Shown in pieces: positions 1 to 64,000 of a stretch of 64,000 nt of DNA. The stretch's first letter is position 1, and each line of letters begins with the position of its first letter. Source of the DNA: an uncultured Methanospirillum sp. (lineage in GTDB: Archaea > Halobacteriota > Methanomicrobia > Methanomicrobiales > Methanospirillaceae); contig CAZWTX010000009.1 of assembly GCA_964637135.1 (NCBI GenBank), positions 1-64,000 on the forward strand. Reading direction: 5' to 3'. Under the pieces are notes generated by a model. The model was not told where the DNA came from. It made no database searches and was given only the letters and a program-made list of their open reading frames with translations. The position numbers and the translations under genes are program-made.

Positions 1-599
1 ATCGCCTTTTCGAGCTGCTCGTTGAGAAAATACAATTTATCCTGAGCTTTTTCAAGCTCGGAATTTTTTTTAACGGCGGTTTCGTATGTCGAGAGAAGAA
101 TATTCAGCACCTGCTTTCTGCTCGCATATATGGTGTGTGAACCATCGCAGGCCATGACTGATATCGCTCCCGTTTCGGGGGGACAGGGAAAAGAAGAATT
201 GCCATGGAGCGTGCGTTCGATCCGGTTTATCACACAATCCGGTTCAAACGGCTTGATGATGAAATTATCTGCGCCCGCTTCGAGACCCTTCATCACATCA
301 ACCGGATCACAGAGCTGTGTTACGAGGATAACCGGAATGTGGGATGTCCCGGGATTTTTCTTAATCCACCGGCACAACGCATACCCATCCATTTCAGGCA
401 TGATGATATCAGTCAGAACCAGGGAGGGAGGATACCTCCCGATAGCCTGAATCGCATCTTTGCCATCTGATGCGATAGAGACCTCATAATCTGCCCGTTC
501 AAGGATTTTTTTCAGGTACTCTGCCTGTGTACGGTTATCCTCAACGATGAGGAGGGGGTGAGCATGAGCCCTCTGGGTATTCGCAGCATCACAGTCCAT
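1..599 (-). CDS. Response regulator receiver-domain protein (probably a hybrid output protein), truncated by the window edge
   Basis: Not in the ORF track; translated by hand from ATG at 599: MDCDAANTQRAHAHPLLIVEDN...LVLTDIIMPEMDGYALC...IPVILVT...GADNFIIKPF (REC motifs), then a coiled coil LNILLSTYETAVKKNSELEKAQ. Confidence 0.9.
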   Translation of the reverse strand, partial: MDCDAANTQRAHAHPLLIVEDNRTQAEYLKKILERADYEVSIASDGKDAIQAIGRYPPSLVLTDIIMPEMDGYALCRWIKKNPGTSHIPVILVTQLCDPVDVMKGLEAGADNFIIKPFEPDCVINRIERTLHGNSSFPCPPETGAISVMACDGSHTIYASRKQVLNILLSTYETAVKKNSELEKAQDKLYFLNEQLEKA

Positions 600-648
600 T
601 ATAAGAATGTAACCGGATTATCTGGCCGCAACATCCTGCATACCGGGT

Positions 649-2994
649 TTATGACAGGAGGTTGCGCACCACACGGAGTAAGGAACTTTTCTCATAACTA
701 CTTTTAATAATGTATGCATTTGCACCAACGTTTCTGCCATGTTCGCGATCTTCAGGTGAATCAAGGGCGGTGACCAGAACCACCGGCAGGCTGCGGAGAT
801 GATCATCCTCGCGGATCCGGGTTGTCAGGGTGAACCCGCTCATCCGGGGCATATCCACGTCAGACACGACGAGGTGGACAGATACCGCCCTCAGGATGGC
901 TAGCGCTTCGACACCGTCGGCTGCCGACTCAACCGTGTAACCGGCCTGTTCGAGCGTACGCTTGATCAGGGTCCGGGACGTGACCGAATCATCGGCTACC
1001 AGGATTCGTTTCTTCCCGGCGGTATTCTCGGGAAGGGTCATTTCGGGGAGGTATCCGTACAGGGCTCCCTGAATCAGTTCTATCGGATCAAGGACAAGGG
1101 CTACCTTCCCGTCGGAAAGAATAACCGCCCCGGTGATCTTCTTGACCCGTTTCAGTTGGATCCCGAGCGACCGGACGACAATCTCCTGGACGCGAATGAT
1201 CTCGTCGATGATACAGGCGATCTGTCCGGCTCCATACGCAAGAATGATCACCGGGACCGGTTCACCGGTATCGCCGAGAGGACGATCATCCCTGATCCCA
1301 AGGGCACTCGTCAGCCGTATTGCCTCAATCCGGTCATTGTCATATGTGATCCACCACCCATCCTCCGTCTGCTCGATCAGTTCGGGCATTACCCTGATAA
1401 CCTGCCGGATCTGCTGAACCGGGAAAACATACAGGGACCCGGCCGACTGGACAAGGAGACCTTTTAACGTTGCCATCCGGAGCGGAAGGATGAGAGAAAA
1501 CCGGGTTCCGACTCCTTTTTTCGATGAGACCCGGATCTCCCCGCCAAGACGGGTCACCGTGTCCTCGACAATGGCAAGTCCGAGACCGCGTCCGGAGAGA
1601 TCCGTGATGACCGGACTCGTAGAGAGTCCTGATTTGAAGATCATCCAGATGATCTCCTCATCGGTGATATGTTCCTGCTCGCCAGGAGAGATCAGTCCTT
1701 TTTCGATGACAGTTGCCCTGACCCGGGAGTAATCAATCCCCCCTCCGTCATCCATGATCTCTATCGCTACCTTGCTTCCGGAATGAGGGGTGATTTTTAT
1801 GCTGATCGTGCCACGGGGAGGTTTGTTCCGGTCTTTCCTCAGATCGGGATATTCTATCCCGTGGTCAATACTGTTGTGGAGGAGATGGATCAGAGGGACA
1901 CGGATGACTTCGAGGATTCTCCGGTCCATCTCAAGGTCACCCCCTTCAACCGTCAGTTCTGCAAGTTTTCCAAGGCTCCGGGCATTTTCCTTCACGTGGG
2001 TTGAGAAGGAAGATATCATGCCAGAGACCGGAACGAGAACGGCATCATGGATCAGGCCGGATATCTCCATGCTGCTTGATTCAAGGGCAAGCCGGTCTAC
2101 TTCAGTGGCCCTGATATGGGTTGCGAGGTCATGCTGGAGATTCGTGACAAATTCACGATCATACTTGAGAAAATCAACAATTCTCTCAAGTAACATAAGT
2201 ATTTCAGGAGGAAGTGCACTCTTTTCAGTGCCTGACAGCACCTCCCGAATCAGGTGAAGATCATTGAACACAAGGGAATGGTTCCATCTCCACAGGGAGA
2301 ACCGGTTCAGAATTTCTTCAAGCTCCTGCATCCGCTGGGATATGAACAGCCGGGTGGAGAGCAGATCCTCTGATTCGGTGATCAGACGGTCAAGTTTGTG
2401 GGCAGAAATACGGACGGTATTCCGATCTTTCTGGTTCCTGTCAGACACATCCCCGGCCGGGTACGCTACATCCAGGTCAGGTTCATACCTGCCGCCGGTG
2501 GTATCCGGGGATACCCTCCCCGCCGGTGACGCCTGCTCCCTGCCGTTCATGGACGGTACCGGAACGCCCGGGTCAATCAGTCCGGATGGGGCGCCAGAAT
2601 CGCTGATATACAATTCACGCAGCCGAAGGGCTATCTCTCCCGGACTTATCTCCCCGGCAGGATGTTCCGAGAGGATATCCCTGATAACCGCGATAGCAGT
2701 GTGAAAGAGATCATATGCCGGTGCATCCGGCTCGAATGCACCTTTCTTCATCAGGGAAAAGACATTTTCCAGGTTCAGGCACACCGTCTCGATCTCACGG
2801 AACCTTACCGCTCGTGCCGCTCCTTTGAGGCTGTGAGTCTGCCTGAATACATTCTCAACGATTTCAGGACAGAGGACACTGCCACCCTCCTCAAGTTTCA
2901 GGAGTCCGCCGGCAATCTCAGTCAGTAAATCCTCGGCATCCTCCCTGAACGTGGCGAGAAGACTCTCAAAAAACTCATCATCAGGGGTTGACAT
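649..2994 (-). CDS. cheA: Hybrid chemosensory histidine kinase CheA (Hpt-HATPase-CheW-REC)
   Basis: Hpt FRQTHSLKGAA; HLLHNSIDHGIE, DDGGGID and SGRGLGL boxes; CheW domain; C-terminal REC (VADDS, SDVDMPRMSG). Confidence 0.95.
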   Translation of the reverse strand: MSTPDDEFFESLLATFREDAEDLLTEIAGGLLKLEEGGSVLCPEIVENVFRQTHSLKGAARAVRFREIETVCLNLENVFSLMKKGAFEPDAPAYDLFHTAIAVIRDILSEHPAGEISPGEIALRLRELYISDSGAPSGLIDPGVPVPSMNGREQASPAGRVSPDTTGGRYEPDLDVAYPAGDVSDRNQKDRNTVRISAHKLDRLITESEDLLSTRLFISQRMQELEEILNRFSLWRWNHSLVFNDLHLIREVLSGTEKSALPPEILMLLERIVDFLKYDREFVTNLQHDLATHIRATEVDRLALESSSMEISGLIHDAVLVPVSGMISSFSTHVKENARSLGKLAELTVEGGDLEMDRRILEVIRVPLIHLLHNSIDHGIEYPDLRKDRNKPPRGTISIKITPHSGSKVAIEIMDDGGGIDYSRVRATVIEKGLISPGEQEHITDEEIIWMIFKSGLSTSPVITDLSGRGLGLAIVEDTVTRLGGEIRVSSKKGVGTRFSLILPLRMATLKGLLVQSAGSLYVFPVQQIRQVIRVMPELIEQTEDGWWITYDNDRIEAIRLTSALGIRDDRPLGDTGEPVPVIILAYGAGQIACIIDEIIRVQEIVVRSLGIQLKRVKKITGAVILSDGKVALVLDPIELIQGALYGYLPEMTLPENTAGKKRILVADDSVTSRTLIKRTLEQAGYTVESAADGVEALAILRAVSVHLVVSDVDMPRMSGFTLTTRIREDDHLRSLPVVLVTALDSPEDREHGRNVGANAYIIKSSYEKSSLLRVVRNLLS

Positions 2995-2998
2995 GGCC

Positions 2999-5383
2999 CT
3001 ATACGCGGTACTGTTCTGTTATCTTCTTCAGCCTGACACCGAGAGCGTGGAGATCTTCGGCAGTTTTCTCAGCTTTACGGGTAGTCTCAAGGTTTTTCTG
3101 CGTGGCGTCGCGTATATTCTCCATCGCCAGGGATATCTGGTCCATCCCGGAGACCTGCTCATGGATAGAGGAAGTAATCTCAATCGCAGCATGGGAAGAG
3201 TCTTCGATTGACCGTGCCAGCACCTTGATTGCCTCACGGGCATTACTGGTAAGCCTTACCGCATCTGCGACGGTATTCGTTCCTTTTTCCGTAGAACTCA
3301 CCGCAGAGGAGACGCCCCGCTGGATATCCATCAGGAGCATCCTGATATTCGAGGTGGCCTGTTTGGACTGCTGGGCGAGGTTATGAATCTCGTTTGCTAC
3401 CACGGCAAATCCTTTTCCGAAATCACCGGCCTTTGCTGCCTCGATGGAGGCATTCACTGCAAGGAGGTTTGACTGTTCGGAGATATCAGTCACGGTGGCA
3501 ATGATCTCCCCGATGGCCTGACTCTGTTCTGAGAGTTTAACAACGTTCATGCCGATGAGATCCATCTGTCTCTGGATATGGTGCATCCCGTCAAGAATCT
3601 CCTGGACGGATTTCTGACCGTCTTCAGATACCTCGATGGCCTTCATCGCCTTTTCAGAAACCGCCTTTGTCTTAAGGTTGACAATGTCCGTCTTTTTCCT
3701 GACATCCTCGACCGTATCCCTCGTATCGTTGACCACTACGGCCGTTTCAGAACTGGCAGAGGATAACTTGGTCGTGACCGTGAGGATCTCGGTGGACGCT
3801 GAAGAGAGAACCGAAACTCCTTCATACAACTCTTCAGTGATGAGTTTCATCAGCCGGGACAGTTCGATCCCGATGGTGTTCAGGGCATCGCGGTATGCCA
3901 CGAACTCGCCGTCAACCGGTATATTCTCGTCAAACCGGGCGGTAAAATCACCTGCAGCATAGTACCGGGCAAGCCGCATCGCTTCGTTCATCGGCACCGT
4001 GATCGTCTCAAGAGTCTTGTTAAAGCCGGCAATGATCATCCGGTACCCGCCATGGAAGGCTGTTTCGTTTCCCCGAACCGAGAGATCGCCGGTTCTCGCT
4101 GCATCGGTGAGCTTGATCGTCTCCTTATGGAGATGGTCAAGCGACTGGACCATCATCTGGAGGGCCGGCCGGATTTCGTCACGATCATCGACCAGCTCGG
4201 AAAAATGCTGAATATACTCACCGTTTGCGATCTTCTTGATGTTGCCCACAACATTGATCTGCAGATCGTCTGCAAACTCATCCATCGTCGCGGCCATTGT
4301 TCCGATCTCATCCCCCCGGTAGATATTAAGCCGGGCAGAGAGGTGGCCGTGTCTGAGCTCCTTGATCATGACCACCACCTGCTGAAGCGGGCCGGCGATG
4401 GATTGGCCAAATATGATGGCTATTACGGAGCCAATCACGATTGAACCGATCACGAGTGCGAAGATGGTATTGCGGAGGGTGTCTATCGGGCCGGTAAAAT
4501 CAGAAACATCTGCACGGGATACGATGTACCAGTCAAGCGGTTCGTAATAGGTGTATGCATCAATGACGTTTGTTCCGTCTGCCACGTGGGGGATGGAGCC
4601 TTCCTTGTTCTCGAACATCTCCTGGACAAATGGCTGGTCACTCCAGTTTTCTCCGTTTGCAGTCGGGTGAACCAGGACATTCCCGCTTCCGTCGATGACA
4701 TACATGTACCCGTGCTTTCCGACAACCGTCTCCTTGATACTATTCTTTACGACATCAAGGGTCTCCTGTTCCTCGGTCCCGACAAAGAGTACGCCGATTA
4801 TCTTTCCGTTCGGATCCTTGATCGGTTCATATGCGGTCACATAGCTCTTCCCGAAGAGATCCCGCTTGCCGTAATACGTCACCCCCTGTTCTACTGCGAC
4901 CTCGTAGACATTATCCGTCAGATGGGTACCGACTGCCCGCTGCCCGTCGGTTCCGATCACATTTGTCGATATCCGAACGGCATAGCTGTTATTGAACACC
5001 TGAAAAACCGTGGCAGCTCCGCCGACGAGGGTCTGCACCTCATCGACGATGAGAAAATTATCATTGACCGTATACTGGCTCCCGTCAGGGCCGGTCAGGA
5101 CCATTTTGTCTTTTACGATGGAAGGATCGCCTTTTGAGTAAAATATTTTTTTCAGGACATTCAGGTCGCTGTTTACCTTGTTCCGGGTCAGCTTGTAGAC
5201 ATCGTTGGTCCACCCCTTCATGTCCTTTACCTGGGTTTCAAGGAGGATGTCGATCTGTTCGTTGATGACGCTGCTAGAACTGGTATATGCCACCAGGCCG
5301 AGCATGAGCGTTGGGATGATTGCGAGAAAGAGACAGATGACGAGAATCTTGGTCCCGACTTTCATATTTGAAAAGACTGACAT
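2999..5383 (-). CDS. Membrane methyl-accepting chemotaxis protein (Cache sensor, HAMP domains)
   Basis: Two TM segments, Cache-like extracellular region, signalling hairpin [30 protein letters not shown]; start placed at MSVFSNMK (track start 5407). Confidence 0.92.
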
Positions 5384-5463
5384 ACCGGTATCCCCTTGTA
5401 TACACACTCAGGATTGCTGCTCCATGGTACGGGTTCTGAGTGGCAGATATTGCATAGCAACGC

Positions 5464-6486
5464 TCATAAAATATCTGATACGGTAAAATCCTGTCCCATG
5501 CTCTCTTCGGTATCCTGTATGATCATACCCGGATCAGAAAGCAGGATTTCCGCATTGATCAGCTGAAATGATTCATCTGTAACCGGCAGGAGAAACCGGG
5601 ACCCGCCGTGGATGTCTCCGGGGGATCCAATCTGGTCCGGACTGATCTGCCAAACCTCGCTGATCTGGTCAGCCAGGATGCCAAAGGTAACTGTGTTATT
5701 CGATATCACGATTACCTGGTTGAAATCAGTCAGTCCAGTTCCGGAGAGCTGAAGCAGTTCGCGCAGGTCCACGAGGGAGATGATTTCACCCCTGACCGGG
5801 CAGATCCCTGCGATGAAATCCGGGGTTCCCGGAACCGGGGTGATTTCCCGGGTCAGGATGACTTCCCGGATAAACCGCATCTCGATCGCATATTTCTGGT
5901 ACTGCAGGGAGAACCTCAGCACCGGAATGCGTGCCGGCTCTTCGTGAGCATCCGCCAGGATGGAGAGATCCTCGGCCCGGTTGATGAGTTGGGATGCAAC
6001 CGGGTCCGATGCTGCCGGGTGAGCGAGTACTTCCTCAGGCTGCACGATCCCGCCTGCTGACAGATCCTGGGACGCAAGCAGACGTTCAAGATCCTCGATA
6101 ATTAGGAATCCGTCATCGGAGATGATCATCCCCGGGGGGGTGAGCGGGGCCTGGGCCGGTTGGTCATCAGGATCGGGTTCGGGGGGGAAAAGGCTGATGT
6201 CATCGACCCAGAGGGCGATATCCCCCCGCTCTGACCGGGCAATAATCAGGTTGTCATCCGGCCGGGGGGCCTGCCATATACCCCCAAGGATCGATCCCAA
6301 CGGGTAGACGGGTATAGGGGTTCCATGAAAATTAATCGTCCAGAACGGTCGGGAGCCATCGTCAGGAGGGATCATGGCAACCATGCGGATCATGCAGACC
6401 GCTTTCTGAAAGGGGAGAGCTCCCGTTATCCCGTTCACCCTGAAATACAAGAAATTGTGCATGATTTCCCCGTGAGTATCATGCAT
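5464..6486 (-). CDS. cheW: Tandem CheW-CheW protein
   Basis: C-terminal CheW (ITPVPGTPDFIAGICPVRGEIISLVDL) plus a degenerate N-terminal CheW (INFHGTPIPVYPL...IALWVDDI). Confidence 0.8.
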   Translation of the reverse strand: MHDTHGEIMHNFLYFRVNGITGALPFQKAVCMIRMVAMIPPDDGSRPFWTINFHGTPIPVYPLGSILGGIWQAPRPDDNLIIARSERGDIALWVDDISLFPPEPDPDDQPAQAPLTPPGMIISDDGFLIIEDLERLLASQDLSAGGIVQPEEVLAHPAASDPVASQLINRAEDLSILADAHEEPARIPVLRFSLQYQKYAIEMRFIREVILTREITPVPGTPDFIAGICPVRGEIISLVDLRELLQLSGTGLTDFNQVIVISNNTVTFGILADQISEVWQISPDQIGSPGDIHGGSRFLLPVTDESFQLINAEILLSDPGMIIQDTEESMGQDFTVSDIL

Positions 6487-6540
6487 TAGGTCGTGATCAG
6501 GTATAAGATACCGGGATCCATGGGGACAAAGATTTCCAGA

Positions 6541-6810
6541 TTACACGGCGATACCGGTGCCGATGAGCGCCAGCTGGAGGATTATCAGGAGCGGGATGGC
6601 AATGGTAAAGAGGTTTTTTTGTGTCTTATGCCTGAATATCTGCATTCCGGCATACGCTCCGAACGGTCCGGCAATGGAGATGAGGAGGAGGTTTTTTTCC
6701 GAAATCCGCCAGAGACCTGCTTTCGCCTGCTGCTTATCGTACCCGAACATCAGAAACGAAGAGAGGTTGAGAAGCAGAATCGCGGGGAGGAGGAAACCGG
6801 CAGGGATCAT
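6541..6810 (-). CDS. DUF1294 family membrane protein
   Basis: FGYDKQQAKAGLWRISEKNLL...FRHKTQK motif. Confidence 0.85.
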   Translation of the reverse strand: MIPAGFLLPAILLLNLSSFLMFGYDKQQAKAGLWRISEKNLLLISIAGPFGAYAGMQIFRHKTQKNLFTIAIPLLIILQLALIGTGIAV

Positions 6811-6894
6811 GTTCCCAGTTGTGGGAACGGGGAGTATATGCCGGTTATGCAGGTCAGTTGTGCATGCCGGTGAGATTCCCTTGTCCGGTCCAGA

Positions 6895-8013
6895 TCAGAT
6901 CCTGCAGGCTGACTGGAACCGTGAACGGATCGCTTCGGGAGAGAGAGGAATATTCGGGGCAGGTGAATTTCCCGGCTTTAATACGACGTGAATGAACCAC
7001 GGTCCCTCCTCCTGGGTCTGTCCGAGCGCCCGTTCCAGTTCATCCGGGGTGTGAACCTTCACCGTCCGGGATATCCCGGATGCCTGTGCCAGAAGTTCGA
7101 GGTCCACCCCGGCATACGCCGGCGAGCACTGGTTGCCGGTGCTCCCGTATACCCCGTTATCAAGCCCGATGATCACGAGGTTTTCAGGACAGACCTGTGA
7201 CACGGTCGCAAGCACGGCGGTTCCAAGCAGGCTTCCATCCCCGTCGAGGACCAGAACCCGTTTTTTTGTTCCGAGGGCGATACCAAGACCGATCGGGGTG
7301 GCCTGCGTGTACGACCCGAGCATATAGAAATTCCCGTCGCGATCAGCAGCAGCGTGGAGTTCTTTAGACGGAACCCCGAGATTGGTAACCACGAGATCAT
7401 CCGAGAGTTGATCCCCGATCACCCGGATGGCATCAGCCCGCTGCATGACCGGTACACGGAATTCCCTCCGGTAATCCAGCCTGACAACCCGTTCCCGGGA
7501 AGCCATGTCCGTTCCTGTCCCATTGGCGGCCCCTTCCCAGACCTTTGGCGAGACAAGAATCACATGCGGACGGGAACGGGCATATGCATCATCAATCGCC
7601 TCACCTATCCGGGCAATCTCATCACTCTCATGAATGATGGTACAGGCCACCTGGTACAATGCAAGAAGTTCAGGAATGTGGCGGTTAAATTGAACCTGTG
7701 CAACGATCTGCTCGTTATAATATCCCCGCCAGCTTGCGAGGATCACAAGGGGAAGCTCATACAGACAGGGAAGGGTCATGAGGGCATTGAGGGAATTTCC
7801 AAGCCCCGAACTCTGCATCTGCAGGATACACCGCGTTCCGGCAAGGGCAAGACCGGAACAGATTCCTATCCCGTCCTCTTCCCGGGAGATGGGAATGTAG
7901 ATAAAATCCTGTTCCAACAGAGCACAGAGATCCTTTGTCCGATCACAGGGAAGAGAGATCACATGGCGGATCCCCGCCGAACGGATAATGTCGGCAACCT
8001 CTCTCTCATGCAT
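6895..8013 (-). CDS. comDE: Sulfopyruvate decarboxylase, fused alpha/beta subunits
   Basis: SREEDGIGICSG and MQSSGLGNSLNAL (ComD); NFYMLGS and TPP motif DGDGSLL...DNG (ComE); adjacent to cysteate synthase. Confidence 0.92.
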   Translation of the reverse strand: MHEREVADIIRSAGIRHVISLPCDRTKDLCALLEQDFIYIPISREEDGIGICSGLALAGTRCILQMQSSGLGNSLNALMTLPCLYELPLVILASWRGYYNEQIVAQVQFNRHIPELLALYQVACTIIHESDEIARIGEAIDDAYARSRPHVILVSPKVWEGAANGTGTDMASRERVVRLDYRREFRVPVMQRADAIRVIGDQLSDDLVVTNLGVPSKELHAAADRDGNFYMLGSYTQATPIGLGIALGTKKRVLVLDGDGSLLGTAVLATVSQVCPENLVIIGLDNGVYGSTGNQCSPAYAGVDLELLAQASGISRTVKVHTPDELERALGQTQEEGPWFIHVVLKPGNSPAPNIPLSPEAIRSRFQSACRI

Positions 8014-9274
8014 ACCGGCTCACCCATCCAGTGACCAGAACAATCACTTCTGATTCAGAATAATCCTTTTCAAGGACGATATCAGGTTTTTTCACGATAC
8101 GATCCCGCACCAGGCGATATCCTCCGCCGGTAATACTTAACAGGACACAGTCATCTCTCATAATCGTTCCTTCATGCACGGCGTTGATTAATCCAGCCAC
8201 AGCAACGGCAGCTGCCGGATCAGGATCAATCCCTTCTGTCTCTTCGATGAGAGCGGATGCCCTGATAGCATCTGTTGTTGTCGCACTGCCCATCCGGCCA
8301 TGGGTAGCCTCAAGGGCATCGGCGACTCCTCCTGCTACCGCATACGGGGGAGAACGGTTGGTCAGGACATCGGCAAAAACAGCCGTGATCGAGCGTTCCG
8401 GATCAGGCATGTCTTCGTCAGGGATGAGAGTATGCCTCCCCTGCTGCCAGGCATTGACCATCGGAATGAACGGCTGATTCTGGACGAGGTACAGCCGGGG
8501 GAGGGTGTTGCCCCACCTACCATCGGCACAGAGACGAATCCCTGCTTCCCAGGCCGCTATCCCCCCAGTGCCACTTCCGACTCCTTGGACATACCAGTCA
8601 GGGATCCGCCCGATTGTTCGTGTTCCTTCAAGGACCACGACTCCCATTCCGTCTCTCCGGGCGATATTTTTTGCCCCGCCTTCGGAGACCACCCCGGGGA
8701 TGGTCGAGAGAAGCGAGCCCAGATGGATTGCATCCGTATAATCACCATCCACCGTGACCAGAAGGAGCTGTTCTGCCGGCCGGGTGGTACTGATCCGGGA
8801 TTGTGCTCCTGCCGGTACCACGATGATGACCGGCTGGCCGGTCTCAGAAGAGACCTGCGCAAAGGCACGGGCGGTATTCCCAGCCGATGCAACCACGATA
8901 ATCCCGCCACCATGTTCCCTGAGCCGAACCACCGTTGGATAAGCCTCAAATTCCTTAAATGATCCGCTCGTGACGTATGCACCCCGTGCCGGCCAGTACC
9001 CTGAAAAGACGATCCAGAGATTGGTCAGTCCGATTGCCTCCGCAAGACCCACACTCCGGTAACAAACCGGGGCGGCATCGGTGGGCAGTGTTCCTCCGGC
9101 CGGGAGCCAGTCTTTGTACCGGAAGAGGCCGGGTGCATCCCGCACCTGGAGCCGGACGGCATCGTACACTGACCTGAGCAATCCGTTGCATCCGGACGGG
9201 CAGGAGAGAAGATAGTGGTCATCCTCGTATATCCTGCCACAGACCGGGCAGGCGAGCCGGTAATGAGTCGTCAT
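8006..9274 (-). CDS. Cysteate synthase (threonine synthase-like PLP enzyme)
   Basis: N-terminal CPVC..C, SGSFKEFEA PLP lysine, ASAGNTARAFA, EGGAKNIARRDGMG; overlaps comDE. Confidence 0.9.
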   Translation of the reverse strand: MTTHYRLACPVCGRIYEDDHYLLSCPSGCNGLLRSVYDAVRLQVRDAPGLFRYKDWLPAGGTLPTDAAPVCYRSVGLAEAIGLTNLWIVFSGYWPARGAYVTSGSFKEFEAYPTVVRLREHGGGIIVVASAGNTARAFAQVSSETGQPVIIVVPAGAQSRISTTRPAEQLLLVTVDGDYTDAIHLGSLLSTIPGVVSEGGAKNIARRDGMGVVVLEGTRTIGRIPDWYVQGVGSGTGGIAAWEAGIRLCADGRWGNTLPRLYLVQNQPFIPMVNAWQQGRHTLIPDEDMPDPERSITAVFADVLTNRSPPYAVAGGVADALEATHGRMGSATTTDAIRASALIEETEGIDPDPAAAVAVAGLINAVHEGTIMRDDCVLLSITGGGYRLVRDRIVKKPDIVLEKDYSESEVIVLVTGWVSRYA

Positions 9275-10491
9275 CAGATACCCATCTCCTGATAAAAAAT
9301 TTTCTCCCGCATCAGGTCGCAGAGGTGTTCCGCCCTCCGGCGATCTGACTGCCTGAGACGTACCGGAAGCGTCCGGTCACCGACCGGGAGTGAACCGAGT
9401 GTTCCCGTATAACATCCTCCCGGGCATACCGCAATACAGGTACCGCATACAAAACAGGCGTTCTGATCGATGCGCCGGTCATGAATTGCATGAACCGGGC
9501 AGGTCACCGCTGCCCTGCACGGTGAACATTCCAGACAGGATTCTGCCACGTACCGGACTGACCGGGAGGTGGCCTGCCATACCCTGCCATAATGACTCAT
9601 CCCGATCTCCTGCCGGTCAGAGAGATCCACCACTGGAAGCGGGATGTCAGGATCCCGGACGAGGAGTGGGAGAAGAGCGGCTTCATCGAGGACCGGGATC
9701 GCGGTTGCGATACTCGTAATGCATTCCGGTCCGGCAGAGGTTTTAAAGCCCCCGCAGAAGTAAGGATCCATCCCTGACATCTCCCCGTGGACGGCAATAT
9801 TCGGCCGTACCGCACTGCTCCGGGTTCCGGTTCCGATGACAAATCCGGGTCCGCCATTCAGGAGGACCGGCGTTCCCGGCCTGATAAACCGCAGGGAGGG
9901 ATCGTTCTCCAGCGGGTTTATCTCACCGCACCCGGAGACTGTCACCTCTGAGAGGTCTCCGTTCAGGGGGGTTACGGAGAAAATCGTCTCTTTGGCGGTC
10001 CGGGAGGAATTCGTGACGGCGGTATAATTTTTAAACGCACTCCGCGTGGTAAACAGGCGGGCATGAGGAATATCAGAGCCCGGAATAGATGATTCATATG
10101 TTTTCCCTTCGGCAGAGACCGATATCGCTATCTCACGGCCGGCGATGATATCCTGGATCAGGTCTCCTCCCCCGTATTCCCGCGAAGCATGGGCAGTCCC
10201 GTACACGATGAGATCCACGAGGCCAAGCCGCTCGTTTGGACAGGGACCGGGGAGTGCAGGCACCCCGTTCAGGGTGATGGTATCGGCCCGGAGAAAAGTT
10301 CCGGGAGGCGCTACCGGGACGGTCAGGACCGCATATGTTCCCGACATCACCCCGCAGGTACCACAGGTAACGACATCCACACAGCCCCGTACCTCTTCAC
10401 CCTGTTCAACCCGTTTCTTCAGCTCGGCGGCGGTGAGGATGGTTGCCGACCCGTCCGCGATCCGTTTCCTGATCTCGTCAATGGTGTTCAT
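9274..10491 (-). CDS. COG1900-family (methanogenesis marker 16) metalloprotein with C-terminal ferredoxin
   Basis: VDVVTCGTCGVMSGT, GPCPNERLG, SGCGEINPLEND; Cys motifs CLECSPC...CP and CFVCGTCIAVCP. Confidence 0.85.
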   Translation of the reverse strand: MNTIDEIRKRIADGSATILTAAELKKRVEQGEEVRGCVDVVTCGTCGVMSGTYAVLTVPVAPPGTFLRADTITLNGVPALPGPCPNERLGLVDLIVYGTAHASREYGGGDLIQDIIAGREIAISVSAEGKTYESSIPGSDIPHARLFTTRSAFKNYTAVTNSSRTAKETIFSVTPLNGDLSEVTVSGCGEINPLENDPSLRFIRPGTPVLLNGGPGFVIGTGTRSSAVRPNIAVHGEMSGMDPYFCGGFKTSAGPECITSIATAIPVLDEAALLPLLVRDPDIPLPVVDLSDRQEIGMSHYGRVWQATSRSVRYVAESCLECSPCRAAVTCPVHAIHDRRIDQNACFVCGTCIAVCPGGCYTGTLGSLPVGDRTLPVRLRQSDRRRAEHLCDLMREKIFYQEMGI

Positions 10492-11123
10492 AACAGGCGA
10501 ATATCCTCCACTCTCACCCGCAGGCCGTCTCTGGTCAGGGCAACCAGGTTCACCACCCCGGTATGATTCAGATTCATCATGCAGAACCCGGGAAGAAACC
10601 GCATCCGCTTCCCGAATTCGGGAGGATGGTTCACCATCTCTGCAATCCCTTCAAATCCTATCATGTGGTAGGCCTCAAGATCCTTTACCTCTGCTCCCCG
10701 GGAACAGGCCGGGCCGACAACATGACAGGTGATCAGCCCGGATACCATGCTGACAGAGAGGACTTTCAGGACATGCTGGACCGGGCATCCGGCTCCTGCC
10801 GGTCTGCCGGTCAGGATATCACCGGGGACGATATTCATCCGTTCCACCATGTCAGGGCGGAATGGCAGGATGATCTTATGTGCGGAAATCTCACCCGGGA
10901 ACGGATGCAGGATGAAATCAGGAGCCCCGCCAAAGATATCCACCGGACAGCCGGAAGATTCCGGTGCAGGATGATCGGCGGAACCGGAACCGGTCCCATA
11001 ATACGGACAGGCGGAAAGCGCCAGCCTGCCTGCATGCACCAGTTCCATAAACCCGTCGCATTCCCGGCATCCGCATGCCCCGCAGTTCTTCCCGGGCGGC
11101 TCCCATGATTCGGCCCCAGACAT
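10488..11123 (-). CDS. Fe-S domain protein (RnfB/CdhE N-terminal-type cluster motif)
   Basis: PGKNCGACGCREC...ACPY; further Cys in GCPVQH and FCMM. Confidence 0.8.
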   Translation of the reverse strand: MSGAESWEPPGKNCGACGCRECDGFMELVHAGRLALSACPYYGTGSGSADHPAPESSGCPVDIFGGAPDFILHPFPGEISAHKIILPFRPDMVERMNIVPGDILTGRPAGAGCPVQHVLKVLSVSMVSGLITCHVVGPACSRGAEVKDLEAYHMIGFEGIAEMVNHPPEFGKRMRFLPGFCMMNLNHTGVVNLVALTRDGLRVRVEDIRLL

Positions 11124-11827
11124 TATTCACCCCGGTAAAAGAGGTCGGGTGCATCAAGACGCCTAAGGACGCCAAAATGATTCTTCCATCCGATCGTGGT
11201 CTTCCCGATGCAGACCGTGCAGACACCGAGGGGAGGGATACCCCTGAGGGTGATGGCCGAGGGATCGGTTATGTGGGGCGCATCCAGGATCATCTGGGTT
11301 AAAAACCGCATCCCGCTTCCCTGAAGTGCATTCGTCTCGACGATATCGATGTCATGGCGGATCTGCCTGATCCGCTCGCGGAAAACTTCTTTTTCTGCCT
11401 GAGAAACGAGATCGATCCTCGTCACCACGGCAATATCGGTAAGGGCGATCATCGGGGCCATTTTTGCCGGTGAATGAATTCCGGAGATGGCCGAGAGAAC
11501 AACGATCCCGAGTGACTGGGTGGTATAGGGGGTACAGCGGAGACATAACCCCGCACTTTCGACGATGAGGAAATCCGCATTTTCAGATTCTGCCCAGTCG
11601 ATCGCTTCGTCAAGGACCATGATACCAGCATGGTCAGGACAGAGATCTCCTGAATACACCTTCCTTGTTGGAATCCCGAACTCTTCTTTCAGTTCTTCGT
11701 CTTCTGTCGCGCTGACCACGTCAATCTTGAGGTACGCAGGCTTTTTCCCGGGAAGTGAACGGATAACCTGCCTGATGACAGCCGTTTTTCCTGATGACGG
11801 GGGACCTGCAACGGTGATCAGGTTCAT
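11123..11827 (-). CDS. G3E-family (CobW/HypB/UreG-like) GTPase
   Basis: GPPSSGKT, KID, DLCPDH, ESAGLCLRC, TRID, C-terminal CTVC. Confidence 0.85.
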   Translation of the reverse strand: MNLITVAGPPSSGKTAVIRQVIRSLPGKKPAYLKIDVVSATEDEELKEEFGIPTRKVYSGDLCPDHAGIMVLDEAIDWAESENADFLIVESAGLCLRCTPYTTQSLGIVVLSAISGIHSPAKMAPMIALTDIAVVTRIDLVSQAEKEVFRERIRQIRHDIDIVETNALQGSGMRFLTQMILDAPHITDPSAITLRGIPPLGVCTVCIGKTTIGWKNHFGVLRRLDAPDLFYRGE

Positions 11828-11834
11828 GAACGGT

Positions 11835-12614
11835 TCAGGCTCCCACCGGCGATATGATCAATTCCCCGGCCCGGATACGTTCTCTCATCAGGGAGATTGC
11901 CGTGTTACAGGAAACCATCTGGGTGATCGCTTCTTGCTCACTTCCATCCGGAATGATGACCTTCACCACGGCTCCGTTCCGCATGACGATCCGCCGGTCT
12001 GAAAGAAGCGATACGAGGGGATCGTGTGTTACAAACAGGAGTGCCTTGTTATGGCTCTTTAGTGCATCAATAACCCGTTCTTTGAAGATACCGGCATTTT
12101 CCACTTCATCAAGGAGGATTATCGGGGTATCGGAGATAAGGATGGCATCGGCGACCATGAGGGCACGGGTCTGGCCACCCGAAAGCTGGGTCATCCGGCA
12201 CCGGTCTGATACCGGTTCACCGGTAAACTGGTTTGCAAGGGTGATCGTCTCTTCCGTCAGGGTACGGTCCTCCATCCCGCGTGACTGCATATGCATGAGG
12301 AGGAAATCCTCAACCGTGAGGTCGCAGAGACACCGGTTATTCTGTGTGATGAGGGCTACCGGTTTCTTCGCCGGATCACGGATGAAACATTCCGGGGGAT
12401 CCCTGCCGTTCACCAGGATCCGGCGATGAGTGACAGTGTCTCCGGAAGCGAATATCTCGATATCGTTGATGAATGCACTCTTTCCCGAACCGGTCGGACC
12501 GACAATCGAGAGGGTATCTCCCGGACGGATCCGGATTGATCCGAATCCTTCAGTCATTCCGTTGCGATCTCTTCCCGGGAGGATCTCGATCTCATGAACC
12601 TGGTACTCGGCCAT
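11835..12614 (-). CDS. Stand-alone ABC-type ATPase
   Basis: GPTGSGKS, LSGGQ, LLDE, THD; no permease nearby. Confidence 0.88.
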   Translation of the reverse strand: MAEYQVHEIEILPGRDRNGMTEGFGSIRIRPGDTLSIVGPTGSGKSAFINDIEIFASGDTVTHRRILVNGRDPPECFIRDPAKKPVALITQNNRCLCDLTVEDFLLMHMQSRGMEDRTLTEETITLANQFTGEPVSDRCRMTQLSGGQTRALMVADAILISDTPIILLDEVENAGIFKERVIDALKSHNKALLFVTHDPLVSLLSDRRIVMRNGAVVKVIIPDGSEQEAITQMVSCNTAISLMRERIRAGELIISPVGA

Positions 12615-12663
12615 AGAGAATATTCGGAGGGAGTGAACATGAATCCTTTCCTTAAATTGCCAT

Positions 12664-12689
12664 TAATTTTCCTGATTGGGATAAAATTA
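12664..12689. promoter_or_regulatory. Imperfect palindrome in divergent promoter region (candidate operator)
   Basis: taatttt-cctgattgggat-aaaatta has 7-bp perfect arms and lies next to the AT-rich ttattaataaaa. Confidence 0.45.
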
Positions 12690-12709
12690 TTAATAAAAAC
12701 TATACAATA

Positions 12710-13213
12710 ATGATTATGTTTTCACGGGACATCTTCCGATCAGACTTTAAGGAAGCCCTGGAACGAGCACTTGACCGGCGGCAGATAACCCTGAAAGAAC
12801 TGGCAGAAACAGCTGGTATCCCGGTTGCAACCATCTACAAGATTACGTCAGAGGAGCGGGACCCCCGGTTTTCAACGGTCAGGGCAATCGTCAGGGCGCT
12901 CGAACCCTACGAGCAGGACACCATTGCGATCATCGGTGCAAAATTTCTTCTTGACGAGATTGGACCCCGGACAATCGAGAGAAACGGCAGGAAGATCCGT
13001 GTCCGGGGATACCCGGCACATACCATGGAGGAGTGTATCATTTCAGCGGTGAGGGCAGAGAAGGAAGGAGCGGCAGGGATCATATGTGCCCCGATTCTTG
13101 CAGCACTCATCGAGCGGATCGTCGATATCCCGGTGGTCATGCTGAGACCGGACTCCCAGTCATACCTGGAAGCGATAGATAATCTCTCAAACCAGCTCGA
13201 TGAAACGGGATAA
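12710..13213 (+). CDS. XRE/Cro HTH transcriptional regulator with C-terminal putative ligand-binding domain
   Basis: TLKELAETAGIPVATIYKITSEERDPRFSTV; divergent from the CoM operon. Confidence 0.85.
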   Translation: MIMFSRDIFRSDFKEALERALDRRQITLKELAETAGIPVATIYKITSEERDPRFSTVRAIVRALEPYEQDTIAIIGAKFLLDEIGPRTIERNGRKIRVRGYPAHTMEECIISAVRAEKEGAAGIICAPILAALIERIVDIPVVMLRPDSQSYLEAIDNLSNQLDETG

Positions 13214-13223
13214 AAAAAGAAAA

Positions 13224-13709
13224 TCAGGCAGGGATCGGAAGATCAAACTTCTGGAAGAAGGTGATCACCTGTCCGTTCACCGTCCCGGCATCGTCTTTCA
13301 TGGAGGGGTACATCTCATTGATCGTGGCAACACAGGATCCACAGGAGTTTACCAGGGTTCCATACTCGTTGATATCCGCAAGGTACGTCTCTGCGGTCTT
13401 CAGGTATGCATCCCGGAGAGCGTCGGTTTCCGGTGAGAGGGTATACGCAGAGATCTTCCCGGTAAAGGTCTCAAGTTCGGCCTTTTTTTCTGACGCGATG
13501 GTCGGAATTGCCTCATCGGCACCATTAAAGAATCCCGTCTTTAGGGCTGCCGGGATCTCGTAGAGCAGGGGAACTCCTTCGCCGGTGATATCCGCGAGGA
13601 ACCGGTTGTCGTCATCAGTCAGGGTCAGTTCGTCTGCTACAGCCGGAAAAGAACATACGGTTACCAGAACCAGAAGGAGAACACTCCAGAATACCGATCC
13701 ATGTTTCAT
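13224..13709 (-). CDS. Exported hypothetical protein
   Basis: Signal peptide ending AVA; helical-looking body with a CGSC motif. Confidence 0.7.
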   Translation of the reverse strand: MKHGSVFWSVLLLVLVTVCSFPAVADELTLTDDDNRFLADITGEGVPLLYEIPAALKTGFFNGADEAIPTIASEKKAELETFTGKISAYTLSPETDALRDAYLKTAETYLADINEYGTLVNSCGSCVATINEMYPSMKDDAGTVNGQVITFFQKFDLPIPA

Positions 13710-13768
13710 ATTCGAAGGTATTATCCGGTTGCGTATATTTCTTCTGGAGGAAGGGCCCGGAAAAAAGA

Positions 13769-16700
13769 TTACAGGGTGAAATTTCCGGACTGTTGCTTCA
13801 GGCGGGAGGTGAGATCCGAGATCTCATGGGTCGAAGCGGCTATCTCCTGAGCCGATCGGCCGACAAGGTCCATATCCATAGAGACCTCCTCCATCAGGTG
13901 CAGGTTCTTCTCGCTCTGCCGGTTAACAGAGCCGACTCCATCCAGGAGATGATTCATTAGCACTTCTTCTGATTCTGTTGCCTGTGATATCTGCTCCATT
14001 CCTTCCCGAACAATGTGTACCTTGCTGATAATGACGGAGAGGGCTTCGATCGCCTGGTGAACACTCTCTATAGCGCCTCCGACCTCGTTGTACGAGGACT
14101 GGATCGAATCGACGGTCATCATCGTGCTCTTCTGTATCCCCCGGATCAGTTCTTCTATCTGGGTGGTCGCAACCTTGGACTGGCCGGCGAGATTTTTCAC
14201 CTCCTGGGCAACCACGGCAAATCCTTTTCCGTGTTCGCCGGCCCGTGCCGCCTCGATAGCGGCATTGAGTGCAAGGAGGTTTGTCTGGCTTGATATGTCT
14301 GCTATCATCCGGACAATCTTGTCAATCTCGTTCATCTGGCGGCTGAGATCGGTGATCTGATCCATGCTTGCAGAACTAATCGCACCAACCGACTCCATCT
14401 TTCGGTTTGCATCGTTTCCAAGTTCCCTTGCCTGTTCTCCCTGGAGCGATGCAGATCTGGCTTCTTCCATGAGCCGGTCTACGATCTGCCTGATCTCACC
14501 GACGGACCTCCAGAGCGTCGAAATTTCATCAGAGATCCTGATAATCTCCTCGAGCTGCCCCCGTGCCCCTGTTGTCGATGCATGGACCCTGCTGATGACA
14601 TTCTGAACCGAGCCGGCAATAGCGCCGGTCTGTTCGAGCGTGGTCCCCGTTACGGCAGACAGCCGGTTGATAGAATTTTCAAGTTCTTCAATGAGGGAAG
14701 AAACCGCGTCAAGGGCAGTATTGCAGTCCTTTTTAATCTGGTTGAGGGGATCGCCGGGTATCATTTCAGACCGGTTGGTGAGATCGCCCTGTGCAACCTG
14801 TGCCATACAGTTTTCAAATCCAGCGGCACTTTGCGAGAGCAAGGCAGCTTTCTGGCGGGATTCTGATAGCAGATGTTCGACCTCCTGTTCCTTTTCCTTT
14901 CGTGCGGTGATGTCGTTGTATACAATCAGGTAGTTTTCAAGATCTCCTGAAATAGAGAAGACTGGGATGCCATGCTGTTCAAGAATCCGGATACCGGCGG
15001 GAAAATCAAGAGTCAGTTCACCAAACGTCGGACGCTGATCGGCCAGGAGTTCTTTCAGTCCTGAACCGGAATATTCCATGACCGGGATATCGGTCGGTCT
15101 CATGGAGAGGAGCTGGTCGTGGGAATATCCGGTCAGGGTCAGATATGCATCATTCGTGACCAGTATGTTCTGATCCTGGTCGATGAGGAGGATCGGCATC
15201 GGGATCTGCTGGACGATGGAGTTGTTGAGATGCTCAAGTTTCCTGATTTTGATCAGGTTTTTCTCCAGTTCTTCTTCTCCTTCCTTGCGATCAAGATACG
15301 TCTTCAGCATCTCGGCAAGCGAATTTATGAGGTTGCGTTCTTCAGTCAGGAACGGGCCTTCCTGTTCGGGTGGTTTCTCCTCAAGGTATACCACATCAAC
15401 CCGGGATGAAATCCCGAACCGGGTGGTAAATGCCGCCGACTGGATCCACGGGGTATCACGATACCCGTCAGACCGGAATTGCGTATCACCGTGAATCACC
15501 CGGGCGGCGCAGCATTCAGGATACTGCCATCCCGGGGGAATGAGATTCGCCACCCGGGATAACACATCGCCTGTCTGAAGCGTATCATCCTGGATAAGCG
15601 AGGCCGTAGAATAGAACAACCGCTGTTCCTTCACCCGTTCGCCGAGATCGTGCATCTTGACGGCAAGTTCCTGCTCGTTTTCCTTCCGGTCGATATATGT
15701 CTTCAGCATCTCGGCGAGCGAATTGATCAGGTTGCGTTCCTCAAGCAGGAACGGACCTTCATACTCGGCTTTTTGTTCGGTACAGTACACCACCTCGATG
15801 GAGCCCTGGCCGCCGTGTCGTGAGGTGAATGAAGCAGTCTGTTTCCAACAGGAATCCCGGTACCCAGGAGTTTTTGCACTCATTCCAGCATACGTGATGG
15901 CAGCTTCGCAGCATTCAGGATACTGCCATCCGGGAGGAATGAGATTGACCACCCGGGAAAGGACATCGCCAACCTCAAGCATATCATCCTGAATAAGCGA
16001 GGCCGTAGAATAGAACAGCCGTTGTTCCTTCACCCGTTCGCCGAGGGCATGCATCTTATCGTCAAGTTCCTGCTCGTTTTCCTTCCGGTCCAGGTAAATC
16101 CGGATCAGTTCGGAAAGCGAATTTATGAGGTTCCGCTCCTCAAGCAGGAACGGGCCTTCCTGTTCAGGTGGTTTCTCCTCCAGGTACACAACTTCAATGG
16201 ACCCTCTTTTTCCGGTTCTGGTGGTGAAGATCCCTTTCTGTATCCATTGGGTTTCTCGGAATGCCGGTGAGGAGCGGGAATGTCCGGAGTACTGGATCCT
16301 GGCAGCACAGACATCCGGGTACTGCCATCCGGGGGGAATCATTTCTGCTATCCGCCCGAGCACATCTTCCACCGCGATTGTATCATCCTGGATCAGTGAG
16401 GCAGTCGAGTAGAACAGGCGTTGTTCCTTCACCCGTTCACCATAATCATGCTCGAGTTTTTCTTTTATCCGGGCGGCTTCCTGTTCGGCAATGACCCGGA
16501 GGGTGATATCCTTGAATACCAGGATTGTCTCCTCACCATACTCACCTTCGGCAGAAACCGGAATCGGGTATCCTTCGAGATACCGGGTGCCGGCAGGGAA
16601 CGAGACCGGGGTTGTCCGGATTTCCGGCACATCCCGGGTTGTCATGAAATAATCCGGCAGATCGGGGATTATAGCAGGTAATGATTTCCCTGTCAGATCG

Positions 16701-16990
16701 TCGCGGGAATACCCGCTCATTTTCAGGAAGGATGGATTGGCATCCGAGATCTCATGTGATTCGTTCAGGATGAGGACCGGATGCGGACCTCCATTGAGGA
16801 GCCGGGTCAGGCGGGTGAGATCACGCGACTGTTTCCCGATTCTGGCCATAGCCTGACTGACCAGTTCCTGGTCACCGGGAGGCAGTGTGTCCGGTACGGC
16901 GCCGGGATATTCTTCGGTTAGCGAATTGCTGACTATTGAGGTGAGGAATGATTTAACATAGGTATCCATGATCGTCACTGTACAAGTCAA
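13769..16990 (-). CDS. Soluble MCP with PAS, three GAF-like repeats, PAS and signalling domain
   Basis: No TM segment; PAS-like ANPSFLKMSGYSRDDL and [44 protein letters not shown]. Confidence 0.92.
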   Translation of the reverse strand: MTCTVTIMDTYVKSFLTSIVSNSLTEEYPGAVPDTLPPGDQELVSQAMARIGKQSRDLTRLTRLLNGGPHPVLILNESHEISDANPSFLKMSGYSRDDLTGKSLPAIIPDLPDYFMTTRDVPEIRTTPVSFPAGTRYLEGYPIPVSAEGEYGEETILVFKDITLRVIAEQEAARIKEKLEHDYGERVKEQRLFYSTASLIQDDTIAVEDVLGRIAEMIPPGWQYPDVCAARIQYSGHSRSSPAFRETQWIQKGIFTTRTGKRGSIEVVYLEEKPPEQEGPFLLEERNLINSLSELIRIYLDRKENEQELDDKMHALGERVKEQRLFYSTASLIQDDMLEVGDVLSRVVNLIPPGWQYPECCEAAITYAGMSAKTPGYRDSCWKQTASFTSRHGGQGSIEVVYCTEQKAEYEGPFLLEERNLINSLAEMLKTYIDRKENEQELAVKMHDLGERVKEQRLFYSTASLIQDDTLQTGDVLSRVANLIPPGWQYPECCAARVIHGDTQFRSDGYRDTPWIQSAAFTTRFGISSRVDVVYLEEKPPEQEGPFLTEERNLINSLAEMLKTYLDRKEGEEELEKNLIKIRKLEHLNNSIVQQIPMPILLIDQDQNILVTNDAYLTLTGYSHDQLLSMRPTDIPVMEYSGSGLKELLADQRPTFGELTLDFPAGIRILEQHGIPVFSISGDLENYLIVYNDITARKEKEQEVEHLLSESRQKAALLSQSAAGFENCMAQVAQGDLTNRSEMIPGDPLNQIKKDCNTALDAVSSLIEELENSINRLSAVTGTTLEQTGAIAGSVQNVISRVHASTTGARGQLEEIIRISDEISTLWRSVGEIRQIVDRLMEEARSASLQGEQARELGNDANRKMESVGAISSASMDQITDLSRQMNEIDKIVRMIADISSQTNLLALNAAIEAARAGEHGKGFAVVAQEVKNLAGQSKVATTQIEELIRGIQKSTMMTVDSIQSSYNEVGGAIESVHQAIEALSVIISKVHIVREGMEQISQATESEEVLMNHLLDGVGSVNRQSEKNLHLMEEVSMDMDLVGRSAQEIAASTHEISDLTSRLKQQSGNFTL
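15280..16450 (-). repeat. Three tandem 399-bp (133-aa) intragenic repeats
   Basis: (t/c)tgttccttcacccgttc starts at 15623, 16022 and 16421; GERVKEQRLFYSTASLIQDD...IPPGWQYP...GPFLxEERNLINSL occurs three times. Confidence 0.95.
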
Positions 16991-17503
16991 TGCCAGGGGA
17001 GAATAATACTTCCGGGTTGTTTTAAATATTTGAATGAGATGGTATTGATCTCGAAGGATAACTCACCCGGGAGAAACAGACTGGCCGGTTTCCAGTTCAG
17101 GAGAGAGAAAAGTGGGTGTCCGGGGCGGAGAAAAGCAGAAGATCAGGCAGAGGATGATCGATATTGATGTCGGTGATGCGGGGATTGGTTTTCCACCGGT
17201 CTCTTGTTCTGGATCGGTGTTTTTTCCTCTATCCTCGTCATCAATAAGAAGAAACCAGATCACTTGAGAAAGAAGAACCCAATCATCAATATTATTGCGG
17301 AGGATAGGGGTACGTTCAGGGGGGTGAGGGAGTTGTCGTAACAGATTGAAGGAAAAAACACTACCAGAGCCCTTAATCTGGATGAATGTATTCGGAAGAA
17401 TTGGTCAGTTGAAATCCTAAATATGTATTATTAACAGGCTCCTCTCTCTAATAGAATCATAATGAGTTCGTGATAATGAGGACTCTCAACAACTAAAAAA
17501 AAC

Positions 17504-17995
17504 TCACCCCTTCACCGCAATCATCTCAATCTCAACCTGTGCTTCATTCGGAAGGCTCACCACGCCCACCGTAGACCGTGCTGGAGTTGCATTTCCCATA
17601 TATCCGGAGTAGATCTCATTCACCGTTGAAAAGTCAGAGAGATTCGTCATATAAATGTGAGTATTCACCACATCGTCAAATCTGAGCCCGGATGCAGCAA
17701 GAACTGCCTTGAGATTCTTCATGACCTGGTGCGTCTGACCTTGGAGCGTCTCGGCAAGAACACCGGTCTGTGGATCAAGACCGATCTGTCCTGAGGTGTA
17801 CACATACTCATTTACGACAACTCCCTGGCTATAGGGTCCGATCGGTTTTGGAGCCTGACCGGTGTATATCACTTCCCGGTGTGATCCTTCTACCAGCATG
17901 GTAACCAGAATCATGAGGACCATCCCAAGGATAATACACGTGATTGCGAGCAGAATGGTATTTTTATCAGGTTTCAGATCCATGACCAATGTCAT
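17504..17995 (-). CDS. RidA/YjgF family protein with N-terminal TM extension
   Basis: APKPIGPYSQG, YTSGQIG, VNEIY, PARSTV, VEIE; preceded by hydrophobic ILLAITCIILGMVLMILVTMLV. Confidence 0.88.
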   Translation of the reverse strand: MTLVMDLKPDKNTILLAITCIILGMVLMILVTMLVEGSHREVIYTGQAPKPIGPYSQGVVVNEYVYTSGQIGLDPQTGVLAETLQGQTHQVMKNLKAVLAASGLRFDDVVNTHIYMTNLSDFSTVNEIYSGYMGNATPARSTVGVVSLPNEAQVEIEMIAVKG

Positions 17996-18093
17996 ATCAG
18001 GGATCTCATATAGATAATCGGTCGGGCGATGCCAGCCATAACTAATAGCCGGAGAAACTCAACCAAAAGAGCCGTCAAATAAAAAAAATAAGA

Positions 18094-19629
18094 TCAGGTT
18101 GCCGAAAGGCTCGACCGGTCAGCGTATGCCTTCTGCCTGACGAACTGGGATCCGGATGTTGAAGATCCGGTTGTCTTAACAGGCTCACTGCTCTCACCAT
18201 CCCGGCTTGCAAGGGAATCCCAGTTCAGCGGAGTTCTCCGCTGGCTATCTACATAGAAGAGATTCTGTGTCGATGCAGATCCGGTCCCCGTTGCTGATCC
18301 CTGGCTCTTTACATAGCCTTTTATCGCTACCGGTGCCTGACCGGGCAGTCCTCCGGATTCAAAGTTTGTCTGTACGGCAGATTTTCCACCGGATGACATC
18401 CCCGAATGGGTGAGATAGGGGGCTGAACCGTCATAGGTTGCCGAAAGCGAGGAGGAAGAATCATCCCAGATGAGTTCCTGTTCCCCGGAGAGTTGGACAG
18501 AGCCATCTGAAGAGGTGCCAAAGGCATCTCCCGTTATACTGTCCCTTATCCCGGTATTCCCGATATTGAACCGGGTCTCAGAACTGAATCCGGTGCCTGC
18601 AGGAACAGCAACCCAGTTTTCCATCAGGCCTTCAGATCCGTAATTAATGATTTCTCCGGAGGAGGAGAAATCGGTCAGGTCAATACCACCGATATAGGAC
18701 AGACCGTCACCTTCCGTCCCTTCTTCACTATTGTGATGGATTGCGTATCCCATGAGGGAGGCAGCGTCCAGATCCCTCATTCTCTGGGTGGTTATCACTT
18801 CGTTGACCGAAGCGTGTACGAATCCCCTCCCGGATCCGATATATCCATCATCAAATTGCGTAATGCGCATTGAATACTTGCCAGTATCCGGGGACTGGAT
18901 ATCTAATAGTCCAGATTCCATACGTTCGGTGAGATTGAGGTGCTCTTCCCCTGACCCGGCAATGATCTCTGTCGCATTAAAACCGGCCGGACGCATCTGC
19001 TCAAGATTGCCGACAATAACCGGCTCGAATGGATACGGATCAGTGGAATGGACAGCTTGTTCCTGAATGGTTCCACTTCCGGAGAGACCGTTCATCTCCA
19101 TCATACTCTCCGGACCGGGTATCATGGGATCCTGACTATTCGGGAAGGCCGACCCCCAGGTGATTCTGCCAGAGACATCTCCTGATAGTTCTACAAATGA
19201 AAGGGAAATATCCCTTCTTTCATTCGCAATACCATAACTGCGGGCCTGAACCTGGTCAGCATCAGTGACGGTCAGGAATATCTTCCCATAGAAATACGGA
19301 GAGCCGTTATTGATCTCCGTCCGGTATGACCAGGAGGTCTCGTCAGATCCGTTAATGGACAGGTAGGTCACTGACTGACCACCTGAACCGTCGATCAGCG
19401 TAATCGTCTTTGACACATTTCCGGTACCCTGAATACTGTCTGATGATTCCGACGAGATGAGGGTTACCACGGACAGGTTTTCCGGGATCGATTCCGGTGT
19501 ATCCGGGAATTGAAAGAGATTTGGATCAAATGTGGAGATATTTTCCGGCTCATCAGCAACGCTGGCCTGTATTCCCCAGAAAAGGACCAGTATCGTAACG
19601 AAAAAAAGTATCCGCATACCCATGAGCAT
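18094..19629 (-). CDS. Secreted Ser/Gly/Thr-rich hypothetical (probable surface) protein
   Basis: Signal peptide, several N-x-S/T sequons, acidic, alternating beta-like pattern. Confidence 0.7.
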   Translation of the reverse strand: MLMGMRILFFVTILVLFWGIQASVADEPENISTFDPNLFQFPDTPESIPENLSVVTLISSESSDSIQGTGNVSKTITLIDGSGGQSVTYLSINGSDETSWSYRTEINNGSPYFYGKIFLTVTDADQVQARSYGIANERRDISLSFVELSGDVSGRITWGSAFPNSQDPMIPGPESMMEMNGLSGSGTIQEQAVHSTDPYPFEPVIVGNLEQMRPAGFNATEIIAGSGEEHLNLTERMESGLLDIQSPDTGKYSMRITQFDDGYIGSGRGFVHASVNEVITTQRMRDLDAASLMGYAIHHNSEEGTEGDGLSYIGGIDLTDFSSSGEIINYGSEGLMENWVAVPAGTGFSSETRFNIGNTGIRDSITGDAFGTSSDGSVQLSGEQELIWDDSSSSLSATYDGSAPYLTHSGMSSGGKSAVQTNFESGGLPGQAPVAIKGYVKSQGSATGTGSASTQNLFYVDSQRRTPLNWDSLASRDGESSEPVKTTGSSTSGSQFVRQKAYADRSSLSAT

Positions 19630-19736
19630 ATATCCGGCATGTCGGATTTAATTTTTCATACGGTTTTCCCGTACGGCTCTAAACCAACACGGATGAATCA
19701 CAAAAAATTGTCATGAGCCGGGGTTCTGCCCTGCGT

Positions 19737-20252
19737 TCAGGAGACAAGATCGTGCATGGAGACCAGGGGAATCAGCCTGACATCATGTTCTTTCAGGAGG
19801 GCTGCTGCCCCCTCATCCCGATCCACGACGCTGACAACCGTCCTGATAGATCCCCCGGCCGCCCGGATCTGGTTGATCCCGAATATCGCCGACCCGCCGC
19901 TCGTCGTCACATCCTCGATGAGGAGTACATCCCGTCCGCTGACATCCCCGATGACAAGGTCGGCAATCCCGTGATCTTTCTGCTCCTTCCTGATGACCGA
20001 ATAGGGTTTTTTTGCCGCAAGGGAGACTGCGACCGCAAGGGGAATCCCTCCGACGGCAACACCCGCGATACGGTCCCAGGAAAGAGCCATCCGGACCGTC
20101 TCGCGTGCAATGGTATCCAGGATCACCGGATCAGTCATTGCCTGTTTTATATTGATATACACCCTGCTCTTTTTCCCTGATGCAAGGGTGAAATCACCGA
20201 ATTGTATCGCTCCACAGGAGATGAGGAGATCTTTTAGTGACGATGCTACCAT
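19737..20252 (-). CDS. pyrE: Orotate phosphoribosyltransferase
   Basis: FTLASGKKS, IRKEQKDHG, PRPP motif LLIEDVTTSGGS. Confidence 0.95.
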   Translation of the reverse strand: MVASSLKDLLISCGAIQFGDFTLASGKKSRVYINIKQAMTDPVILDTIARETVRMALSWDRIAGVAVGGIPLAVAVSLAAKKPYSVIRKEQKDHGIADLVIGDVSGRDVLLIEDVTTSGGSAIFGINQIRAAGGSIRTVVSVVDRDEGAAALLKEHDVRLIPLVSMHDLVS

Positions 20253-20746
20253 GGTACCTCTTTGACTCCGATATAATACCCGATAATATTCACTACCCGA
20301 TGCAGAACCGGGGTGAGCACGAGAATGACGATCACAACCGGGACCGTCAGGTATGCAAAGACAAACCCGGGATCCCCGATAACGAGGAGGCCGAGTGCAC
20401 CCACCAGGAAATCATACTGATCGATGAGGGGCCATTTGCCTCCGCGTTCAAGGCCATATCTCCGCTTGAAGAAACTCTTCACCATATCCCCAAGCAGGGC
20501 ACCTGCCGGAAGGAGGGAGATAGTCAGCAACGTATGCGCCGGAAGGGAGGGGAAGAACCCCGCCTGCTGGGCAAGTACCTGGAGGAGACCGAGACAAAAC
20601 CCGGAGAGAATACCCCCGATAAACCCCCGCCAGGTCTTTCCATCCCCAAGGATCCTTCTGCCGTCATTCCAAAACCGGCCCCCGTCCATCGGCCGGCCGC
20701 CTCCAAACACTGCCGCGGCAGAGTTCGGAAGGTAGGCGGGGAGCAT
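20246..20746 (-). CDS. carS: CDP-archaeol synthase (true start may be ATA at 20791)
   Basis: PAYLPNSAA...GGGRPMDGG, GDGKTWRG, GDMVKSFFKRR, DQYDF, GVKEVPW. Confidence 0.92.
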   Translation of the reverse strand: MLPAYLPNSAAAVFGGGRPMDGGRFWNDGRRILGDGKTWRGFIGGILSGFCLGLLQVLAQQAGFFPSLPAHTLLTISLLPAGALLGDMVKSFFKRRYGLERGGKWPLIDQYDFLVGALGLLVIGDPGFVFAYLTVPVVIVILVLTPVLHRVVNIIGYYIGVKEVPW

Positions 20747-20882
20747 GATCCAGACAGCAGCGGCGATTATTCCCAGGATATCGAAGATTATAGATGCTCA
20801 CTCCTGCATACATATAAGGGTTCAATCTGCATAAATAACAGTAATACGACGTTGCAGCGCTGTTTGATCAACCGCCAGCGGG

Positions 20883-22358
20883 GTGCCAAAGATGATCCTT
20901 CTAAAGAGAACCAAAAGTCTCTGCCCGGAATGCAAACGCATTCTGGATGCCGAGATCTATGAAACCGACGGGAAGGTGTACATCACCAGAACCTGTCCTG
21001 ATCATGGTTCATTCTCATACCTGTACTGGGATGATGCTGAACTCTGGAAAAAGTTTGATAAATATGACAAAAAGGGAACCGGGGTATCAAATCCCCAGGT
21101 ACATACCGATGCGAATACCTGCCCGACAAATTGTGGGATCTGCAACAATCACCGCTCAACAACCCTGCTCGCCAATATCGACCTGACCAACCGGTGTAAC
21201 CTGAATTGTGAATTCTGCTTTGCAAACGCCCGGGCATGCGGATATATCTATGAACCATCCTTTGAACAGATTGAAGGTATGCTTCGTCTTCTGCGCTCAG
21301 AACAGCCGACTCCGACACCGGCAGTCCAGTTTGCCGGGGGGGAGCCAACCCTGCGTGAGGATCTCTTCGACCTGATCCGGCTGGCAAAACAGATGGGATT
21401 CCTGCAGGTCCAGCTTGCCACCAACGGCCTTATTCTTGCTAAGGATCCGGAATTTGCATTGAAACTTAAGGAAGCAGGATTATCCACCGTATATCTCCAT
21501 TTCGACGGCGTATCAAAGGACACCAACACCAAACTGCACATCGATAAGAAAGCAGTGGAAAACTGCAGGGCAGCCCGCCTGGGTGTTGTTCTCGTCCCCA
21601 CCATCATCAATACACAAAATGACCATGAAATAGGCGGTATCATCTCCTATGCTGCTGAAAACATTGATACCATCCGCGGGGTCAATTTCCAGCCGGTCTC
21701 CTTTACCGGTGCCGCAAAACAGGACGCAATCGAACGCGAACGGATAACCATCCCAGAACTGCTCAGCAAGATCGAAGCACAGACCGGTGGTGCAGTCAGA
21801 AAAGATGACTTTTACCCGGTACCGTGCGTCGTTCCGGTAAGTGATTTCATTGAGGCATACACGGGCAAACCCCAGATCCGGTTCACTGCACACCAGCATT
21901 GCGGGGCAGCCACATACGGGTTTGTGAGTAACGGTGAGATCACGCCCATCAACCGCATGGTTGACGTTGATGCCTTCTTTGAATCCATCGAAAAACTGAC
22001 CGAAAAACTCGATTCGGCAGGATCACTCTCGAAGAAGATGATCGCGATCAACGGGATCAAGGAACTGTATTCCTCGATGAAGAAGTCTGAGGGGGTGACA
22101 AACATCGATGTCTGGAAGGTTCTCGGAAAGGCATTGATCTCCCATAACTTCGACACCCTCAGGGAGTTTCACTGGAATGCCCTCTTTATCGGGACCATGC
22201 ATTTCATGGACAACTTCAACTATGACACCGACCGGGTATCCCGGTGCTGTATCCATTATGCAACTCCTGACAGCACGCTTATTCCCTTCTGTACCTATAA
22301 CAGCGGGCCGGTCTACCGTGAACAGGTCTGGAAGAAATACTCTAAACCCCTTGAGTAA
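20883..22358 (+). CDS. tes: Tetraether lipid synthase (radical SAM, MJ0619-like)
   Basis: N-terminal SLCPEC...CPDHG, CPTNCGICNNH, CNLNCEFC radical SAM motif, C-terminal RCCIHYATPD...PFCTYN. Confidence 0.88.
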   Translation: MPKMILLKRTKSLCPECKRILDAEIYETDGKVYITRTCPDHGSFSYLYWDDAELWKKFDKYDKKGTGVSNPQVHTDANTCPTNCGICNNHRSTTLLANIDLTNRCNLNCEFCFANARACGYIYEPSFEQIEGMLRLLRSEQPTPTPAVQFAGGEPTLREDLFDLIRLAKQMGFLQVQLATNGLILAKDPEFALKLKEAGLSTVYLHFDGVSKDTNTKLHIDKKAVENCRAARLGVVLVPTIINTQNDHEIGGIISYAAENIDTIRGVNFQPVSFTGAAKQDAIERERITIPELLSKIEAQTGGAVRKDDFYPVPCVVPVSDFIEAYTGKPQIRFTAHQHCGAATYGFVSNGEITPINRMVDVDAFFESIEKLTEKLDSAGSLSKKMIAINGIKELYSSMKKSEGVTNIDVWKVLGKALISHNFDTLREFHWNALFIGTMHFMDNFNYDTDRVSRCCIHYATPDSTLIPFCTYNSGPVYREQVWKKYSKPLE

Positions 22359-22378
22359 CCACTTTTTCTCCTGATTCC

Positions 22379-23173
22379 ATGATCACCATTATCCCAAAAC
22401 CCACGGATATTCCATCAGATAACTCCACCCGCCAGGTAATGGACGAGCTGGATGCACTCGGCGAGCCGTACCGGATACGATACCTTGAGGGAATCGATCC
22501 GTTCTCGGCAGATGTCGAGGATGAGACGATCTGGGTCTGCGGTATCAGGCAGAACGGCCAGAATTTTGAGACATTACAGGCATTGTCCCTGCGGAACCGG
22601 ATTATCAACTCGCCAGAGGGCATCGTGACCTGTGCCAGCAAGGTGATGACATCTGCCCTCCTCTACGAGCATGATATTCCAACGCCCAGGACCTTCTTTA
22701 CGGAATCGCGGATCCAGGCCGATGCATTCATAAAAAAACAGGGGAAAGCGGTTTACAAACCGGTTTATGGATTTGACGGGGTGGGCATCACCCTCGCCAC
22801 CGGTGCCGGTGAACTTGACGGCCCGCCATTCTATCTCCAGGAATATATCCCGAATGACCGTGATTTCCGTGTCTTCGTCATCGACGGAAAAGCGGTCGGA
22901 GCAATCATGCGGGTCTCAGACAGCCTGACCCACAACATTCACCAGGGAGGATGCGGAACTCCCGTGGAGATTGACGACGAAATGGCTGAGATAACCGGGA
23001 TGGCTACCGAATGCGTGGGTGTCGACTACGGCGGAGTCGATCTGCTCAGGTCTGATGACGGATACGTCGTCCTTGAGGTGAACGGCACACCAAACTGGCA
23101 CTGCATGAAGGCACCCATTCCCCGCCTTCTCGCTGAATACCTGGTAGAGCAGGAACGGTTATTCCGCGCTTAA
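22379..23173 (+). CDS. RimK-family ATP-grasp glutamate ligase (MptN-like)
   Basis: KPVYGFDG, LQEYI, DFRVFV, HNIHQGG, GVDL, EVNGTP. Confidence 0.85.
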   Translation: MITIIPKPTDIPSDNSTRQVMDELDALGEPYRIRYLEGIDPFSADVEDETIWVCGIRQNGQNFETLQALSLRNRIINSPEGIVTCASKVMTSALLYEHDIPTPRTFFTESRIQADAFIKKQGKAVYKPVYGFDGVGITLATGAGELDGPPFYLQEYIPNDRDFRVFVIDGKAVGAIMRVSDSLTHNIHQGGCGTPVEIDDEMAEITGMATECVGVDYGGVDLLRSDDGYVVLEVNGTPNWHCMKAPIPRLLAEYLVEQERLFRA

Positions 23174-23183
23174 AAAAGGGTGG

Positions 23184-23468
23184 CTATGAGCCACATTCGA
23201 TCTCTTTTAATGTCTTCTCTGCAAGTTCATGCATCCTTGCTGACATCCGGTCAGCTGCAGGACTCTCGACATCCTTCATGGCCTTTGCAATAGCATTCCC
23301 AAGAACAAATATTGCGTATTTATGCTCCATCTTGCTTCGGTGAACCTGTGAAGGAGTTATCCTGAGTGCATCGTATTCAGCAAAGTCCACGTCAGGATTA
23401 AACTGCTGAAGATGTTCCTTCACTTCAATAAGCATCTGATGGAGTGAAATGAGCTCCTCCTTATGCAC
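23184..23468 (-). CDS. UPF0058 family protein
   Basis: MHKEELISLHQ...SQVHRSKMEHKYAIF; GGAGTGA SD upstream of GTG. Confidence 0.85.
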   Translation of the reverse strand: MHKEELISLHQMLIEVKEHLQQFNPDVDFAEYDALRITPSQVHRSKMEHKYAIFVLGNAIAKAMKDVESPAADRMSARMHELAEKTLKEIECGS

Positions 23469-23525
23469 GCTATCACTCCCATATAGTAGATCACCCTGAA
23501 AAATGATAAAGGGTGGTCAGGGTGG

Positions 23526-24842
23526 TTACCGGAAAGCAATCAGCCGGACCTGGGCAGGTCTCCGGACGATTCCGGAAAAAGCCGGGGCTGCAAGGTACTG
23601 AATCCCAAGGAGGGAGAGCTGATCCAGGAGCTGCTGGTTGACCTCGTGATCGATGATAACCCCTTCAAGTTCTCCATCTGACTCGAATGCCCCGTCTTCG
23701 AGATCGGTATAGGGAAGTTCTCCCGCAACTTCACCCCCTTTCATGATAAGGCGAGCTTTTCCCCGGTTTTTTATTTCATTGATATGGAAAAAGACCGATC
23801 GCTGTTCATACGTCCCGGCTGTCAATTCGTCAGGATCCAAAACCGGCTGCTCAGAGGGTTCATCAGGGAGATCCTGAACGGGGGGATCCTCAGGGACCGC
23901 ATTTGGCTCATGATGCTCACCGGTAGTACGGGACGAGGGATCCTCAACGACGGCCGGTTCGGGAAAGCCGGGATCTGCCATGACGTTCTGTGATACTTCA
24001 AGCGTCTGGAGGTAATCGGCCACCCGTCCATCCATCACGTAATCAATCGGGACTTTGTTCCTGAGTGCCTTGATGATCTCCTTTCTCGAGAGATCCTCGA
24101 CAGACTCACCCCGGGGAGGATAGGCAACAAAATCAATATCAGTAACCTCGAGCAACTCGCGAAGAATGAGATCACCTCCCCGGTCCCCGTCGAGGAAGGC
24201 AGTCGCAGTCTTTTTCCGGCACATCTGGATGATCGTCTCAGGAACACTCGTCCCTTCGACGGCAACCGCGTTCTTGATACCTGCCTTGAGCAGGTTGATG
24301 ACATCAGCCCGGCCTTCAACCACGATTATTGCATCAGAGGTGAGGACATTCGGCCCGGCAGGTACGTTATCCTGGCCGATTGTCTCGATTTTCTCCATCC
24401 GCTGGCTTTCGCGGACGGCATCGATCAGGGATTCCGGATCGATTCCCGGTTCCTCGTATTCAAGGAGCAGTGCCTTAGCCCGTTCGATGATCTGACTCCG
24501 CTTGGTAATCCGGATATCCTCTATGGCTTCAACGCTGATTTCCGCGGCACAGGGACCGATGCGGGTGACCGTCTCCATTGAAGCGGCAAGTATAGCGGTT
24601 TCCGCCCGGTCAAGGGATGTTGCCACGGTGATATCCCCTGACGACCGGCCCAGGCGGCTCTGGACCTTGACATCAATCCGGCCGAGTTTGCCCTGCCGCT
24701 GCAGTTCACGCAGTTCCAGCTCTGAACCGAGGAGGCCTTCAACCTGGCCGAAGATCGCCCCGACTACATCAGATCGCTCGACGACTCCTTCTGCCTGAAC
24801 GGTGAGATGTATCCGGTATTTTGTCGTTTCCTGCTCATACAA
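23526..24842 (-). CDS. dnaG: Archaeal DnaG (TOPRIM, exosome-associated)
   Basis: [32 protein letters not shown]. Confidence 0.95.
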
Positions 24843-24945
24843 TCCCGAGCCCTCCGGTGAATGAAGAATGAATCATCATACTGTTCTGTTTCATCTACGA
24901 GAAACTACTTAAAACTGCGGTTTATGACCGGAAAAGGAACTCATC

Positions 24946-25278
24946 TTACAGAAGGGAGATGATCTGCCCGGCGGTGACGCCCTGTATCAGTACCCGTTTC
25001 AGGTGGGAGGTATGGCCGCTGATCACACTGACCGCCTGCCGGGAAACACCGAGACGTTCCGCAATAAGGGCACATACCGCTTTGTTTGCTTTCCCGTCCA
25101 TGGCCGGTGCTTTCACTGAAATACCAACCGACTGTCGCCAGGGATTGTATCCTGCAGGAAACTGTTCCTGCCTGCTTCCCGGAGAGACCTCTATGGAAAG
25201 AATAACACCGTCTGCAGTCTCGGTAACTGCAACTGAAAAATCAACATCCGATTTTGAATTGTCGCCCGGCATTAACAA
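24946..25278 (-). CDS. DUF167 (YggU) family protein
   Basis: VKAPAMDGKANKA...GHTSHLKRV. Confidence 0.88.
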   Translation of the reverse strand: MLMPGDNSKSDVDFSVAVTETADGVILSIEVSPGSRQEQFPAGYNPWRQSVGISVKAPAMDGKANKAVCALIAERLGVSRQAVSVISGHTSHLKRVLIQGVTAGQIISLL

Positions 25279-25437
25279 ATCTGGATCACAAGTGGCTTTT
25301 GCCGTTCTTCACCGATTAAACGCCCTCTGCCAGGCGGTGCCATTGGATTGTACCATTTCCGGGTTGTCCCGAAGTTCATATCATGCTTCTGCATCAGATC
25401 ACCCGGGGACCTAAGGAAATGAGGAGAAGGCACGGAA

Positions 25438-26709
25438 TCATATCTCTCCTGGAGTGAGATAACCCCTTCCCCGGATCCAGTCTCCCCGGCATTCAGCAAA
25501 TTCATGGTCTCCATAGACAACCCGGCCGCCCAGAATCACGTACCGGGGAAATACCGCATCATGTCCCTCGAACGGGGTCCAGCCAGCCTTGCTGTGGAGA
25601 GAGTCCACCTCGACACGGGAAATTTCCCGGGGATACACAGCAAAATCGGGGCGGTCTGTCGGCTCAAACCCTGCCGGTGGGATGGAGAGGATCTGTGACG
25701 GGGTTGTTACTGTTTTTGCAATAATACCAGGGAGATCTATGCTTCCCGTGATCATTGCGGCCATCAGGAGGGGGATCATCGTCTCCGTTCCCGGCAGTCC
25801 GGATGATGCATCAGGAAAATCAGCATCTTTCTCCGTTCTCGTGTGGGGCGCATGATCAGATGCGATAACATCAATCAGATCCCAGCAGGCGGCCAGCTTT
25901 CTTCGTTCCTCTTCTGAGCGGAGCGGGGGATTGACCCGGCCATGGGTATCGCCGGGATCAAACCGGTCACGGGAGAGAAAGAGGTGATGGGGGGTCACCT
26001 CCCGGGTCGCCCCGGTAACCGCCCGGAGGGCACGTGCCGATGAAAGATGACAGAAATGAAGCCTGCATCCGGCGGTATTCAGGTTCTGGACAGTTCGTAC
26101 CGCCTTCTCTTCATTCTGCGGCGAACGGAGCAGGTCGTGGGTGACCAGGTTCTCATCCTCACCGTCATCGACGATCTCGGCATGGATGGTAAGCAGTGCA
26201 CCAAGCGATTGTGCCTTCTCCATGGCATGTTCAAGGACCGGGAGAGAAACGGCCTCGCCGTAACTTGACGGACCGGCAAAGGTTTCACCAAACGCCATGG
26301 CTCCTTCCTTCCAGCAGCCGGTGAGATCGGATCCGGCTGTTACCCCGGCATTGATTCCGAATCTGCAACATGCACGCTCTTTTGCGATGGCCACCCGTTC
26401 CCGGATCCGGTCAGGGGTGAGCAGCGGGGGACTGGTATTGGGCTGGTCGACCACCATGGTGACGCCGCCGGCCAGGGCACTCATCGTCCCGGTCTTCCAG
26501 TCTTCCTTTGCTGCCTGGGGACCGTCACGCATGTGGACATGCATATCGACCCCCGCAGGGATGACAATCATATCCCTGCAGGAGATGACCTGGTCAGATC
26601 TTCCCGACGAACCGACATGGATAACCCGTTCATCCCGAAGCGTGACATCTGCCACCCGTCCACCAGGTAAAAGCACGTCCCGCAAGACCAGCGTCCCGTA
26701 CCCGTCCAT
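25438..26709 (-). CDS. pyrC: Dihydroorotase
   Basis: DMHVHMR, GGVTMVVDQPNT, EVTPHHL, NPPLR, ASDHAPH. Confidence 0.9.
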   Translation of the reverse strand: MDGYGTLVLRDVLLPGGRVADVTLRDERVIHVGSSGRSDQVISCRDMIVIPAGVDMHVHMRDGPQAAKEDWKTGTMSALAGGVTMVVDQPNTSPPLLTPDRIRERVAIAKERACCRFGINAGVTAGSDLTGCWKEGAMAFGETFAGPSSYGEAVSLPVLEHAMEKAQSLGALLTIHAEIVDDGEDENLVTHDLLRSPQNEEKAVRTVQNLNTAGCRLHFCHLSSARALRAVTGATREVTPHHLFLSRDRFDPGDTHGRVNPPLRSEEERRKLAACWDLIDVIASDHAPHTRTEKDADFPDASSGLPGTETMIPLLMAAMITGSIDLPGIIAKTVTTPSQILSIPPAGFEPTDRPDFAVYPREISRVEVDSLHSKAGWTPFEGHDAVFPRYVILGGRVVYGDHEFAECRGDWIRGRGYLTPGEI

Positions 26710-26742
26710 GCTCAGGTATCTGAAACCTCATTCAGATAAGAT

Positions 26743-27630
26743 CTATGGCCCGGTTTTCCGGCTCCATCTCCGGTACATGACATATAGGATCGCCACGAGG
26801 ATGATCAACGGCAGCAGGGTCAGGATGGTTATTACCATCCATACGAGTGTCTCCACAAGCCCCTGGAATCCGGATGAAAGCACCCCGGCTGCCGAGTGAC
26901 CGGTTGGTCCTTCCAGTTGTTCAGGCTCTGACAGCCGGATCGTTATCGTCGAGTAATCCACTCGTGAATCAAGGTACTTCATCCGGCCGGTGACCCGATC
27001 CAGTTCCACCTGGACCCGGTCAATCTCTTTTTGGATCTCCAGGATCTCAGATACATTCACGGCCTTTTCAAAAAGTCTCGTATTGTGGGCAATTTGATTG
27101 GAATATGCATTCTTTCGTGCTGAAAGATCGATATACTCCTCGGTCACATCTTCGGCAGAGATATCCTCGCGAATCACCATCCCAAGATCCCTGATACCGG
27201 TGAGTACCGTGGTAAACTGCGTACCCGGAACCCTGACCGTTATGACCCCGGAATACCGGCTGTTTTTTCCGGCCTGAACGGATGACTGCTGGATCCTCCC
27301 GTCATGCAGGGAGGATATGGCAGCGATCTCCTGAGCGGCATGCGAAACATTAACAACTTCGAGAGTGAGATCCGCACTCCTGATGATCTTCTGGTCATCG
27401 GACCCGATCTTAGATGATTCTTTTTCCACCATGCCGGTAGCACCCGGGAGAGAGAGCCCCCCGGCCTGCTCATCCTCGTACACCGGACGGGATACCGCAT
27501 TATCGACCCCGAAAGTATCCACCGCCGGTTCCGGAGCGGGAACACCGGACGGGTACGATCCTGATTCATCAAATCCGATACACCCTGCCAGCAGGGATCC
27601 CAGGAAGATTAGGAGGAGAAGAGAACGCAT
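26743..27630 (-). CDS. DUF4349 lipoprotein
   Basis: Lipobox LAGC, EDVTEEYIDL, coiled coil, DYSTITI, C-terminal TM. Confidence 0.85.
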   Translation of the reverse strand: MRSLLLLIFLGSLLAGCIGFDESGSYPSGVPAPEPAVDTFGVDNAVSRPVYEDEQAGGLSLPGATGMVEKESSKIGSDDQKIIRSADLTLEVVNVSHAAQEIAAISSLHDGRIQQSSVQAGKNSRYSGVITVRVPGTQFTTVLTGIRDLGMVIREDISAEDVTEEYIDLSARKNAYSNQIAHNTRLFEKAVNVSEILEIQKEIDRVQVELDRVTGRMKYLDSRVDYSTITIRLSEPEQLEGPTGHSAAGVLSSGFQGLVETLVWMVITILTLLPLIILVAILYVMYRRWSRKTGP

Positions 27631-27739
27631 GGAAGGTATTCAGATTCCCGGGAGAAAAAAGAAACCATGGGTTCAGTACTTTCTGAACCTATCAGGATCT
27701 CCGATGAACCCGTGCCACCATGATACCACTCGGGAAGCA

Positions 27740-28183
27740 TCATCGGATGACTACGGTAGTTACCGGGGCATGGGTAACGATATACGTGCTGACACTCCCC
27801 AGAAGAAGACGGGTGCCAAGGCCTTTACCGGTAGAACCGACAGCAATCAGATCGGCACCGATCTCCCCGGCACAATTCAGGATCTCACTCCTGGGATCGC
27901 CCACCCGCACATGCATTTCGACCGGGATTCCACGGTCCTGGGATAGTTTTTTTATCCGTTCAATGGCCTGTTCTTTCTCATCGGCGATGATACGCTCCCG
28001 CATCTCATGAATTGTCTGGATTCCCTCGTATCCCGCCGCACCTTCGATCATGGCATATTTCGAGGGGGATATCACATATACGGCATGTACTGACTGCTCG
28101 GGTTGCATCTCCTCGAGAACCCAGAGAAGAGCACGCTCGGCCTCAGGTGAGCCGTCCACTGCTACCAGGCTTTTCCTGCTCAT
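27740..28183 (-). CDS. Universal stress protein
   Basis: Start at MSRKSLVAVDGS; GDPRSEI, ADLIAVGSTG, LLGSVS. Confidence 0.9.
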   Translation of the reverse strand: MSRKSLVAVDGSPEAERALLWVLEEMQPEQSVHAVYVISPSKYAMIEGAAGYEGIQTIHEMRERIIADEKEQAIERIKKLSQDRGIPVEMHVRVGDPRSEILNCAGEIGADLIAVGSTGKGLGTRLLLGSVSTYIVTHAPVTTVVIR

Positions 28184-28316
28184 AGTACCCACGTCTTCTT
28201 GGTGTTTTGAAAACTTGAGAATACCGGTATTGCCAATAGGTTCGTGTTCTCCGTCAGGATGGGAAGGCAGACCGGCACGGCCATTGATATACCAAGAACG
28301 CCTCATATGAGAATTC

Positions 28317-28931
28317 ATGGTGCTCGGGATCCTTGCAGCAGGAACAGATCTGGATCTGGTGACATGGGTCATCATCCCATTTTTTATCTTCTTTGCACGG
28401 ATTTGCGATGTTACGATCGGGACAATCAGGTACATCATGATCACCCGGGGGTTCAAGTATATCGCCCCGGTTTTCGGTTTTTTTGAAGTGATCATCTGGC
28501 TGCTCGCGATCGGACAGGTCATGGAAAACATCACGAATGTCTTCTGTTACCTCGCATACGGGGGAGGATATGCCATGGGCACCTTCTTTGGGATGGTGAT
28601 AGAAGAGCGGCTCAAGCTCGGAATGGCAATCATCCGGATCATCAGCGGCAGACCGGCTGAAAAACTCGTTGAACGCCTGCGGAATGACGGCTTCGGGGTT
28701 ACCAGCATCAGGGGAGAGGGAGGAACCGGGGTGGTTGCCGTCATCTTTATGGTGGTGAAACGCTCGAAGATACCACGAGTTATCGGGATCATCAGGGAGC
28801 ATAACCCGTCTGCGTTCTATACCATAGAGGATGTCAGGAATGTCTCGGAAGGCATCTTCCCGGGAGATGATGAAAATAACCCATTCCGGATGTTCAGACG
28901 CCCGTTTATCTTCATCGGGAAGAGAAAATAG
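28317..28931 (+). CDS. DUF2179/UPF0316 family membrane protein
   Basis: ARICDVTIGTIR, FFEVIIW, AYGGGYAMG, AFYTIEDVR. Confidence 0.85.
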   Translation: MVLGILAAGTDLDLVTWVIIPFFIFFARICDVTIGTIRYIMITRGFKYIAPVFGFFEVIIWLLAIGQVMENITNVFCYLAYGGGYAMGTFFGMVIEERLKLGMAIIRIISGRPAEKLVERLRNDGFGVTSIRGEGGTGVVAVIFMVVKRSKIPRVIGIIREHNPSAFYTIEDVRNVSEGIFPGDDENNPFRMFRRPFIFIGKRK

Positions 28932-28967
28932 GAGAAGGATTTTTTACTGAACCGGTAACACGTATGG

Positions 28968-29615
28968 ATGGATATTTCCCCGGTCGATCTCTTTCTCAAT
29001 ATCGATCAATCCCTTGCAACGCTGGCAGCAGAGATCGGACTGCTGATCTACGTCCTCCTCTTCTTCATCATCTTCTGTGAAACAGGCTTTGTCGTAACCC
29101 CGTTTCTCCCCGGTGATTCCCTCCTGTTTATATCTGGTGCGCTCGCAGGGACGGGCACGCTCAGCCTTCCCATTCTCCTCGTGGTGATATTCTCTGCAGC
29201 GGTTGCAGGAGATACCGTCAATTTCTGGATCGGGCGATATGCCGGTAACGCCCTGATGACCGGACGGTTTTCAGGACTTATCAGGAAGGAATGGATCGAT
29301 CATACACGACGGTTTTACGCACAGTGGGGAGGAATAACCATTATCATCGCCAGGTTTGTTCCGTATGTCCGGACCTTTGCCCCCTTTCTTGCCGGTGTCG
29401 GAGATATGCACTACGGGTGGTTTATCACCTACAATATCGTCGGAGCAGCCCTCTGGACCGGGATCCTGGTCCTCGGAGGATTTTTCATCGGGAACATCCC
29501 GGTTGTTCAGGAAAACATGACGTTCCTCATGTGGATCGTGCTCTTCCTCTGTCTTTTTGCGATAGGGATGATCATCAAGGCGCTGCTGCAGGGATTGTTG
29601 AACAAAGCCGGATAA
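28968..29615 (+). CDS. DedA/VTT family membrane protein
   Basis: ETGFVVTPFLPGDSLLF, ARFVPYVRTFAPF. Confidence 0.92.
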   Translation: MDISPVDLFLNIDQSLATLAAEIGLLIYVLLFFIIFCETGFVVTPFLPGDSLLFISGALAGTGTLSLPILLVVIFSAAVAGDTVNFWIGRYAGNALMTGRFSGLIRKEWIDHTRRFYAQWGGITIIIARFVPYVRTFAPFLAGVGDMHYGWFITYNIVGAALWTGILVLGGFFIGNIPVVQENMTFLMWIVLFLCLFAIGMIIKALLQGLLNKAG

Positions 29616-29698
29616 ATCATCACTCTTTTCCTTCAGGTTCCCTCCGTGAGGTCTGCCCGCTCGAATCTATTACTACCCTGCCGGAGAGACATTGATCT

Positions 29699-31045
29699 AT
29701 GGCAATACACCCGATAGAATTCCGGTATGGGACACCGGAGATGAAGGCAATATGGGGGGAGGAACACCGGTTCAGACGAATCGTGGATGCTGAAGTCGCC
29801 CTGGCCCGGGCAGAGGCGGCAGTCGGGATGATCCCGACAGATGACGCGGAGGCAATCGTCCGGAATGCAGGAAAGGCCAGCCTGGCGAGAGCGAAGGAGA
29901 TCGAAGACGAGATCCACCACGACATGATGGCGGTTGTCAGGGCGGTCTCCGAAGTCTGCGGACCGGAAGGCAGATGGATCCATTACGGGGCTACCTCAAA
30001 CGACATCCTCGATACCGCGACCGGCCTTCAGCTTGCCGATGCCGTGGTTCTGCTCAGGGACAAACTGGGGAAACTGCTTGCAGTCCTCCTCAAAAGGGCA
30101 GAGGAAACAAAATACCTCGTTTGTGTCGGACGGACTCATGGCCAGCACGGGGTGCCGACCACGTACGGACTCAGGTTTGCCATCTGGGCAGGCGAGATTG
30201 GAAGACACATCAACCGGCTTGAAGAACTTCGTCCCCGGGTCTGCGTAGGTCAACTGACCGGTGCGGTCGGAACACAGGCAGCACTCGGCGAAAACGGGAT
30301 CGCGATCCAGGAGAAGATGATGGAATTCCTCGGGCTTTCCCCGGTTATGGTCTCCAACCAGATCATCCAGAGGGACCGGTACGCTGAATACTTCTGTTTC
30401 CTTGCAAATATGGCAACTACACTGGATAAGATCGGAGTCGAGATCAGGTCTCTCCAGCGGACAGAGATCGGGGAAGTCGAAGAGGCATTTGGCGCAAAAC
30501 AGGTCGGATCGTCGACCATGCCCCATAAACGGAACCCGATCCGGAGCGAACAGGTCTGTGGTCTTGCCAGGATCGTGCGATCTGCCGTCGAACCGGCGTT
30601 CCAGAACAATACCCTCTGGGATGAGCGTGACCTCACCAATTCATCCCCGGAACGGATACTCTTCCCAGAGGCAAGTATCCTTGCCGATCACATCCTCAGG
30701 GTCATGACCACCGTCCTGGAAGGACTGGTTATCAGGGAAGACCGTATCAAGCAGAACCTGAACCTCCTCCATGGGATCAACATGGCAGAATCCGTGATGA
30801 TCGAACTTACAAAGCGGGGCATGGGCCGCCAGGATGCCCACGAGATCATACGACAGGGGAGCATGGATGCACTGGAGATGAACACCCCGCTCTCCGGGAT
30901 CCTCGCAGCCGTTCCCGCAGTGGCTGAATACCTGAAAAAAGAGGAGATTGAACGGTTGTTATCCCCACAGGAATATATCGGGACGGCACCGGTCCAGGTT
31001 GAGCGGGTGGTAAAGACATTGTCCCCGCTTACCCGGCCTCTTTAG
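29699..31045 (+). CDS. purB: Adenylosuccinate lyase
   Basis: HYGATSND, GRTHGQH, GSSTMPHKRNP. Confidence 0.96.
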   Translation: MAIHPIEFRYGTPEMKAIWGEEHRFRRIVDAEVALARAEAAVGMIPTDDAEAIVRNAGKASLARAKEIEDEIHHDMMAVVRAVSEVCGPEGRWIHYGATSNDILDTATGLQLADAVVLLRDKLGKLLAVLLKRAEETKYLVCVGRTHGQHGVPTTYGLRFAIWAGEIGRHINRLEELRPRVCVGQLTGAVGTQAALGENGIAIQEKMMEFLGLSPVMVSNQIIQRDRYAEYFCFLANMATTLDKIGVEIRSLQRTEIGEVEEAFGAKQVGSSTMPHKRNPIRSEQVCGLARIVRSAVEPAFQNNTLWDERDLTNSSPERILFPEASILADHILRVMTTVLEGLVIREDRIKQNLNLLHGINMAESVMIELTKRGMGRQDAHEIIRQGSMDALEMNTPLSGILAAVPAVAEYLKKEEIERLLSPQEYIGTAPVQVERVVKTLSPLTRPL

Positions 31046-31572
31046 GTGAAAACACCCGCATATATCGAAGCATACCGTTCAAACTGGAAATCCGACCGGT
31101 CAATCAGGTCGGTCGTGAACTTCCAGGTCTTTTTCGGACCAAGATAATCTATCGACGCATATGCGTTTCCTATCTGGTCACCGTTTGCATTAAAGAGGTT
31201 AAAGGTGATCACGAGGGTATCGATCACCTTGTCATCGAGGTTTTTTATCTCTCCCCTGATGTACGCTTCGCTCCGGGAGATCCGGTCGATTGACGTGCTG
31301 ATAATCGAGAGATTCACCGTTGATGCCTCATTACTTGCGAAGTACCCGAACGGACGCTTGACGTAACAGATCTTTCCGTTCCCGTTCTCCCTGATTACCA
31401 GTTGTTGTTTCTGAAAGTTCACCGAGTCATAGAGCGGAAAGAACTCGTCGATATCCAGTTCTTCCATACTCACCCCGGCCGGCTCTGCCTGTACTGACAC
31501 AGCAGAAAGGAGAATAAAAATCGTCACCGGAATAAGGGAGAGAAAGAGGCCTGAAAACCCGCACAGACGCAT
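31042..31572 (-). CDS. Exported FxLYD-domain protein
   Basis: Signal peptide; IRGEIKN...ITFNLFNANGDQIGNA...LGPKKTWKF. Confidence 0.75.
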   Translation of the reverse strand: MRLCGFSGLFLSLIPVTIFILLSAVSVQAEPAGVSMEELDIDEFFPLYDSVNFQKQQLVIRENGNGKICYVKRPFGYFASNEASTVNLSIISTSIDRISRSEAYIRGEIKNLDDKVIDTLVITFNLFNANGDQIGNAYASIDYLGPKKTWKFTTDLIDRSDFQFERYASIYAGVFT

Positions 31573-31611
31573 AGCAGAAAATGGGTACCTGACGAGAAAA
31601 GGATTATGGAA

Positions 31612-32673
31612 TTATCCGGCCTGCTGCCGGGAGGTAATGTTTTTCGGCTTTTTCTTCAGGGCTTCAACAAGCAGCTGGACTGAATCCTCGATATCGGCGA
31701 GGTCAACGACTTCAACGGGTGAATGAATATACCGGGCCGGAACCGAGAGGGGAATGCTCGGAATACCCTCCCTGACCAGGTTGATGATCGTGGCATCGGT
31801 ATTTCCGCTCTCTCCGACCTCGAGCTGGTACGGTATTTTGGCCTTGTCTCCCGCAGCACGAAGCCAGTCGGAGAGCCGGCGATCTGCCATCAGGCCTCTT
31901 CCGGCGGCGCTCACCAGGATGAGCACCGGCCCCTTACCCATCTCAGGGGTTGCATCCTTCCTGGTTACCCCGGGATGATCCCCGGGGATGGTGACATCTG
32001 TTGCAATCGCAAAATCGGGGTTCAGAGCAAAGGCACTGACCTTTGCTCCCTTCAGGCCGACTTCTTCCTGGACAGTGAAGACGCCGTACACGGTCATCGT
32101 CGTCTTCATCTGTTTCAGGGCCTCGATCAGGACGGCTACACCGACCCGGTTATCCATGGCTTTCCCGGTGATACGGTTATTTGCAAGCCGGATCAGTTCC
32201 TGTTCGATTGTCACCGGGGTACCGATCTCGATACCCAGGGCTGCCACCTCTTCAGCCGTCGCCGCTCCGACGTCGATGAAGAGATCTTCCATTTTTATCT
32301 CCCTCTTCCGGTCTTCCGGAGTCATGACATGCGGGGGTTTGGCACCGATAACCCCGGGAACCGGACCTTTCGTCCCGTGGAGAACAACCCGCTGGGTATG
32401 CAGCGTCGGGTTGAACCAGCCCCCGATGCCGACAAACTTGATGAATCCCTTCTCGTCGACATACTGGACCATCAGGCCGATCTCATCCATATGCGATGCT
32501 ATCATCACCGACAGACCGGTCCCTTTTTTCACGGCAATCAGGTTCCCAATGGCATCTTCCCTGATCTCGTCCACATAGCCGGAGAGTTCAGCCCTGATTA
32601 TTGATTTTATATCTCCCTCAAACCCGGATACTCCGTGGGCATCAGAGAGTTTCTTTAAGAGTTCGTATACCAT
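31612..32673 (-). CDS. M42 family (TET-like) aminopeptidase
   Basis: GVSGFE, SHMDEIG, KAMDNRVG, VQEEVG, RYIHS. Confidence 0.93.
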   Translation of the reverse strand: MVYELLKKLSDAHGVSGFEGDIKSIIRAELSGYVDEIREDAIGNLIAVKKGTGLSVMIASHMDEIGLMVQYVDEKGFIKFVGIGGWFNPTLHTQRVVLHGTKGPVPGVIGAKPPHVMTPEDRKREIKMEDLFIDVGAATAEEVAALGIEIGTPVTIEQELIRLANNRITGKAMDNRVGVAVLIEALKQMKTTMTVYGVFTVQEEVGLKGAKVSAFALNPDFAIATDVTIPGDHPGVTRKDATPEMGKGPVLILVSAAGRGLMADRRLSDWLRAAGDKAKIPYQLEVGESGNTDATIINLVREGIPSIPLSVPARYIHSPVEVVDLADIEDSVQLLVEALKKKPKNITSRQQAG

Positions 32674-32677
32674 GATA

Positions 32678-33784
32678 TCACGTAAATATTGGTTTCATCC
32701 GGTTAAGAGCGAGCAGGAGCTGATCGCGTGAGGCTGCATAACTCATACGGGCATAATCCGCTGCCGCCGATCCAAAGGCATCACCCGGAACAATGATGAC
32801 CCCGGCATCAAGGACGGCTTTTATCTTTTCTCCGCCCATCGGAATGAATGCATAGAAAGCTCCTTCAGGAGTCGGAAAATCAAGACCCATCTCTTCCAGT
32901 CCTTTTGTCAGGAGATCACGCCGGGAATGATACTCGTCCCGCATCCGCTGCACACACGACTGGTCACCGGTGTACGCGGCAACGGCGGCATACTGGCTGA
33001 TGGAGGTTGCACAGGTCTGGCAGTACTGATGTACCTTGAGACACTGTTCCATGTATTCCTCCGGTCCGGCAAGGTATCCGAGGCGCCATCCGGTCATCGC
33101 GTAGGTTTTGCTTGCGGCATTTACCGTGATGACATCCTCCCCGTATTGTGCGGCACTGGTATGGGTTTTACCGTAGATGAAATGTTCATAGACTTCATCA
33201 GACAGGACCGTCACCCCGGCATCCATAGCCGCCTCAACGAGGGTACGGATGGCATCAGGAGACTCCACCATGCCGGTCGGATTGCAGGGAGTATTCAGGA
33301 TCATAAGTCTTGCCCCGTCCATCTTTCCGATGGCCGCATCGATGTCGATATGCAGGGTCTCATCAAGAGGGATTGCATCTGCGGAACCACCGGCAAGCCG
33401 GGCACAGGCCTCGTACGAGACAAACCCCGGATCCGTGATGAGAACCCGGTCGCCGGTATCGACAAGGCTCTGGATGGCCACAAAGAGTGCCTCTCCTGCC
33501 CCGGCGGTCACGATGATCCGGCCGGGATCATACTCCAGTCCGTTCTCCCGCCTGAATTTTGCGGATAGTGCCTCCCGAAGTTCTGGAAGACCGGCATTAA
33601 ATGTATACCCGGTTTTTCCTTCTTCAATAGCCCGGATTGCTGCCGCCCTGATATGATCAGGGGTATCAAAATCAGGCTGACCAAGGGCCAGGTTCACTGA
33701 ATCCGGTTTTGCCGCCTGGAAAAATTTCCGGATTCCGGACATCTCTATCCGGCGTGCCCGTTCAGATATGCGTTTCATGGTCAT
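32678..33784 (-). CDS. Class I/II PLP aminotransferase (aspartate aminotransferase-like)
   Basis: GQPDF, NTPCNPTG, DEVY, SKTYAMTGWRLG. Confidence 0.92.
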   Translation of the reverse strand: MTMKRISERARRIEMSGIRKFFQAAKPDSVNLALGQPDFDTPDHIRAAAIRAIEEGKTGYTFNAGLPELREALSAKFRRENGLEYDPGRIIVTAGAGEALFVAIQSLVDTGDRVLITDPGFVSYEACARLAGGSADAIPLDETLHIDIDAAIGKMDGARLMILNTPCNPTGMVESPDAIRTLVEAAMDAGVTVLSDEVYEHFIYGKTHTSAAQYGEDVITVNAASKTYAMTGWRLGYLAGPEEYMEQCLKVHQYCQTCATSISQYAAVAAYTGDQSCVQRMRDEYHSRRDLLTKGLEEMGLDFPTPEGAFYAFIPMGGEKIKAVLDAGVIIVPGDAFGSAAADYARMSYAASRDQLLLALNRMKPIFT

Positions 33785-34380
33785 TCGATATTGGCATGCC
33801 TGCCCTTTAGTTCAGACTCGTCAGTCTGGGTGATCTCCATGAGCCGTGATATGACCGCATCACAAAACGTCATCGATGCGGTTTCAAAAAGAGTCCCGAG
33901 CGGAGCAAAAGACCGGTGTTCCCCGAGCATCTGTCGGATTTCATACTCAACCGATTCGTCGGGAACCTTGTCGCGGAAGTTTTCGATAGCAACCACAGAA
34001 TCTGCCATGTTTCCGATCACCGAATCGGGATTCGAGGTGACAAGGCAGATCCGCCCGCCGATCTCCTTTGCCGTCTCGACGATCTCGGCGATGGTCCGGG
34101 TCTTCCCTGATCCGGAGAGGACAACAATCAGATCACCGGGCATGAGTGCCGGGGTGATCGTCTCGCCGACCACGTAACTGATCATACCAAGATGCATCAG
34201 GCGCATGGCAAACGCTTTTGCAACTAGACCGGATCGACCCGCTCCCATCACATAAATCCGTTTAGCCCGGAGCAGTTCCTCGATGAACCGGGAAACCTCC
34301 TCATCAGACATGTGTGAAGCGATGACATCAATCCGGGATGCCATCAGCCGCATCATATCCTGAACACGATGTTGATTCAT
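33781..34380 (-). CDS. hxlB: 6-phospho-3-hexuloisomerase
   Basis: GAGRSGLVAKAFAMRLMHLG, SGSG, PLGTLFE, HANIE C-terminus. Confidence 0.93.
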   Translation of the reverse strand: MNQHRVQDMMRLMASRIDVIASHMSDEEVSRFIEELLRAKRIYVMGAGRSGLVAKAFAMRLMHLGMISYVVGETITPALMPGDLIVVLSGSGKTRTIAEIVETAKEIGGRICLVTSNPDSVIGNMADSVVAIENFRDKVPDESVEYEIRQMLGEHRSFAPLGTLFETASMTFCDAVISRLMEITQTDESELKGRHANIE

Positions 34381-34443
34381 GTCTGCCAGTACTCATTCCG
34401 GCCATGACATCTTCAGCATATCGAAGGCACCTGAAAAGAGGGA

Positions 34444-35946
34444 TTATTGAGGGCGGTATGGCTCGGATGGAGCAGCGGGGACGAGATCCGAACCTTCGAG
34501 GTAGGAAACCGGCCCGTGCCCGCAGCAGATAAGCAGGCGTCGTCCTTCCTCCTGTAACTCCCGATCCAGTGAGCGAGCAAGATCCAAGAGGGCACGCCGC
34601 TCACTTTTGACCAGTTCAGGATCCACGTTCACCGTGGTGACCAGGTACACAGCAAATCCGTTGTAATCGCTCCGGTCAGGGCTGAGGTGTTTCAGGTTCA
34701 GGATGGTGTCAGAGGTGAAGAGAATCCCGGCATCACGACTGAGTACATACACCATCCCATGCTGGTGACCGCCCTGCCCTTCGAGAACCTCAAACGTCTT
34801 TCCTCCGAGAGTAAACGAGCCGATAACCGGGAAAACCCCGCGCATCTCTCCTGTTCCTGGCGGGAAGGTGATCATGTTGTCTGCCGGATTCATCCGGGCA
34901 AAGAGGTTGATCATCACCGTGTAAACCTGTTCCAGGACGAGATCCTGTGAACAGGCACCATAGGCACGGTTGTTAGTTTCGATGATCTTCTTCGTTCCTT
35001 TATGGGTATACACCGGGGCATCATAGTACCCGGCAGCCCCGCAATGATCCGTGTCCCCGTGCGTGAGAATGATCCGGGTAAACCGGTCGGAGAGGCCATA
35101 TTCCCGAAACATCCGGATGGTATCGGGATGGTAGATCCCATACCCAGTATCAATCATGACCCGTTCATCCGGTGCATCGAGAATGAAAATACTCCCTCCT
35201 CCGGGGGGCTGAAAACAAAAGAGATCTATTCCGGGGAGGGAGATCTTCTGCACATCGGCATAAAATCCAGCTCCGCTCGTCTCGATGAGCCGTTTTCCAT
35301 TCTGGAGGATCTGATCAAGTACATCCTCATACTCCTTTCCATACTCGGTCAGTTGCTGGGCAATATGACTGAACTGGATCAGGAGATCAAGGAGGTAGGG
35401 ATCATCGGTCTCACCGATGATAGATCTGACCTTTTCCGCGTACCGGAGGTAAAAGAGACACCCGTCTGCCTCCTCTTCCCCGCAATCAAAAACAACCACC
35501 TCGACCCGGTACTGGGCCCGTATCCTCTCAAGAAGTTCTCCGGTCTTTGCGGGATCCCTGACCCGGATCCCAATCTGTAGCTGGTCCGGGCTTTTTCCGC
35601 GGTTATCAAAGGAGAGGGAGAGGATCTCGGTGCGATAATGGTCAAGAATGGTGAGAATCCGATCCAGGGTACCCGGGATCTCCGGCACAAAGACGGTGAA
35701 CCGGATACTCATCGGATACCGGATGGTGGTCTGGAGATACCCCTCATCCCTCAGGATACCAGCTGCTTTCAGGCAGGCCTCTTCTGGTCCGCGGACAGAA
35801 AAGAATGCCGTTACCGAATCAATGGACCGGTTATACTGGCACCGTGTGACGGTCAGGCCTGATGTGGCGATGATCTTCACGGCCTGATGCAGGGATCCGG
35901 TATCAGGGATACGGAGAATGTAATACTGATCCTGGCTGCTCGTCAT
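34444..35946 (-). CDS. ACT-domain-containing MBL-fold metallohydrolase
   Basis: Two N-terminal ACT-like domains; IDTG, THGDTDHCG, GHQHG, SD, GHG. Confidence 0.82.
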   Translation of the reverse strand: MTSSQDQYYILRIPDTGSLHQAVKIIATSGLTVTRCQYNRSIDSVTAFFSVRGPEEACLKAAGILRDEGYLQTTIRYPMSIRFTVFVPEIPGTLDRILTILDHYRTEILSLSFDNRGKSPDQLQIGIRVRDPAKTGELLERIRAQYRVEVVVFDCGEEEADGCLFYLRYAEKVRSIIGETDDPYLLDLLIQFSHIAQQLTEYGKEYEDVLDQILQNGKRLIETSGAGFYADVQKISLPGIDLFCFQPPGGGSIFILDAPDERVMIDTGYGIYHPDTIRMFREYGLSDRFTRIILTHGDTDHCGAAGYYDAPVYTHKGTKKIIETNNRAYGACSQDLVLEQVYTVMINLFARMNPADNMITFPPGTGEMRGVFPVIGSFTLGGKTFEVLEGQGGHQHGMVYVLSRDAGILFTSDTILNLKHLSPDRSDYNGFAVYLVTTVNVDPELVKSERRALLDLARSLDRELQEEGRRLLICCGHGPVSYLEGSDLVPAAPSEPYRPQ

Positions 35947-35948
35947 GA

Positions 35949-36257
35949 TTAATCAGGAACATAACTTTCCCGTTCGATGAAAAGACCCCCGAAGATTGCC
36001 CTTTCAATCATTTCAGATACAAAACGCATCCTTTGGGAGGCTTCCATATCCTCGTTCCGGTAGATCTCTGAGTAGAGCTGCAGCCTGAGCAGACCAAACC
36101 GGAGTTTCTCGAGGAGGGGCTCGCTCAGGGTGAGGGCTTCGCGGTACACCGGTTCAATGAGATCGGGAAACTGGGTGATGTCCTCAAGACATCTGACGAT
36201 ATCATCATACAGGGGAAGATGCTCCTCTTTTCCACAGAGGATACGGAGATAATCCAT
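35949..36257 (-). CDS. Small hypothetical protein
   Basis: Fills the gap between Mrp and MBL with 2-bp spacings. Confidence 0.7.
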   Translation of the reverse strand: MDYLRILCGKEEHLPLYDDIVRCLEDITQFPDLIEPVYREALTLSEPLLEKLRFGLLRLQLYSEIYRNEDMEASQRMRFVSEMIERAIFGGLFIERESYVPD

Positions 36258-36259
36258 GG

Positions 36260-37129
36260 TTACCCTTCGACAATCTCCACCAGTTTCTCCATGATCCTGT
36301 CAACAGCCTGCCAGCTGACAGAATCTTTTCTCTTCAGGATAAACGGCCTGCCTTCATCTCCGGCCTTGCGCATCTCAGGATCAATCGGGATACTGCCAAG
36401 GAACGGGACCTTATGCTCGGTTGCAATGCGTTCCCCTCCTCCTTTTCCGAAGAGATCGATCTCTTCTCCACAATGTGGACAGACCATCCCGCTCATATTC
36501 TCTATGACCCCAAGGACCTCGAGTTTTAGCATTTCAACAAAAGTGATGGCCTTCGTTGAGTCGATGGTAGAGACATCCTGCGGGGTGGTGACGATGACGG
36601 CGCCGCGGACATTGGGGGCGATCTGTGCGATGGTGAGGGCCTCATCACCGGTTCCCGGCGGCAGGTCCACAACGAGATAATCAAGGGATCCCCAGGCGGT
36701 ATCTTCGAGGAACTGCCTGATTGCGCCTGCTTTCATGGCCCCACGCCAGACAACCGGGGAGTGTTTCTCAGGGAGCAGGAGCGCCATGGAGATGGCCTTG
36801 AGCGAACCGGTGACCTTTACCGGAAGGATCTTGTTTCCTTCGGCTTGTAACTGGTGATCCTCGATGCCAAGCATCTTGGCAACGTTCGGGCCGTGGATGT
36901 CAAGGTCAAGGAGTCCAACCTGCTTTCCGTGGTTTGAAAGGGCGTATGCAAGATTCACCGCAACGGTTGATTTTCCGACACCGCCCTTCCCGGACAGGAC
37001 AAGGATTACGTGCCGTACCTCAAGTTCGGCTTTCTTCGGAAGATTGCCACCCGCCTGGGAGCAGGAAGAACTCTGGCTGCATGACGAACAGTTGCTATCA
37101 CAGGTCTCCGGTTTCGGGGTATTATCCAT
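36260..37129 (-). CDS. Mrp/NBP35 Fe-S cluster carrier ATPase
   Basis: N-terminal Cys cluster, SGKGGVGKST, DLPPGTGDE, ENMS..CPHC. Confidence 0.94.
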   Translation of the reverse strand: MDNTPKPETCDSNCSSCSQSSSCSQAGGNLPKKAELEVRHVILVLSGKGGVGKSTVAVNLAYALSNHGKQVGLLDLDIHGPNVAKMLGIEDHQLQAEGNKILPVKVTGSLKAISMALLLPEKHSPVVWRGAMKAGAIRQFLEDTAWGSLDYLVVDLPPGTGDEALTIAQIAPNVRGAVIVTTPQDVSTIDSTKAITFVEMLKLEVLGVIENMSGMVCPHCGEEIDLFGKGGGERIATEHKVPFLGSIPIDPEMRKAGDEGRPFILKRKDSVSWQAVDRIMEKLVEIVEG

Positions 37130-37303
37130 TACATATTCTCCAGTAATCTGATTCCATATTATTCACATTTAGGTGAGATAAAGGAAATGATGACATTTTA
37201 CAATCGTGATGCATGGAAAAAAGCGATAATCCGTGTAAATCTCAGACTTTACGATATAAATAGCCATAACGCAGATATAGTTTACCACTGAGGGCAGTCA
37301 CTC

Positions 37304-37945
37304 ATGGAACAGAGGGATATCATTGTAATAGCAGGGGCCATACTCGTTGTCCTCTTCCTTGCACTGGTCGTAAAACCGATGCTTACCGGAGAGAGTGTGG
37401 AGATTCTTCCACCAGACACCTTCCCTGCGCAGACACCAGTACCGGAGGCGGTGCTGGAGCCGGTTGCCACACCGGCAGACCAGCCGGCTGAGAGCAGCGG
37501 GCAACCAGTATCAACCGAAGAACCGGGAGCGGGGGTCACCCCGGAGGCAACCCTGACCCCGGGACCGGAGCCGACGAAAGTCTCCTGGCAGCCGGATCCC
37601 GAGATGCCGATGCCAGCCATCCAGATGGTTGATTATGCCGACATTACCGGGAAATATTCGGGAAGTTCTGCACCCTTCCGGATACCAACCCCGTACTGGG
37701 AACTCTCATACAATATCACCCCTGAACAGAACCACCCGGTATTTTCAATTGATGTAATAGAGCAGGATGCCGGAGAGGAAAAGACGATCCGGACGATCAC
37801 CTGGAGGCAGGGCAGACAGCCGGATCCAAAAGAGGGAAGGTTCTTTGAAGGAGGACAGGATTATTATCTCAATATCACCGCTGCGAACCTGAAGGAATAC
37901 CGGGTTGTCATCCGGATTCCCCTGAAATATCTCAGTGAAGCATAA
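37304..37945 (+). CDS. Membrane-anchored hypothetical protein (paralog A)
   Basis: N-terminal TM, Pro/Thr linker, beta-rich domain shared with the next ORF. Confidence 0.75.
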   Translation: MEQRDIIVIAGAILVVLFLALVVKPMLTGESVEILPPDTFPAQTPVPEAVLEPVATPADQPAESSGQPVSTEEPGAGVTPEATLTPGPEPTKVSWQPDPEMPMPAIQMVDYADITGKYSGSSAPFRIPTPYWELSYNITPEQNHPVFSIDVIEQDAGEEKTIRTITWRQGRQPDPKEGRFFEGGQDYYLNITAANLKEYRVVIRIPLKYLSEA

Positions 37946-37957
37946 CCGGAGGGATTC

Positions 37958-39244
37958 ATGGAGAAACGGGATCTGATCGTGATCATCGTTGCCATCGTGA
38001 TCGTGCTCATCATGGCGATGTACATCAAGCCGCTTGTGACCGGAAAAGAAGTCAAGATCATCCCGGATGAACTAGCAGGTCTCTTCGGTACAGCCCGGAA
38101 CGAGACCGCCAATAACACCAGCCCGGGGGATGTTCCCCCCCTCATCAACGAAACGAATCTTTCCGGGTTCTCAGGTGGCAACGCGACAAACGTGTCAGCC
38201 AACATCACCTTCACCTCGACGATGACACCGACTCCCCGGCCGACATGGAACGGAACATCAGTTTCAACTGAAATTTCCCGGTTACCGATCGGTACGGATA
38301 TTTCTGCACGCCCATACCCGGATTCTTCCGGTACCCGCTACTCAGCAATGGCACCGGTTGAAAACCTGAAAACATACACTACAATATCCGGTAAATATTC
38401 CACTGAAACTGAACCGATATACATCCCGTCACAGTACTGGGAACTCTGGTACACGGTTGAGCTGGAAGAAGATCTCCAGAACCCTGATGTAGAGGATCTC
38501 AATACCGATTCTGAAGAGGGATCGGTGGCAACCGTGGTTATGGCAAACCCGTCGTTTTCGATTGATGTCATCGACGATACATCCGGTCAGACCATCCGGC
38601 ATATTGTCCCCGAAGGCGGTCTTAATCCGAAGATCTGGGAGGGAACATTCGGAAGAGAAGGATCTGATCTGTCAAGTACTGTGGAAACCACAGACAGCAA
38701 AGGAAAGACAATCACCAAGGAGATAGACTGGGATCCCCGGCCGTGGAAAGAGAAATTCTACGACGGCAACAAATACTTCCGGATCGTCGCCAGACTACAA
38801 AACCTAATATCCTACCAGTGGGAGATAAAAATCCCGAAATCTGATACCGCCGCTCCGGCTCCCGCTGCCAACCAGTCGGCAGTTCCTGAGGAATACCTGC
38901 CGGGAAAGGAGATGGAAAAGACCGTCGCCCGGTATATCGAGGAATTTAATTCCTTTACCAGCGCCACCGATCCGGTCAATCTCTCCAGCCTCTTCTCATA
39001 CCGGATGAGACTCGGAACCAGCCCCGAAACAATACGAACCACCATCCTGGAGATGAAAAATGCGGGGATAACGATGGATTCGTACCAGGTGAGTGATATC
39101 TTTTACCGCACATACGAGGGATCGCTGAAAGGCTCATTTACCTGGAAGGCGAGAAATGTCGAGAAAAAAACTCCCTACGACCTCTCATTCTTTAACGAGA
39201 GCGGTCAGTGGAAACTTGATGCAGTACCGGTCTTACGGTATTAA
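37958..39244 (+). CDS. Membrane-anchored hypothetical protein (paralog B, extra C-terminal domain)
   Basis: Very similar N-terminal anchor, many sequons, shared GKYS...YWEL...FSIDVI domain. Confidence 0.75.
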   Translation: MEKRDLIVIIVAIVIVLIMAMYIKPLVTGKEVKIIPDELAGLFGTARNETANNTSPGDVPPLINETNLSGFSGGNATNVSANITFTSTMTPTPRPTWNGTSVSTEISRLPIGTDISARPYPDSSGTRYSAMAPVENLKTYTTISGKYSTETEPIYIPSQYWELWYTVELEEDLQNPDVEDLNTDSEEGSVATVVMANPSFSIDVIDDTSGQTIRHIVPEGGLNPKIWEGTFGREGSDLSSTVETTDSKGKTITKEIDWDPRPWKEKFYDGNKYFRIVARLQNLISYQWEIKIPKSDTAAPAPAANQSAVPEEYLPGKEMEKTVARYIEEFNSFTSATDPVNLSSLFSYRMRLGTSPETIRTTILEMKNAGITMDSYQVSDIFYRTYEGSLKGSFTWKARNVEKKTPYDLSFFNESGQWKLDAVPVLRY

Positions 39245-39249
39245 AAAAA

Positions 39250-39633
39250 TCAGAGAAAGTCAATCTTTCTCTTATCCATCGAGAAGATATAGGTTATCTC
39301 TTTTCCAACCTCGATCTTGTTTTTGACATCCTCAGGGATGGCAATCTCAAAGTTGGAGAAATCGGCGAGGTCCATGAGCTGGGCGTTATCCCCTGCAATC
39401 GAGATGATCTGAGCGTTCCTGCGTTCGACGATCGGAGCATAGGTCTTTGCTGACACCGGAGAGACAATGGACCGCTTGACGCCGTCAAAAATCCCCATGA
39501 CATCGAGTCGGGCCTTCGCTGCGCCGTGTTTCCCGGGCTTTGAGACAGATATTGAGAGAATTTTACAGGGTTCATCCTCGACAAGTATGTATTTACCCTC
39601 TTTGAGCTTTCCAATTTCAGTCTGTTCCTTCAT
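39250..39633 (-). CDS. eif5a: Translation factor aIF5A
   Basis: SKPGKHGAAK hypusination motif. Confidence 0.96.
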   Translation of the reverse strand: MKEQTEIGKLKEGKYILVEDEPCKILSISVSKPGKHGAAKARLDVMGIFDGVKRSIVSPVSAKTYAPIVERRNAQIISIAGDNAQLMDLADFSNFEIAIPEDVKNKIEVGKEITYIFSMDKRKIDFL

Positions 39634-39714
39634 AAATCACCTTTGGGTAAAAGCTGAGTATATTATCGTATCCTCCACACATAAATACACCGTACTGGAG
39701 AGGATACGATTTAC

Positions 39715-40491
39715 ATGAATTTCTTCGCAGCCTGTGAAGATATTGCCAGGACCGTGAGGGATGCAACAACCCCGCTGATCGGAACTGAAGAGGGGAACAG
39801 GATTGTCGGAATGGGGGCAGATCTCACCCCGACCAAGTATATTGACAAGGTTGCCGAGGATCTCATCATCGATGCCCTGCGGGAGAAGGGTATCGGATCA
39901 TACCTTATCAGTGAAGAAGCAGGGAATATTGTGCTTGACGGAGAGGATGGGACTGTGTACCTCGATCCCATCGACGGGACATACAATGCTACAAAAAACA
40001 TCCCGTTCTATGCGGTATCCCTTGCGTTTGCCAATCAGAGCGGTGTTATCATGGGATACGTAGAAAACCTGGCAACCGGAGAGCGGTTCCATGCTGAGCG
40101 AACGAAAGGTGCCTTTGAAAACGGTACACTTCTGAAGGTATCCACGGTGTCAGAACTCCATGAATCTGCGATGAGCATCTACCGGAAGGATTTTTTCCCT
40201 GACCGGGTCTGTCGCCTTGGCCAGAAAATTCGAAGAAACCGCCAGTTTGGTGCATCGGCCCTTGAACTCTCCTATGTCGCGGCAGGAAAGATAGACGGGT
40301 TTGTCGATCTCAGAAACACGCTTCGCGTGACTGACGCCGCAGCAGGAATCCTCATCTGCCGGGAAGCAGGGGGAACGGTCACAAACCTCAATGGAGATCC
40401 CATCGTCATGCCTGATGACATCACGAAGGGATCCTGCCTGATTGCAACAAATGGGAGATTACACCAGAAAGTGATCGAGTACCTTCGCTGA
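39715..40491 (+). CDS. Inositol monophosphatase family (FBPase/IMPase/NADP phosphatase-like)
   Basis: [32 protein letters not shown]. Confidence 0.9.
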
Positions 40492-40493
40492 TC

Positions 40494-41303
40494 ATGCATA
40501 TCTGCATCGTCTGTAAAACCGGAGACCCGCGTATCCTTGAATATGGGAGTACCCTTGCCGGCCTCATGACCACGCAGGCTCATGAGATCCGGATCATCGA
40601 TCGCGATCTCAGGACTGATCATTCCCCGTTGTTCACCGAGCAGTCAGTCCCCGATCTTGTCGTTGTCATCGGGGGTGACGGGACCGTGCTCCTTGCGGTG
40701 CAACGGATGCCGGTACAGGTACCGGTCGTCGGCATTAACTGCGGTGAAGTGGGTTTCCTGGCTGATCTCGACCCTGGATCCGCCGGTTCCTTCCTGAACG
40801 CGGTCAGGAAGCCCCTCGCCACAGAACCACGAATGCGGATTGAGCTGTCGGCTGACGGGAATCTGATCGGTACCGCCCTGAATGAGGCAGTGATAGTAAC
40901 CGAACGCCCGGCGAAGATGCTCAAGTTCCTTGTTCAGATAGATGGCATCCTAGCCGAACGGTTCAGGGCAGACGGCCTTCTGATCAGCACACCGACCGGA
41001 TCCACGGCCTATGCCATGAGTGCGGGCGGCCCGATTGTCGATCCCGGAATAGAGGGATTCCTGATGGTCCCGCTCGCCCCGTTCATGCTTTCAAACCGCC
41101 CGCACCTGATTAGTTCGGAGCGTGAAGTACAGATTTCCCTGGAAACAACAAAACCTGCCAGGATTGTGCTTGACGGGCAGCACGAGATCAGGATCACCAG
41201 TCAGACGACGATAGCCGTGAGGAGATCAGACCACCCGGCATTATTCCTGCATACCGGCATCAATTTCTTCGAGAAGATCAACAGGAAACTGCGCAATCTC
41301 TGA
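40494..41303 (+). CDS. nadK: NAD kinase
   Basis: [30 protein letters not shown]. Confidence 0.94.
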
Positions 41304-41474
41304 AACCACCGGAAGGGAGGAGGGGATTTCGGTAGGAGAACTCCTTTACCATCATACCTCCAATTATCTGCGTAACCTGCACACGTCACCTCATAACTAT
41401 ACCAGGTGACCGGGAATGCATGAATCCGGGAGTATATTAATAATGAGATCAGACAAAAAAGTACGGGTATCAGG

Positions 41475-41999
41475 ATGCAATTGAGATATCTGGCCGGATT
41501 TTTTGTTCTCGTTCTAATGGCAACGACCATTTCTGTCTCAACCGCACAGAGTGGCGAAGAACTATTTGATCAAGGTACTGTTCATTTTGAAAATTCTGAA
41601 TATGCCGAGGCAATAGCGCTTTGGAACCAGTCGATGAGTATCGAACCCAGTCTCACGGCAAATGCATATTATAACATCGGTCTTGCATATGCCGCGACGA
41701 AGGATTATGAACATGCACTGGAAGCATGGAACAGGACAGTTGAGCTCGTTCCTGCATCAGGGATAGCCCACAACAACAAAGGAACTGCCCTGGCATTCCT
41801 TGGCCGGAACCAGGAAGCCCAGGAGGAGTATGCGCTTGCCGTCCAGCTTGAGCCTGATAATGCCAAGTTCAAGGCAGATCTCGCCATTCATAAAAAACTG
41901 CTTGAGGAGCAGACCCAGACGCCGATCTCACCGGTGATCGCCATCCTTGCCCTGGCCGGGGTCTGTCTCATCTTCACCCGGGTCAGAAACCGGGATTAA
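41475..41999 (+). CDS. Exported TPR protein with C-terminal TM/sorting-like tail
   Basis: Signal peptide; TPRs AYYNIGLAY and AHNNKGTAL; tail TPISP-hydrophobic-RVRNRD. Confidence 0.85.
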   Translation: MQLRYLAGFFVLVLMATTISVSTAQSGEELFDQGTVHFENSEYAEAIALWNQSMSIEPSLTANAYYNIGLAYAATKDYEHALEAWNRTVELVPASGIAHNNKGTALAFLGRNQEAQEEYALAVQLEPDNAKFKADLAIHKKLLEEQTQTPISPVIAILALAGVCLIFTRVRNRD

Positions 42000-42049
42000 T
42001 TTCCCGGAGCCGGAAACATATTTTTTTCATCCATTCAATACCGTCTGAT

Positions 42050-43726
42050 ATGGGTGTTATCAACAGGTACCGGATTCCCGGCCTGATCGTTTTCGCACTG
42101 GTATGTACCGGAGTGACATTCTTTCCAGATTTGCCTGCCGCCGGCATCATGAACCCGGTTACGGCTGCAGTATCCCCCCCAGATATCATCGGTGTCCAAA
42201 TCAGCCTTCCGGCGAATTTCACGGCAGGTAGTGATGTAATCATTACGGATTACCTGAGAAACGCCGGTTCAACTGAAAGCAGTGCATGTGCCATCAGTTA
42301 CAGTCTTGTCCCTGCCGGTGCCGATATCATGGATCCTGAAACCAGGATTTTTGTCGGGAAGACCGATATCGGGAGGCTTAATCCGAATGCACAGAGAAAA
42401 GTCACCATAACCCTCTCGATTCCCGGATCAACAGAACCGGGTTCCTACTACCTGGTTCGTGAGATCGATCCTGACGGTCAGATGGCGGGAGAGATCCGGA
42501 CAAACAACCTTCAGCGTTCGAAGGATACGATCATGGTGACCACCGGGTCATCTGTTCCGGATGGGATCACCGGGAGAATCACTACCGTTTCAGGATCCCT
42601 TCAGGCAGGGGGCACGGTAGCGCTTTCCACATCGGTTATGAATGAAAATGAGGAGGATTCCGAATCCTTCACCGTGTATTATTATCTCTCTGATACAAAG
42701 TCGCTGTCAGACCAGGCGGTCCTGATCGGTTCCAGCGAAGTTGATAGCGTTTCCGGCGGGGAAACGGGTGAAATTACCGGATCATTCATTCTTCCCGATT
42801 CTCTGCAGCCAGGAGAATGGTACCTCTTCACCTCCTTTGTGCCGGCCGTCGGGATCACGTCGGAGGATCATGCCGGATGGTACTGGTATGACGATGAACC
42901 TATCCGAATCACGCGAGTCAGCCCGGAACCAGTCGCTGCAGGAACTCCTGTATCACCGGAGCCTGATATCGTCAGTCTTGAAACAACCATCCCGGATTAC
43001 GTCTACCTGGATGAGAGTTTTACGATTCCGGATAGCGTCGCCAATGTCGGAGGAACAACCGCGAGTATTGTCAGGGTTGAATACCTCCTCTCCACGGAAT
43101 CAGACGGATCCGATGGACGGCATATCGGGTGGTGGACCCTCATGAACCTCGATGCCGGTGAAACAAGAAGTTCGCGTGAGACACTCGGAATTCCATCATC
43201 AGTCAGGCCCGGACTGTATTACCTGGTCAGGAAAATCACGGTCACCTCAAACCCGCCGGAGAAAAACACCGGAAACAACGTATGGATAAGCAATACTCCC
43301 TTCATCATCAGGTACAGCCCCTCGGCATCCGTGCCTGATCTGACCCATATCAGAACCATCTTCCCCTGTGGAAACCCTGGGGACACCGTTCAGATTACTG
43401 ATACCATCTCAAACATAGGAAATACCTGCGCTGAAGGATTCTCCGTTGCCTATTACGTGTCTCCGTATGATACTTTTGATCCGGCAACTGCCACGTACCT
43501 TGGCGTATGGACCCCTGACCGGATCTGCCCGGGCGAGCAGAAAACCCAGACCACCGGGGTTACCATTCCAGGAAGCCTGAAAAACGGATCATACTACTGG
43601 TACTCGGTCATCGATCCCTGCGGGTATCTTCCTGACTGCTATGACTACCTGCCTGAACTTGACAAGACAAATAACCTGAATGCCGGGACCCTTTATATTG
43701 GTCCATGTGTATTCTGCGGATGCTGA
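42050..43726 (+). CDS. Secreted multi-CARDB (Ig-like) protein
   Basis: About four repeats of PD(I/L)...N.G...Y.LS...(I/L)P....G.YY; Cys-rich last domain ending CVFCGC. Confidence 0.75.
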   Translation: MGVINRYRIPGLIVFALVCTGVTFFPDLPAAGIMNPVTAAVSPPDIIGVQISLPANFTAGSDVIITDYLRNAGSTESSACAISYSLVPAGADIMDPETRIFVGKTDIGRLNPNAQRKVTITLSIPGSTEPGSYYLVREIDPDGQMAGEIRTNNLQRSKDTIMVTTGSSVPDGITGRITTVSGSLQAGGTVALSTSVMNENEEDSESFTVYYYLSDTKSLSDQAVLIGSSEVDSVSGGETGEITGSFILPDSLQPGEWYLFTSFVPAVGITSEDHAGWYWYDDEPIRITRVSPEPVAAGTPVSPEPDIVSLETTIPDYVYLDESFTIPDSVANVGGTTASIVRVEYLLSTESDGSDGRHIGWWTLMNLDAGETRSSRETLGIPSSVRPGLYYLVRKITVTSNPPEKNTGNNVWISNTPFIIRYSPSASVPDLTHIRTIFPCGNPGDTVQITDTISNIGNTCAEGFSVAYYVSPYDTFDPATATYLGVWTPDRICPGEQKTQTTGVTIPGSLKNGSYYWYSVIDPCGYLPDCYDYLPELDKTNNLNAGTLYIGPCVFCGC

Positions 43727-43789
43727 CCGGTACCGTCAGGGGATTTACCGGTACACAACCTTTTTTCATTATCAGCACAATGAGGTACT

Positions 43790-44356
43790 ATGGTGGGAGA
43801 GGCAGTCGGGGTCAGCTCTTCTGCGCCCGGACCCGATAACGGGCATGAGCGTCCTTCTTTCGGAGGAGCGAAGAAATCGGAGGAGAGTGCCGAAGAATCA
43901 TTCCAGATCGTCGAATTTCTCCTCGGACAGGAACATTTCGCTATCAATCTCTACGATGTCAAAGAGGTGGTGGAGTATACCCGGATAACAAAACTCCCCA
44001 ACAGTTCGTCCTACATCAAGGGGATCATCGATCTCAGGGGGGAGATTACGACCATCATCGATCTGAAACAGCATCTCGGTATCACGTCAGGGGGAGTGAG
44101 TTCAGAAGAGGAATCACGGATCATTGTCCTTGACGACAAGCTCACTAATTCGAAGATCGGGATCATGGTGGATGATGTCCTGACCGTGAGTACCTGTTAT
44201 AAAAACCAGGTGGATGAGACCGCGACATCAGGTGATGACACGAGCCACATCCTCGGGATCATCAAGAAGAAGATCAGGGATCGGGACCGGGACATCACCG
44301 AGCTGATCATCTGGCTGGATGTAAAAAACCTGCTTATAGAGATGGGGACTATCTGA
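43790..44356 (+). CDS. cheW: Orphan CheW
   Basis: ITKLPNSSSYIKGIIDLRGEITTIIDL, GIMVDDV. Confidence 0.92.
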   Translation: MVGEAVGVSSSAPGPDNGHERPSFGGAKKSEESAEESFQIVEFLLGQEHFAINLYDVKEVVEYTRITKLPNSSSYIKGIIDLRGEITTIIDLKQHLGITSGGVSSEEESRIIVLDDKLTNSKIGIMVDDVLTVSTCYKNQVDETATSGDDTSHILGIIKKKIRDRDRDITELIIWLDVKNLLIEMGTI

Positions 44357-44392
44357 CCAGCCTGGATGCTGCCGGTTATCCGGTAGCGATAT

Positions 44393-45406
44393 TCAGTCCT
44401 CTTCTTCAAGCATCATCTCGTAGTTAATCACGTTTTCGGCAATATCGGCAGAATATTCACCAGCACGCCGGATGCTGTCGGTGATATTGCGGATCGGAAC
44501 TGCCACTGGGGTCTGGAGCCTGAGCACCTCGTCATTGATGGTGAGGTAGATCTCTTCCAGTTTATGGATCGAGACGATCGTCTTGTTTGCTTTCTTGAGA
44601 TCATGGGTGAAGAACGCCTCGATACTCTTCTCAAAGGTGACAATTGCATCATCGGAAGCCTTTTTCAACTGGGTGAGGATGGGCTCGCCGATATCTGACG
44701 GGTTGACCTTCATGGCATTGCGTGCAATTCGCACGGCATGATCACTCACCCGCTCGATGATCCGTGCGACCTGGAAGTGGGGCAGCATCTCTGCGACGGT
44801 GGTGTTCATCTTCCGGGAGAGGTGGATATTGTGCATGATCATGTTCGTCTGGCGGGCAATCAGCCAGAACAGGCGATCCACGTCACAATCCCGGTCGATT
44901 ACATCCTGTGCAAGATCCCCGTTATGCGAAATCAGCGAATCGATGGCATCGTAATGCATCCCCTTTGCAATGACAAACATCCGCTTCAGCGAGTTTTCAA
45001 AGGGCATCTCAAGGGGATTGAGAAGATCCTTGAGAACAATGGACTGATCAGTCTCCTCTACGAATTCAGGACCGATAACCATATTGGAGAACTCACGCAG
45101 TTTCATCCTGATGTGCCCGGGTACCCGGTCCTTTGCATTGATCTGGATCGTATTATACCCGGCAATATAGATACCAATCAATAACCGGAGAAAATAATCC
45201 GGGTCGGTATTCTGATCTACTTCGAGTTCTTTCATCCGCTGGATCTGGTCACCGCTGATGTTTTTCGTGACCAGGAGGGTTCCATCTGACTGGACTAACA
45301 CGCCCAGCGGATCATTCTTTTTGATCTGGAGCGACTCCACCCAGTCTTTCGGAAGGGTGATGACATACGATGACCCCCCGGTCATCTGAACCCGGCGAAT
45401 TTCCAT
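44393..45406 (-). CDS. Archaeal AbrB-PhoU phosphate uptake regulator
   Basis: MEIRRVQMTGGSSYVITLPKDW (AbrB) plus PhoU repeats DVDRLF, ERVSDHA, EYSADIAE. Confidence 0.92.
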   Translation of the reverse strand: MEIRRVQMTGGSSYVITLPKDWVESLQIKKNDPLGVLVQSDGTLLVTKNISGDQIQRMKELEVDQNTDPDYFLRLLIGIYIAGYNTIQINAKDRVPGHIRMKLREFSNMVIGPEFVEETDQSIVLKDLLNPLEMPFENSLKRMFVIAKGMHYDAIDSLISHNGDLAQDVIDRDCDVDRLFWLIARQTNMIMHNIHLSRKMNTTVAEMLPHFQVARIIERVSDHAVRIARNAMKVNPSDIGEPILTQLKKASDDAIVTFEKSIEAFFTHDLKKANKTIVSIHKLEEIYLTINDEVLRLQTPVAVPIRNITDSIRRAGEYSADIAENVINYEMMLEEED

Positions 45407-45432
45407 ATATTTTTCCCACAGAGTATGGGTCA

Positions 45433-45459
45433 CTCCAGATATATATAGTGCATCTGGAG
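45433..45459. promoter_or_regulatory. 8-bp inverted repeat flanking a TATA-like element between the regulator and pstCA
   Basis: ctccagat-atatatagtgc-atctggag. Confidence 0.5.
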
Positions 45460-45501
45460 GGATCAGGATGACCCGGATGAATCGATGATGACTATACTCT
45501 C

Positions 45502-47568
45502 ATGGGGGAATCCGGATGTCATACCCGGGAAAACAAAGACTGGCAGAAAAAACAGGACATACGAAAACTTTTTCCCGTGCAGCCCACGTCTCAATGTATT
45601 GATCTGGATGTAAAACCCATGAATCCCCTGCAGAAAAGATACCCGTCTTTCATGAGAAGAACCGGTTCAACCAGCGTTTCTGAGATCCTTATCCGGTATA
45701 CCTGGTTTGTCTGCGCCATCTTTGCGATTGTTGCCATCTTCTTCATCCTTGCCTTTCTCCTGATGGATGCAGCACCGGCATTCTTCGAGATCGGCCTGAT
45801 TCCCTTCCTGACCGGTGACCGGTGGGATCCGACGAGCATGATCCCGAAATACGGGGTATTTCCCCTGATCGTCGGAACCGTGCTCGTCACCATCGGATCG
45901 ATGCTCTTTGCGGTACCGCTTGGTCTTGCAAGTGCGATATTTATTGCCGAACTGGCAGGCCCACGCCTGCGGAATATCCTTAAACCCGCCGTCGAACTCC
46001 TCGCCGGTATCCCGTCTGTCGTTTACGGGTTCTTCGGACTGGTCGTTCTTGTCAGGTGGATCCAGGTCGGATTTGATATATCCAGCGGCGAATCGATCCT
46101 TGCGGGATCCATTCTTCTTGGTATCATGGCACTCCCGACGATCATCAGTGTCTCGGAGGACGCCCTGAGTGCGGTTCCCCGGTACCTGGCTGAAGGATCC
46201 CTGGCTATCGGGGCCACTCACTGGCAGACCATTATCCGCGTCCTGATCCCCGGGGCGCTGTCTGGAATTACCGCTGCAATAATTCTTGGTATGGGAAGGG
46301 CGGTCGGCGAGACGATGGCCGTAATTATGGTGACCGGGAACGCGGCGATCATACCGGATCCCATCTGGAATATGCTCTCGCCGGTCCGGACCCTAACCGG
46401 GACGCTCGGGATAGAGATGGGAGAAGTGGCGGTCGGATCACTCCATTACCATGGACTCTTCGGAGTCGCGGTCATCCTGCTCCTGATCACGCTCCTGATC
46501 AACATGGCCGCCCTCTTCATGATGAAACATCTCCGGCAGAACCAGACCGGGGGGAAAAAGAAAGGAAATCACGGATGGGTCACTGAACAACTGGCCACGC
46601 TCACCCCATACCTGTTCCCGGTTCTGGTCGCCGGCCTCGTGCTGGTTACCGCCGCTGCCGGTGCAGGACTGATCGCTGCAGGAATCCTTGCGGCTGGTGC
46701 GGTCTGGTATGTTCTCGAACGGTGGGGAACCCGGCAGATGGTCCAGAAAGTCTCATTTGGCTGTATCACCAGCCTGATGTGCCTTGTCGTGGCCATTCTT
46801 ATCTTCATCTTTTACGACATCTTCTCAAACGGTCTTCCGTACATCACCTGGGACTTTCTCACCGAGGCACCGAAAAACCTTGGGAGATCGGGGGGGATCT
46901 TCCCGGCTATCATCGGAACCTGCTATCTTGTGATCGGATCCATCCTTATCGCCCTGCCCATCGGGATTGGAGCCGCCATCTACCTGGTTGAGTATACCCG
47001 GGAGAACATCCTGACCCGGGTAATCAGAACCGCCACCGATCTTTTAAACGGGACTCCGTCCATCGTTTTCGGTCTTTTCGGATTCACCTTCCTCGTTCTG
47101 TTCCTGAATTTCGGGATCTCACTTCTGGCCGGGATGATAACCCTTGCCCTGATGGTTCTTCCGACCATCATCCGGACCACCGAGGAAGCACTCCGGAGTG
47201 TTCCGGACAGTCTTAAGGAGGGATCACTGGCCCTTGGTGCAACCCACTGGCAGACGATCCGCAGAGTTATCCTCCCCCCTGCAGTCCCGGGCATCATCAC
47301 GGGATCGATTCTCTCCATCGGCAGGGCGGCCGGTGAAACCGCTCCGATCATGTTCACCGCGGTCGTCTTCATGCAGCGCAGGCTGCCCGACTCCCTCCTC
47401 GATCCGGTGATGGCCCTCCCGTATCACCTCTTCATCCTGGCAACCACCGTGCCGGGGGCACGAAACAACCAGTATGCAACCGCAGTCGTTCTGCTCGTTC
47501 TCGTGATCATCATCTATGGCATTGCAATTCTCACCAGGCAGCATTTTGACCGACAGGTCAGGTGGTAA
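45502..47568 (+). CDS. Fused phosphate ABC permease PstC-PstA (true start probably 45619 or 45652)
   Basis: Two permease halves in one frame: [12 protein letters not shown]...RAVGETMAV and [10 protein letters not shown]...RAAGETAP. Confidence 0.92.
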
Positions 47569-47572
47569 CCCA

Positions 47573-48334
47573 ATGAATGAAGACACAATAATAAACGTCA
47601 CAGACCTGAACCTCTGGTACGGGGAAAACCACGCCCTTCACGGGATAACCCTTCCCATCGCGAATCGCCGGGTAACCGCCCTGATCGGCCCGTCAGGATG
47701 TGGAAAATCGACACTCATCCGTTGCTTCAACCGGATGAATGATCTGGTACCTGAATGCCGGGTCAGGGGATCGGTAACCTACCATGGGAAGAACATCTAC
47801 GGAGACCATGCGGATCCGGTTGCGATCAGAATGAAGATCGGGATGGTCTTTCAGAAACCCAATCCGTTTCCAAAGAGCATCTATGAAAATATCGCCTATG
47901 GGCCCCGTGTTCACGGAGAGAAAGATAAAAAGAAGATAGACACGATCGTCCAGAACTGCCTGAAGAAAGCAGCCCTCTGGGACGAAGTCAGGGACCGGCT
48001 CCATGACTCGGCGATAGGACTCTCCGGCGGACAGCAGCAGAGACTCTGTATTGCCCGGACCCTTGCCGTCAATCCGGAGGTCATCCTGATGGATGAACCC
48101 TGTAGTGCTCTCGATCCCATCGCAACGTCAAAGATTGAAGATCTCATCGAGGAACTGAAACAGGATTACTGCGTCATTATCGTCACCCATAGCATGTCAC
48201 AGGCTGCACGGGTATCGGATTATACCGCATTCATGTACCTTGGGGACCTCGTTGAATTCGGAGAAACACGGCAGATATTTGAGAATCCAAAGAAAGAACT
48301 GACTGAAAACTATATCACCGGACGGTTTGGATGA
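47573..48334 (+). CDS. pstB: Phosphate ABC ATPase
   Basis: [37 protein letters not shown]. Confidence 0.96.
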
Positions 48335-48343
48335 GGGATACCA

Positions 48344-48994
48344 ATGACAGAAAAGATCAGGACTGAACTGGACCAGATTCACACCAACGCCACTGAACTC
48401 GGGCGATTCGCACTTAATATGCTCAGGGACAGTATCGATGCATTCGAACAGGGCGATAGTGTCAGAGCCGCAGAGATTGCCGGACGGAAAGCAGAACTGA
48501 AGAGACGGTTTATCGAGATGGAAGAGTCGATGTTCCAGTCACTCGCGATGTACCAGCCGGTTGCGCGTGATATGCGGCTTATTGTCACATCTATCAGGCT
48601 CATTTATAATTTTGAGCGGATCGGGAGGATGGGATACGATATCGCCGAAACGATAACCGTCATCTCCCGCTGCTCAGGACTCATCGAACCGCGTGATCTG
48701 ATTACCATGGGGAGGATGGTGATCGCGATGATATCGGATGCGCTCGATGCTTTTGAGAGGAGGGATGCCTCGCAGATCATGACCATGCGGGAGCGGGACC
48801 GCGAGGTGGACAGTCTGTACTGCGACATCATTGCCGATCTCATCAACCGGATGAAGGAAGACAAAACAACGGTACCGGTTCTTACCAGGTACGTGATCAT
48901 CGACCGGTACCTTGAGCGGTGCGGGGACCAGGCATGCAATATCGCCGAGATGACCGTATACATGATCACCGGTGAACGTGTCGAGATCCAATGA
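48344..48994 (+). CDS. phoU: Phosphate signalling protein PhoU
   Basis: QPVARDMR, ERIG, DREVD, LERCGD...NIAE. Confidence 0.93.
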   Translation: MTEKIRTELDQIHTNATELGRFALNMLRDSIDAFEQGDSVRAAEIAGRKAELKRRFIEMEESMFQSLAMYQPVARDMRLIVTSIRLIYNFERIGRMGYDIAETITVISRCSGLIEPRDLITMGRMVIAMISDALDAFERRDASQIMTMRERDREVDSLYCDIIADLINRMKEDKTTVPVLTRYVIIDRYLERCGDQACNIAEMTVYMITGERVEIQ

Positions 48995-49034
48995 CCAGCT
49001 TCTTTCTTTTTGCCGGCTGCATACCAGTTATCTG

Positions 49035-49478
49035 ATGGATGATCGGCTGACGGTACGGTTCAGGGTGGTGCAGTCCTGGGATCCTGCCGAGATTGTTGCC
49101 CTGTACCGGGCGGCAGGCTGGTGGGATGATCAGTATGATCCAGCAGGTATTATCCCCCTTATCAGGGGGAGTTACCGGTTTGTCGTCGGAACCGGTGCTG
49201 AAGGAACCGCTATCGCCATGGGAAGACTGCTTTCAGATGGCTTGTTCACCGGGATCATCCATGACCTCTGCGTTCTTCCGGCATTCCGTGGACAGGATAT
49301 CGGAACAGGGCTCATCTCGGTTCTCGTCGCGGAGGCAGCGGCTGCCGGACTGACCCGGGTATACCTTGTCGCAGAGCCGGGTACCGATCGGTTTTATGAA
49401 AAATCAGGGTTTATCAGGGAGCAGGATCTCATATTTCTGATACAGGCCGGCCATAATGAGGACAACCAGGATCCATGA
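49035..49478 (+). CDS. GNAT acetyltransferase
   Basis: LCVLPAFRGQDIG, FYEKSGF; start placed at MDDRL. Confidence 0.88.
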   Translation: MDDRLTVRFRVVQSWDPAEIVALYRAAGWWDDQYDPAGIIPLIRGSYRFVVGTGAEGTAIAMGRLLSDGLFTGIIHDLCVLPAFRGQDIGTGLISVLVAEAAAAGLTRVYLVAEPGTDRFYEKSGFIREQDLIFLIQAGHNEDNQDP

Positions 49479-50379
49479 AGAGGATTTTCACCGGATAACG
49501 CTCGATGACAAACCCGACTTTGATCGCATTTTCCGTCAGTACCCTATATCTAATTCTGAGAATACGTTTGGAACGCTCTTTTGCTGGGGTCATTACGGGA
49601 ATTATACATACCAGATTGTGGACGGGTGCCTTGTTATCAGGGGAGAGACCGAACTCTACCAGTCATTCCGGACCCCAATCGGACCGAGAAACAAGGACAT
49701 TCTCGACGCAGTGGTGGATCTTGCACTCGAAACCGGCCAGGAGAACCCGCTCCTCGTTCTTGAACCCTGGCAACAACTCTGGGTCAGGGAGGTCAGGCCA
49801 GATCTCGTGCTCAGCCAGGATCGGAACTTCTCAGAGTACGTGTACCGGACCGAAGATCTTGCCGTTCTTCCCGGGAAGAGTTACCTGATGATCAGGAAAC
49901 AACTGAACCGGTACCGGAGCCGGTGCACGTCCACCGTTGAACCGGTAACCCCGGATAATGTCGGTGAGATCCATGAATTTCTCGCTAAATGGTGCCAGTG
50001 GCGCGAGTGCGACAAGTACACGATCCTCAAACAGGAGAAACAGGCCATCCTCCTTGCACTCGATAGATTCGAGGAACTCGGGTTATCAGGGCTTGCCATC
50101 AGGGCACAGAACGGGATCTCCGGGCTTGCCATCTATGAAGAACTCAATCCGTCAACGGCAGTCATCCACTTCGAGAAAGGGCTTCCCGACTGCGAGGGGA
50201 TCTACAAGGAGATCAACAACCAGACTGCCCTTGCCCTTCGTGACACCTACCAATACATCAACCGGGAGAGTGACATGGGCATGCCCGGGCTTCGTGAATC
50301 AAAGGAACGGTACCACCCGGATCACATGGTCGATCTCTACTACCTGGATACCGCACGGACAAAAAAACTGAGATCATGA
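49456..50379 (+). CDS. DUF2156 (stand-alone aminoacyl-phosphatidylglycerol synthase C-terminal-like) protein
   Basis: EYVYRTEDLAVLPGK, HFEKG, YINRESDMGMPGLRESKERYHP. Confidence 0.85.
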   Translation: MRTTRIHEEDFHRITLDDKPDFDRIFRQYPISNSENTFGTLFCWGHYGNYTYQIVDGCLVIRGETELYQSFRTPIGPRNKDILDAVVDLALETGQENPLLVLEPWQQLWVREVRPDLVLSQDRNFSEYVYRTEDLAVLPGKSYLMIRKQLNRYRSRCTSTVEPVTPDNVGEIHEFLAKWCQWRECDKYTILKQEKQAILLALDRFEELGLSGLAIRAQNGISGLAIYEELNPSTAVIHFEKGLPDCEGIYKEINNQTALALRDTYQYINRESDMGMPGLRESKERYHPDHMVDLYYLDTARTKKLRS

Positions 50380-50410
50380 AGAAGGGATCATGAAGAGGGG
50401 ATCCTGAAGG
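50372..50410. repeat. Short 14-bp tandem repeat (about 3 copies) starting in the DUF2156 stop codon region
   Basis: gatcatgaagaagg gatcatgaagaggg gatcctgaagg. Confidence 0.6.
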
Positions 50411-50493
50411 AACCCTGATGATCCCGCAGGGATGCCTTAGGGATATTATCCTACGAATTTTATACTACTGACATCAATACTTCAGAAGCGATA

Positions 50494-51921
50494 ATGCTTC
50501 TGAGGCTACATATCGGGATTTGGCTCATATTCATTCTTTTATGTATGGGAGTGACCGGTAGCCACGGGTATGGACGGGCCGCAGATGTCTCTATCGGGAC
50601 GATCATCGACACGGTGGGGATGGTTGATGACCGGACCGTCTATGTATCGCAGAATGCGGACGGGGATTCAAATTATTCCCTGAGCATGTACCGTGACTCG
50701 ACACTCACGAACGGCGGTGCACTGACTATGCAGAAATCGTTCACCGGCGAGGGGCCGGCCGGTACGGCCGCTGCCCTTGATGTCACCAAAATCCTGACAT
50801 ACGATGCCGGGGAGACCGGGGCCCACCTTGCTGCATCTGAGAGCCTCATCCGGATATCGAGTGGAACAGACGGGGATGCAGGCAAACCGTTCTGTGTCTT
50901 TTCCGGTGGATCATCAAACGAGACAGAACTCTACGAAACGGCAACCGCAACCCTCTCGATACTCAATGCACGAACCCTCGGCCTTTCCAGTTCCTCCCAG
51001 GTAACCGGCAGAGCACTTGACTATTCGGTCTCCATCGGGGGCATCAGGAGGAACGGGACAGAGATACCGGGGACAGGATCGGTGATCACCTCCCTGAACC
51101 AGCAGTCTGTGTCAGGGGATGATACGGCTTCGCTATCCGAGAGGACGCTCGTATCAGGGTTCATCACCCTCATCAACCGGATGTACCATGCCGGGGAGGA
51201 AACTGATATCTCAGCAGTCACTCGGTCCGACGGTATGATCTCCCGCGAGGTTACCGCAGTCAGGGAAGGAGAGGTTCAGAATGCTTCCAATGTCACGGAG
51301 TGGACCGGGACAACGGTATACACGGCTGACCTGCTTGCGAACGGCGGCAACCTGAGTGAGCTCCACACCGTCAGGGACGACGGGGGAATTTCATCTGACC
51401 GGATCCTCTCCTATCACACGAATGATTCCACTGCCATACAGGCCGGAGAACTGGCACTCGTGCAGACTGATGGAAAAACCACCGATTCATCAGGGATACC
51501 GACCTGTGTCATGGCAACTGGTGGTTCTGATGACGGCAGCGGAGCAATGCAGAGTATCCATGCAAACTCCCAGATCATGGGCGTGGCATCTGCAGAGGCA
51601 CAGTCTTCTGCACGGATCTCTGCAGGAGCCGGGGAAACCGGTATAGCCTTCTCCTACCAGGCAGATATCAGGTCACCCTCAGGGTTTGATCCGTCATCAT
51701 TCGCAGCGATGAGCGATCCGGACAAGGACGGGCGGTACGAGGATCTTAACGGAAACGGCCGGCTGGACCTCCAGGATCTCGTCATGATGTTCAGGAACAT
51801 CGATGGTCTTGCGACGTCCAACCTGACCGGACAGGTTGATTACAATACCAACGGACGGGTTGACTTTGCCGATGTGGTCCTCCTCTTTACTGAACTGACC
51901 GGCCGAAAAGAGGGGAATTAA
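50494..51921 (+). CDS. Secreted protein with two sheath-protein (MspA)-like units and a C-terminal dockerin/EF-hand-like domain
   Basis: Signal peptide; internal duplication (NGG...IL(T/S)Y...CV); C-terminal DLNGNGRLDLQD...DYNTNGRVDFADVV. Confidence 0.7.
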   Translation: MLLRLHIGIWLIFILLCMGVTGSHGYGRAADVSIGTIIDTVGMVDDRTVYVSQNADGDSNYSLSMYRDSTLTNGGALTMQKSFTGEGPAGTAAALDVTKILTYDAGETGAHLAASESLIRISSGTDGDAGKPFCVFSGGSSNETELYETATATLSILNARTLGLSSSSQVTGRALDYSVSIGGIRRNGTEIPGTGSVITSLNQQSVSGDDTASLSERTLVSGFITLINRMYHAGEETDISAVTRSDGMISREVTAVREGEVQNASNVTEWTGTTVYTADLLANGGNLSELHTVRDDGGISSDRILSYHTNDSTAIQAGELALVQTDGKTTDSSGIPTCVMATGGSDDGSGAMQSIHANSQIMGVASAEAQSSARISAGAGETGIAFSYQADIRSPSGFDPSSFAAMSDPDKDGRYEDLNGNGRLDLQDLVMMFRNIDGLATSNLTGQVDYNTNGRVDFADVVLLFTELTGRKEGN

Positions 51922-53261
51922 TAGAAGTTCTGGGTGGCATAAAAGAATTCGCCGTCATATGCTACGCCAACCCCGAGATTGGTTACCGTCGGGTTGACCA
52001 GGTTCACCTGGTGTTCGGGACTGTCAATCCATTCAATCATCATGAGATCTGCCACCTCTTCCGGGGATGTGGGATCCACAAACCCGGAGTATGCCTTCCC
52101 GATGGTATACCCGGGCGATATTTTCATGATGTTCTCTGCAATCCCGGTCCGCACCTGGCCATCACCAAGCCGTTTAGAGGTCTCGTACCCTGCAAGACGG
52201 GCACGGCCGGTCGGGTCCAGGCCATCGGGGTTGATGTGGGAGAAGAAGGATCTGACGGCCATATCCTGGCTGTGGGCACTTGAAACCCTCCCGAGCGAGA
52301 GGTCATAGACCAGGGGGGAAAGGCCCTTGTACTCGCGGTAGGAATTTGTCTTAAGAGCGATGAACCCGGCAATCTCATTCAGGGTCTGATCAGTGACAAC
52401 CGTTACCGGTTCGCGTACCGTAACCATTTCCGGGTAGAGGTACCGGTTATTCTCCTCGTCACTCTCATTCACCTTGCTTGTAAAATCAATGATCGCACCA
52501 AGATGATAGGATCCCGGGAGGATCCCCGTTGAGAGAAGATCTGCAGAGATTCCCGTCTCGTTCATCCCCAGCCCGGCCCGGTAATAGATCTCATCGGCTA
52601 CCTTGATGTCAGACGGCTCGATTTCCGGATCATCGGAGAGGAAAAAACCGACATAAAATGTCCCTGCATTGCCTGACCCTTTGTTTTGTACGGTATAATT
52701 AAGGGAATACGGGTACCCTGGTGTGAAGTTCAGGCCGGATACGGAATCAATGATGACCGAGAGATCGGCCTTGTCCCGGTCAGTCTTCGGGGTACTCTTC
52801 CCGATCCGGATGGGAACGCCAGATATCCCCTGGTTGTTCGTGAGATTGGTCTCTACTCCCGTAGTCGAGATGGAGACCGCGAGCAGGTACTCACCCTCTT
52901 CTATCCCGTCAGGGATGGTCACCTCGTACGGGACCGTGTCCTGGTACAGGCCCGGGATCTCCCGGGTCGTCTTCTCGTGCAGCCAGATTGCCGGGCTTGC
53001 CATCTCTGCTCCGACAAGTTGAAACTCTATCCGGACTCCGGGGGCAGCCTGTGGCCCGATATTGCGTATTGACACGGTCCCGGCTGCAGGAAATCCCATG
53101 ACCGCCGAATCCGGAACCTCAATATCCCCGACGACCAGATCCGGCCGGAGGAAATTGCCGGGGGTCAGGTTTTCCCCGCTTCCGGTCTCGTCAGCAGCCA
53201 TAAGAGGGGTAATGAGAAGTGCGATGACGGTAAAAAGAAACGTGTACCGGGAAAGAGCCAT
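51918..53261 (-). CDS. Secreted CARDB x2 plus CAP/SCP domain protein
   Basis: ETNLTNN and ESDEENN CARDB ends; HSQDMA..FFSH, AENI, WIDSPEHQVNL, YATQNF. Confidence 0.88.
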   Translation of the reverse strand: MALSRYTFLFTVIALLITPLMAADETGSGENLTPGNFLRPDLVVGDIEVPDSAVMGFPAAGTVSIRNIGPQAAPGVRIEFQLVGAEMASPAIWLHEKTTREIPGLYQDTVPYEVTIPDGIEEGEYLLAVSISTTGVETNLTNNQGISGVPIRIGKSTPKTDRDKADLSVIIDSVSGLNFTPGYPYSLNYTVQNKGSGNAGTFYVGFFLSDDPEIEPSDIKVADEIYYRAGLGMNETGISADLLSTGILPGSYHLGAIIDFTSKVNESDEENNRYLYPEMVTVREPVTVVTDQTLNEIAGFIALKTNSYREYKGLSPLVYDLSLGRVSSAHSQDMAVRSFFSHINPDGLDPTGRARLAGYETSKRLGDGQVRTGIAENIMKISPGYTIGKAYSGFVDPTSPEEVADLMMIEWIDSPEHQVNLVNPTVTNLGVGVAYDGEFFYATQNFY

Positions 53262-53305
53262 ACAAACTATTGGCTCCTGATTCTTTACATGCTTGCAGGT
53301 CAGGA

Positions 53306-54334
53306 TCAGACCGGGTAAAAATCAGAGAGCCCTGGCTGATCCTGCTTCCCGTGGCCAAGATGTGACCTGGCTGCCGCCGTGGTTTCGCGTCCCTGTGGAG
53401 TCCGCTTGATAAACCCGATCCGAATCAGGAACGGCTCATACACATCCTCGATGGTCCGCGGTTCCTCCCCGGCAGATATGGAAATAGTTTTGAGTCCGAC
53501 CGGACCGCCCGAGAAATCATCAGCGATGATGGAGAGGATCCGGCGATCCAGGTCGTCCAGGCCGAGCTTGTCGATCCCGAGTGACCGGAGGGCGAGGTCG
53601 GCAATCTCCCGGGTGACCGAACCGGATCCTTTTACAATCGCATAATCGTAGACCCGCCTGAGAAGACGGTTTGCAATCCGCGGGGTGCCCCGTGCACGGG
53701 AGGCGATCTCGGCTGCCCCTTCCTGGGTGACCGGAATATCGAGGATGGTAGCTGAACGGGTGACGATCTTCTGAAGCTCTGCCGGTTCGTAGAGATCAAG
53801 CCGGAGAATCAACCCGAACCGGTCTCTGAACGGGGATCCGAGGAGGCCTATCCGCGTTGTGGCACCCACGAGCGTATACCGCTCAAGGGGGAGTTGGATA
53901 GACCGTGCAGTCGGTCCCTCGCCGATCATGACATCAATGACATAATCCTCCATCGCGGGGTACAGAATCTCTTCTATCACCGGGGAAAGCCGGTGAATCT
54001 CATCGATAAAGAGAATGTCACGATCTTTCAGCGGAGTGAGAAGGGCAGCAAGATCTCCCGGTCTCTCGAGAACCGGCCCGCTTGTTGTCTCGATAGAACT
54101 CTCCATCTCCCGTGCTATGATGTGGGCAAGGGTGGTTTTTCCAAGGCCTGGAGGCCCGGAAAAGAGGATATGATCAAGGGGGGCTTTTCTCATCCTCGCC
54201 GACGCGAGAACGACTGAAAGGGCTTCCTTGATCTGGCCCTGTCCGATAAAATCGTCAAGGGTTCCTGGACGGACACTGGCAAGAGCCCGATCCTCATCCT
54301 GTTCTCCTGCCTGGAGGAGGCTGCTCGGCTTCAT
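53306..54334 (-). CDS. ruvB: Holliday junction branch migration helicase RuvB (bacterial type)
   Basis: RPGTLDDFIGQ, GPPGLGKTTLA, FIDEIHRL, LYPAMED, RGTPRIANRLLRRV, RTPQGR. Confidence 0.97.
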   Translation of the reverse strand: MKPSSLLQAGEQDEDRALASVRPGTLDDFIGQGQIKEALSVVLASARMRKAPLDHILFSGPPGLGKTTLAHIIAREMESSIETTSGPVLERPGDLAALLTPLKDRDILFIDEIHRLSPVIEEILYPAMEDYVIDVMIGEGPTARSIQLPLERYTLVGATTRIGLLGSPFRDRFGLILRLDLYEPAELQKIVTRSATILDIPVTQEGAAEIASRARGTPRIANRLLRRVYDYAIVKGSGSVTREIADLALRSLGIDKLGLDDLDRRILSIIADDFSGGPVGLKTISISAGEEPRTIEDVYEPFLIRIGFIKRTPQGRETTAAARSHLGHGKQDQPGLSDFYPV

Positions 54335-54335
54335 G

Positions 54336-54932
54336 TCACCGCCACTCCTTCAGTACGAGAAGAGCCGCCCTGGTAAGTCCGGCAGCGGACCGGTCCCTGC
54401 ACTCCTTCATTGCCTCGTCCACGGCACCGGCGGCATCGTCCTCCCCGTACCCGAGTGAGACAAGGGCAAGAATGGCATCTGATCTGCCGCTGGAGATCGG
54501 GGGCCCTTCCTGTACGAGAGCGGGAAGGACCGGGCGGATCTTCTTCTTTAATTCAAGCACGATCCGTTCAGCCCCGGTCCGTCCGATACCGGGGACCCGT
54601 TCAAAGACGGAGGGATTCCCAGCCGATATGGCCTCGGCGATCTCCCGCACGCTCAGATGCCCGAGGATGGCATTGGCAAGCTGGGGCCCGACCCGGGATA
54701 CCGAGATCAGCAGCGAGAAGACCAGTCGTTCAGATTTTGTCTCAAATCCGTACAGGAGCATGGCATCCTGCCTGATGATCTGTTCGGTATAGAGCGTGAC
54801 TTCGGGTGCGTCCCTGAGCCTGAAGATGGCCGGGACCGGAACCCTGACCCGGTATCCCACTCCTCCGGCCTCTACCACCACGTAGTCATCGCCGGTATCC
54901 ACCACCTCACCTCTGATACGGGCAATCATCAT
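54336..54932 (-). CDS. ruvA: Holliday junction binding protein RuvA
   Basis: MIARIRG, GGVGY, LYGF, VSRVGP, VPGIG...AERIVLELK, ALVSLGY. Confidence 0.95.
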   Translation of the reverse strand: MMIARIRGEVVDTGDDYVVVEAGGVGYRVRVPVPAIFRLRDAPEVTLYTEQIIRQDAMLLYGFETKSERLVFSLLISVSRVGPQLANAILGHLSVREIAEAISAGNPSVFERVPGIGRTGAERIVLELKKKIRPVLPALVQEGPPISSGRSDAILALVSLGYGEDDAAGAVDEAMKECRDRSAAGLTRAALLVLKEWR

Positions 54933-54935
54933 TAC

Positions 54936-55421
54936 TCACAGATATGTCCTGCTTCGGTTTATATGGCAGAGCGCAAGGGAGAGTCCGTCGGCAGCATCGT
55001 CCGGTCGTGGTTTCTCCCGCAGACCGAGAAGGCGCTGGATCATGACCTGCATCTGTTCCTTGTCTGCCCTGCCGGAACCGGTTATTGCTAGTTTCACCTG
55101 GTTCGGCTTATACTCATAGATCTCAAGCCCCTCCCCGGCAGCAGTCATGAGGATCACTCCTCTCGCTTCGCTCACCTGGAGGGCAGAAGTCGTGTTTCGT
55201 GCAAAGAAGAGTTCTTCAATGGCCATGACATCGGGACGGTGAATCCTGATCAGATCCTCAATTCTGTCCCGTATCATCAGCAGCCTGACCGGTGCCGGCC
55301 CGTCCGCAGGCCGGGTCCTGATGACGCCGAATGCCAGGGGCAGAAGGCCGCCTCGTCCGACATCGATGACCCCGTACCCGACGGTTGCAAACCCGGGATC
55401 GATACCAAGGATCACACTCAT
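54936..55421 (-). CDS. ruvC: Holliday junction resolvase RuvC
   Basis: ILGIDPG, AIEELFF, EARGV, YKPNQVK, GRADKEQ, DDAADG. Confidence 0.96.
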   Translation of the reverse strand: MSVILGIDPGFATVGYGVIDVGRGGLLPLAFGVIRTRPADGPAPVRLLMIRDRIEDLIRIHRPDVMAIEELFFARNTTSALQVSEARGVILMTAAGEGLEIYEYKPNQVKLAITGSGRADKEQMQVMIQRLLGLREKPRPDDAADGLSLALCHINRSRTYL

Positions 55422-55454
55422 GGCTGAAAACCGGATACAGACGGGATGATCTGG

Positions 55455-57635
<2,181 letters not shown>

Positions 57636-57699
57636 CGGAACTACATACGAGACTGTGCCACATAAGCCTTATGGGCAGAAAAACAAGGGAACACGGAGA

Positions 57700-58245
57700 T
57701 CAGAGGGCCGTACCACTCTCATAGGTGAAGGTCTTCATGAGGGTTCTGACATACCCGTCAACCTCGGTCGAGTCCTTCAGGGTAATTGTTGAGGATTCAT
57801 TCAGACTGTTTCCGCGGCCCTCAGTAATTGAAGCCCCGATCTCCACGCCGAATGCGCCCTGGGCATACTGGCCGGCAAAGGCATTCCCATCTGGAGAGGC
57901 ACGGACCGGAATGGCATCGGTAACGTATTCCATGTCGGCTGATTCATTCAGCACAGTCTCATTCAGCACAGTCTCATTCAGCACGGTTTGATTCAGGGCG
58001 GTTTCATTCCCCAAAAATTCCGGGATCCAGGTACCATTTCCGTCTCCTGACATGGCAGTCATATTCTCTCCGGCCAGCAGGGTGGTATTGTTTGCAGCGG
58101 GTGCCCCGGTACTGATGTTACTGGTATTGATACTGGTATTCTGAATCTGATCCTCACCGGAGACACCTGCAGCACAGCAGATGATGAGAAGAATCAGCAG
58201 GCCGGGTAATGCTGTATGAAGGGGTAACAGATTATTTCTTTTCAT
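57700..58245 (-). CDS. Small secreted, sequon-rich protein with sheath-protein-like C-terminus
   Basis: Signal peptide; more than 10 N-x-S/T sequons; ends GASITEGRG...KDSTEVDGYVRTLMKTFTYESG. Confidence 0.7.
   Translation of the reverse strand: MKRNNLLPLHTALPGLLILLIICCAAGVSGEDQIQNTSINTSNISTGAPAANNTTLLAGENMTAMSGDGNGTWIPEFLGNETALNQTVLNETVLNETVLNESADMEYVTDAIPVRASPDGNAFAGQYAQGAFGVEIGASITEGRGNSLNESSTITLKDSTEVDGYVRTLMKTFTYESGTAL
57944..58009 (-). repeat. 15-bp tandem repeat encoding NET(V/A)L glycosylation sequons
   Basis: tcattcagcacagtc twice exactly, plus degenerate copies. Confidence 0.9.
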
Positions 58246-58306
58246 GGACCTGTTCCTGACAGGTACAGGTATACCCCCCCATATGAGAATTTTGTGGTGG
58301 CCACCC

Positions 58307-59257
58307 TCAGGCCCGGGGAGTGATGAGCAGGTACCGGGAATTGATCCGGCCGATCATGATCAGGGAATAGAACCTGAGGAACGTGATCACCGGGGCAGTT
58401 ACCATGAGCGAGAGAAGAAGGGTGAGGCCACTGAACAGGAAAATCTGGATGAAGACGGATATCGTGAATATCTCAGCAGAAATGCCTCCCGGGGTGATGA
58501 TCAGCTCAGGCACTCCGAAGATCAGGCCGGTGAGGAAGATGATCGAACCAAGAACCACCCCGGTACAGATGCTGATCATGATTTTCAACCCGACAAAGAG
58601 GATCAGATCCAGCCAGCGCCCCGTGAAGATGGTCAGGAACCGCCGCCATCCCTGATACACATTCAAGCGATCGGCGATCATGACCGGAACCACGAAATCG
58701 CTGGTGAGTATGGCAATGATCCAGACGGGGATGAGGATGAGAAAGAGAGCCACCAGGGTGATGATAACGGCGGTCAGAATAGCGGGAAGAGACTGATCAC
58801 CGGAACGGATGAGCGGAACCATGACTGCCACCATGACAAGGACGAGGGATCCTGCGACGGCTCCGGCGAGGATGAGATAAAACCCGAATAATCCGATGCC
58901 TTCCCGGATATGACTCCGGATTGACCCGCAGAGCAGGATGGTATCAGACCTGAGGGTGTCAACGAAGACAAACTGGAAGATGGAGCTAAAAAGGGAGTAG
59001 ATGCCGAGGACAAGAAAAAAGAGAGCACCCAGGCCAAGAAGAAGATCCGGGGGAATGACCGGTGCCCGGATGAGGTCTTCAAGCGTAGTTCCTTCCCCGA
59101 TGGAGAGGTTTCCCGGGAACGGATTCATGATACCGCCCCCGAGAAAAAGGGTGATGACGAGGATCCGTACCCACAGGGAAGGGGACGGTGGCCAGAGCAG
59201 CCCGGTCGTTCTTGCGATCGCTTCGTCGATGGCAGTAAGGGAGTGATATTCACCCAT
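58307..59257 (-). CDS. Multi-pass membrane protein
   Basis: About six hydrophobic segments; FQFVFVD and DFVVPVM. Confidence 0.78.
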   Translation of the reverse strand: MGEYHSLTAIDEAIARTTGLLWPPSPSLWVRILVITLFLGGGIMNPFPGNLSIGEGTTLEDLIRAPVIPPDLLLGLGALFFLVLGIYSLFSSIFQFVFVDTLRSDTILLCGSIRSHIREGIGLFGFYLILAGAVAGSLVLVMVAVMVPLIRSGDQSLPAILTAVIITLVALFLILIPVWIIAILTSDFVVPVMIADRLNVYQGWRRFLTIFTGRWLDLILFVGLKIMISICTGVVLGSIIFLTGLIFGVPELIITPGGISAEIFTISVFIQIFLFSGLTLLLSLMVTAPVITFLRFYSLIMIGRINSRYLLITPRA

Positions 59258-59261
59258 ACCG

Positions 59262-59990
59262 TCAGTCCTCCCCGCTCATGATCTTCTCTGCATACGGACA
59301 ATTCTGCAGTGGTGCCGTCATGCGGACCGGACAGGCCTGACAGCCAGGCCTCGTCCGGCAGACAGCTGATCCCAGCCTGACGATCTGTGCATGGAAGTCG
59401 TTGAAGAGGGCAACGTCAGCCGGGAGTCGTGACATGAAGAACTCCTGCATCGCCTGGTAGGACGCATCATCGTCAAACCACTGGAGACGTGATCCAATCC
59501 GCCGGGTATACGTATCGACCACGAAAACCGGCTTGTTCAGGGCATACAGGAGAATGGAATCGACCGTTTCCGGCCCGAATCCTTGAAGGGAGAGCAGTTC
59601 GGTCCGAAGGGTACCCTCATCGCCGGCAGCCATGAGATCGACGTCTCCATTCCAGCGGGATACGAAGTATGCCATATATTCCTTCAGCCGGGACGCCTTC
59701 TGCCGGTAGAACCGCGATGATCTGATGAGCGGGGCAGTCTCTTCCGCGGGAGTGGTAGCCAGGATTGCCGGTGAGAGGAGACCGTGCTCTTTCAATGCCG
59801 AAATAGCTCGTGATGCCCCGGTCCACGAGACGTTCTGGGCCAGGATTGCCCCGGCCATCGTTTCCACCGGGCCTTCTGACGGCCACCAGTGCTGATGACC
59901 ATAGGCAGCGAGCAGGCGGGCATACACCTCCAGGAGATCGTTCTGGCTCACCGGGCGCATGATCAGGTCCATTCCTGCTGTCGTGCCCAT
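59262..59990 (-). CDS. HhH-GPD / endonuclease III-related DNA repair protein
   Basis: WWP...GAILAQNVSW, GFGPETVDSILLYA, VVDTYTRR, C-terminal four-Cys Fe-S motif. Confidence 0.88.
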   Translation of the reverse strand: MGTTAGMDLIMRPVSQNDLLEVYARLLAAYGHQHWWPSEGPVETMAGAILAQNVSWTGASRAISALKEHGLLSPAILATTPAEETAPLIRSSRFYRQKASRLKEYMAYFVSRWNGDVDLMAAGDEGTLRTELLSLQGFGPETVDSILLYALNKPVFVVDTYTRRIGSRLQWFDDDASYQAMQEFFMSRLPADVALFNDFHAQIVRLGSAVCRTRPGCQACPVRMTAPLQNCPYAEKIMSGED

Positions 59991-60235
59991 GCAGCATACC
60001 GCTCCCGGAGCATGGCCAGTTCAGGAGCGGTCAGGTCTTTTCCATTCCGATTATGAATGATCGTCGAGAGTTGCCGGACAATATCCTCTGCCACCGCATC
60101 ATCCCGGCAGGTAACGTAGACTATCGCATCATTTTTGGGAAACGTCAGTCCGCAAACCGGGCAGAGAATGTTGACTGATTCAGACGGAACCGTTAATAAC
60201 CGGTGACAGCCCGGGCACCGGATCACGGCAATCAT
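59963..60235 (-). CDS. Small zinc-ribbon protein
   Basis: MIAVIRCPGC...CPVCG; ATG at 60235 (the longer track ORF overlaps cofE). Confidence 0.65.
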   Translation of the reverse strand: MIAVIRCPGCHRLLTVPSESVNILCPVCGLTFPKNDAIVYVTCRDDAVAEDIVRQLSTIIHNRNGKDLTAPELAMLRERYAAWARQQEWT

Positions 60236-60344
60236 GAAAGTTCCGGTACGTTTCCTGTCCGGATGAATCTTCTCACTTCCTCCCGGCAGAAAGCAAATAC
60301 TAATCACCGATACCGGATGACCTCTGGGAAGGAAGGAATCAGGA

Positions 60345-61091
60345 ATGGAACAGGTAACGGTCATTGCAGTCCGGGGACTTCCCCTGATCACTGAAGGAAA
60401 CGACATTGCGAGCCTGATTGCCGGACATGCAGAACTGAAGCCGGGTGATATCGTCTGCATCGCCAGTACCATCGTTTCCAAGGCGGCAGGATACCGGCAC
60501 ACCCTTTCTGAAATTACTCCCGGTGCCGAGGCTCACCGGATTGCTGCCCTGACCGGAGAAGATCCGGAATTCATGGAAGTCGTCCTCAGTCAGGCAGCAG
60601 AAGTACTTCTTGAAGCACCATTTACCCTCACCGAACTAAAATCAGGCCATATCGGCGTCAGATCAGGCGTTGATGCCAGCAACGTGGAAGACGGGATCGT
60701 CATTACGCTCCCGCCTGACCCGGTGAAAGAAGCAGACCAGATACGGGAAAAGCTCGAGGAGAAGGCCGGGGGACATATCGGAGTAATCATTACGGACACC
60801 TGCGGGCGGGCATTCCGGCGGGGCCAGACCGGCCATGCTATCGGCTGGAGCGGCATTGACGCGATACGTGACTTCCGTGGCGATACCGATCTCTTCGGAC
60901 GGGTCCTGGAGATCACTGAGGAAGCGGTAATCGATGAAATTGCAGGATTTTCAAATTTCGTGATGGGGGAGAGCAATAACGGCATACCGGTTGTGATCTT
61001 CCGGGGCATTGAACCGTGGACGGGCCACAATGACCTTTACTTCCGGAAAGACGAGGATATCTTCAGAAAAGCACTCAAAAAATGGAGATGA
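60345..61091 (+). CDS. cofE: Coenzyme F420-0:L-glutamate ligase
   Basis: GLPLI..G.DI, STIVSKA, GVDASN, DTCGRAFRRG, DEIAG, MGES. Confidence 0.93.
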   Translation: MEQVTVIAVRGLPLITEGNDIASLIAGHAELKPGDIVCIASTIVSKAAGYRHTLSEITPGAEAHRIAALTGEDPEFMEVVLSQAAEVLLEAPFTLTELKSGHIGVRSGVDASNVEDGIVITLPPDPVKEADQIREKLEEKAGGHIGVIITDTCGRAFRRGQTGHAIGWSGIDAIRDFRGDTDLFGRVLEITEEAVIDEIAGFSNFVMGESNNGIPVVIFRGIEPWTGHNDLYFRKDEDIFRKALKKWR

Positions 61092-61253
61092 TCAGAACTT
61101 GATCATGTTCAGGATAAACACTACCACTCCTGCAGCAACGGCTGCTGCAAGAACTATATATGGGCTGATGTGGACTGCACGGCGGTCTTCACTGTCGTAG
61201 TAATTGACAAGACCGGCAGAGGATATTAACCGTCCACCCGACTTTTTTGCCAT
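61092..61253 (-). CDS. secG: Preprotein translocase subunit Sec61beta (53 aa)
   Basis: Below the ORF-track cutoff; hand translation MAKKSGGRLISSAGLVNYYDSEDRRAVHISPYIVLAAAVAAGVVVFILNMIKF. Confidence 0.92.
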   Translation of the reverse strand: MAKKSGGRLISSAGLVNYYDSEDRRAVHISPYIVLAAAVAAGVVVFILNMIKF

Positions 61254-61305
61254 AACATATATCAGGCCGCCGAATTATATAAAAGGCTCATTCACGGGGA
61301 AGATT

Positions 61306-62343
61306 GTGGACGACGAGTATCTCTTTTCAGGAACTGCCCTCTGCGGAAATTCACTTGAAGCGCGTCCGGTGACCATCGTGGTGAAAAACGGCATGATCCA
61401 GTCGGTGGAAGATGAGACCAGAGTTCCCGATCAATGGATCTGTCCTGCCTTCTGGAATGCCCATACCCACCTTGCCGATACGGTCGCCATGGATCTCCCC
61501 TGTACTGGAAGCCTGGAGAGCCTTGTCACCCCGCCGGACGGGCTGAAACACCGTATCCTGAATACAACCCCGGGGGAGCGGCTTGTCGCCGGCATGCGGG
61601 CATCCGTCCGGGAGATGGTACGGGGAGGTACTGCCGGTTTTATTGATTTTCGGGAGAACGGGCCGGCCGGGGTGGAACTCCTCAGGGAGGCATGCCGGGG
61701 AGAGAGCATCTCCCCGGTTATTCTCGGAAGGGACGGCGGGGAGGATGTTGCCGACGGTGCAGGAATCAGCAGTACCCGCGATGTCCCGGGATATGCCGGG
61801 ATAGCTGAGTCCATGCATGCTGGAAAGAAACTCGTTGCCTTTCATGCAGGTGAACGGGATACCGGGGATATCGACGATGCACTCGAGTGCAGCCCTGACC
61901 TTCTGGTTCACTGTACCCATGCAACGCCGTCGCAGATCCGGCGGATTGCCGATGACGGAGTGCCTGTTGCCGTCTGCACCCGATCGAATTTTCTCCTCGG
62001 GGCGGCTTCATCACGGGCCCGTCCGCCTGTGAACGAATTACTTGCGGCAGGTGCTAATCTGCGGATTGGTACTGATAACGTGATGTTTGTGCAGCCCGAC
62101 ATGCTCCGTGAACTCTCATTTATCCACACCGTCTACCAGTCAGACCCCCTGCTCCTCCTTCAGGCAGCAACAAGAGGCGTCGGCAGGGAGGCGGATATGC
62201 ATCTCATCGGGAAGGGAAAGCCGGCCTGTTTTACCGTATTTGAGGTAAACAAGACGAATTTTGAATATTCGCATGATATTGCTGCCACGCTGGTAAAACG
62301 GGCTACATCCAGCCATATCTGCGCAAGAATTTTTTATCTCTAA
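61306..62343 (+). CDS. Amidohydrolase/deaminase family protein
   Basis: NAHTH, DFRENG, FHAGE, VHCT, GTDN; GTG start chosen to avoid overlap with sec61beta. Confidence 0.85.
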   Translation: MDDEYLFSGTALCGNSLEARPVTIVVKNGMIQSVEDETRVPDQWICPAFWNAHTHLADTVAMDLPCTGSLESLVTPPDGLKHRILNTTPGERLVAGMRASVREMVRGGTAGFIDFRENGPAGVELLREACRGESISPVILGRDGGEDVADGAGISSTRDVPGYAGIAESMHAGKKLVAFHAGERDTGDIDDALECSPDLLVHCTHATPSQIRRIADDGVPVAVCTRSNFLLGAASSRARPPVNELLAAGANLRIGTDNVMFVQPDMLRELSFIHTVYQSDPLLLLQAATRGVGREADMHLIGKGKPACFTVFEVNKTNFEYSHDIAATLVKRATSSHICARIFYL

Positions 62344-62367
62344 TGTAAATTAACTGGGGAGCCTTTT

Positions 62368-62811
62368 GTGGGGGGAACCCAAGTGTACAATACTATTCTT
62401 GTTGCCATTGATGGATCGGATGTCAGTAAAATGGCATTCGAGGCAGCTGTAGAACAGGCCCTCGCCTGGAAAGCAGACCTGCATGCGGTATATGTTGTCG
62501 AATCCGGGTTATTCTCCGATATTCCGGCAGACAGCAAACTTGAGATCATGTACAGTCTCCTTGAACAGGAGGGAACCGCTGCTCTCGATAACGTGAGTGA
62601 GATTGCAAAGAAGAAGAATATCCAACTGAAAACCCATTTTGAGCAGGGTCATGCAGGGAATACCATCCTTGCGACTGCCCAGAAGATCAATGCCGACCTC
62701 CTGGTGATGGGATCTCACGGGAAAAGCAATATTGATCGGATCCTCATCGGGAGTGTCAGTTCCTTCGTGGTCGAGCATTCCCCGGTCTCGGTACTGGTGG
62801 TGAGATCATAG
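62368..62811 (+). CDS. Universal stress protein
   Basis: ILVAIDGS, ADLLVMGSHG, IGSVS. Confidence 0.92.
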   Translation: MGGTQVYNTILVAIDGSDVSKMAFEAAVEQALAWKADLHAVYVVESGLFSDIPADSKLEIMYSLLEQEGTAALDNVSEIAKKKNIQLKTHFEQGHAGNTILATAQKINADLLVMGSHGKSNIDRILIGSVSSFVVEHSPVSVLVVRS

Positions 62812-63674
62812 TGCCGGCCCCACTGGTATCAGATTACATGACGACTGATGTCGTCACGGTGGATATACCAGGAAACCGCGATGATGTCCTAAAAATTTTA
62901 AAAAGAACTGGTATTAGCGGAGTTCCGGTTATAAAAGACGGGAACATCGTCGGGATAATCACCCGTAAGGATCTCCTTCACAAGCCTGAGGAGAACCAGC
63001 TGGCACTGCTGATGACACCTGACCCGATTACCATCCTTCCGACGGCAAACCTGACTGAGGCCGCCAGGATCATGGTGGATAACAATATCAGGCGTCTTCC
63101 GGTGGTTGACAGCCAGAAAAAACTTGCCGGCCTGATCAGTGTCGCGGATCTCATCCTTGCCATCGCCAGGATGAAAATCGAGGAGGAGATTAAGGACCGG
63201 TTTACCAGTCCGACCTTTGCGATATGGGAAGAGACACCCCTCCCGCTCGTGGGAAGAATCATGGAGATATCGGGATTTGAGGCAATCCCGGTTCTTTCGA
63301 AAGAGTCGAAACTGCAGGGTATACTCTCTGAACGCGACCTCATCAGGTGTGCCATGATCGAGGACTCGGTTGAGACATCTGATCTCTCCACCACCGGGAC
63401 CGATGATGACGAATGGACCTGGGAGAGCATCAGGGATGTCCACCACGTCAGTTATGGAATATCACGTGTACAGCTCCCGAACCGCCCGGTCAGGGAGGCA
63501 ATGGTAACAAACGTTGTGATGGTTCCTCCCAATGCAGAAGTAAGTGAATGTGCGCTGAAAATGAAGCGTGCACGGGTTGACCAGCTCCCGATCATCAACG
63601 GTGACAACCGGCTGAAAAGTATTCTTTTTGACCGGGTTCTCATCAAGGTCCTCCTGGACGAGAAATATCAATAA
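62811..63674 (+). CDS. Four-CBS-domain protein
   Basis: ISGVPV, IRRLPVV, AIPV and QLPII CBS cores. Confidence 0.9.
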   Translation: MPAPLVSDYMTTDVVTVDIPGNRDDVLKILKRTGISGVPVIKDGNIVGIITRKDLLHKPEENQLALLMTPDPITILPTANLTEAARIMVDNNIRRLPVVDSQKKLAGLISVADLILAIARMKIEEEIKDRFTSPTFAIWEETPLPLVGRIMEISGFEAIPVLSKESKLQGILSERDLIRCAMIEDSVETSDLSTTGTDDDEWTWESIRDVHHVSYGISRVQLPNRPVREAMVTNVVMVPPNAEVSECALKMKRARVDQLPIINGDNRLKSILFDRVLIKVLLDEKYQ

Positions 63675-63766
63675 CAATATTTAATATATTGCGGGGTGCT
63701 TGTAACTTAGGCATTTTTGCTCCCTGCAATAATTTCGCTACGTGCTTTTTATTCTGGTGATTGCGA

Positions 63767-64000
63767 ATGGCAGAACAGAACGATACAATGAAGGGAACGA
63801 CCACTGTCGGAATCGTCTTCGACTCCGGGGTCGTTCTTGCGAGCGAAAAACGGGCTACTATGGGATACCTGATCTCCAACAAGACTGCCAAGAAGATCTA
63901 TCAGGTTGCATCCCGGATCGGACTGACTACTGCCGGAGGAGTCGGGGATGCACAGCAACTAGCCCGGCTCATGACGGTGGAGGCAAACCTCTACGAGATC
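63767..64000 (+). CDS. psmB: Proteasome beta subunit, truncated by the window edge
   Basis: Hand translation [33 protein letters not shown]...AGGVGDAQ. Confidence 0.95.

What the first reader, a model, noticed from the sequence alone, without database searches (positions are those of the whole stretch)
10488..12614. Uncharacterised ABC-ATPase / G3E-GTPase / Fe-S triad heading the coenzyme M operon
Seen: three genes are tightly coupled (7-bp gap, then stop/start overlaps at 11123, 10488-10491, 9274 and 8006-8013) to the COG1900 protein, cysteate synthase and comDE. The ATPase has no permease or binding protein nearby. The GTPase has Cys motifs (CPDH, CLRC, CTVC) and the third protein has a four-Cys Fe-S motif. 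Known: G3E GTPases (HypB/UreG/CobW) are metallochaperones, and SufC is a precedent for a non-transport ABC ATPase. Inference: this is a dedicated soluble metal/Fe-S/sulfur maturation or activation system for the last step of CoM synthesis.
Basis: partly seen in the sequence, partly recalled or inferred. Interest (0 to 1): 0.75.

Follow-up and report, generated by a model that had tools for sequence, protein, structure and literature searches.

The report
ATPase-GTPase-FeS cassette tied to sulfite step
Three tightly coupled genes (a soluble ABC-type ATPase, a metal-chaperone-type GTPase and a small iron-sulfur protein) head this methanogen's coenzyme M operon, and across archaea and bacteria they travel with the enzymes that build sulfonates from sulfite, so they likely help supply or hand over sulfite, whose source in such anaerobes is unknown.

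Summary
Six minus-strand genes (ABC ATPase, G3E GTPase, COG2000 Fe-S protein, MMP16, cysteate synthase, ComDE) are joined by a 7-nt gap and stop/start overlaps. No permease is present.

The co-location of the trio with CoM genes is already in print (PMC12068725, Fig 2 legend, "role remains unknown").

The cassette follows the first, sulfite-consuming enzyme, whichever it is:
- cysteate synthase in Methanomicrobiales, Methanothrix, Methanococcoides and several bacteria;
- the unrelated ComA in Methanobacteriales, where 45 of 47 full-length copies lie just downstream of comA.

All 17 trio-bearing bacterial genomes tested have ComA or cysteate synthase. Only 4 of 10 have any COG1900 protein.

A Bacteroidales variant inserts a NifS-like cysteine desulfurase into the cassette. 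The NTPase pair also occurs with other metal-binding partners (DUF364, SBP-like).

Best reading (inferred): an NTP-driven sulfur/metal-handling module that provides sulfite for sulfonate synthesis.

Against necessity: 47 of 95 ComA-positive Methanobacteriales lack it, and 10 of 17 trio bacteria also carry CysD. The mechanism is untested.

The parts
11835..12614 (-). Soluble ABC-type ATPase, 259 aa (P0001). Motifs: Walker A G39-S46, Q91, LSGGQ 144-148, Walker B D169-E170, H197. The D-loop is replaced by a family-specific ENAGI.
11123..11827 (-). G3E-family P-loop GTPase, 234 aa (P0002). Invariant residues: C63-P-D-H66, C95-x-R-C98, C203-x-x-C206. Scores are below the HypB and UreG equivalog cut-offs.
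10488..11123 (-). COG2000 Fe-S protein, 211 aa (P0003). N-terminal PF04060 4-Cys domain (C14, C17, C22, C39). C-terminal all-beta domain with conserved C113, H117, C181, H187 and no solved structural match.
9274..10491 (-). MMP16 (COG1900 plus ferredoxin domain), the CoM synthase family
   Evidence: PMC12068725 (passages read)
8006..9274 (-). Cysteate synthase (O-phosphoserine + sulfite -> cysteate)
6895..8013 (-). Fused sulfopyruvate decarboxylase ComDE
12615..12709 (.). AT-rich 95-nt divergent intergenic region upstream of the operon; likely promoter region (inferred from composition only)
12710..13213 (+). Divergent HTH_3 regulator with a weak PrpR_N-like domain. It is conserved beside CoM clusters in relatives and in Methanothrix, with or without the trio.

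Best explanation
The three genes encode a soluble ABC-type ATPase, a G3E GTPase and a small Fe-S protein that form one conserved cassette, and this cassette likely serves the sulfite-requiring first step of sulfonate synthesis (cysteate synthase or ComA), being predicted to make or hand over sulfite from reduced sulfur, rather than the last, MMP16 step.

Shown here:
- the gene anatomy, motifs and coupling;
- the cassette's conservation as a unit in archaea and bacteria;
- its placement next to either of two unrelated sulfite-consuming enzymes;
- its presence in bacteria only where one of those enzymes is encoded (17 of 17 tested);
- a variant cassette that contains a NifS-like cysteine desulfurase;
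- reuse of the GTPase-ATPase pair with other metal-binding partners.

Inferred:
- The GTPase (CPDH site) and the ATPase load or operate a Cys2His2 metal or cluster site in the beta domain of the COG2000 protein.
- Sulfide, or cysteine-derived persulfide in the desulfurase-containing variant, is oxidised there.
- Electrons leave through the N-terminal [4Fe-4S] domain.
- NTP hydrolysis pays for or gates the reaction.
- Sulfite passes to cysteate synthase or ComA.

None of these chemical steps was tested.
For: 1. Cassette unity. In the best 80 genome loci found with a COG2000 alignment (572 relatives confirmed), a GTPase gene precedes COG2000 in 77 and an ABC gene in 74. The eight loci lacking one are listed. 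L017 and L061 begin just upstream of COG2000. L028 and L083 have a split GTPase. For L072 the ABC gene is visible. L088 has neither.

2. Neighbours in those 80 loci:
- ComA (PF02679) within four genes upstream in 31;
- cysteate synthase adjacent in 16;
- a two-component system in 19 Bacteroidales loci;
- none of these in 14.

3. Methanobacteriales sample of 101 genomes.
- COG2000 is in 48 (47 full-length plus one 67-residue remnant beside comA) and ComA in 95.
- All 48 have ComA.
- 45 of the 47 full-length copies lie within about 3 kb downstream of comA on the same strand.
- No other CoM gene is in those loci.
- In three trio-negative relatives the same synteny holds with exactly the three genes missing (L125, L129, L130).

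4. Window's order, 101 genomes.
- COG2000 59, cysteate synthase 61, both 57, COG2000 only 2 (one at a contig end), CS only 4.
- ComA is found in 1 of 101.
- Three genomes without MMP16 keep trio-CS-ComDE (CS; gene order read in one of them, L006).

5. Bacteria.
- Trio-CS is followed by a BioF/Kbl/SPT-type acyltransferase, plus an SDR in L031, in a Bacillota, a Spirochaetota and an Anaerofustis genome.
- Trio-CS-ComDE occurs in an Anaerolineales genome.
- The CS copies score 449-600 bits against the 324.9-bit cut-off.
- Where the trio is unlinked, every genome has exactly one of the two enzymes: 2 CS + 3 ComA and 3 CS + 2 ComA.
- In a 121-genome Bacteroidales sample all 6 COG2000-positive genomes have one (5 ComA, 1 CS), against 65 of 115 negatives.

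6. All four 'group B' Bacteroidales loci read Crp-like regulator <-> ABC-GTPase-cysteine desulfurase-COG2000. The desulfurase hits PF00266, and the two scored against NF002806 gave 358 and 310 bits against a 304 cut-off.

7. Literature. Both ComA and cysteate synthase use sulfite (PMC9457059, passages). The in-cell source of sulfite for CoM is described as unclear (PMC6286981, passages).
Against: - The cassette is not required wherever sulfite is consumed. 47 of 95 ComA-positive Methanobacteriales, 65 ComA/CS-positive Bacteroidales and 4 CS-positive genomes of the window's order lack COG2000.
- There is no complementary distribution with sulfate activation. 10 of 17 trio-bearing bacterial genomes also encode CysD.
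- The window's own genome holds three small NIR_SIR-type proteins and two PAPS_reduct-family proteins. These are other conceivable sulfite sources.
- Stand-alone trios exist. G081 has one with no CS, ComA or MMP16 found. G033 and G091 carry second copies.
- Within the window's order, linkage to MMP16 is as tight as linkage to CS, so that order alone cannot separate the two readings.
- No known sulfite-forming enzyme resembles these proteins. A six- or four-electron sulfur oxidation on such a small protein has no precedent.
- Related genomes are not independent, so all the counts overstate support.
Confidence: 0.45

Rival explanations
1. A specialised Fe-S or other metallocluster assembly machine of the SUF kind. 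A desulfurase or sulfide gives sulfur, the G3E GTPase gives metal, the ABC ATPase drives the scaffold, and COG2000 is scaffold or carrier. Its client is unknown and merely happens to be encoded near CoM or cysteate genes.
For: - A NifS-like desulfurase lies inside the cassette in 4 of 4 group B loci.
- SufC is the textbook non-transport ABC ATPase (established knowledge). The archaeal SmsC (MJ0035, 9h78) is among the PDB sequence hits of P0001 at E 1e-10.
- The paralogous GTPase-ATPase pair is followed by DUF364/DUF4213 'putative heavy-metal chelation' proteins in 6 of 7 fetched loci, two of them (L102, L103) beside a Peripla_BP_2 binding-protein gene and one (L107) beside a FecCD permease with its ATPase.
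- In the window's own genome and in L101 the pair lies beside an SBP_bac_6 protein.
- COG2000 has a conserved Cys2His2 set.
Against: - It does not explain why the cassette sits beside two unrelated enzymes whose only common feature is the substrate sulfite. ComA is not known to need a cluster (recalled).
- There is no SufB/SufD-like scaffold.
- P0001 is no closer to SufC-type than to transporter NBDs. The best PDB hits are ABCB-type, E 3e-17.
- The window cassette has no desulfurase.
Confidence: 0.2
2. One reading: a dedicated maturation or activation system for MMP16 (COG1900), the last step of CoM synthesis.
For: - COG2000 lies directly upstream of MMP16 in 51 of 55 genomes of the order. Presence and absence of the two co-vary: 55 both, 4 + 4 single, 38 neither.
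- MMP16 carries a ferredoxin domain.
- G3E proteins are metallochaperones (established knowledge).
Against: - Four genomes of genus g4 have the trio and no MMP16.
- Genus g22 keeps trio-CS-ComDE about 200 kb from MMP16.
- In Methanobacteriales the trio is beside comA and MMP16 is not in the locus.
- In five trio-negative Methanobacteriales, comA is followed directly by MMP16 without the trio.
- 6 of 10 trio bacteria have no PF01837 protein.
- Four genomes have MMP16 without COG2000.
Confidence: 0.1
3. Sulfite provision by the opposite chemistry. The cassette processes an imported oxyanion (sulfate, thiosulfate or sulfite itself), for example an ATP/GTP-driven low-potential reduction of sulfate to sulfite.
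For: - PiT-family (PHO4) or PstS-like/permease genes lie next to the cassette in four bacterial loci: L080, L086, L110 and L075.
- The own-genome paralogous pair is embedded in an NMT1-type binding protein/permease/ATPase operon with an SBP_bac_6 protein.
- GTPase-coupled sulfate activation has a precedent in CysDN (established knowledge).
Against: - No transporter is conserved with the cassette. None of the gene families shared by 20 or more of the 80 loci that were annotated is a permease.
- The window operon has none.
- The desulfurase variant points to reduced sulfur.
- ABC ATPases are not known to adenylate substrates (established knowledge).
Confidence: 0.1
4. The ATPase energises a distant membrane transporter, and the other two genes are regulators or unrelated passengers.
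For: P0001's nearest sequence relatives are transporter NBDs.
Against: - There is translational coupling of all three genes.
- The three are conserved as a unit across two domains of life without a conserved permease.
- The D-loop region is altered (ENAGI, invariant in 18 of 18 sequences).
Confidence: 0.03

Closest known systems
'ATPase / Ni2+-binding GTPase / COG2000 Fe-S protein' genes noted beside CoM genes (PMC12068725, PLoS Genet 2025, Fig 2 legend)
   Same: The same three gene families and the same co-location with CoM biosynthesis genes in several methanogen orders. The legend and section 6 were read.
   Different: The paper states that the role is unknown and does not mention sulfite (0 occurrences in the main text). 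New here are the link to ComA and cysteate synthase, the bacterial occurrences, the desulfurase variant and the paralogous pairs. The paper's S1 Fig (neighbourhood PDF) was not seen and may already show some of these neighbourhoods.
SUF / SMS Fe-S assembly systems (SufS desulfurase, SufBC2D or SmsCB with an ABC ATPase)
   Same: A soluble ABC ATPase works with a sulfur donor and a Cys-bearing partner. Desulfurase genes occur inside the group B cassette.
   Different: There is no SufB/SufD homologue. A G3E GTPase is added. The partner is a 211-aa [4Fe-4S]-domain protein with a beta domain that has no solved match. P0001 is not specifically SufC-like.
HypB / UreG nickel chaperones (G3E GTPases)
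   Same: P-loop, ExxG and a Cys-Pro-x-His motif at the position of UreG's CPH. PF02492 membership.
   Different: Scores fall below the equivalog cut-offs: HypB 54.9 against 121.2 bits and UreG 28.1 against 204.2 bits. Two extra invariant CxxC pairs are present. No hydrogenase or urease context. The partner is an ABC ATPase.
Sulfite-forming sulfur-oxidation systems (reverse DsrAB/DsrC, sHdr-LbpA) and CysDN/CysH sulfate assimilation
   Same: These have the proposed output (sulfite). They use protein-bound sulfur and Fe-S electron relays, or GTPase-coupled activation (established knowledge, recalled).
   Different: No sequence or fold relation was found. No siroheme, CCG or PAPS-reductase domain is in the cassette. 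The resemblance is functional and hypothetical only.
CoFeSP large subunit / RnfB N-terminal [4Fe-4S] domain (PF04060)
   Same: The first 45 residues of COG2000 align to this domain with all four Cys.
   Different: The rest of the protein (residues 60-211) is unrelated to corrinoid or Rnf proteins.

Membership tests
ABC ATPase superfamily (PF00005) | Walker A, Q-loop, LSGGQ signature, Walker B Asp-Glu, H-loop | tested here: met
   PF00005 scores 51.7 bits against a cut-off of 25. All motifs are present and invariant in 18 homologues.
ABC transporter (as part of a transport system) | Cognate permease or binding-protein genes in the operon | tested here: not met
   None in the window operon or its flanks. 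No permease is among the annotated gene families shared by 20 or more of the 80 related loci. P0001 falls below every NCBIfam transporter cut-off.
G3E GTPases (PF02492 CobW/HypB/UreG) | P-loop GxxGxGKT, ExxG, NKxD-type G4 motif, Cys/His metal motif between them | tested here: met
   PF02492 scores 50.1 bits against 20.7. GPPSSGKT, ESAG and CPDH align to UreG's CPH. The G4 motif is a variant: TRID here and TKGD in most relatives.
HypB or UreG orthologues | Score above the equivalog cut-off | tested here: not met
   TIGR00073 scores 54.9 against 121.2; TIGR00101 scores 28.1 against 204.2.
PF04060 putative Fe-S cluster domain (CoFeSP/RnfB type) | Four conserved Cys in about 30 residues | tested here: met
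   33.1 bits against 23. C14, C17, C22 and C39 are invariant in 26 sequences. Aligns to CoFeSP 4djd. Cluster binding itself is not testable here.
SUF-like Fe-S assembly system | SufB/SufD-type scaffold plus SufC-type ATPase plus cysteine desulfurase | tested here: not met
   No scaffold homologue was found. A desulfurase is present only in group B loci (4 of 4) and not in the window. P0001 is not specifically SufC-like.
Rieske-type Cys2His2 cluster domain | CxH ... CxxH motifs on a Rieske beta fold | tested here: inconclusive
   The conserved C113-x3-H117 and C181-x5-H187 have different spacing. No Rieske chain is among the fold matches. The best Z is 4.8.
Coenzyme M biosynthesis operon (phosphoserine route) | Cysteate synthase, ComDE and MMP16 above family cut-offs | tested here: met
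   TIGR03844 scores 570.3 against 324.9. TIGR03845/03846 score 200.4 and 232.4. TIGR03287 scores 508.6 against 363.95.

The most novel reading that the evidence does not exclude
The cassette is the missing anaerobic 'sulfite synthase'. It would be an ATP- and GTP-powered machine in which sulfide or cysteine-persulfide sulfur is oxidised to sulfite at a Cys2His2 metal site on the COG2000 protein. Electrons would be drawn off through its [4Fe-4S] domain. The sulfite would feed ComA or cysteate synthase for coenzyme M and sulfonolipid synthesis in sulfidic, oxygen-free habitats.
Probability: 0.25. Interest if true: 0.9.

Novelty: new variant of a known kind. Interest (0 to 1): 0.72.

Why it matters
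Every methanogen that makes coenzyme M needs sulfite, a compound that is toxic to it and scarce in sulfidic habitats. Where that sulfite comes from is described as unclear in the literature read here (PMC6286981).

A conserved three-gene cassette follows the sulfite-consuming enzyme through two unrelated CoM routes and into bacterial cysteate/sulfonolipid-type clusters. That gives concrete knockout and reconstitution targets for the question.

It would also define a new way of pairing a G3E GTPase with a soluble ABC ATPase. The same pair appears with other metal-binding partners (DUF364, SBP-like).

If the sulfite link is wrong, the cassette is still an uncharacterised, widely distributed NTPase/Fe-S system.

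Tried and rejected
- Complex prediction of ATPase + GTPase + COG2000, with COG2000 as the scored partner and own alignments: no verdict, score 0.00 against a mark of 0.32, controls not run. This is no evidence either way.
- Fold search of the COG2000 model (pLDDT 89.3). Foldseek against PDB gave 0 matches at E <= 0.001. VIA-align against 48,161 chains gave a best Z of 4.8 (58 residues, PUA-like) and none at Z >= 5. This does not prove a new fold.
- ESM Atlas with residues 58-211 returned only the protein's own family.
- Fusions: among 118 representatives at E <= 0.001, no informative fused form was seen. The 'longer' length class of the other protein search was not run.
- Expression: no RNA holder is listed among 24 runs, and read laying was not run. 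The DNA is held by digester, wastewater and sediment metagenome runs.
- Functional-replacement test: in 10 trio-negative CS loci of Bacteroidales, no APS/PAPS reductase or other known sulfite-forming gene lay among the two to four CS-flanking genes per locus that were annotated.
- Complementary distribution with sulfate activation: not found (CysD in 10 of 17). The background frequency of CysD was not measured.
- A first alignment (A2) was too diverse for the locus scan. A narrower one (A3) was used, so the 80 loci are biased to 'group C' relatives and to Methanobacteriaceae.
- Earlier notes of this scan by place and by sequence gave nothing.
- Literature searches:
  - 'source of sulfite' + coenzyme M + methanogen: 0 papers.
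  - 'COG2000': only the MMP16 paper is relevant.
  - The broader sulfite searches listed no paper whose title or abstract assigns a function to these genes; four of them were opened, by term search only.


Full report
**1. What is in the window**

Six minus-strand ORFs run from 12614 down to 6895:
- a 259-aa ABC-type ATPase (11835-12614);
- a 234-aa G3E GTPase (11123-11827);
- a 211-aa Fe-S protein (10488-11123);
- MMP16 (9274-10491);
- cysteate synthase (8006-9274);
- fused ComDE (6895-8013).

The junctions are a 7-nt gap, TAATG, ATGA, a 1-nt overlap and an 8-nt overlap. Family assignments are firm for the three CoM enzymes. TIGR03287 scores 508.6 bits, TIGR03844 570.3 bits, and TIGR03845/03846 are above cut-off.

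The three upstream genes match only superfamily models: PF00005 at 51.7 bits, PF02492 at 50.1 bits and PF04060 at 33.1 bits. Upstream lies a 95-nt AT-rich spacer and a divergent HTH_3 regulator. Downstream and further upstream are chemotaxis genes. No permease or binding protein is nearby.

**2. The three proteins**

*ATPase.* It has a complete ABC catalytic set (Walker A, Q-loop, LSGGQ, Walker B D-E, H-loop). These are invariant across 18 homologues. The usual D-loop region is replaced by an invariant ENAGI. Its best solved relatives are transporter NBDs (E 3e-17). The archaeal SmsC (MJ0035) appears at E 1e-10.

*GTPase.* It aligns to HypB and UreG (E 6e-7 to 1e-4). Its C63-P-D-H66 lies on UreG's CPH metal motif. 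Also invariant in 19 homologues are C95-x-R-C98 and C203-x-x-C206. It scores far below the HypB and UreG equivalog cut-offs.

*Fe-S protein (COG2000 in the literature).* It has the CoFeSP/RnfB-type 4-Cys domain. A linker follows, then an all-beta domain that carries nearly invariant C113, P114, H117, C181 and H187.
- An AlphaFold model is confident (pLDDT 89.3).
- It has no match in PDB by Foldseek (0 at E <= 0.001).
- It has only weak matches by VIA-align (best Z 4.8).
- The family is small: 118 clusters at 50% identity reach E <= 0.001 among 1.84 billion representatives, many of them fragments.

**3. What is already in print**

The MMP16 paper (PMC12068725) states the following in the legend of Fig 2. 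[quoted passage not shown]
- The word sulfite does not occur in its main text.
- A whole-library search for 'COG2000' found only this work.
- The co-location itself is therefore known. A function is not.

**4. Same order as the window (101 genomes, own included)**

| Feature | Genomes |
|---|---|
| COG2000 | 59 |
| True MMP16 (E < 1e-100) | 59 |
| Cysteate synthase | 61 |
| ComA | 1 (a 62%-complete genome) |

- COG2000 against MMP16: 55 both, 4 COG2000 only, 4 MMP16 only, 38 neither.
- COG2000 against CS: 57 both, 2 COG2000 only, 4 CS only, 38 neither. One of the two COG2000-only genomes is cut at a contig end.
- In 51 of the 55, COG2000 lies directly upstream of MMP16.

The exceptions are informative:
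- Genus g4 has no MMP16. One genome there reads regulator <-> ABC-GTPase-COG2000-CS-ComDE (L006).
- Genus g22 keeps trio-CS-ComDE about 200 kb from an MMP16-ComDE pair (L008, L009, L015).
- Two genomes carry MMP16-CS-ComDE with no trio (L012, L014).
- Stand-alone trios occur (L007, L010, L011).

Within this order alone the trio cannot be assigned to a step.

**5. Beyond the order**

A locus scan used an alignment of distant COG2000 proteins. It confirmed 572 relatives and returned the best 80. The set is biased towards Methanobacteriaceae and Bacteroidales.
- A GTPase gene precedes COG2000 in 77 loci and an ABC gene in 74.
- Of the eight shortfalls listed, L017 and L061 begin just upstream of COG2000. 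L028 and L083 have split GTPase genes, L072's ABC gene is visible, and one locus (L088) has neither.

The cassette occurs in Methanobacteriaceae, Methanothrix, Methanococcoides, Methanocaldococcus, Methanopyri and Methanomassiliicoccus. It also occurs in Bacteroidales, Spirochaetota, Bacillota, Anaerolineales and Anaerofustis.

Neighbours:
- comA immediately upstream in 31 loci;
- cysteate synthase adjacent in 16 loci;
- a HisKA_3/LuxR two-component pair in 19 Bacteroidales loci;
- none of these in 14.

In Methanothrix the order is regulator <-> CS-ABC-GTPase-COG2000. In Methanococcoides and Methanomassiliicoccus it is CS-trio-ComD-ComE with MMP16 convergent.

In a Bacillota, a Spirochaetota and an Anaerofustis genome the order is trio-CS followed by a BioF/Kbl/serine-palmitoyltransferase-type enzyme. 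L031 adds a short-chain dehydrogenase. An Anaerolineales genome has trio-CS-ComDE. The bacterial CS copies pass the cysteate synthase cut-off at 449-600 bits.

The CS/acyltransferase/reductase set matches the published logic of capnine-type sulfonolipid synthesis (PMC11211663, passages). That identification is inferred, since the acyltransferases are below all equivalog cut-offs.

**6. Second lineage test**

A 101-genome sample of Methanobacteriales was searched.
- ComA is present in 95.
- COG2000 is present in 48: 47 full-length plus one 67-residue remnant right beside comA.
- All 48 have ComA.
- 45 of the 47 full-length copies lie within about 3 kb downstream of comA on the same strand.
- No other CoM gene is in these loci.

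Eight trio-negative comA loci were fetched.
- Three keep the same flanks (FtsZ, PK_C-like | comA | CofE-like, TFE) with precisely the three genes absent.
- Five read comA-MMP16 followed by HdrC-, HdrB- and HdrA/MvhD-like genes.

**7. Bacterial genomes where the trio is not next to either enzyme**

- Of five Bacteroidales genomes, 2 have CS and the other 3 have ComA.
- Of five further genomes (two Spirochaetota, three Bacteroidota), 3 have CS and the other 2 have ComA.
- In a 121-genome Bacteroidales sample, ComA is in 51, CS in 20 (no genome has both) and COG2000 in 6.
- All 6 COG2000-positive genomes have one of the two enzymes, against 65 of 115 COG2000-negative genomes.

Altogether 17 of 17 trio-bearing bacterial genomes examined encode ComA or CS. 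By contrast only 4 of 10 have any COG1900-family protein. This separates the trio from the MMP16 step. It ties the trio to the sulfite-consuming step, the only feature that ComA (PEP + sulfite) and cysteate synthase (phosphoserine + sulfite) share (PMC9457059, passages).

**8. Clues to mechanism**

(a) The four weaker COG2000 hits in the Bacteroidales sample form a distinct 'group B'. All four loci read Crp-like regulator <-> ABC-GTPase-NifS/IscS-like cysteine desulfurase-COG2000.
- The desulfurase is above the NF002806 cut-off in the two loci scored against it.
- It is 59-61% identical to the L108 copy in the other two.
- The cassette can therefore take sulfur from cysteine.

(b) The GTPase-ATPase pair is reused.
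- The window's own genome has a second pair (42% and 38% identity) in the order GTPase-ATPase.
- That pair sits inside an NMT1-type binding protein/permease/ATPase operon and is followed by a signal-less SBP_bac_6 protein.
- This second type occurs in 17 of 101 genomes of the order, three of them without COG2000.
- In 6 of 7 fetched loci it is followed by a DUF364/DUF4213 'putative heavy-metal chelation' protein.
- Two of those loci (L102, L103) have a Peripla_BP_2 binding-protein gene nearby, and one (L107) a FecCD permease with its ATPase.
- The pair thus looks like a general NTP-driven module with exchangeable metal-binding partners.

(c) PiT-family or PstS-like transporter genes lie next to the cassette in four bacterial loci.

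**9. Results against a simple sulfite-source model**

- Half of ComA-positive Methanobacteriales and most ComA/CS-positive Bacteroidales lack the cassette.
- 10 of 17 trio bacteria also carry CysD.
- The window's genome lacks an ATP sulfurylase of the PF01747 type. It does have two PAPS_reduct-family and three small NIR_SIR-type proteins.
- Reverse operation of such small sulfite reductases has been proposed as a sulfite source (PMC6286981, passages).
- One complete genome has a trio with no CS, ComA or MMP16 found (G081).
- In 10 trio-negative CS loci no known sulfite-forming gene takes the trio's place among the flanking genes annotated.

**10. Reading**

The best-supported statement is genomic. 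The cassette is a unit and is not a transporter. It belongs with the sulfite-dependent first step of sulfonate synthesis rather than with MMP16.

The mechanism is inferred:
- The GTPase and ATPase load or drive a Cys2His2 site on COG2000.
- That site turns reduced sulfur into sulfite, with the [4Fe-4S] domain as electron outlet.
- The cassette may be an accessory route used when sulfate-derived sulfite is unavailable.

A SUF-like cluster-assembly role with an unknown client is the main rival. The complex prediction gave no verdict, and no RNA data were found.

Three earlier notes of this scan on other genomes reached a similar reading. They were seen after my own analysis and are not independent evidence.

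Noticed in passing
own genome G000:C1:138853-143779 (L005:3854-8780): A second GTPase-ATPase pair (42% and 38% identical to the window's, in reversed order). It sits inside an NMT1-like binding protein/permease/ABC ATPase operon and is followed by a signal-less SBP_bac_6 protein. A creatininase-family gene lies upstream.
   Followed up: partly
L102-L107 (relatives of the window's order): The second-type GTPase-ATPase pair is followed by a DUF364/DUF4213 'putative heavy-metal chelation' protein in 6 of 7 fetched loci. Two loci have a Peripla_BP_2 binding-protein gene nearby and one a FecCD permease with its ATPase. This is a possible metal or tetrapyrrole handling cassette.
   Followed up: partly
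L108:5751-9158, L109:5652-9002, L112, L113 (Bacteroidales): A four-gene variant: ABC-GTPase-NifS/IscS-like cysteine desulfurase-COG2000, with a divergent Crp/Fnr-type regulator. It is found in all four 'group B' loci.
   Followed up: partly
window 12710-13213 (+): An HTH_3 regulator with a weak PrpR_N-like domain is divergent from the operon. Homologues (36-57% identity) sit in the same position beside CoM clusters in relatives and in Methanothrix, also where the trio is absent (L012, L013). It is a candidate CoM-operon regulator.
   Followed up: partly
The genome search, window's order: 37 of 101 genomes had none of COG2000, cysteate synthase or true MMP16, and only one of these 37 (62% complete) had a ComA match. 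All have the about 510-aa COG1900a/L-ASST paralogue, apart from one 71%-complete genome with no match. These are possible CoM auxotrophs or users of an unknown route.
   Followed up: no
L124, L126, L127, L128, L131 (trio-negative Methanobacteriales): comA is followed directly by MMP16. In L124 the next three genes are HdrC-like, HdrB-like (CCG) and HdrA/MvhD-like (Pfam). The other four loci have ORFs of the same sizes and order that were not annotated. An Hdr-like module is thus attached to the first and last CoM steps.
   Followed up: no
G308:C21:79244-80378: A 67-residue remnant of COG2000 lies about 200 nt downstream of comA. The cassette is apparently decaying in place.
   Followed up: no
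L080, L086, L110, L075: PiT-family (PHO4) or PstS-like binding protein plus permease genes lie directly beside the cassette in four bacterial loci. They may import an inorganic oxyanion.
   Followed up: no
L031:8477-14069, L075:8471-13223, L095:8429-13318: The trio, cysteate synthase and a BioF/Kbl/SPT-type acyltransferase (plus an SDR in L031) occur in Bacillota, Spirochaetota and Anaerofustis. This suggests capnine-like sulfonolipid synthesis outside Bacteroidota.
   Followed up: partly
L033:10768-11649 and 31 other Methanobacteriaceae loci: A CofE-like (PF01996, below CofE cut-offs) gene follows COG2000 on the same strand. It stays next to comA where the trio is missing (L125, L130).
   Followed up: no
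window 649-6486 and 13769-16990: The operon is flanked by chemotaxis genes: CheA-like 649-2994, Cache/HAMP MCP 2999-5407, double CheW 5464-6486, and PAS MCP 13769-16990.
   Followed up: no
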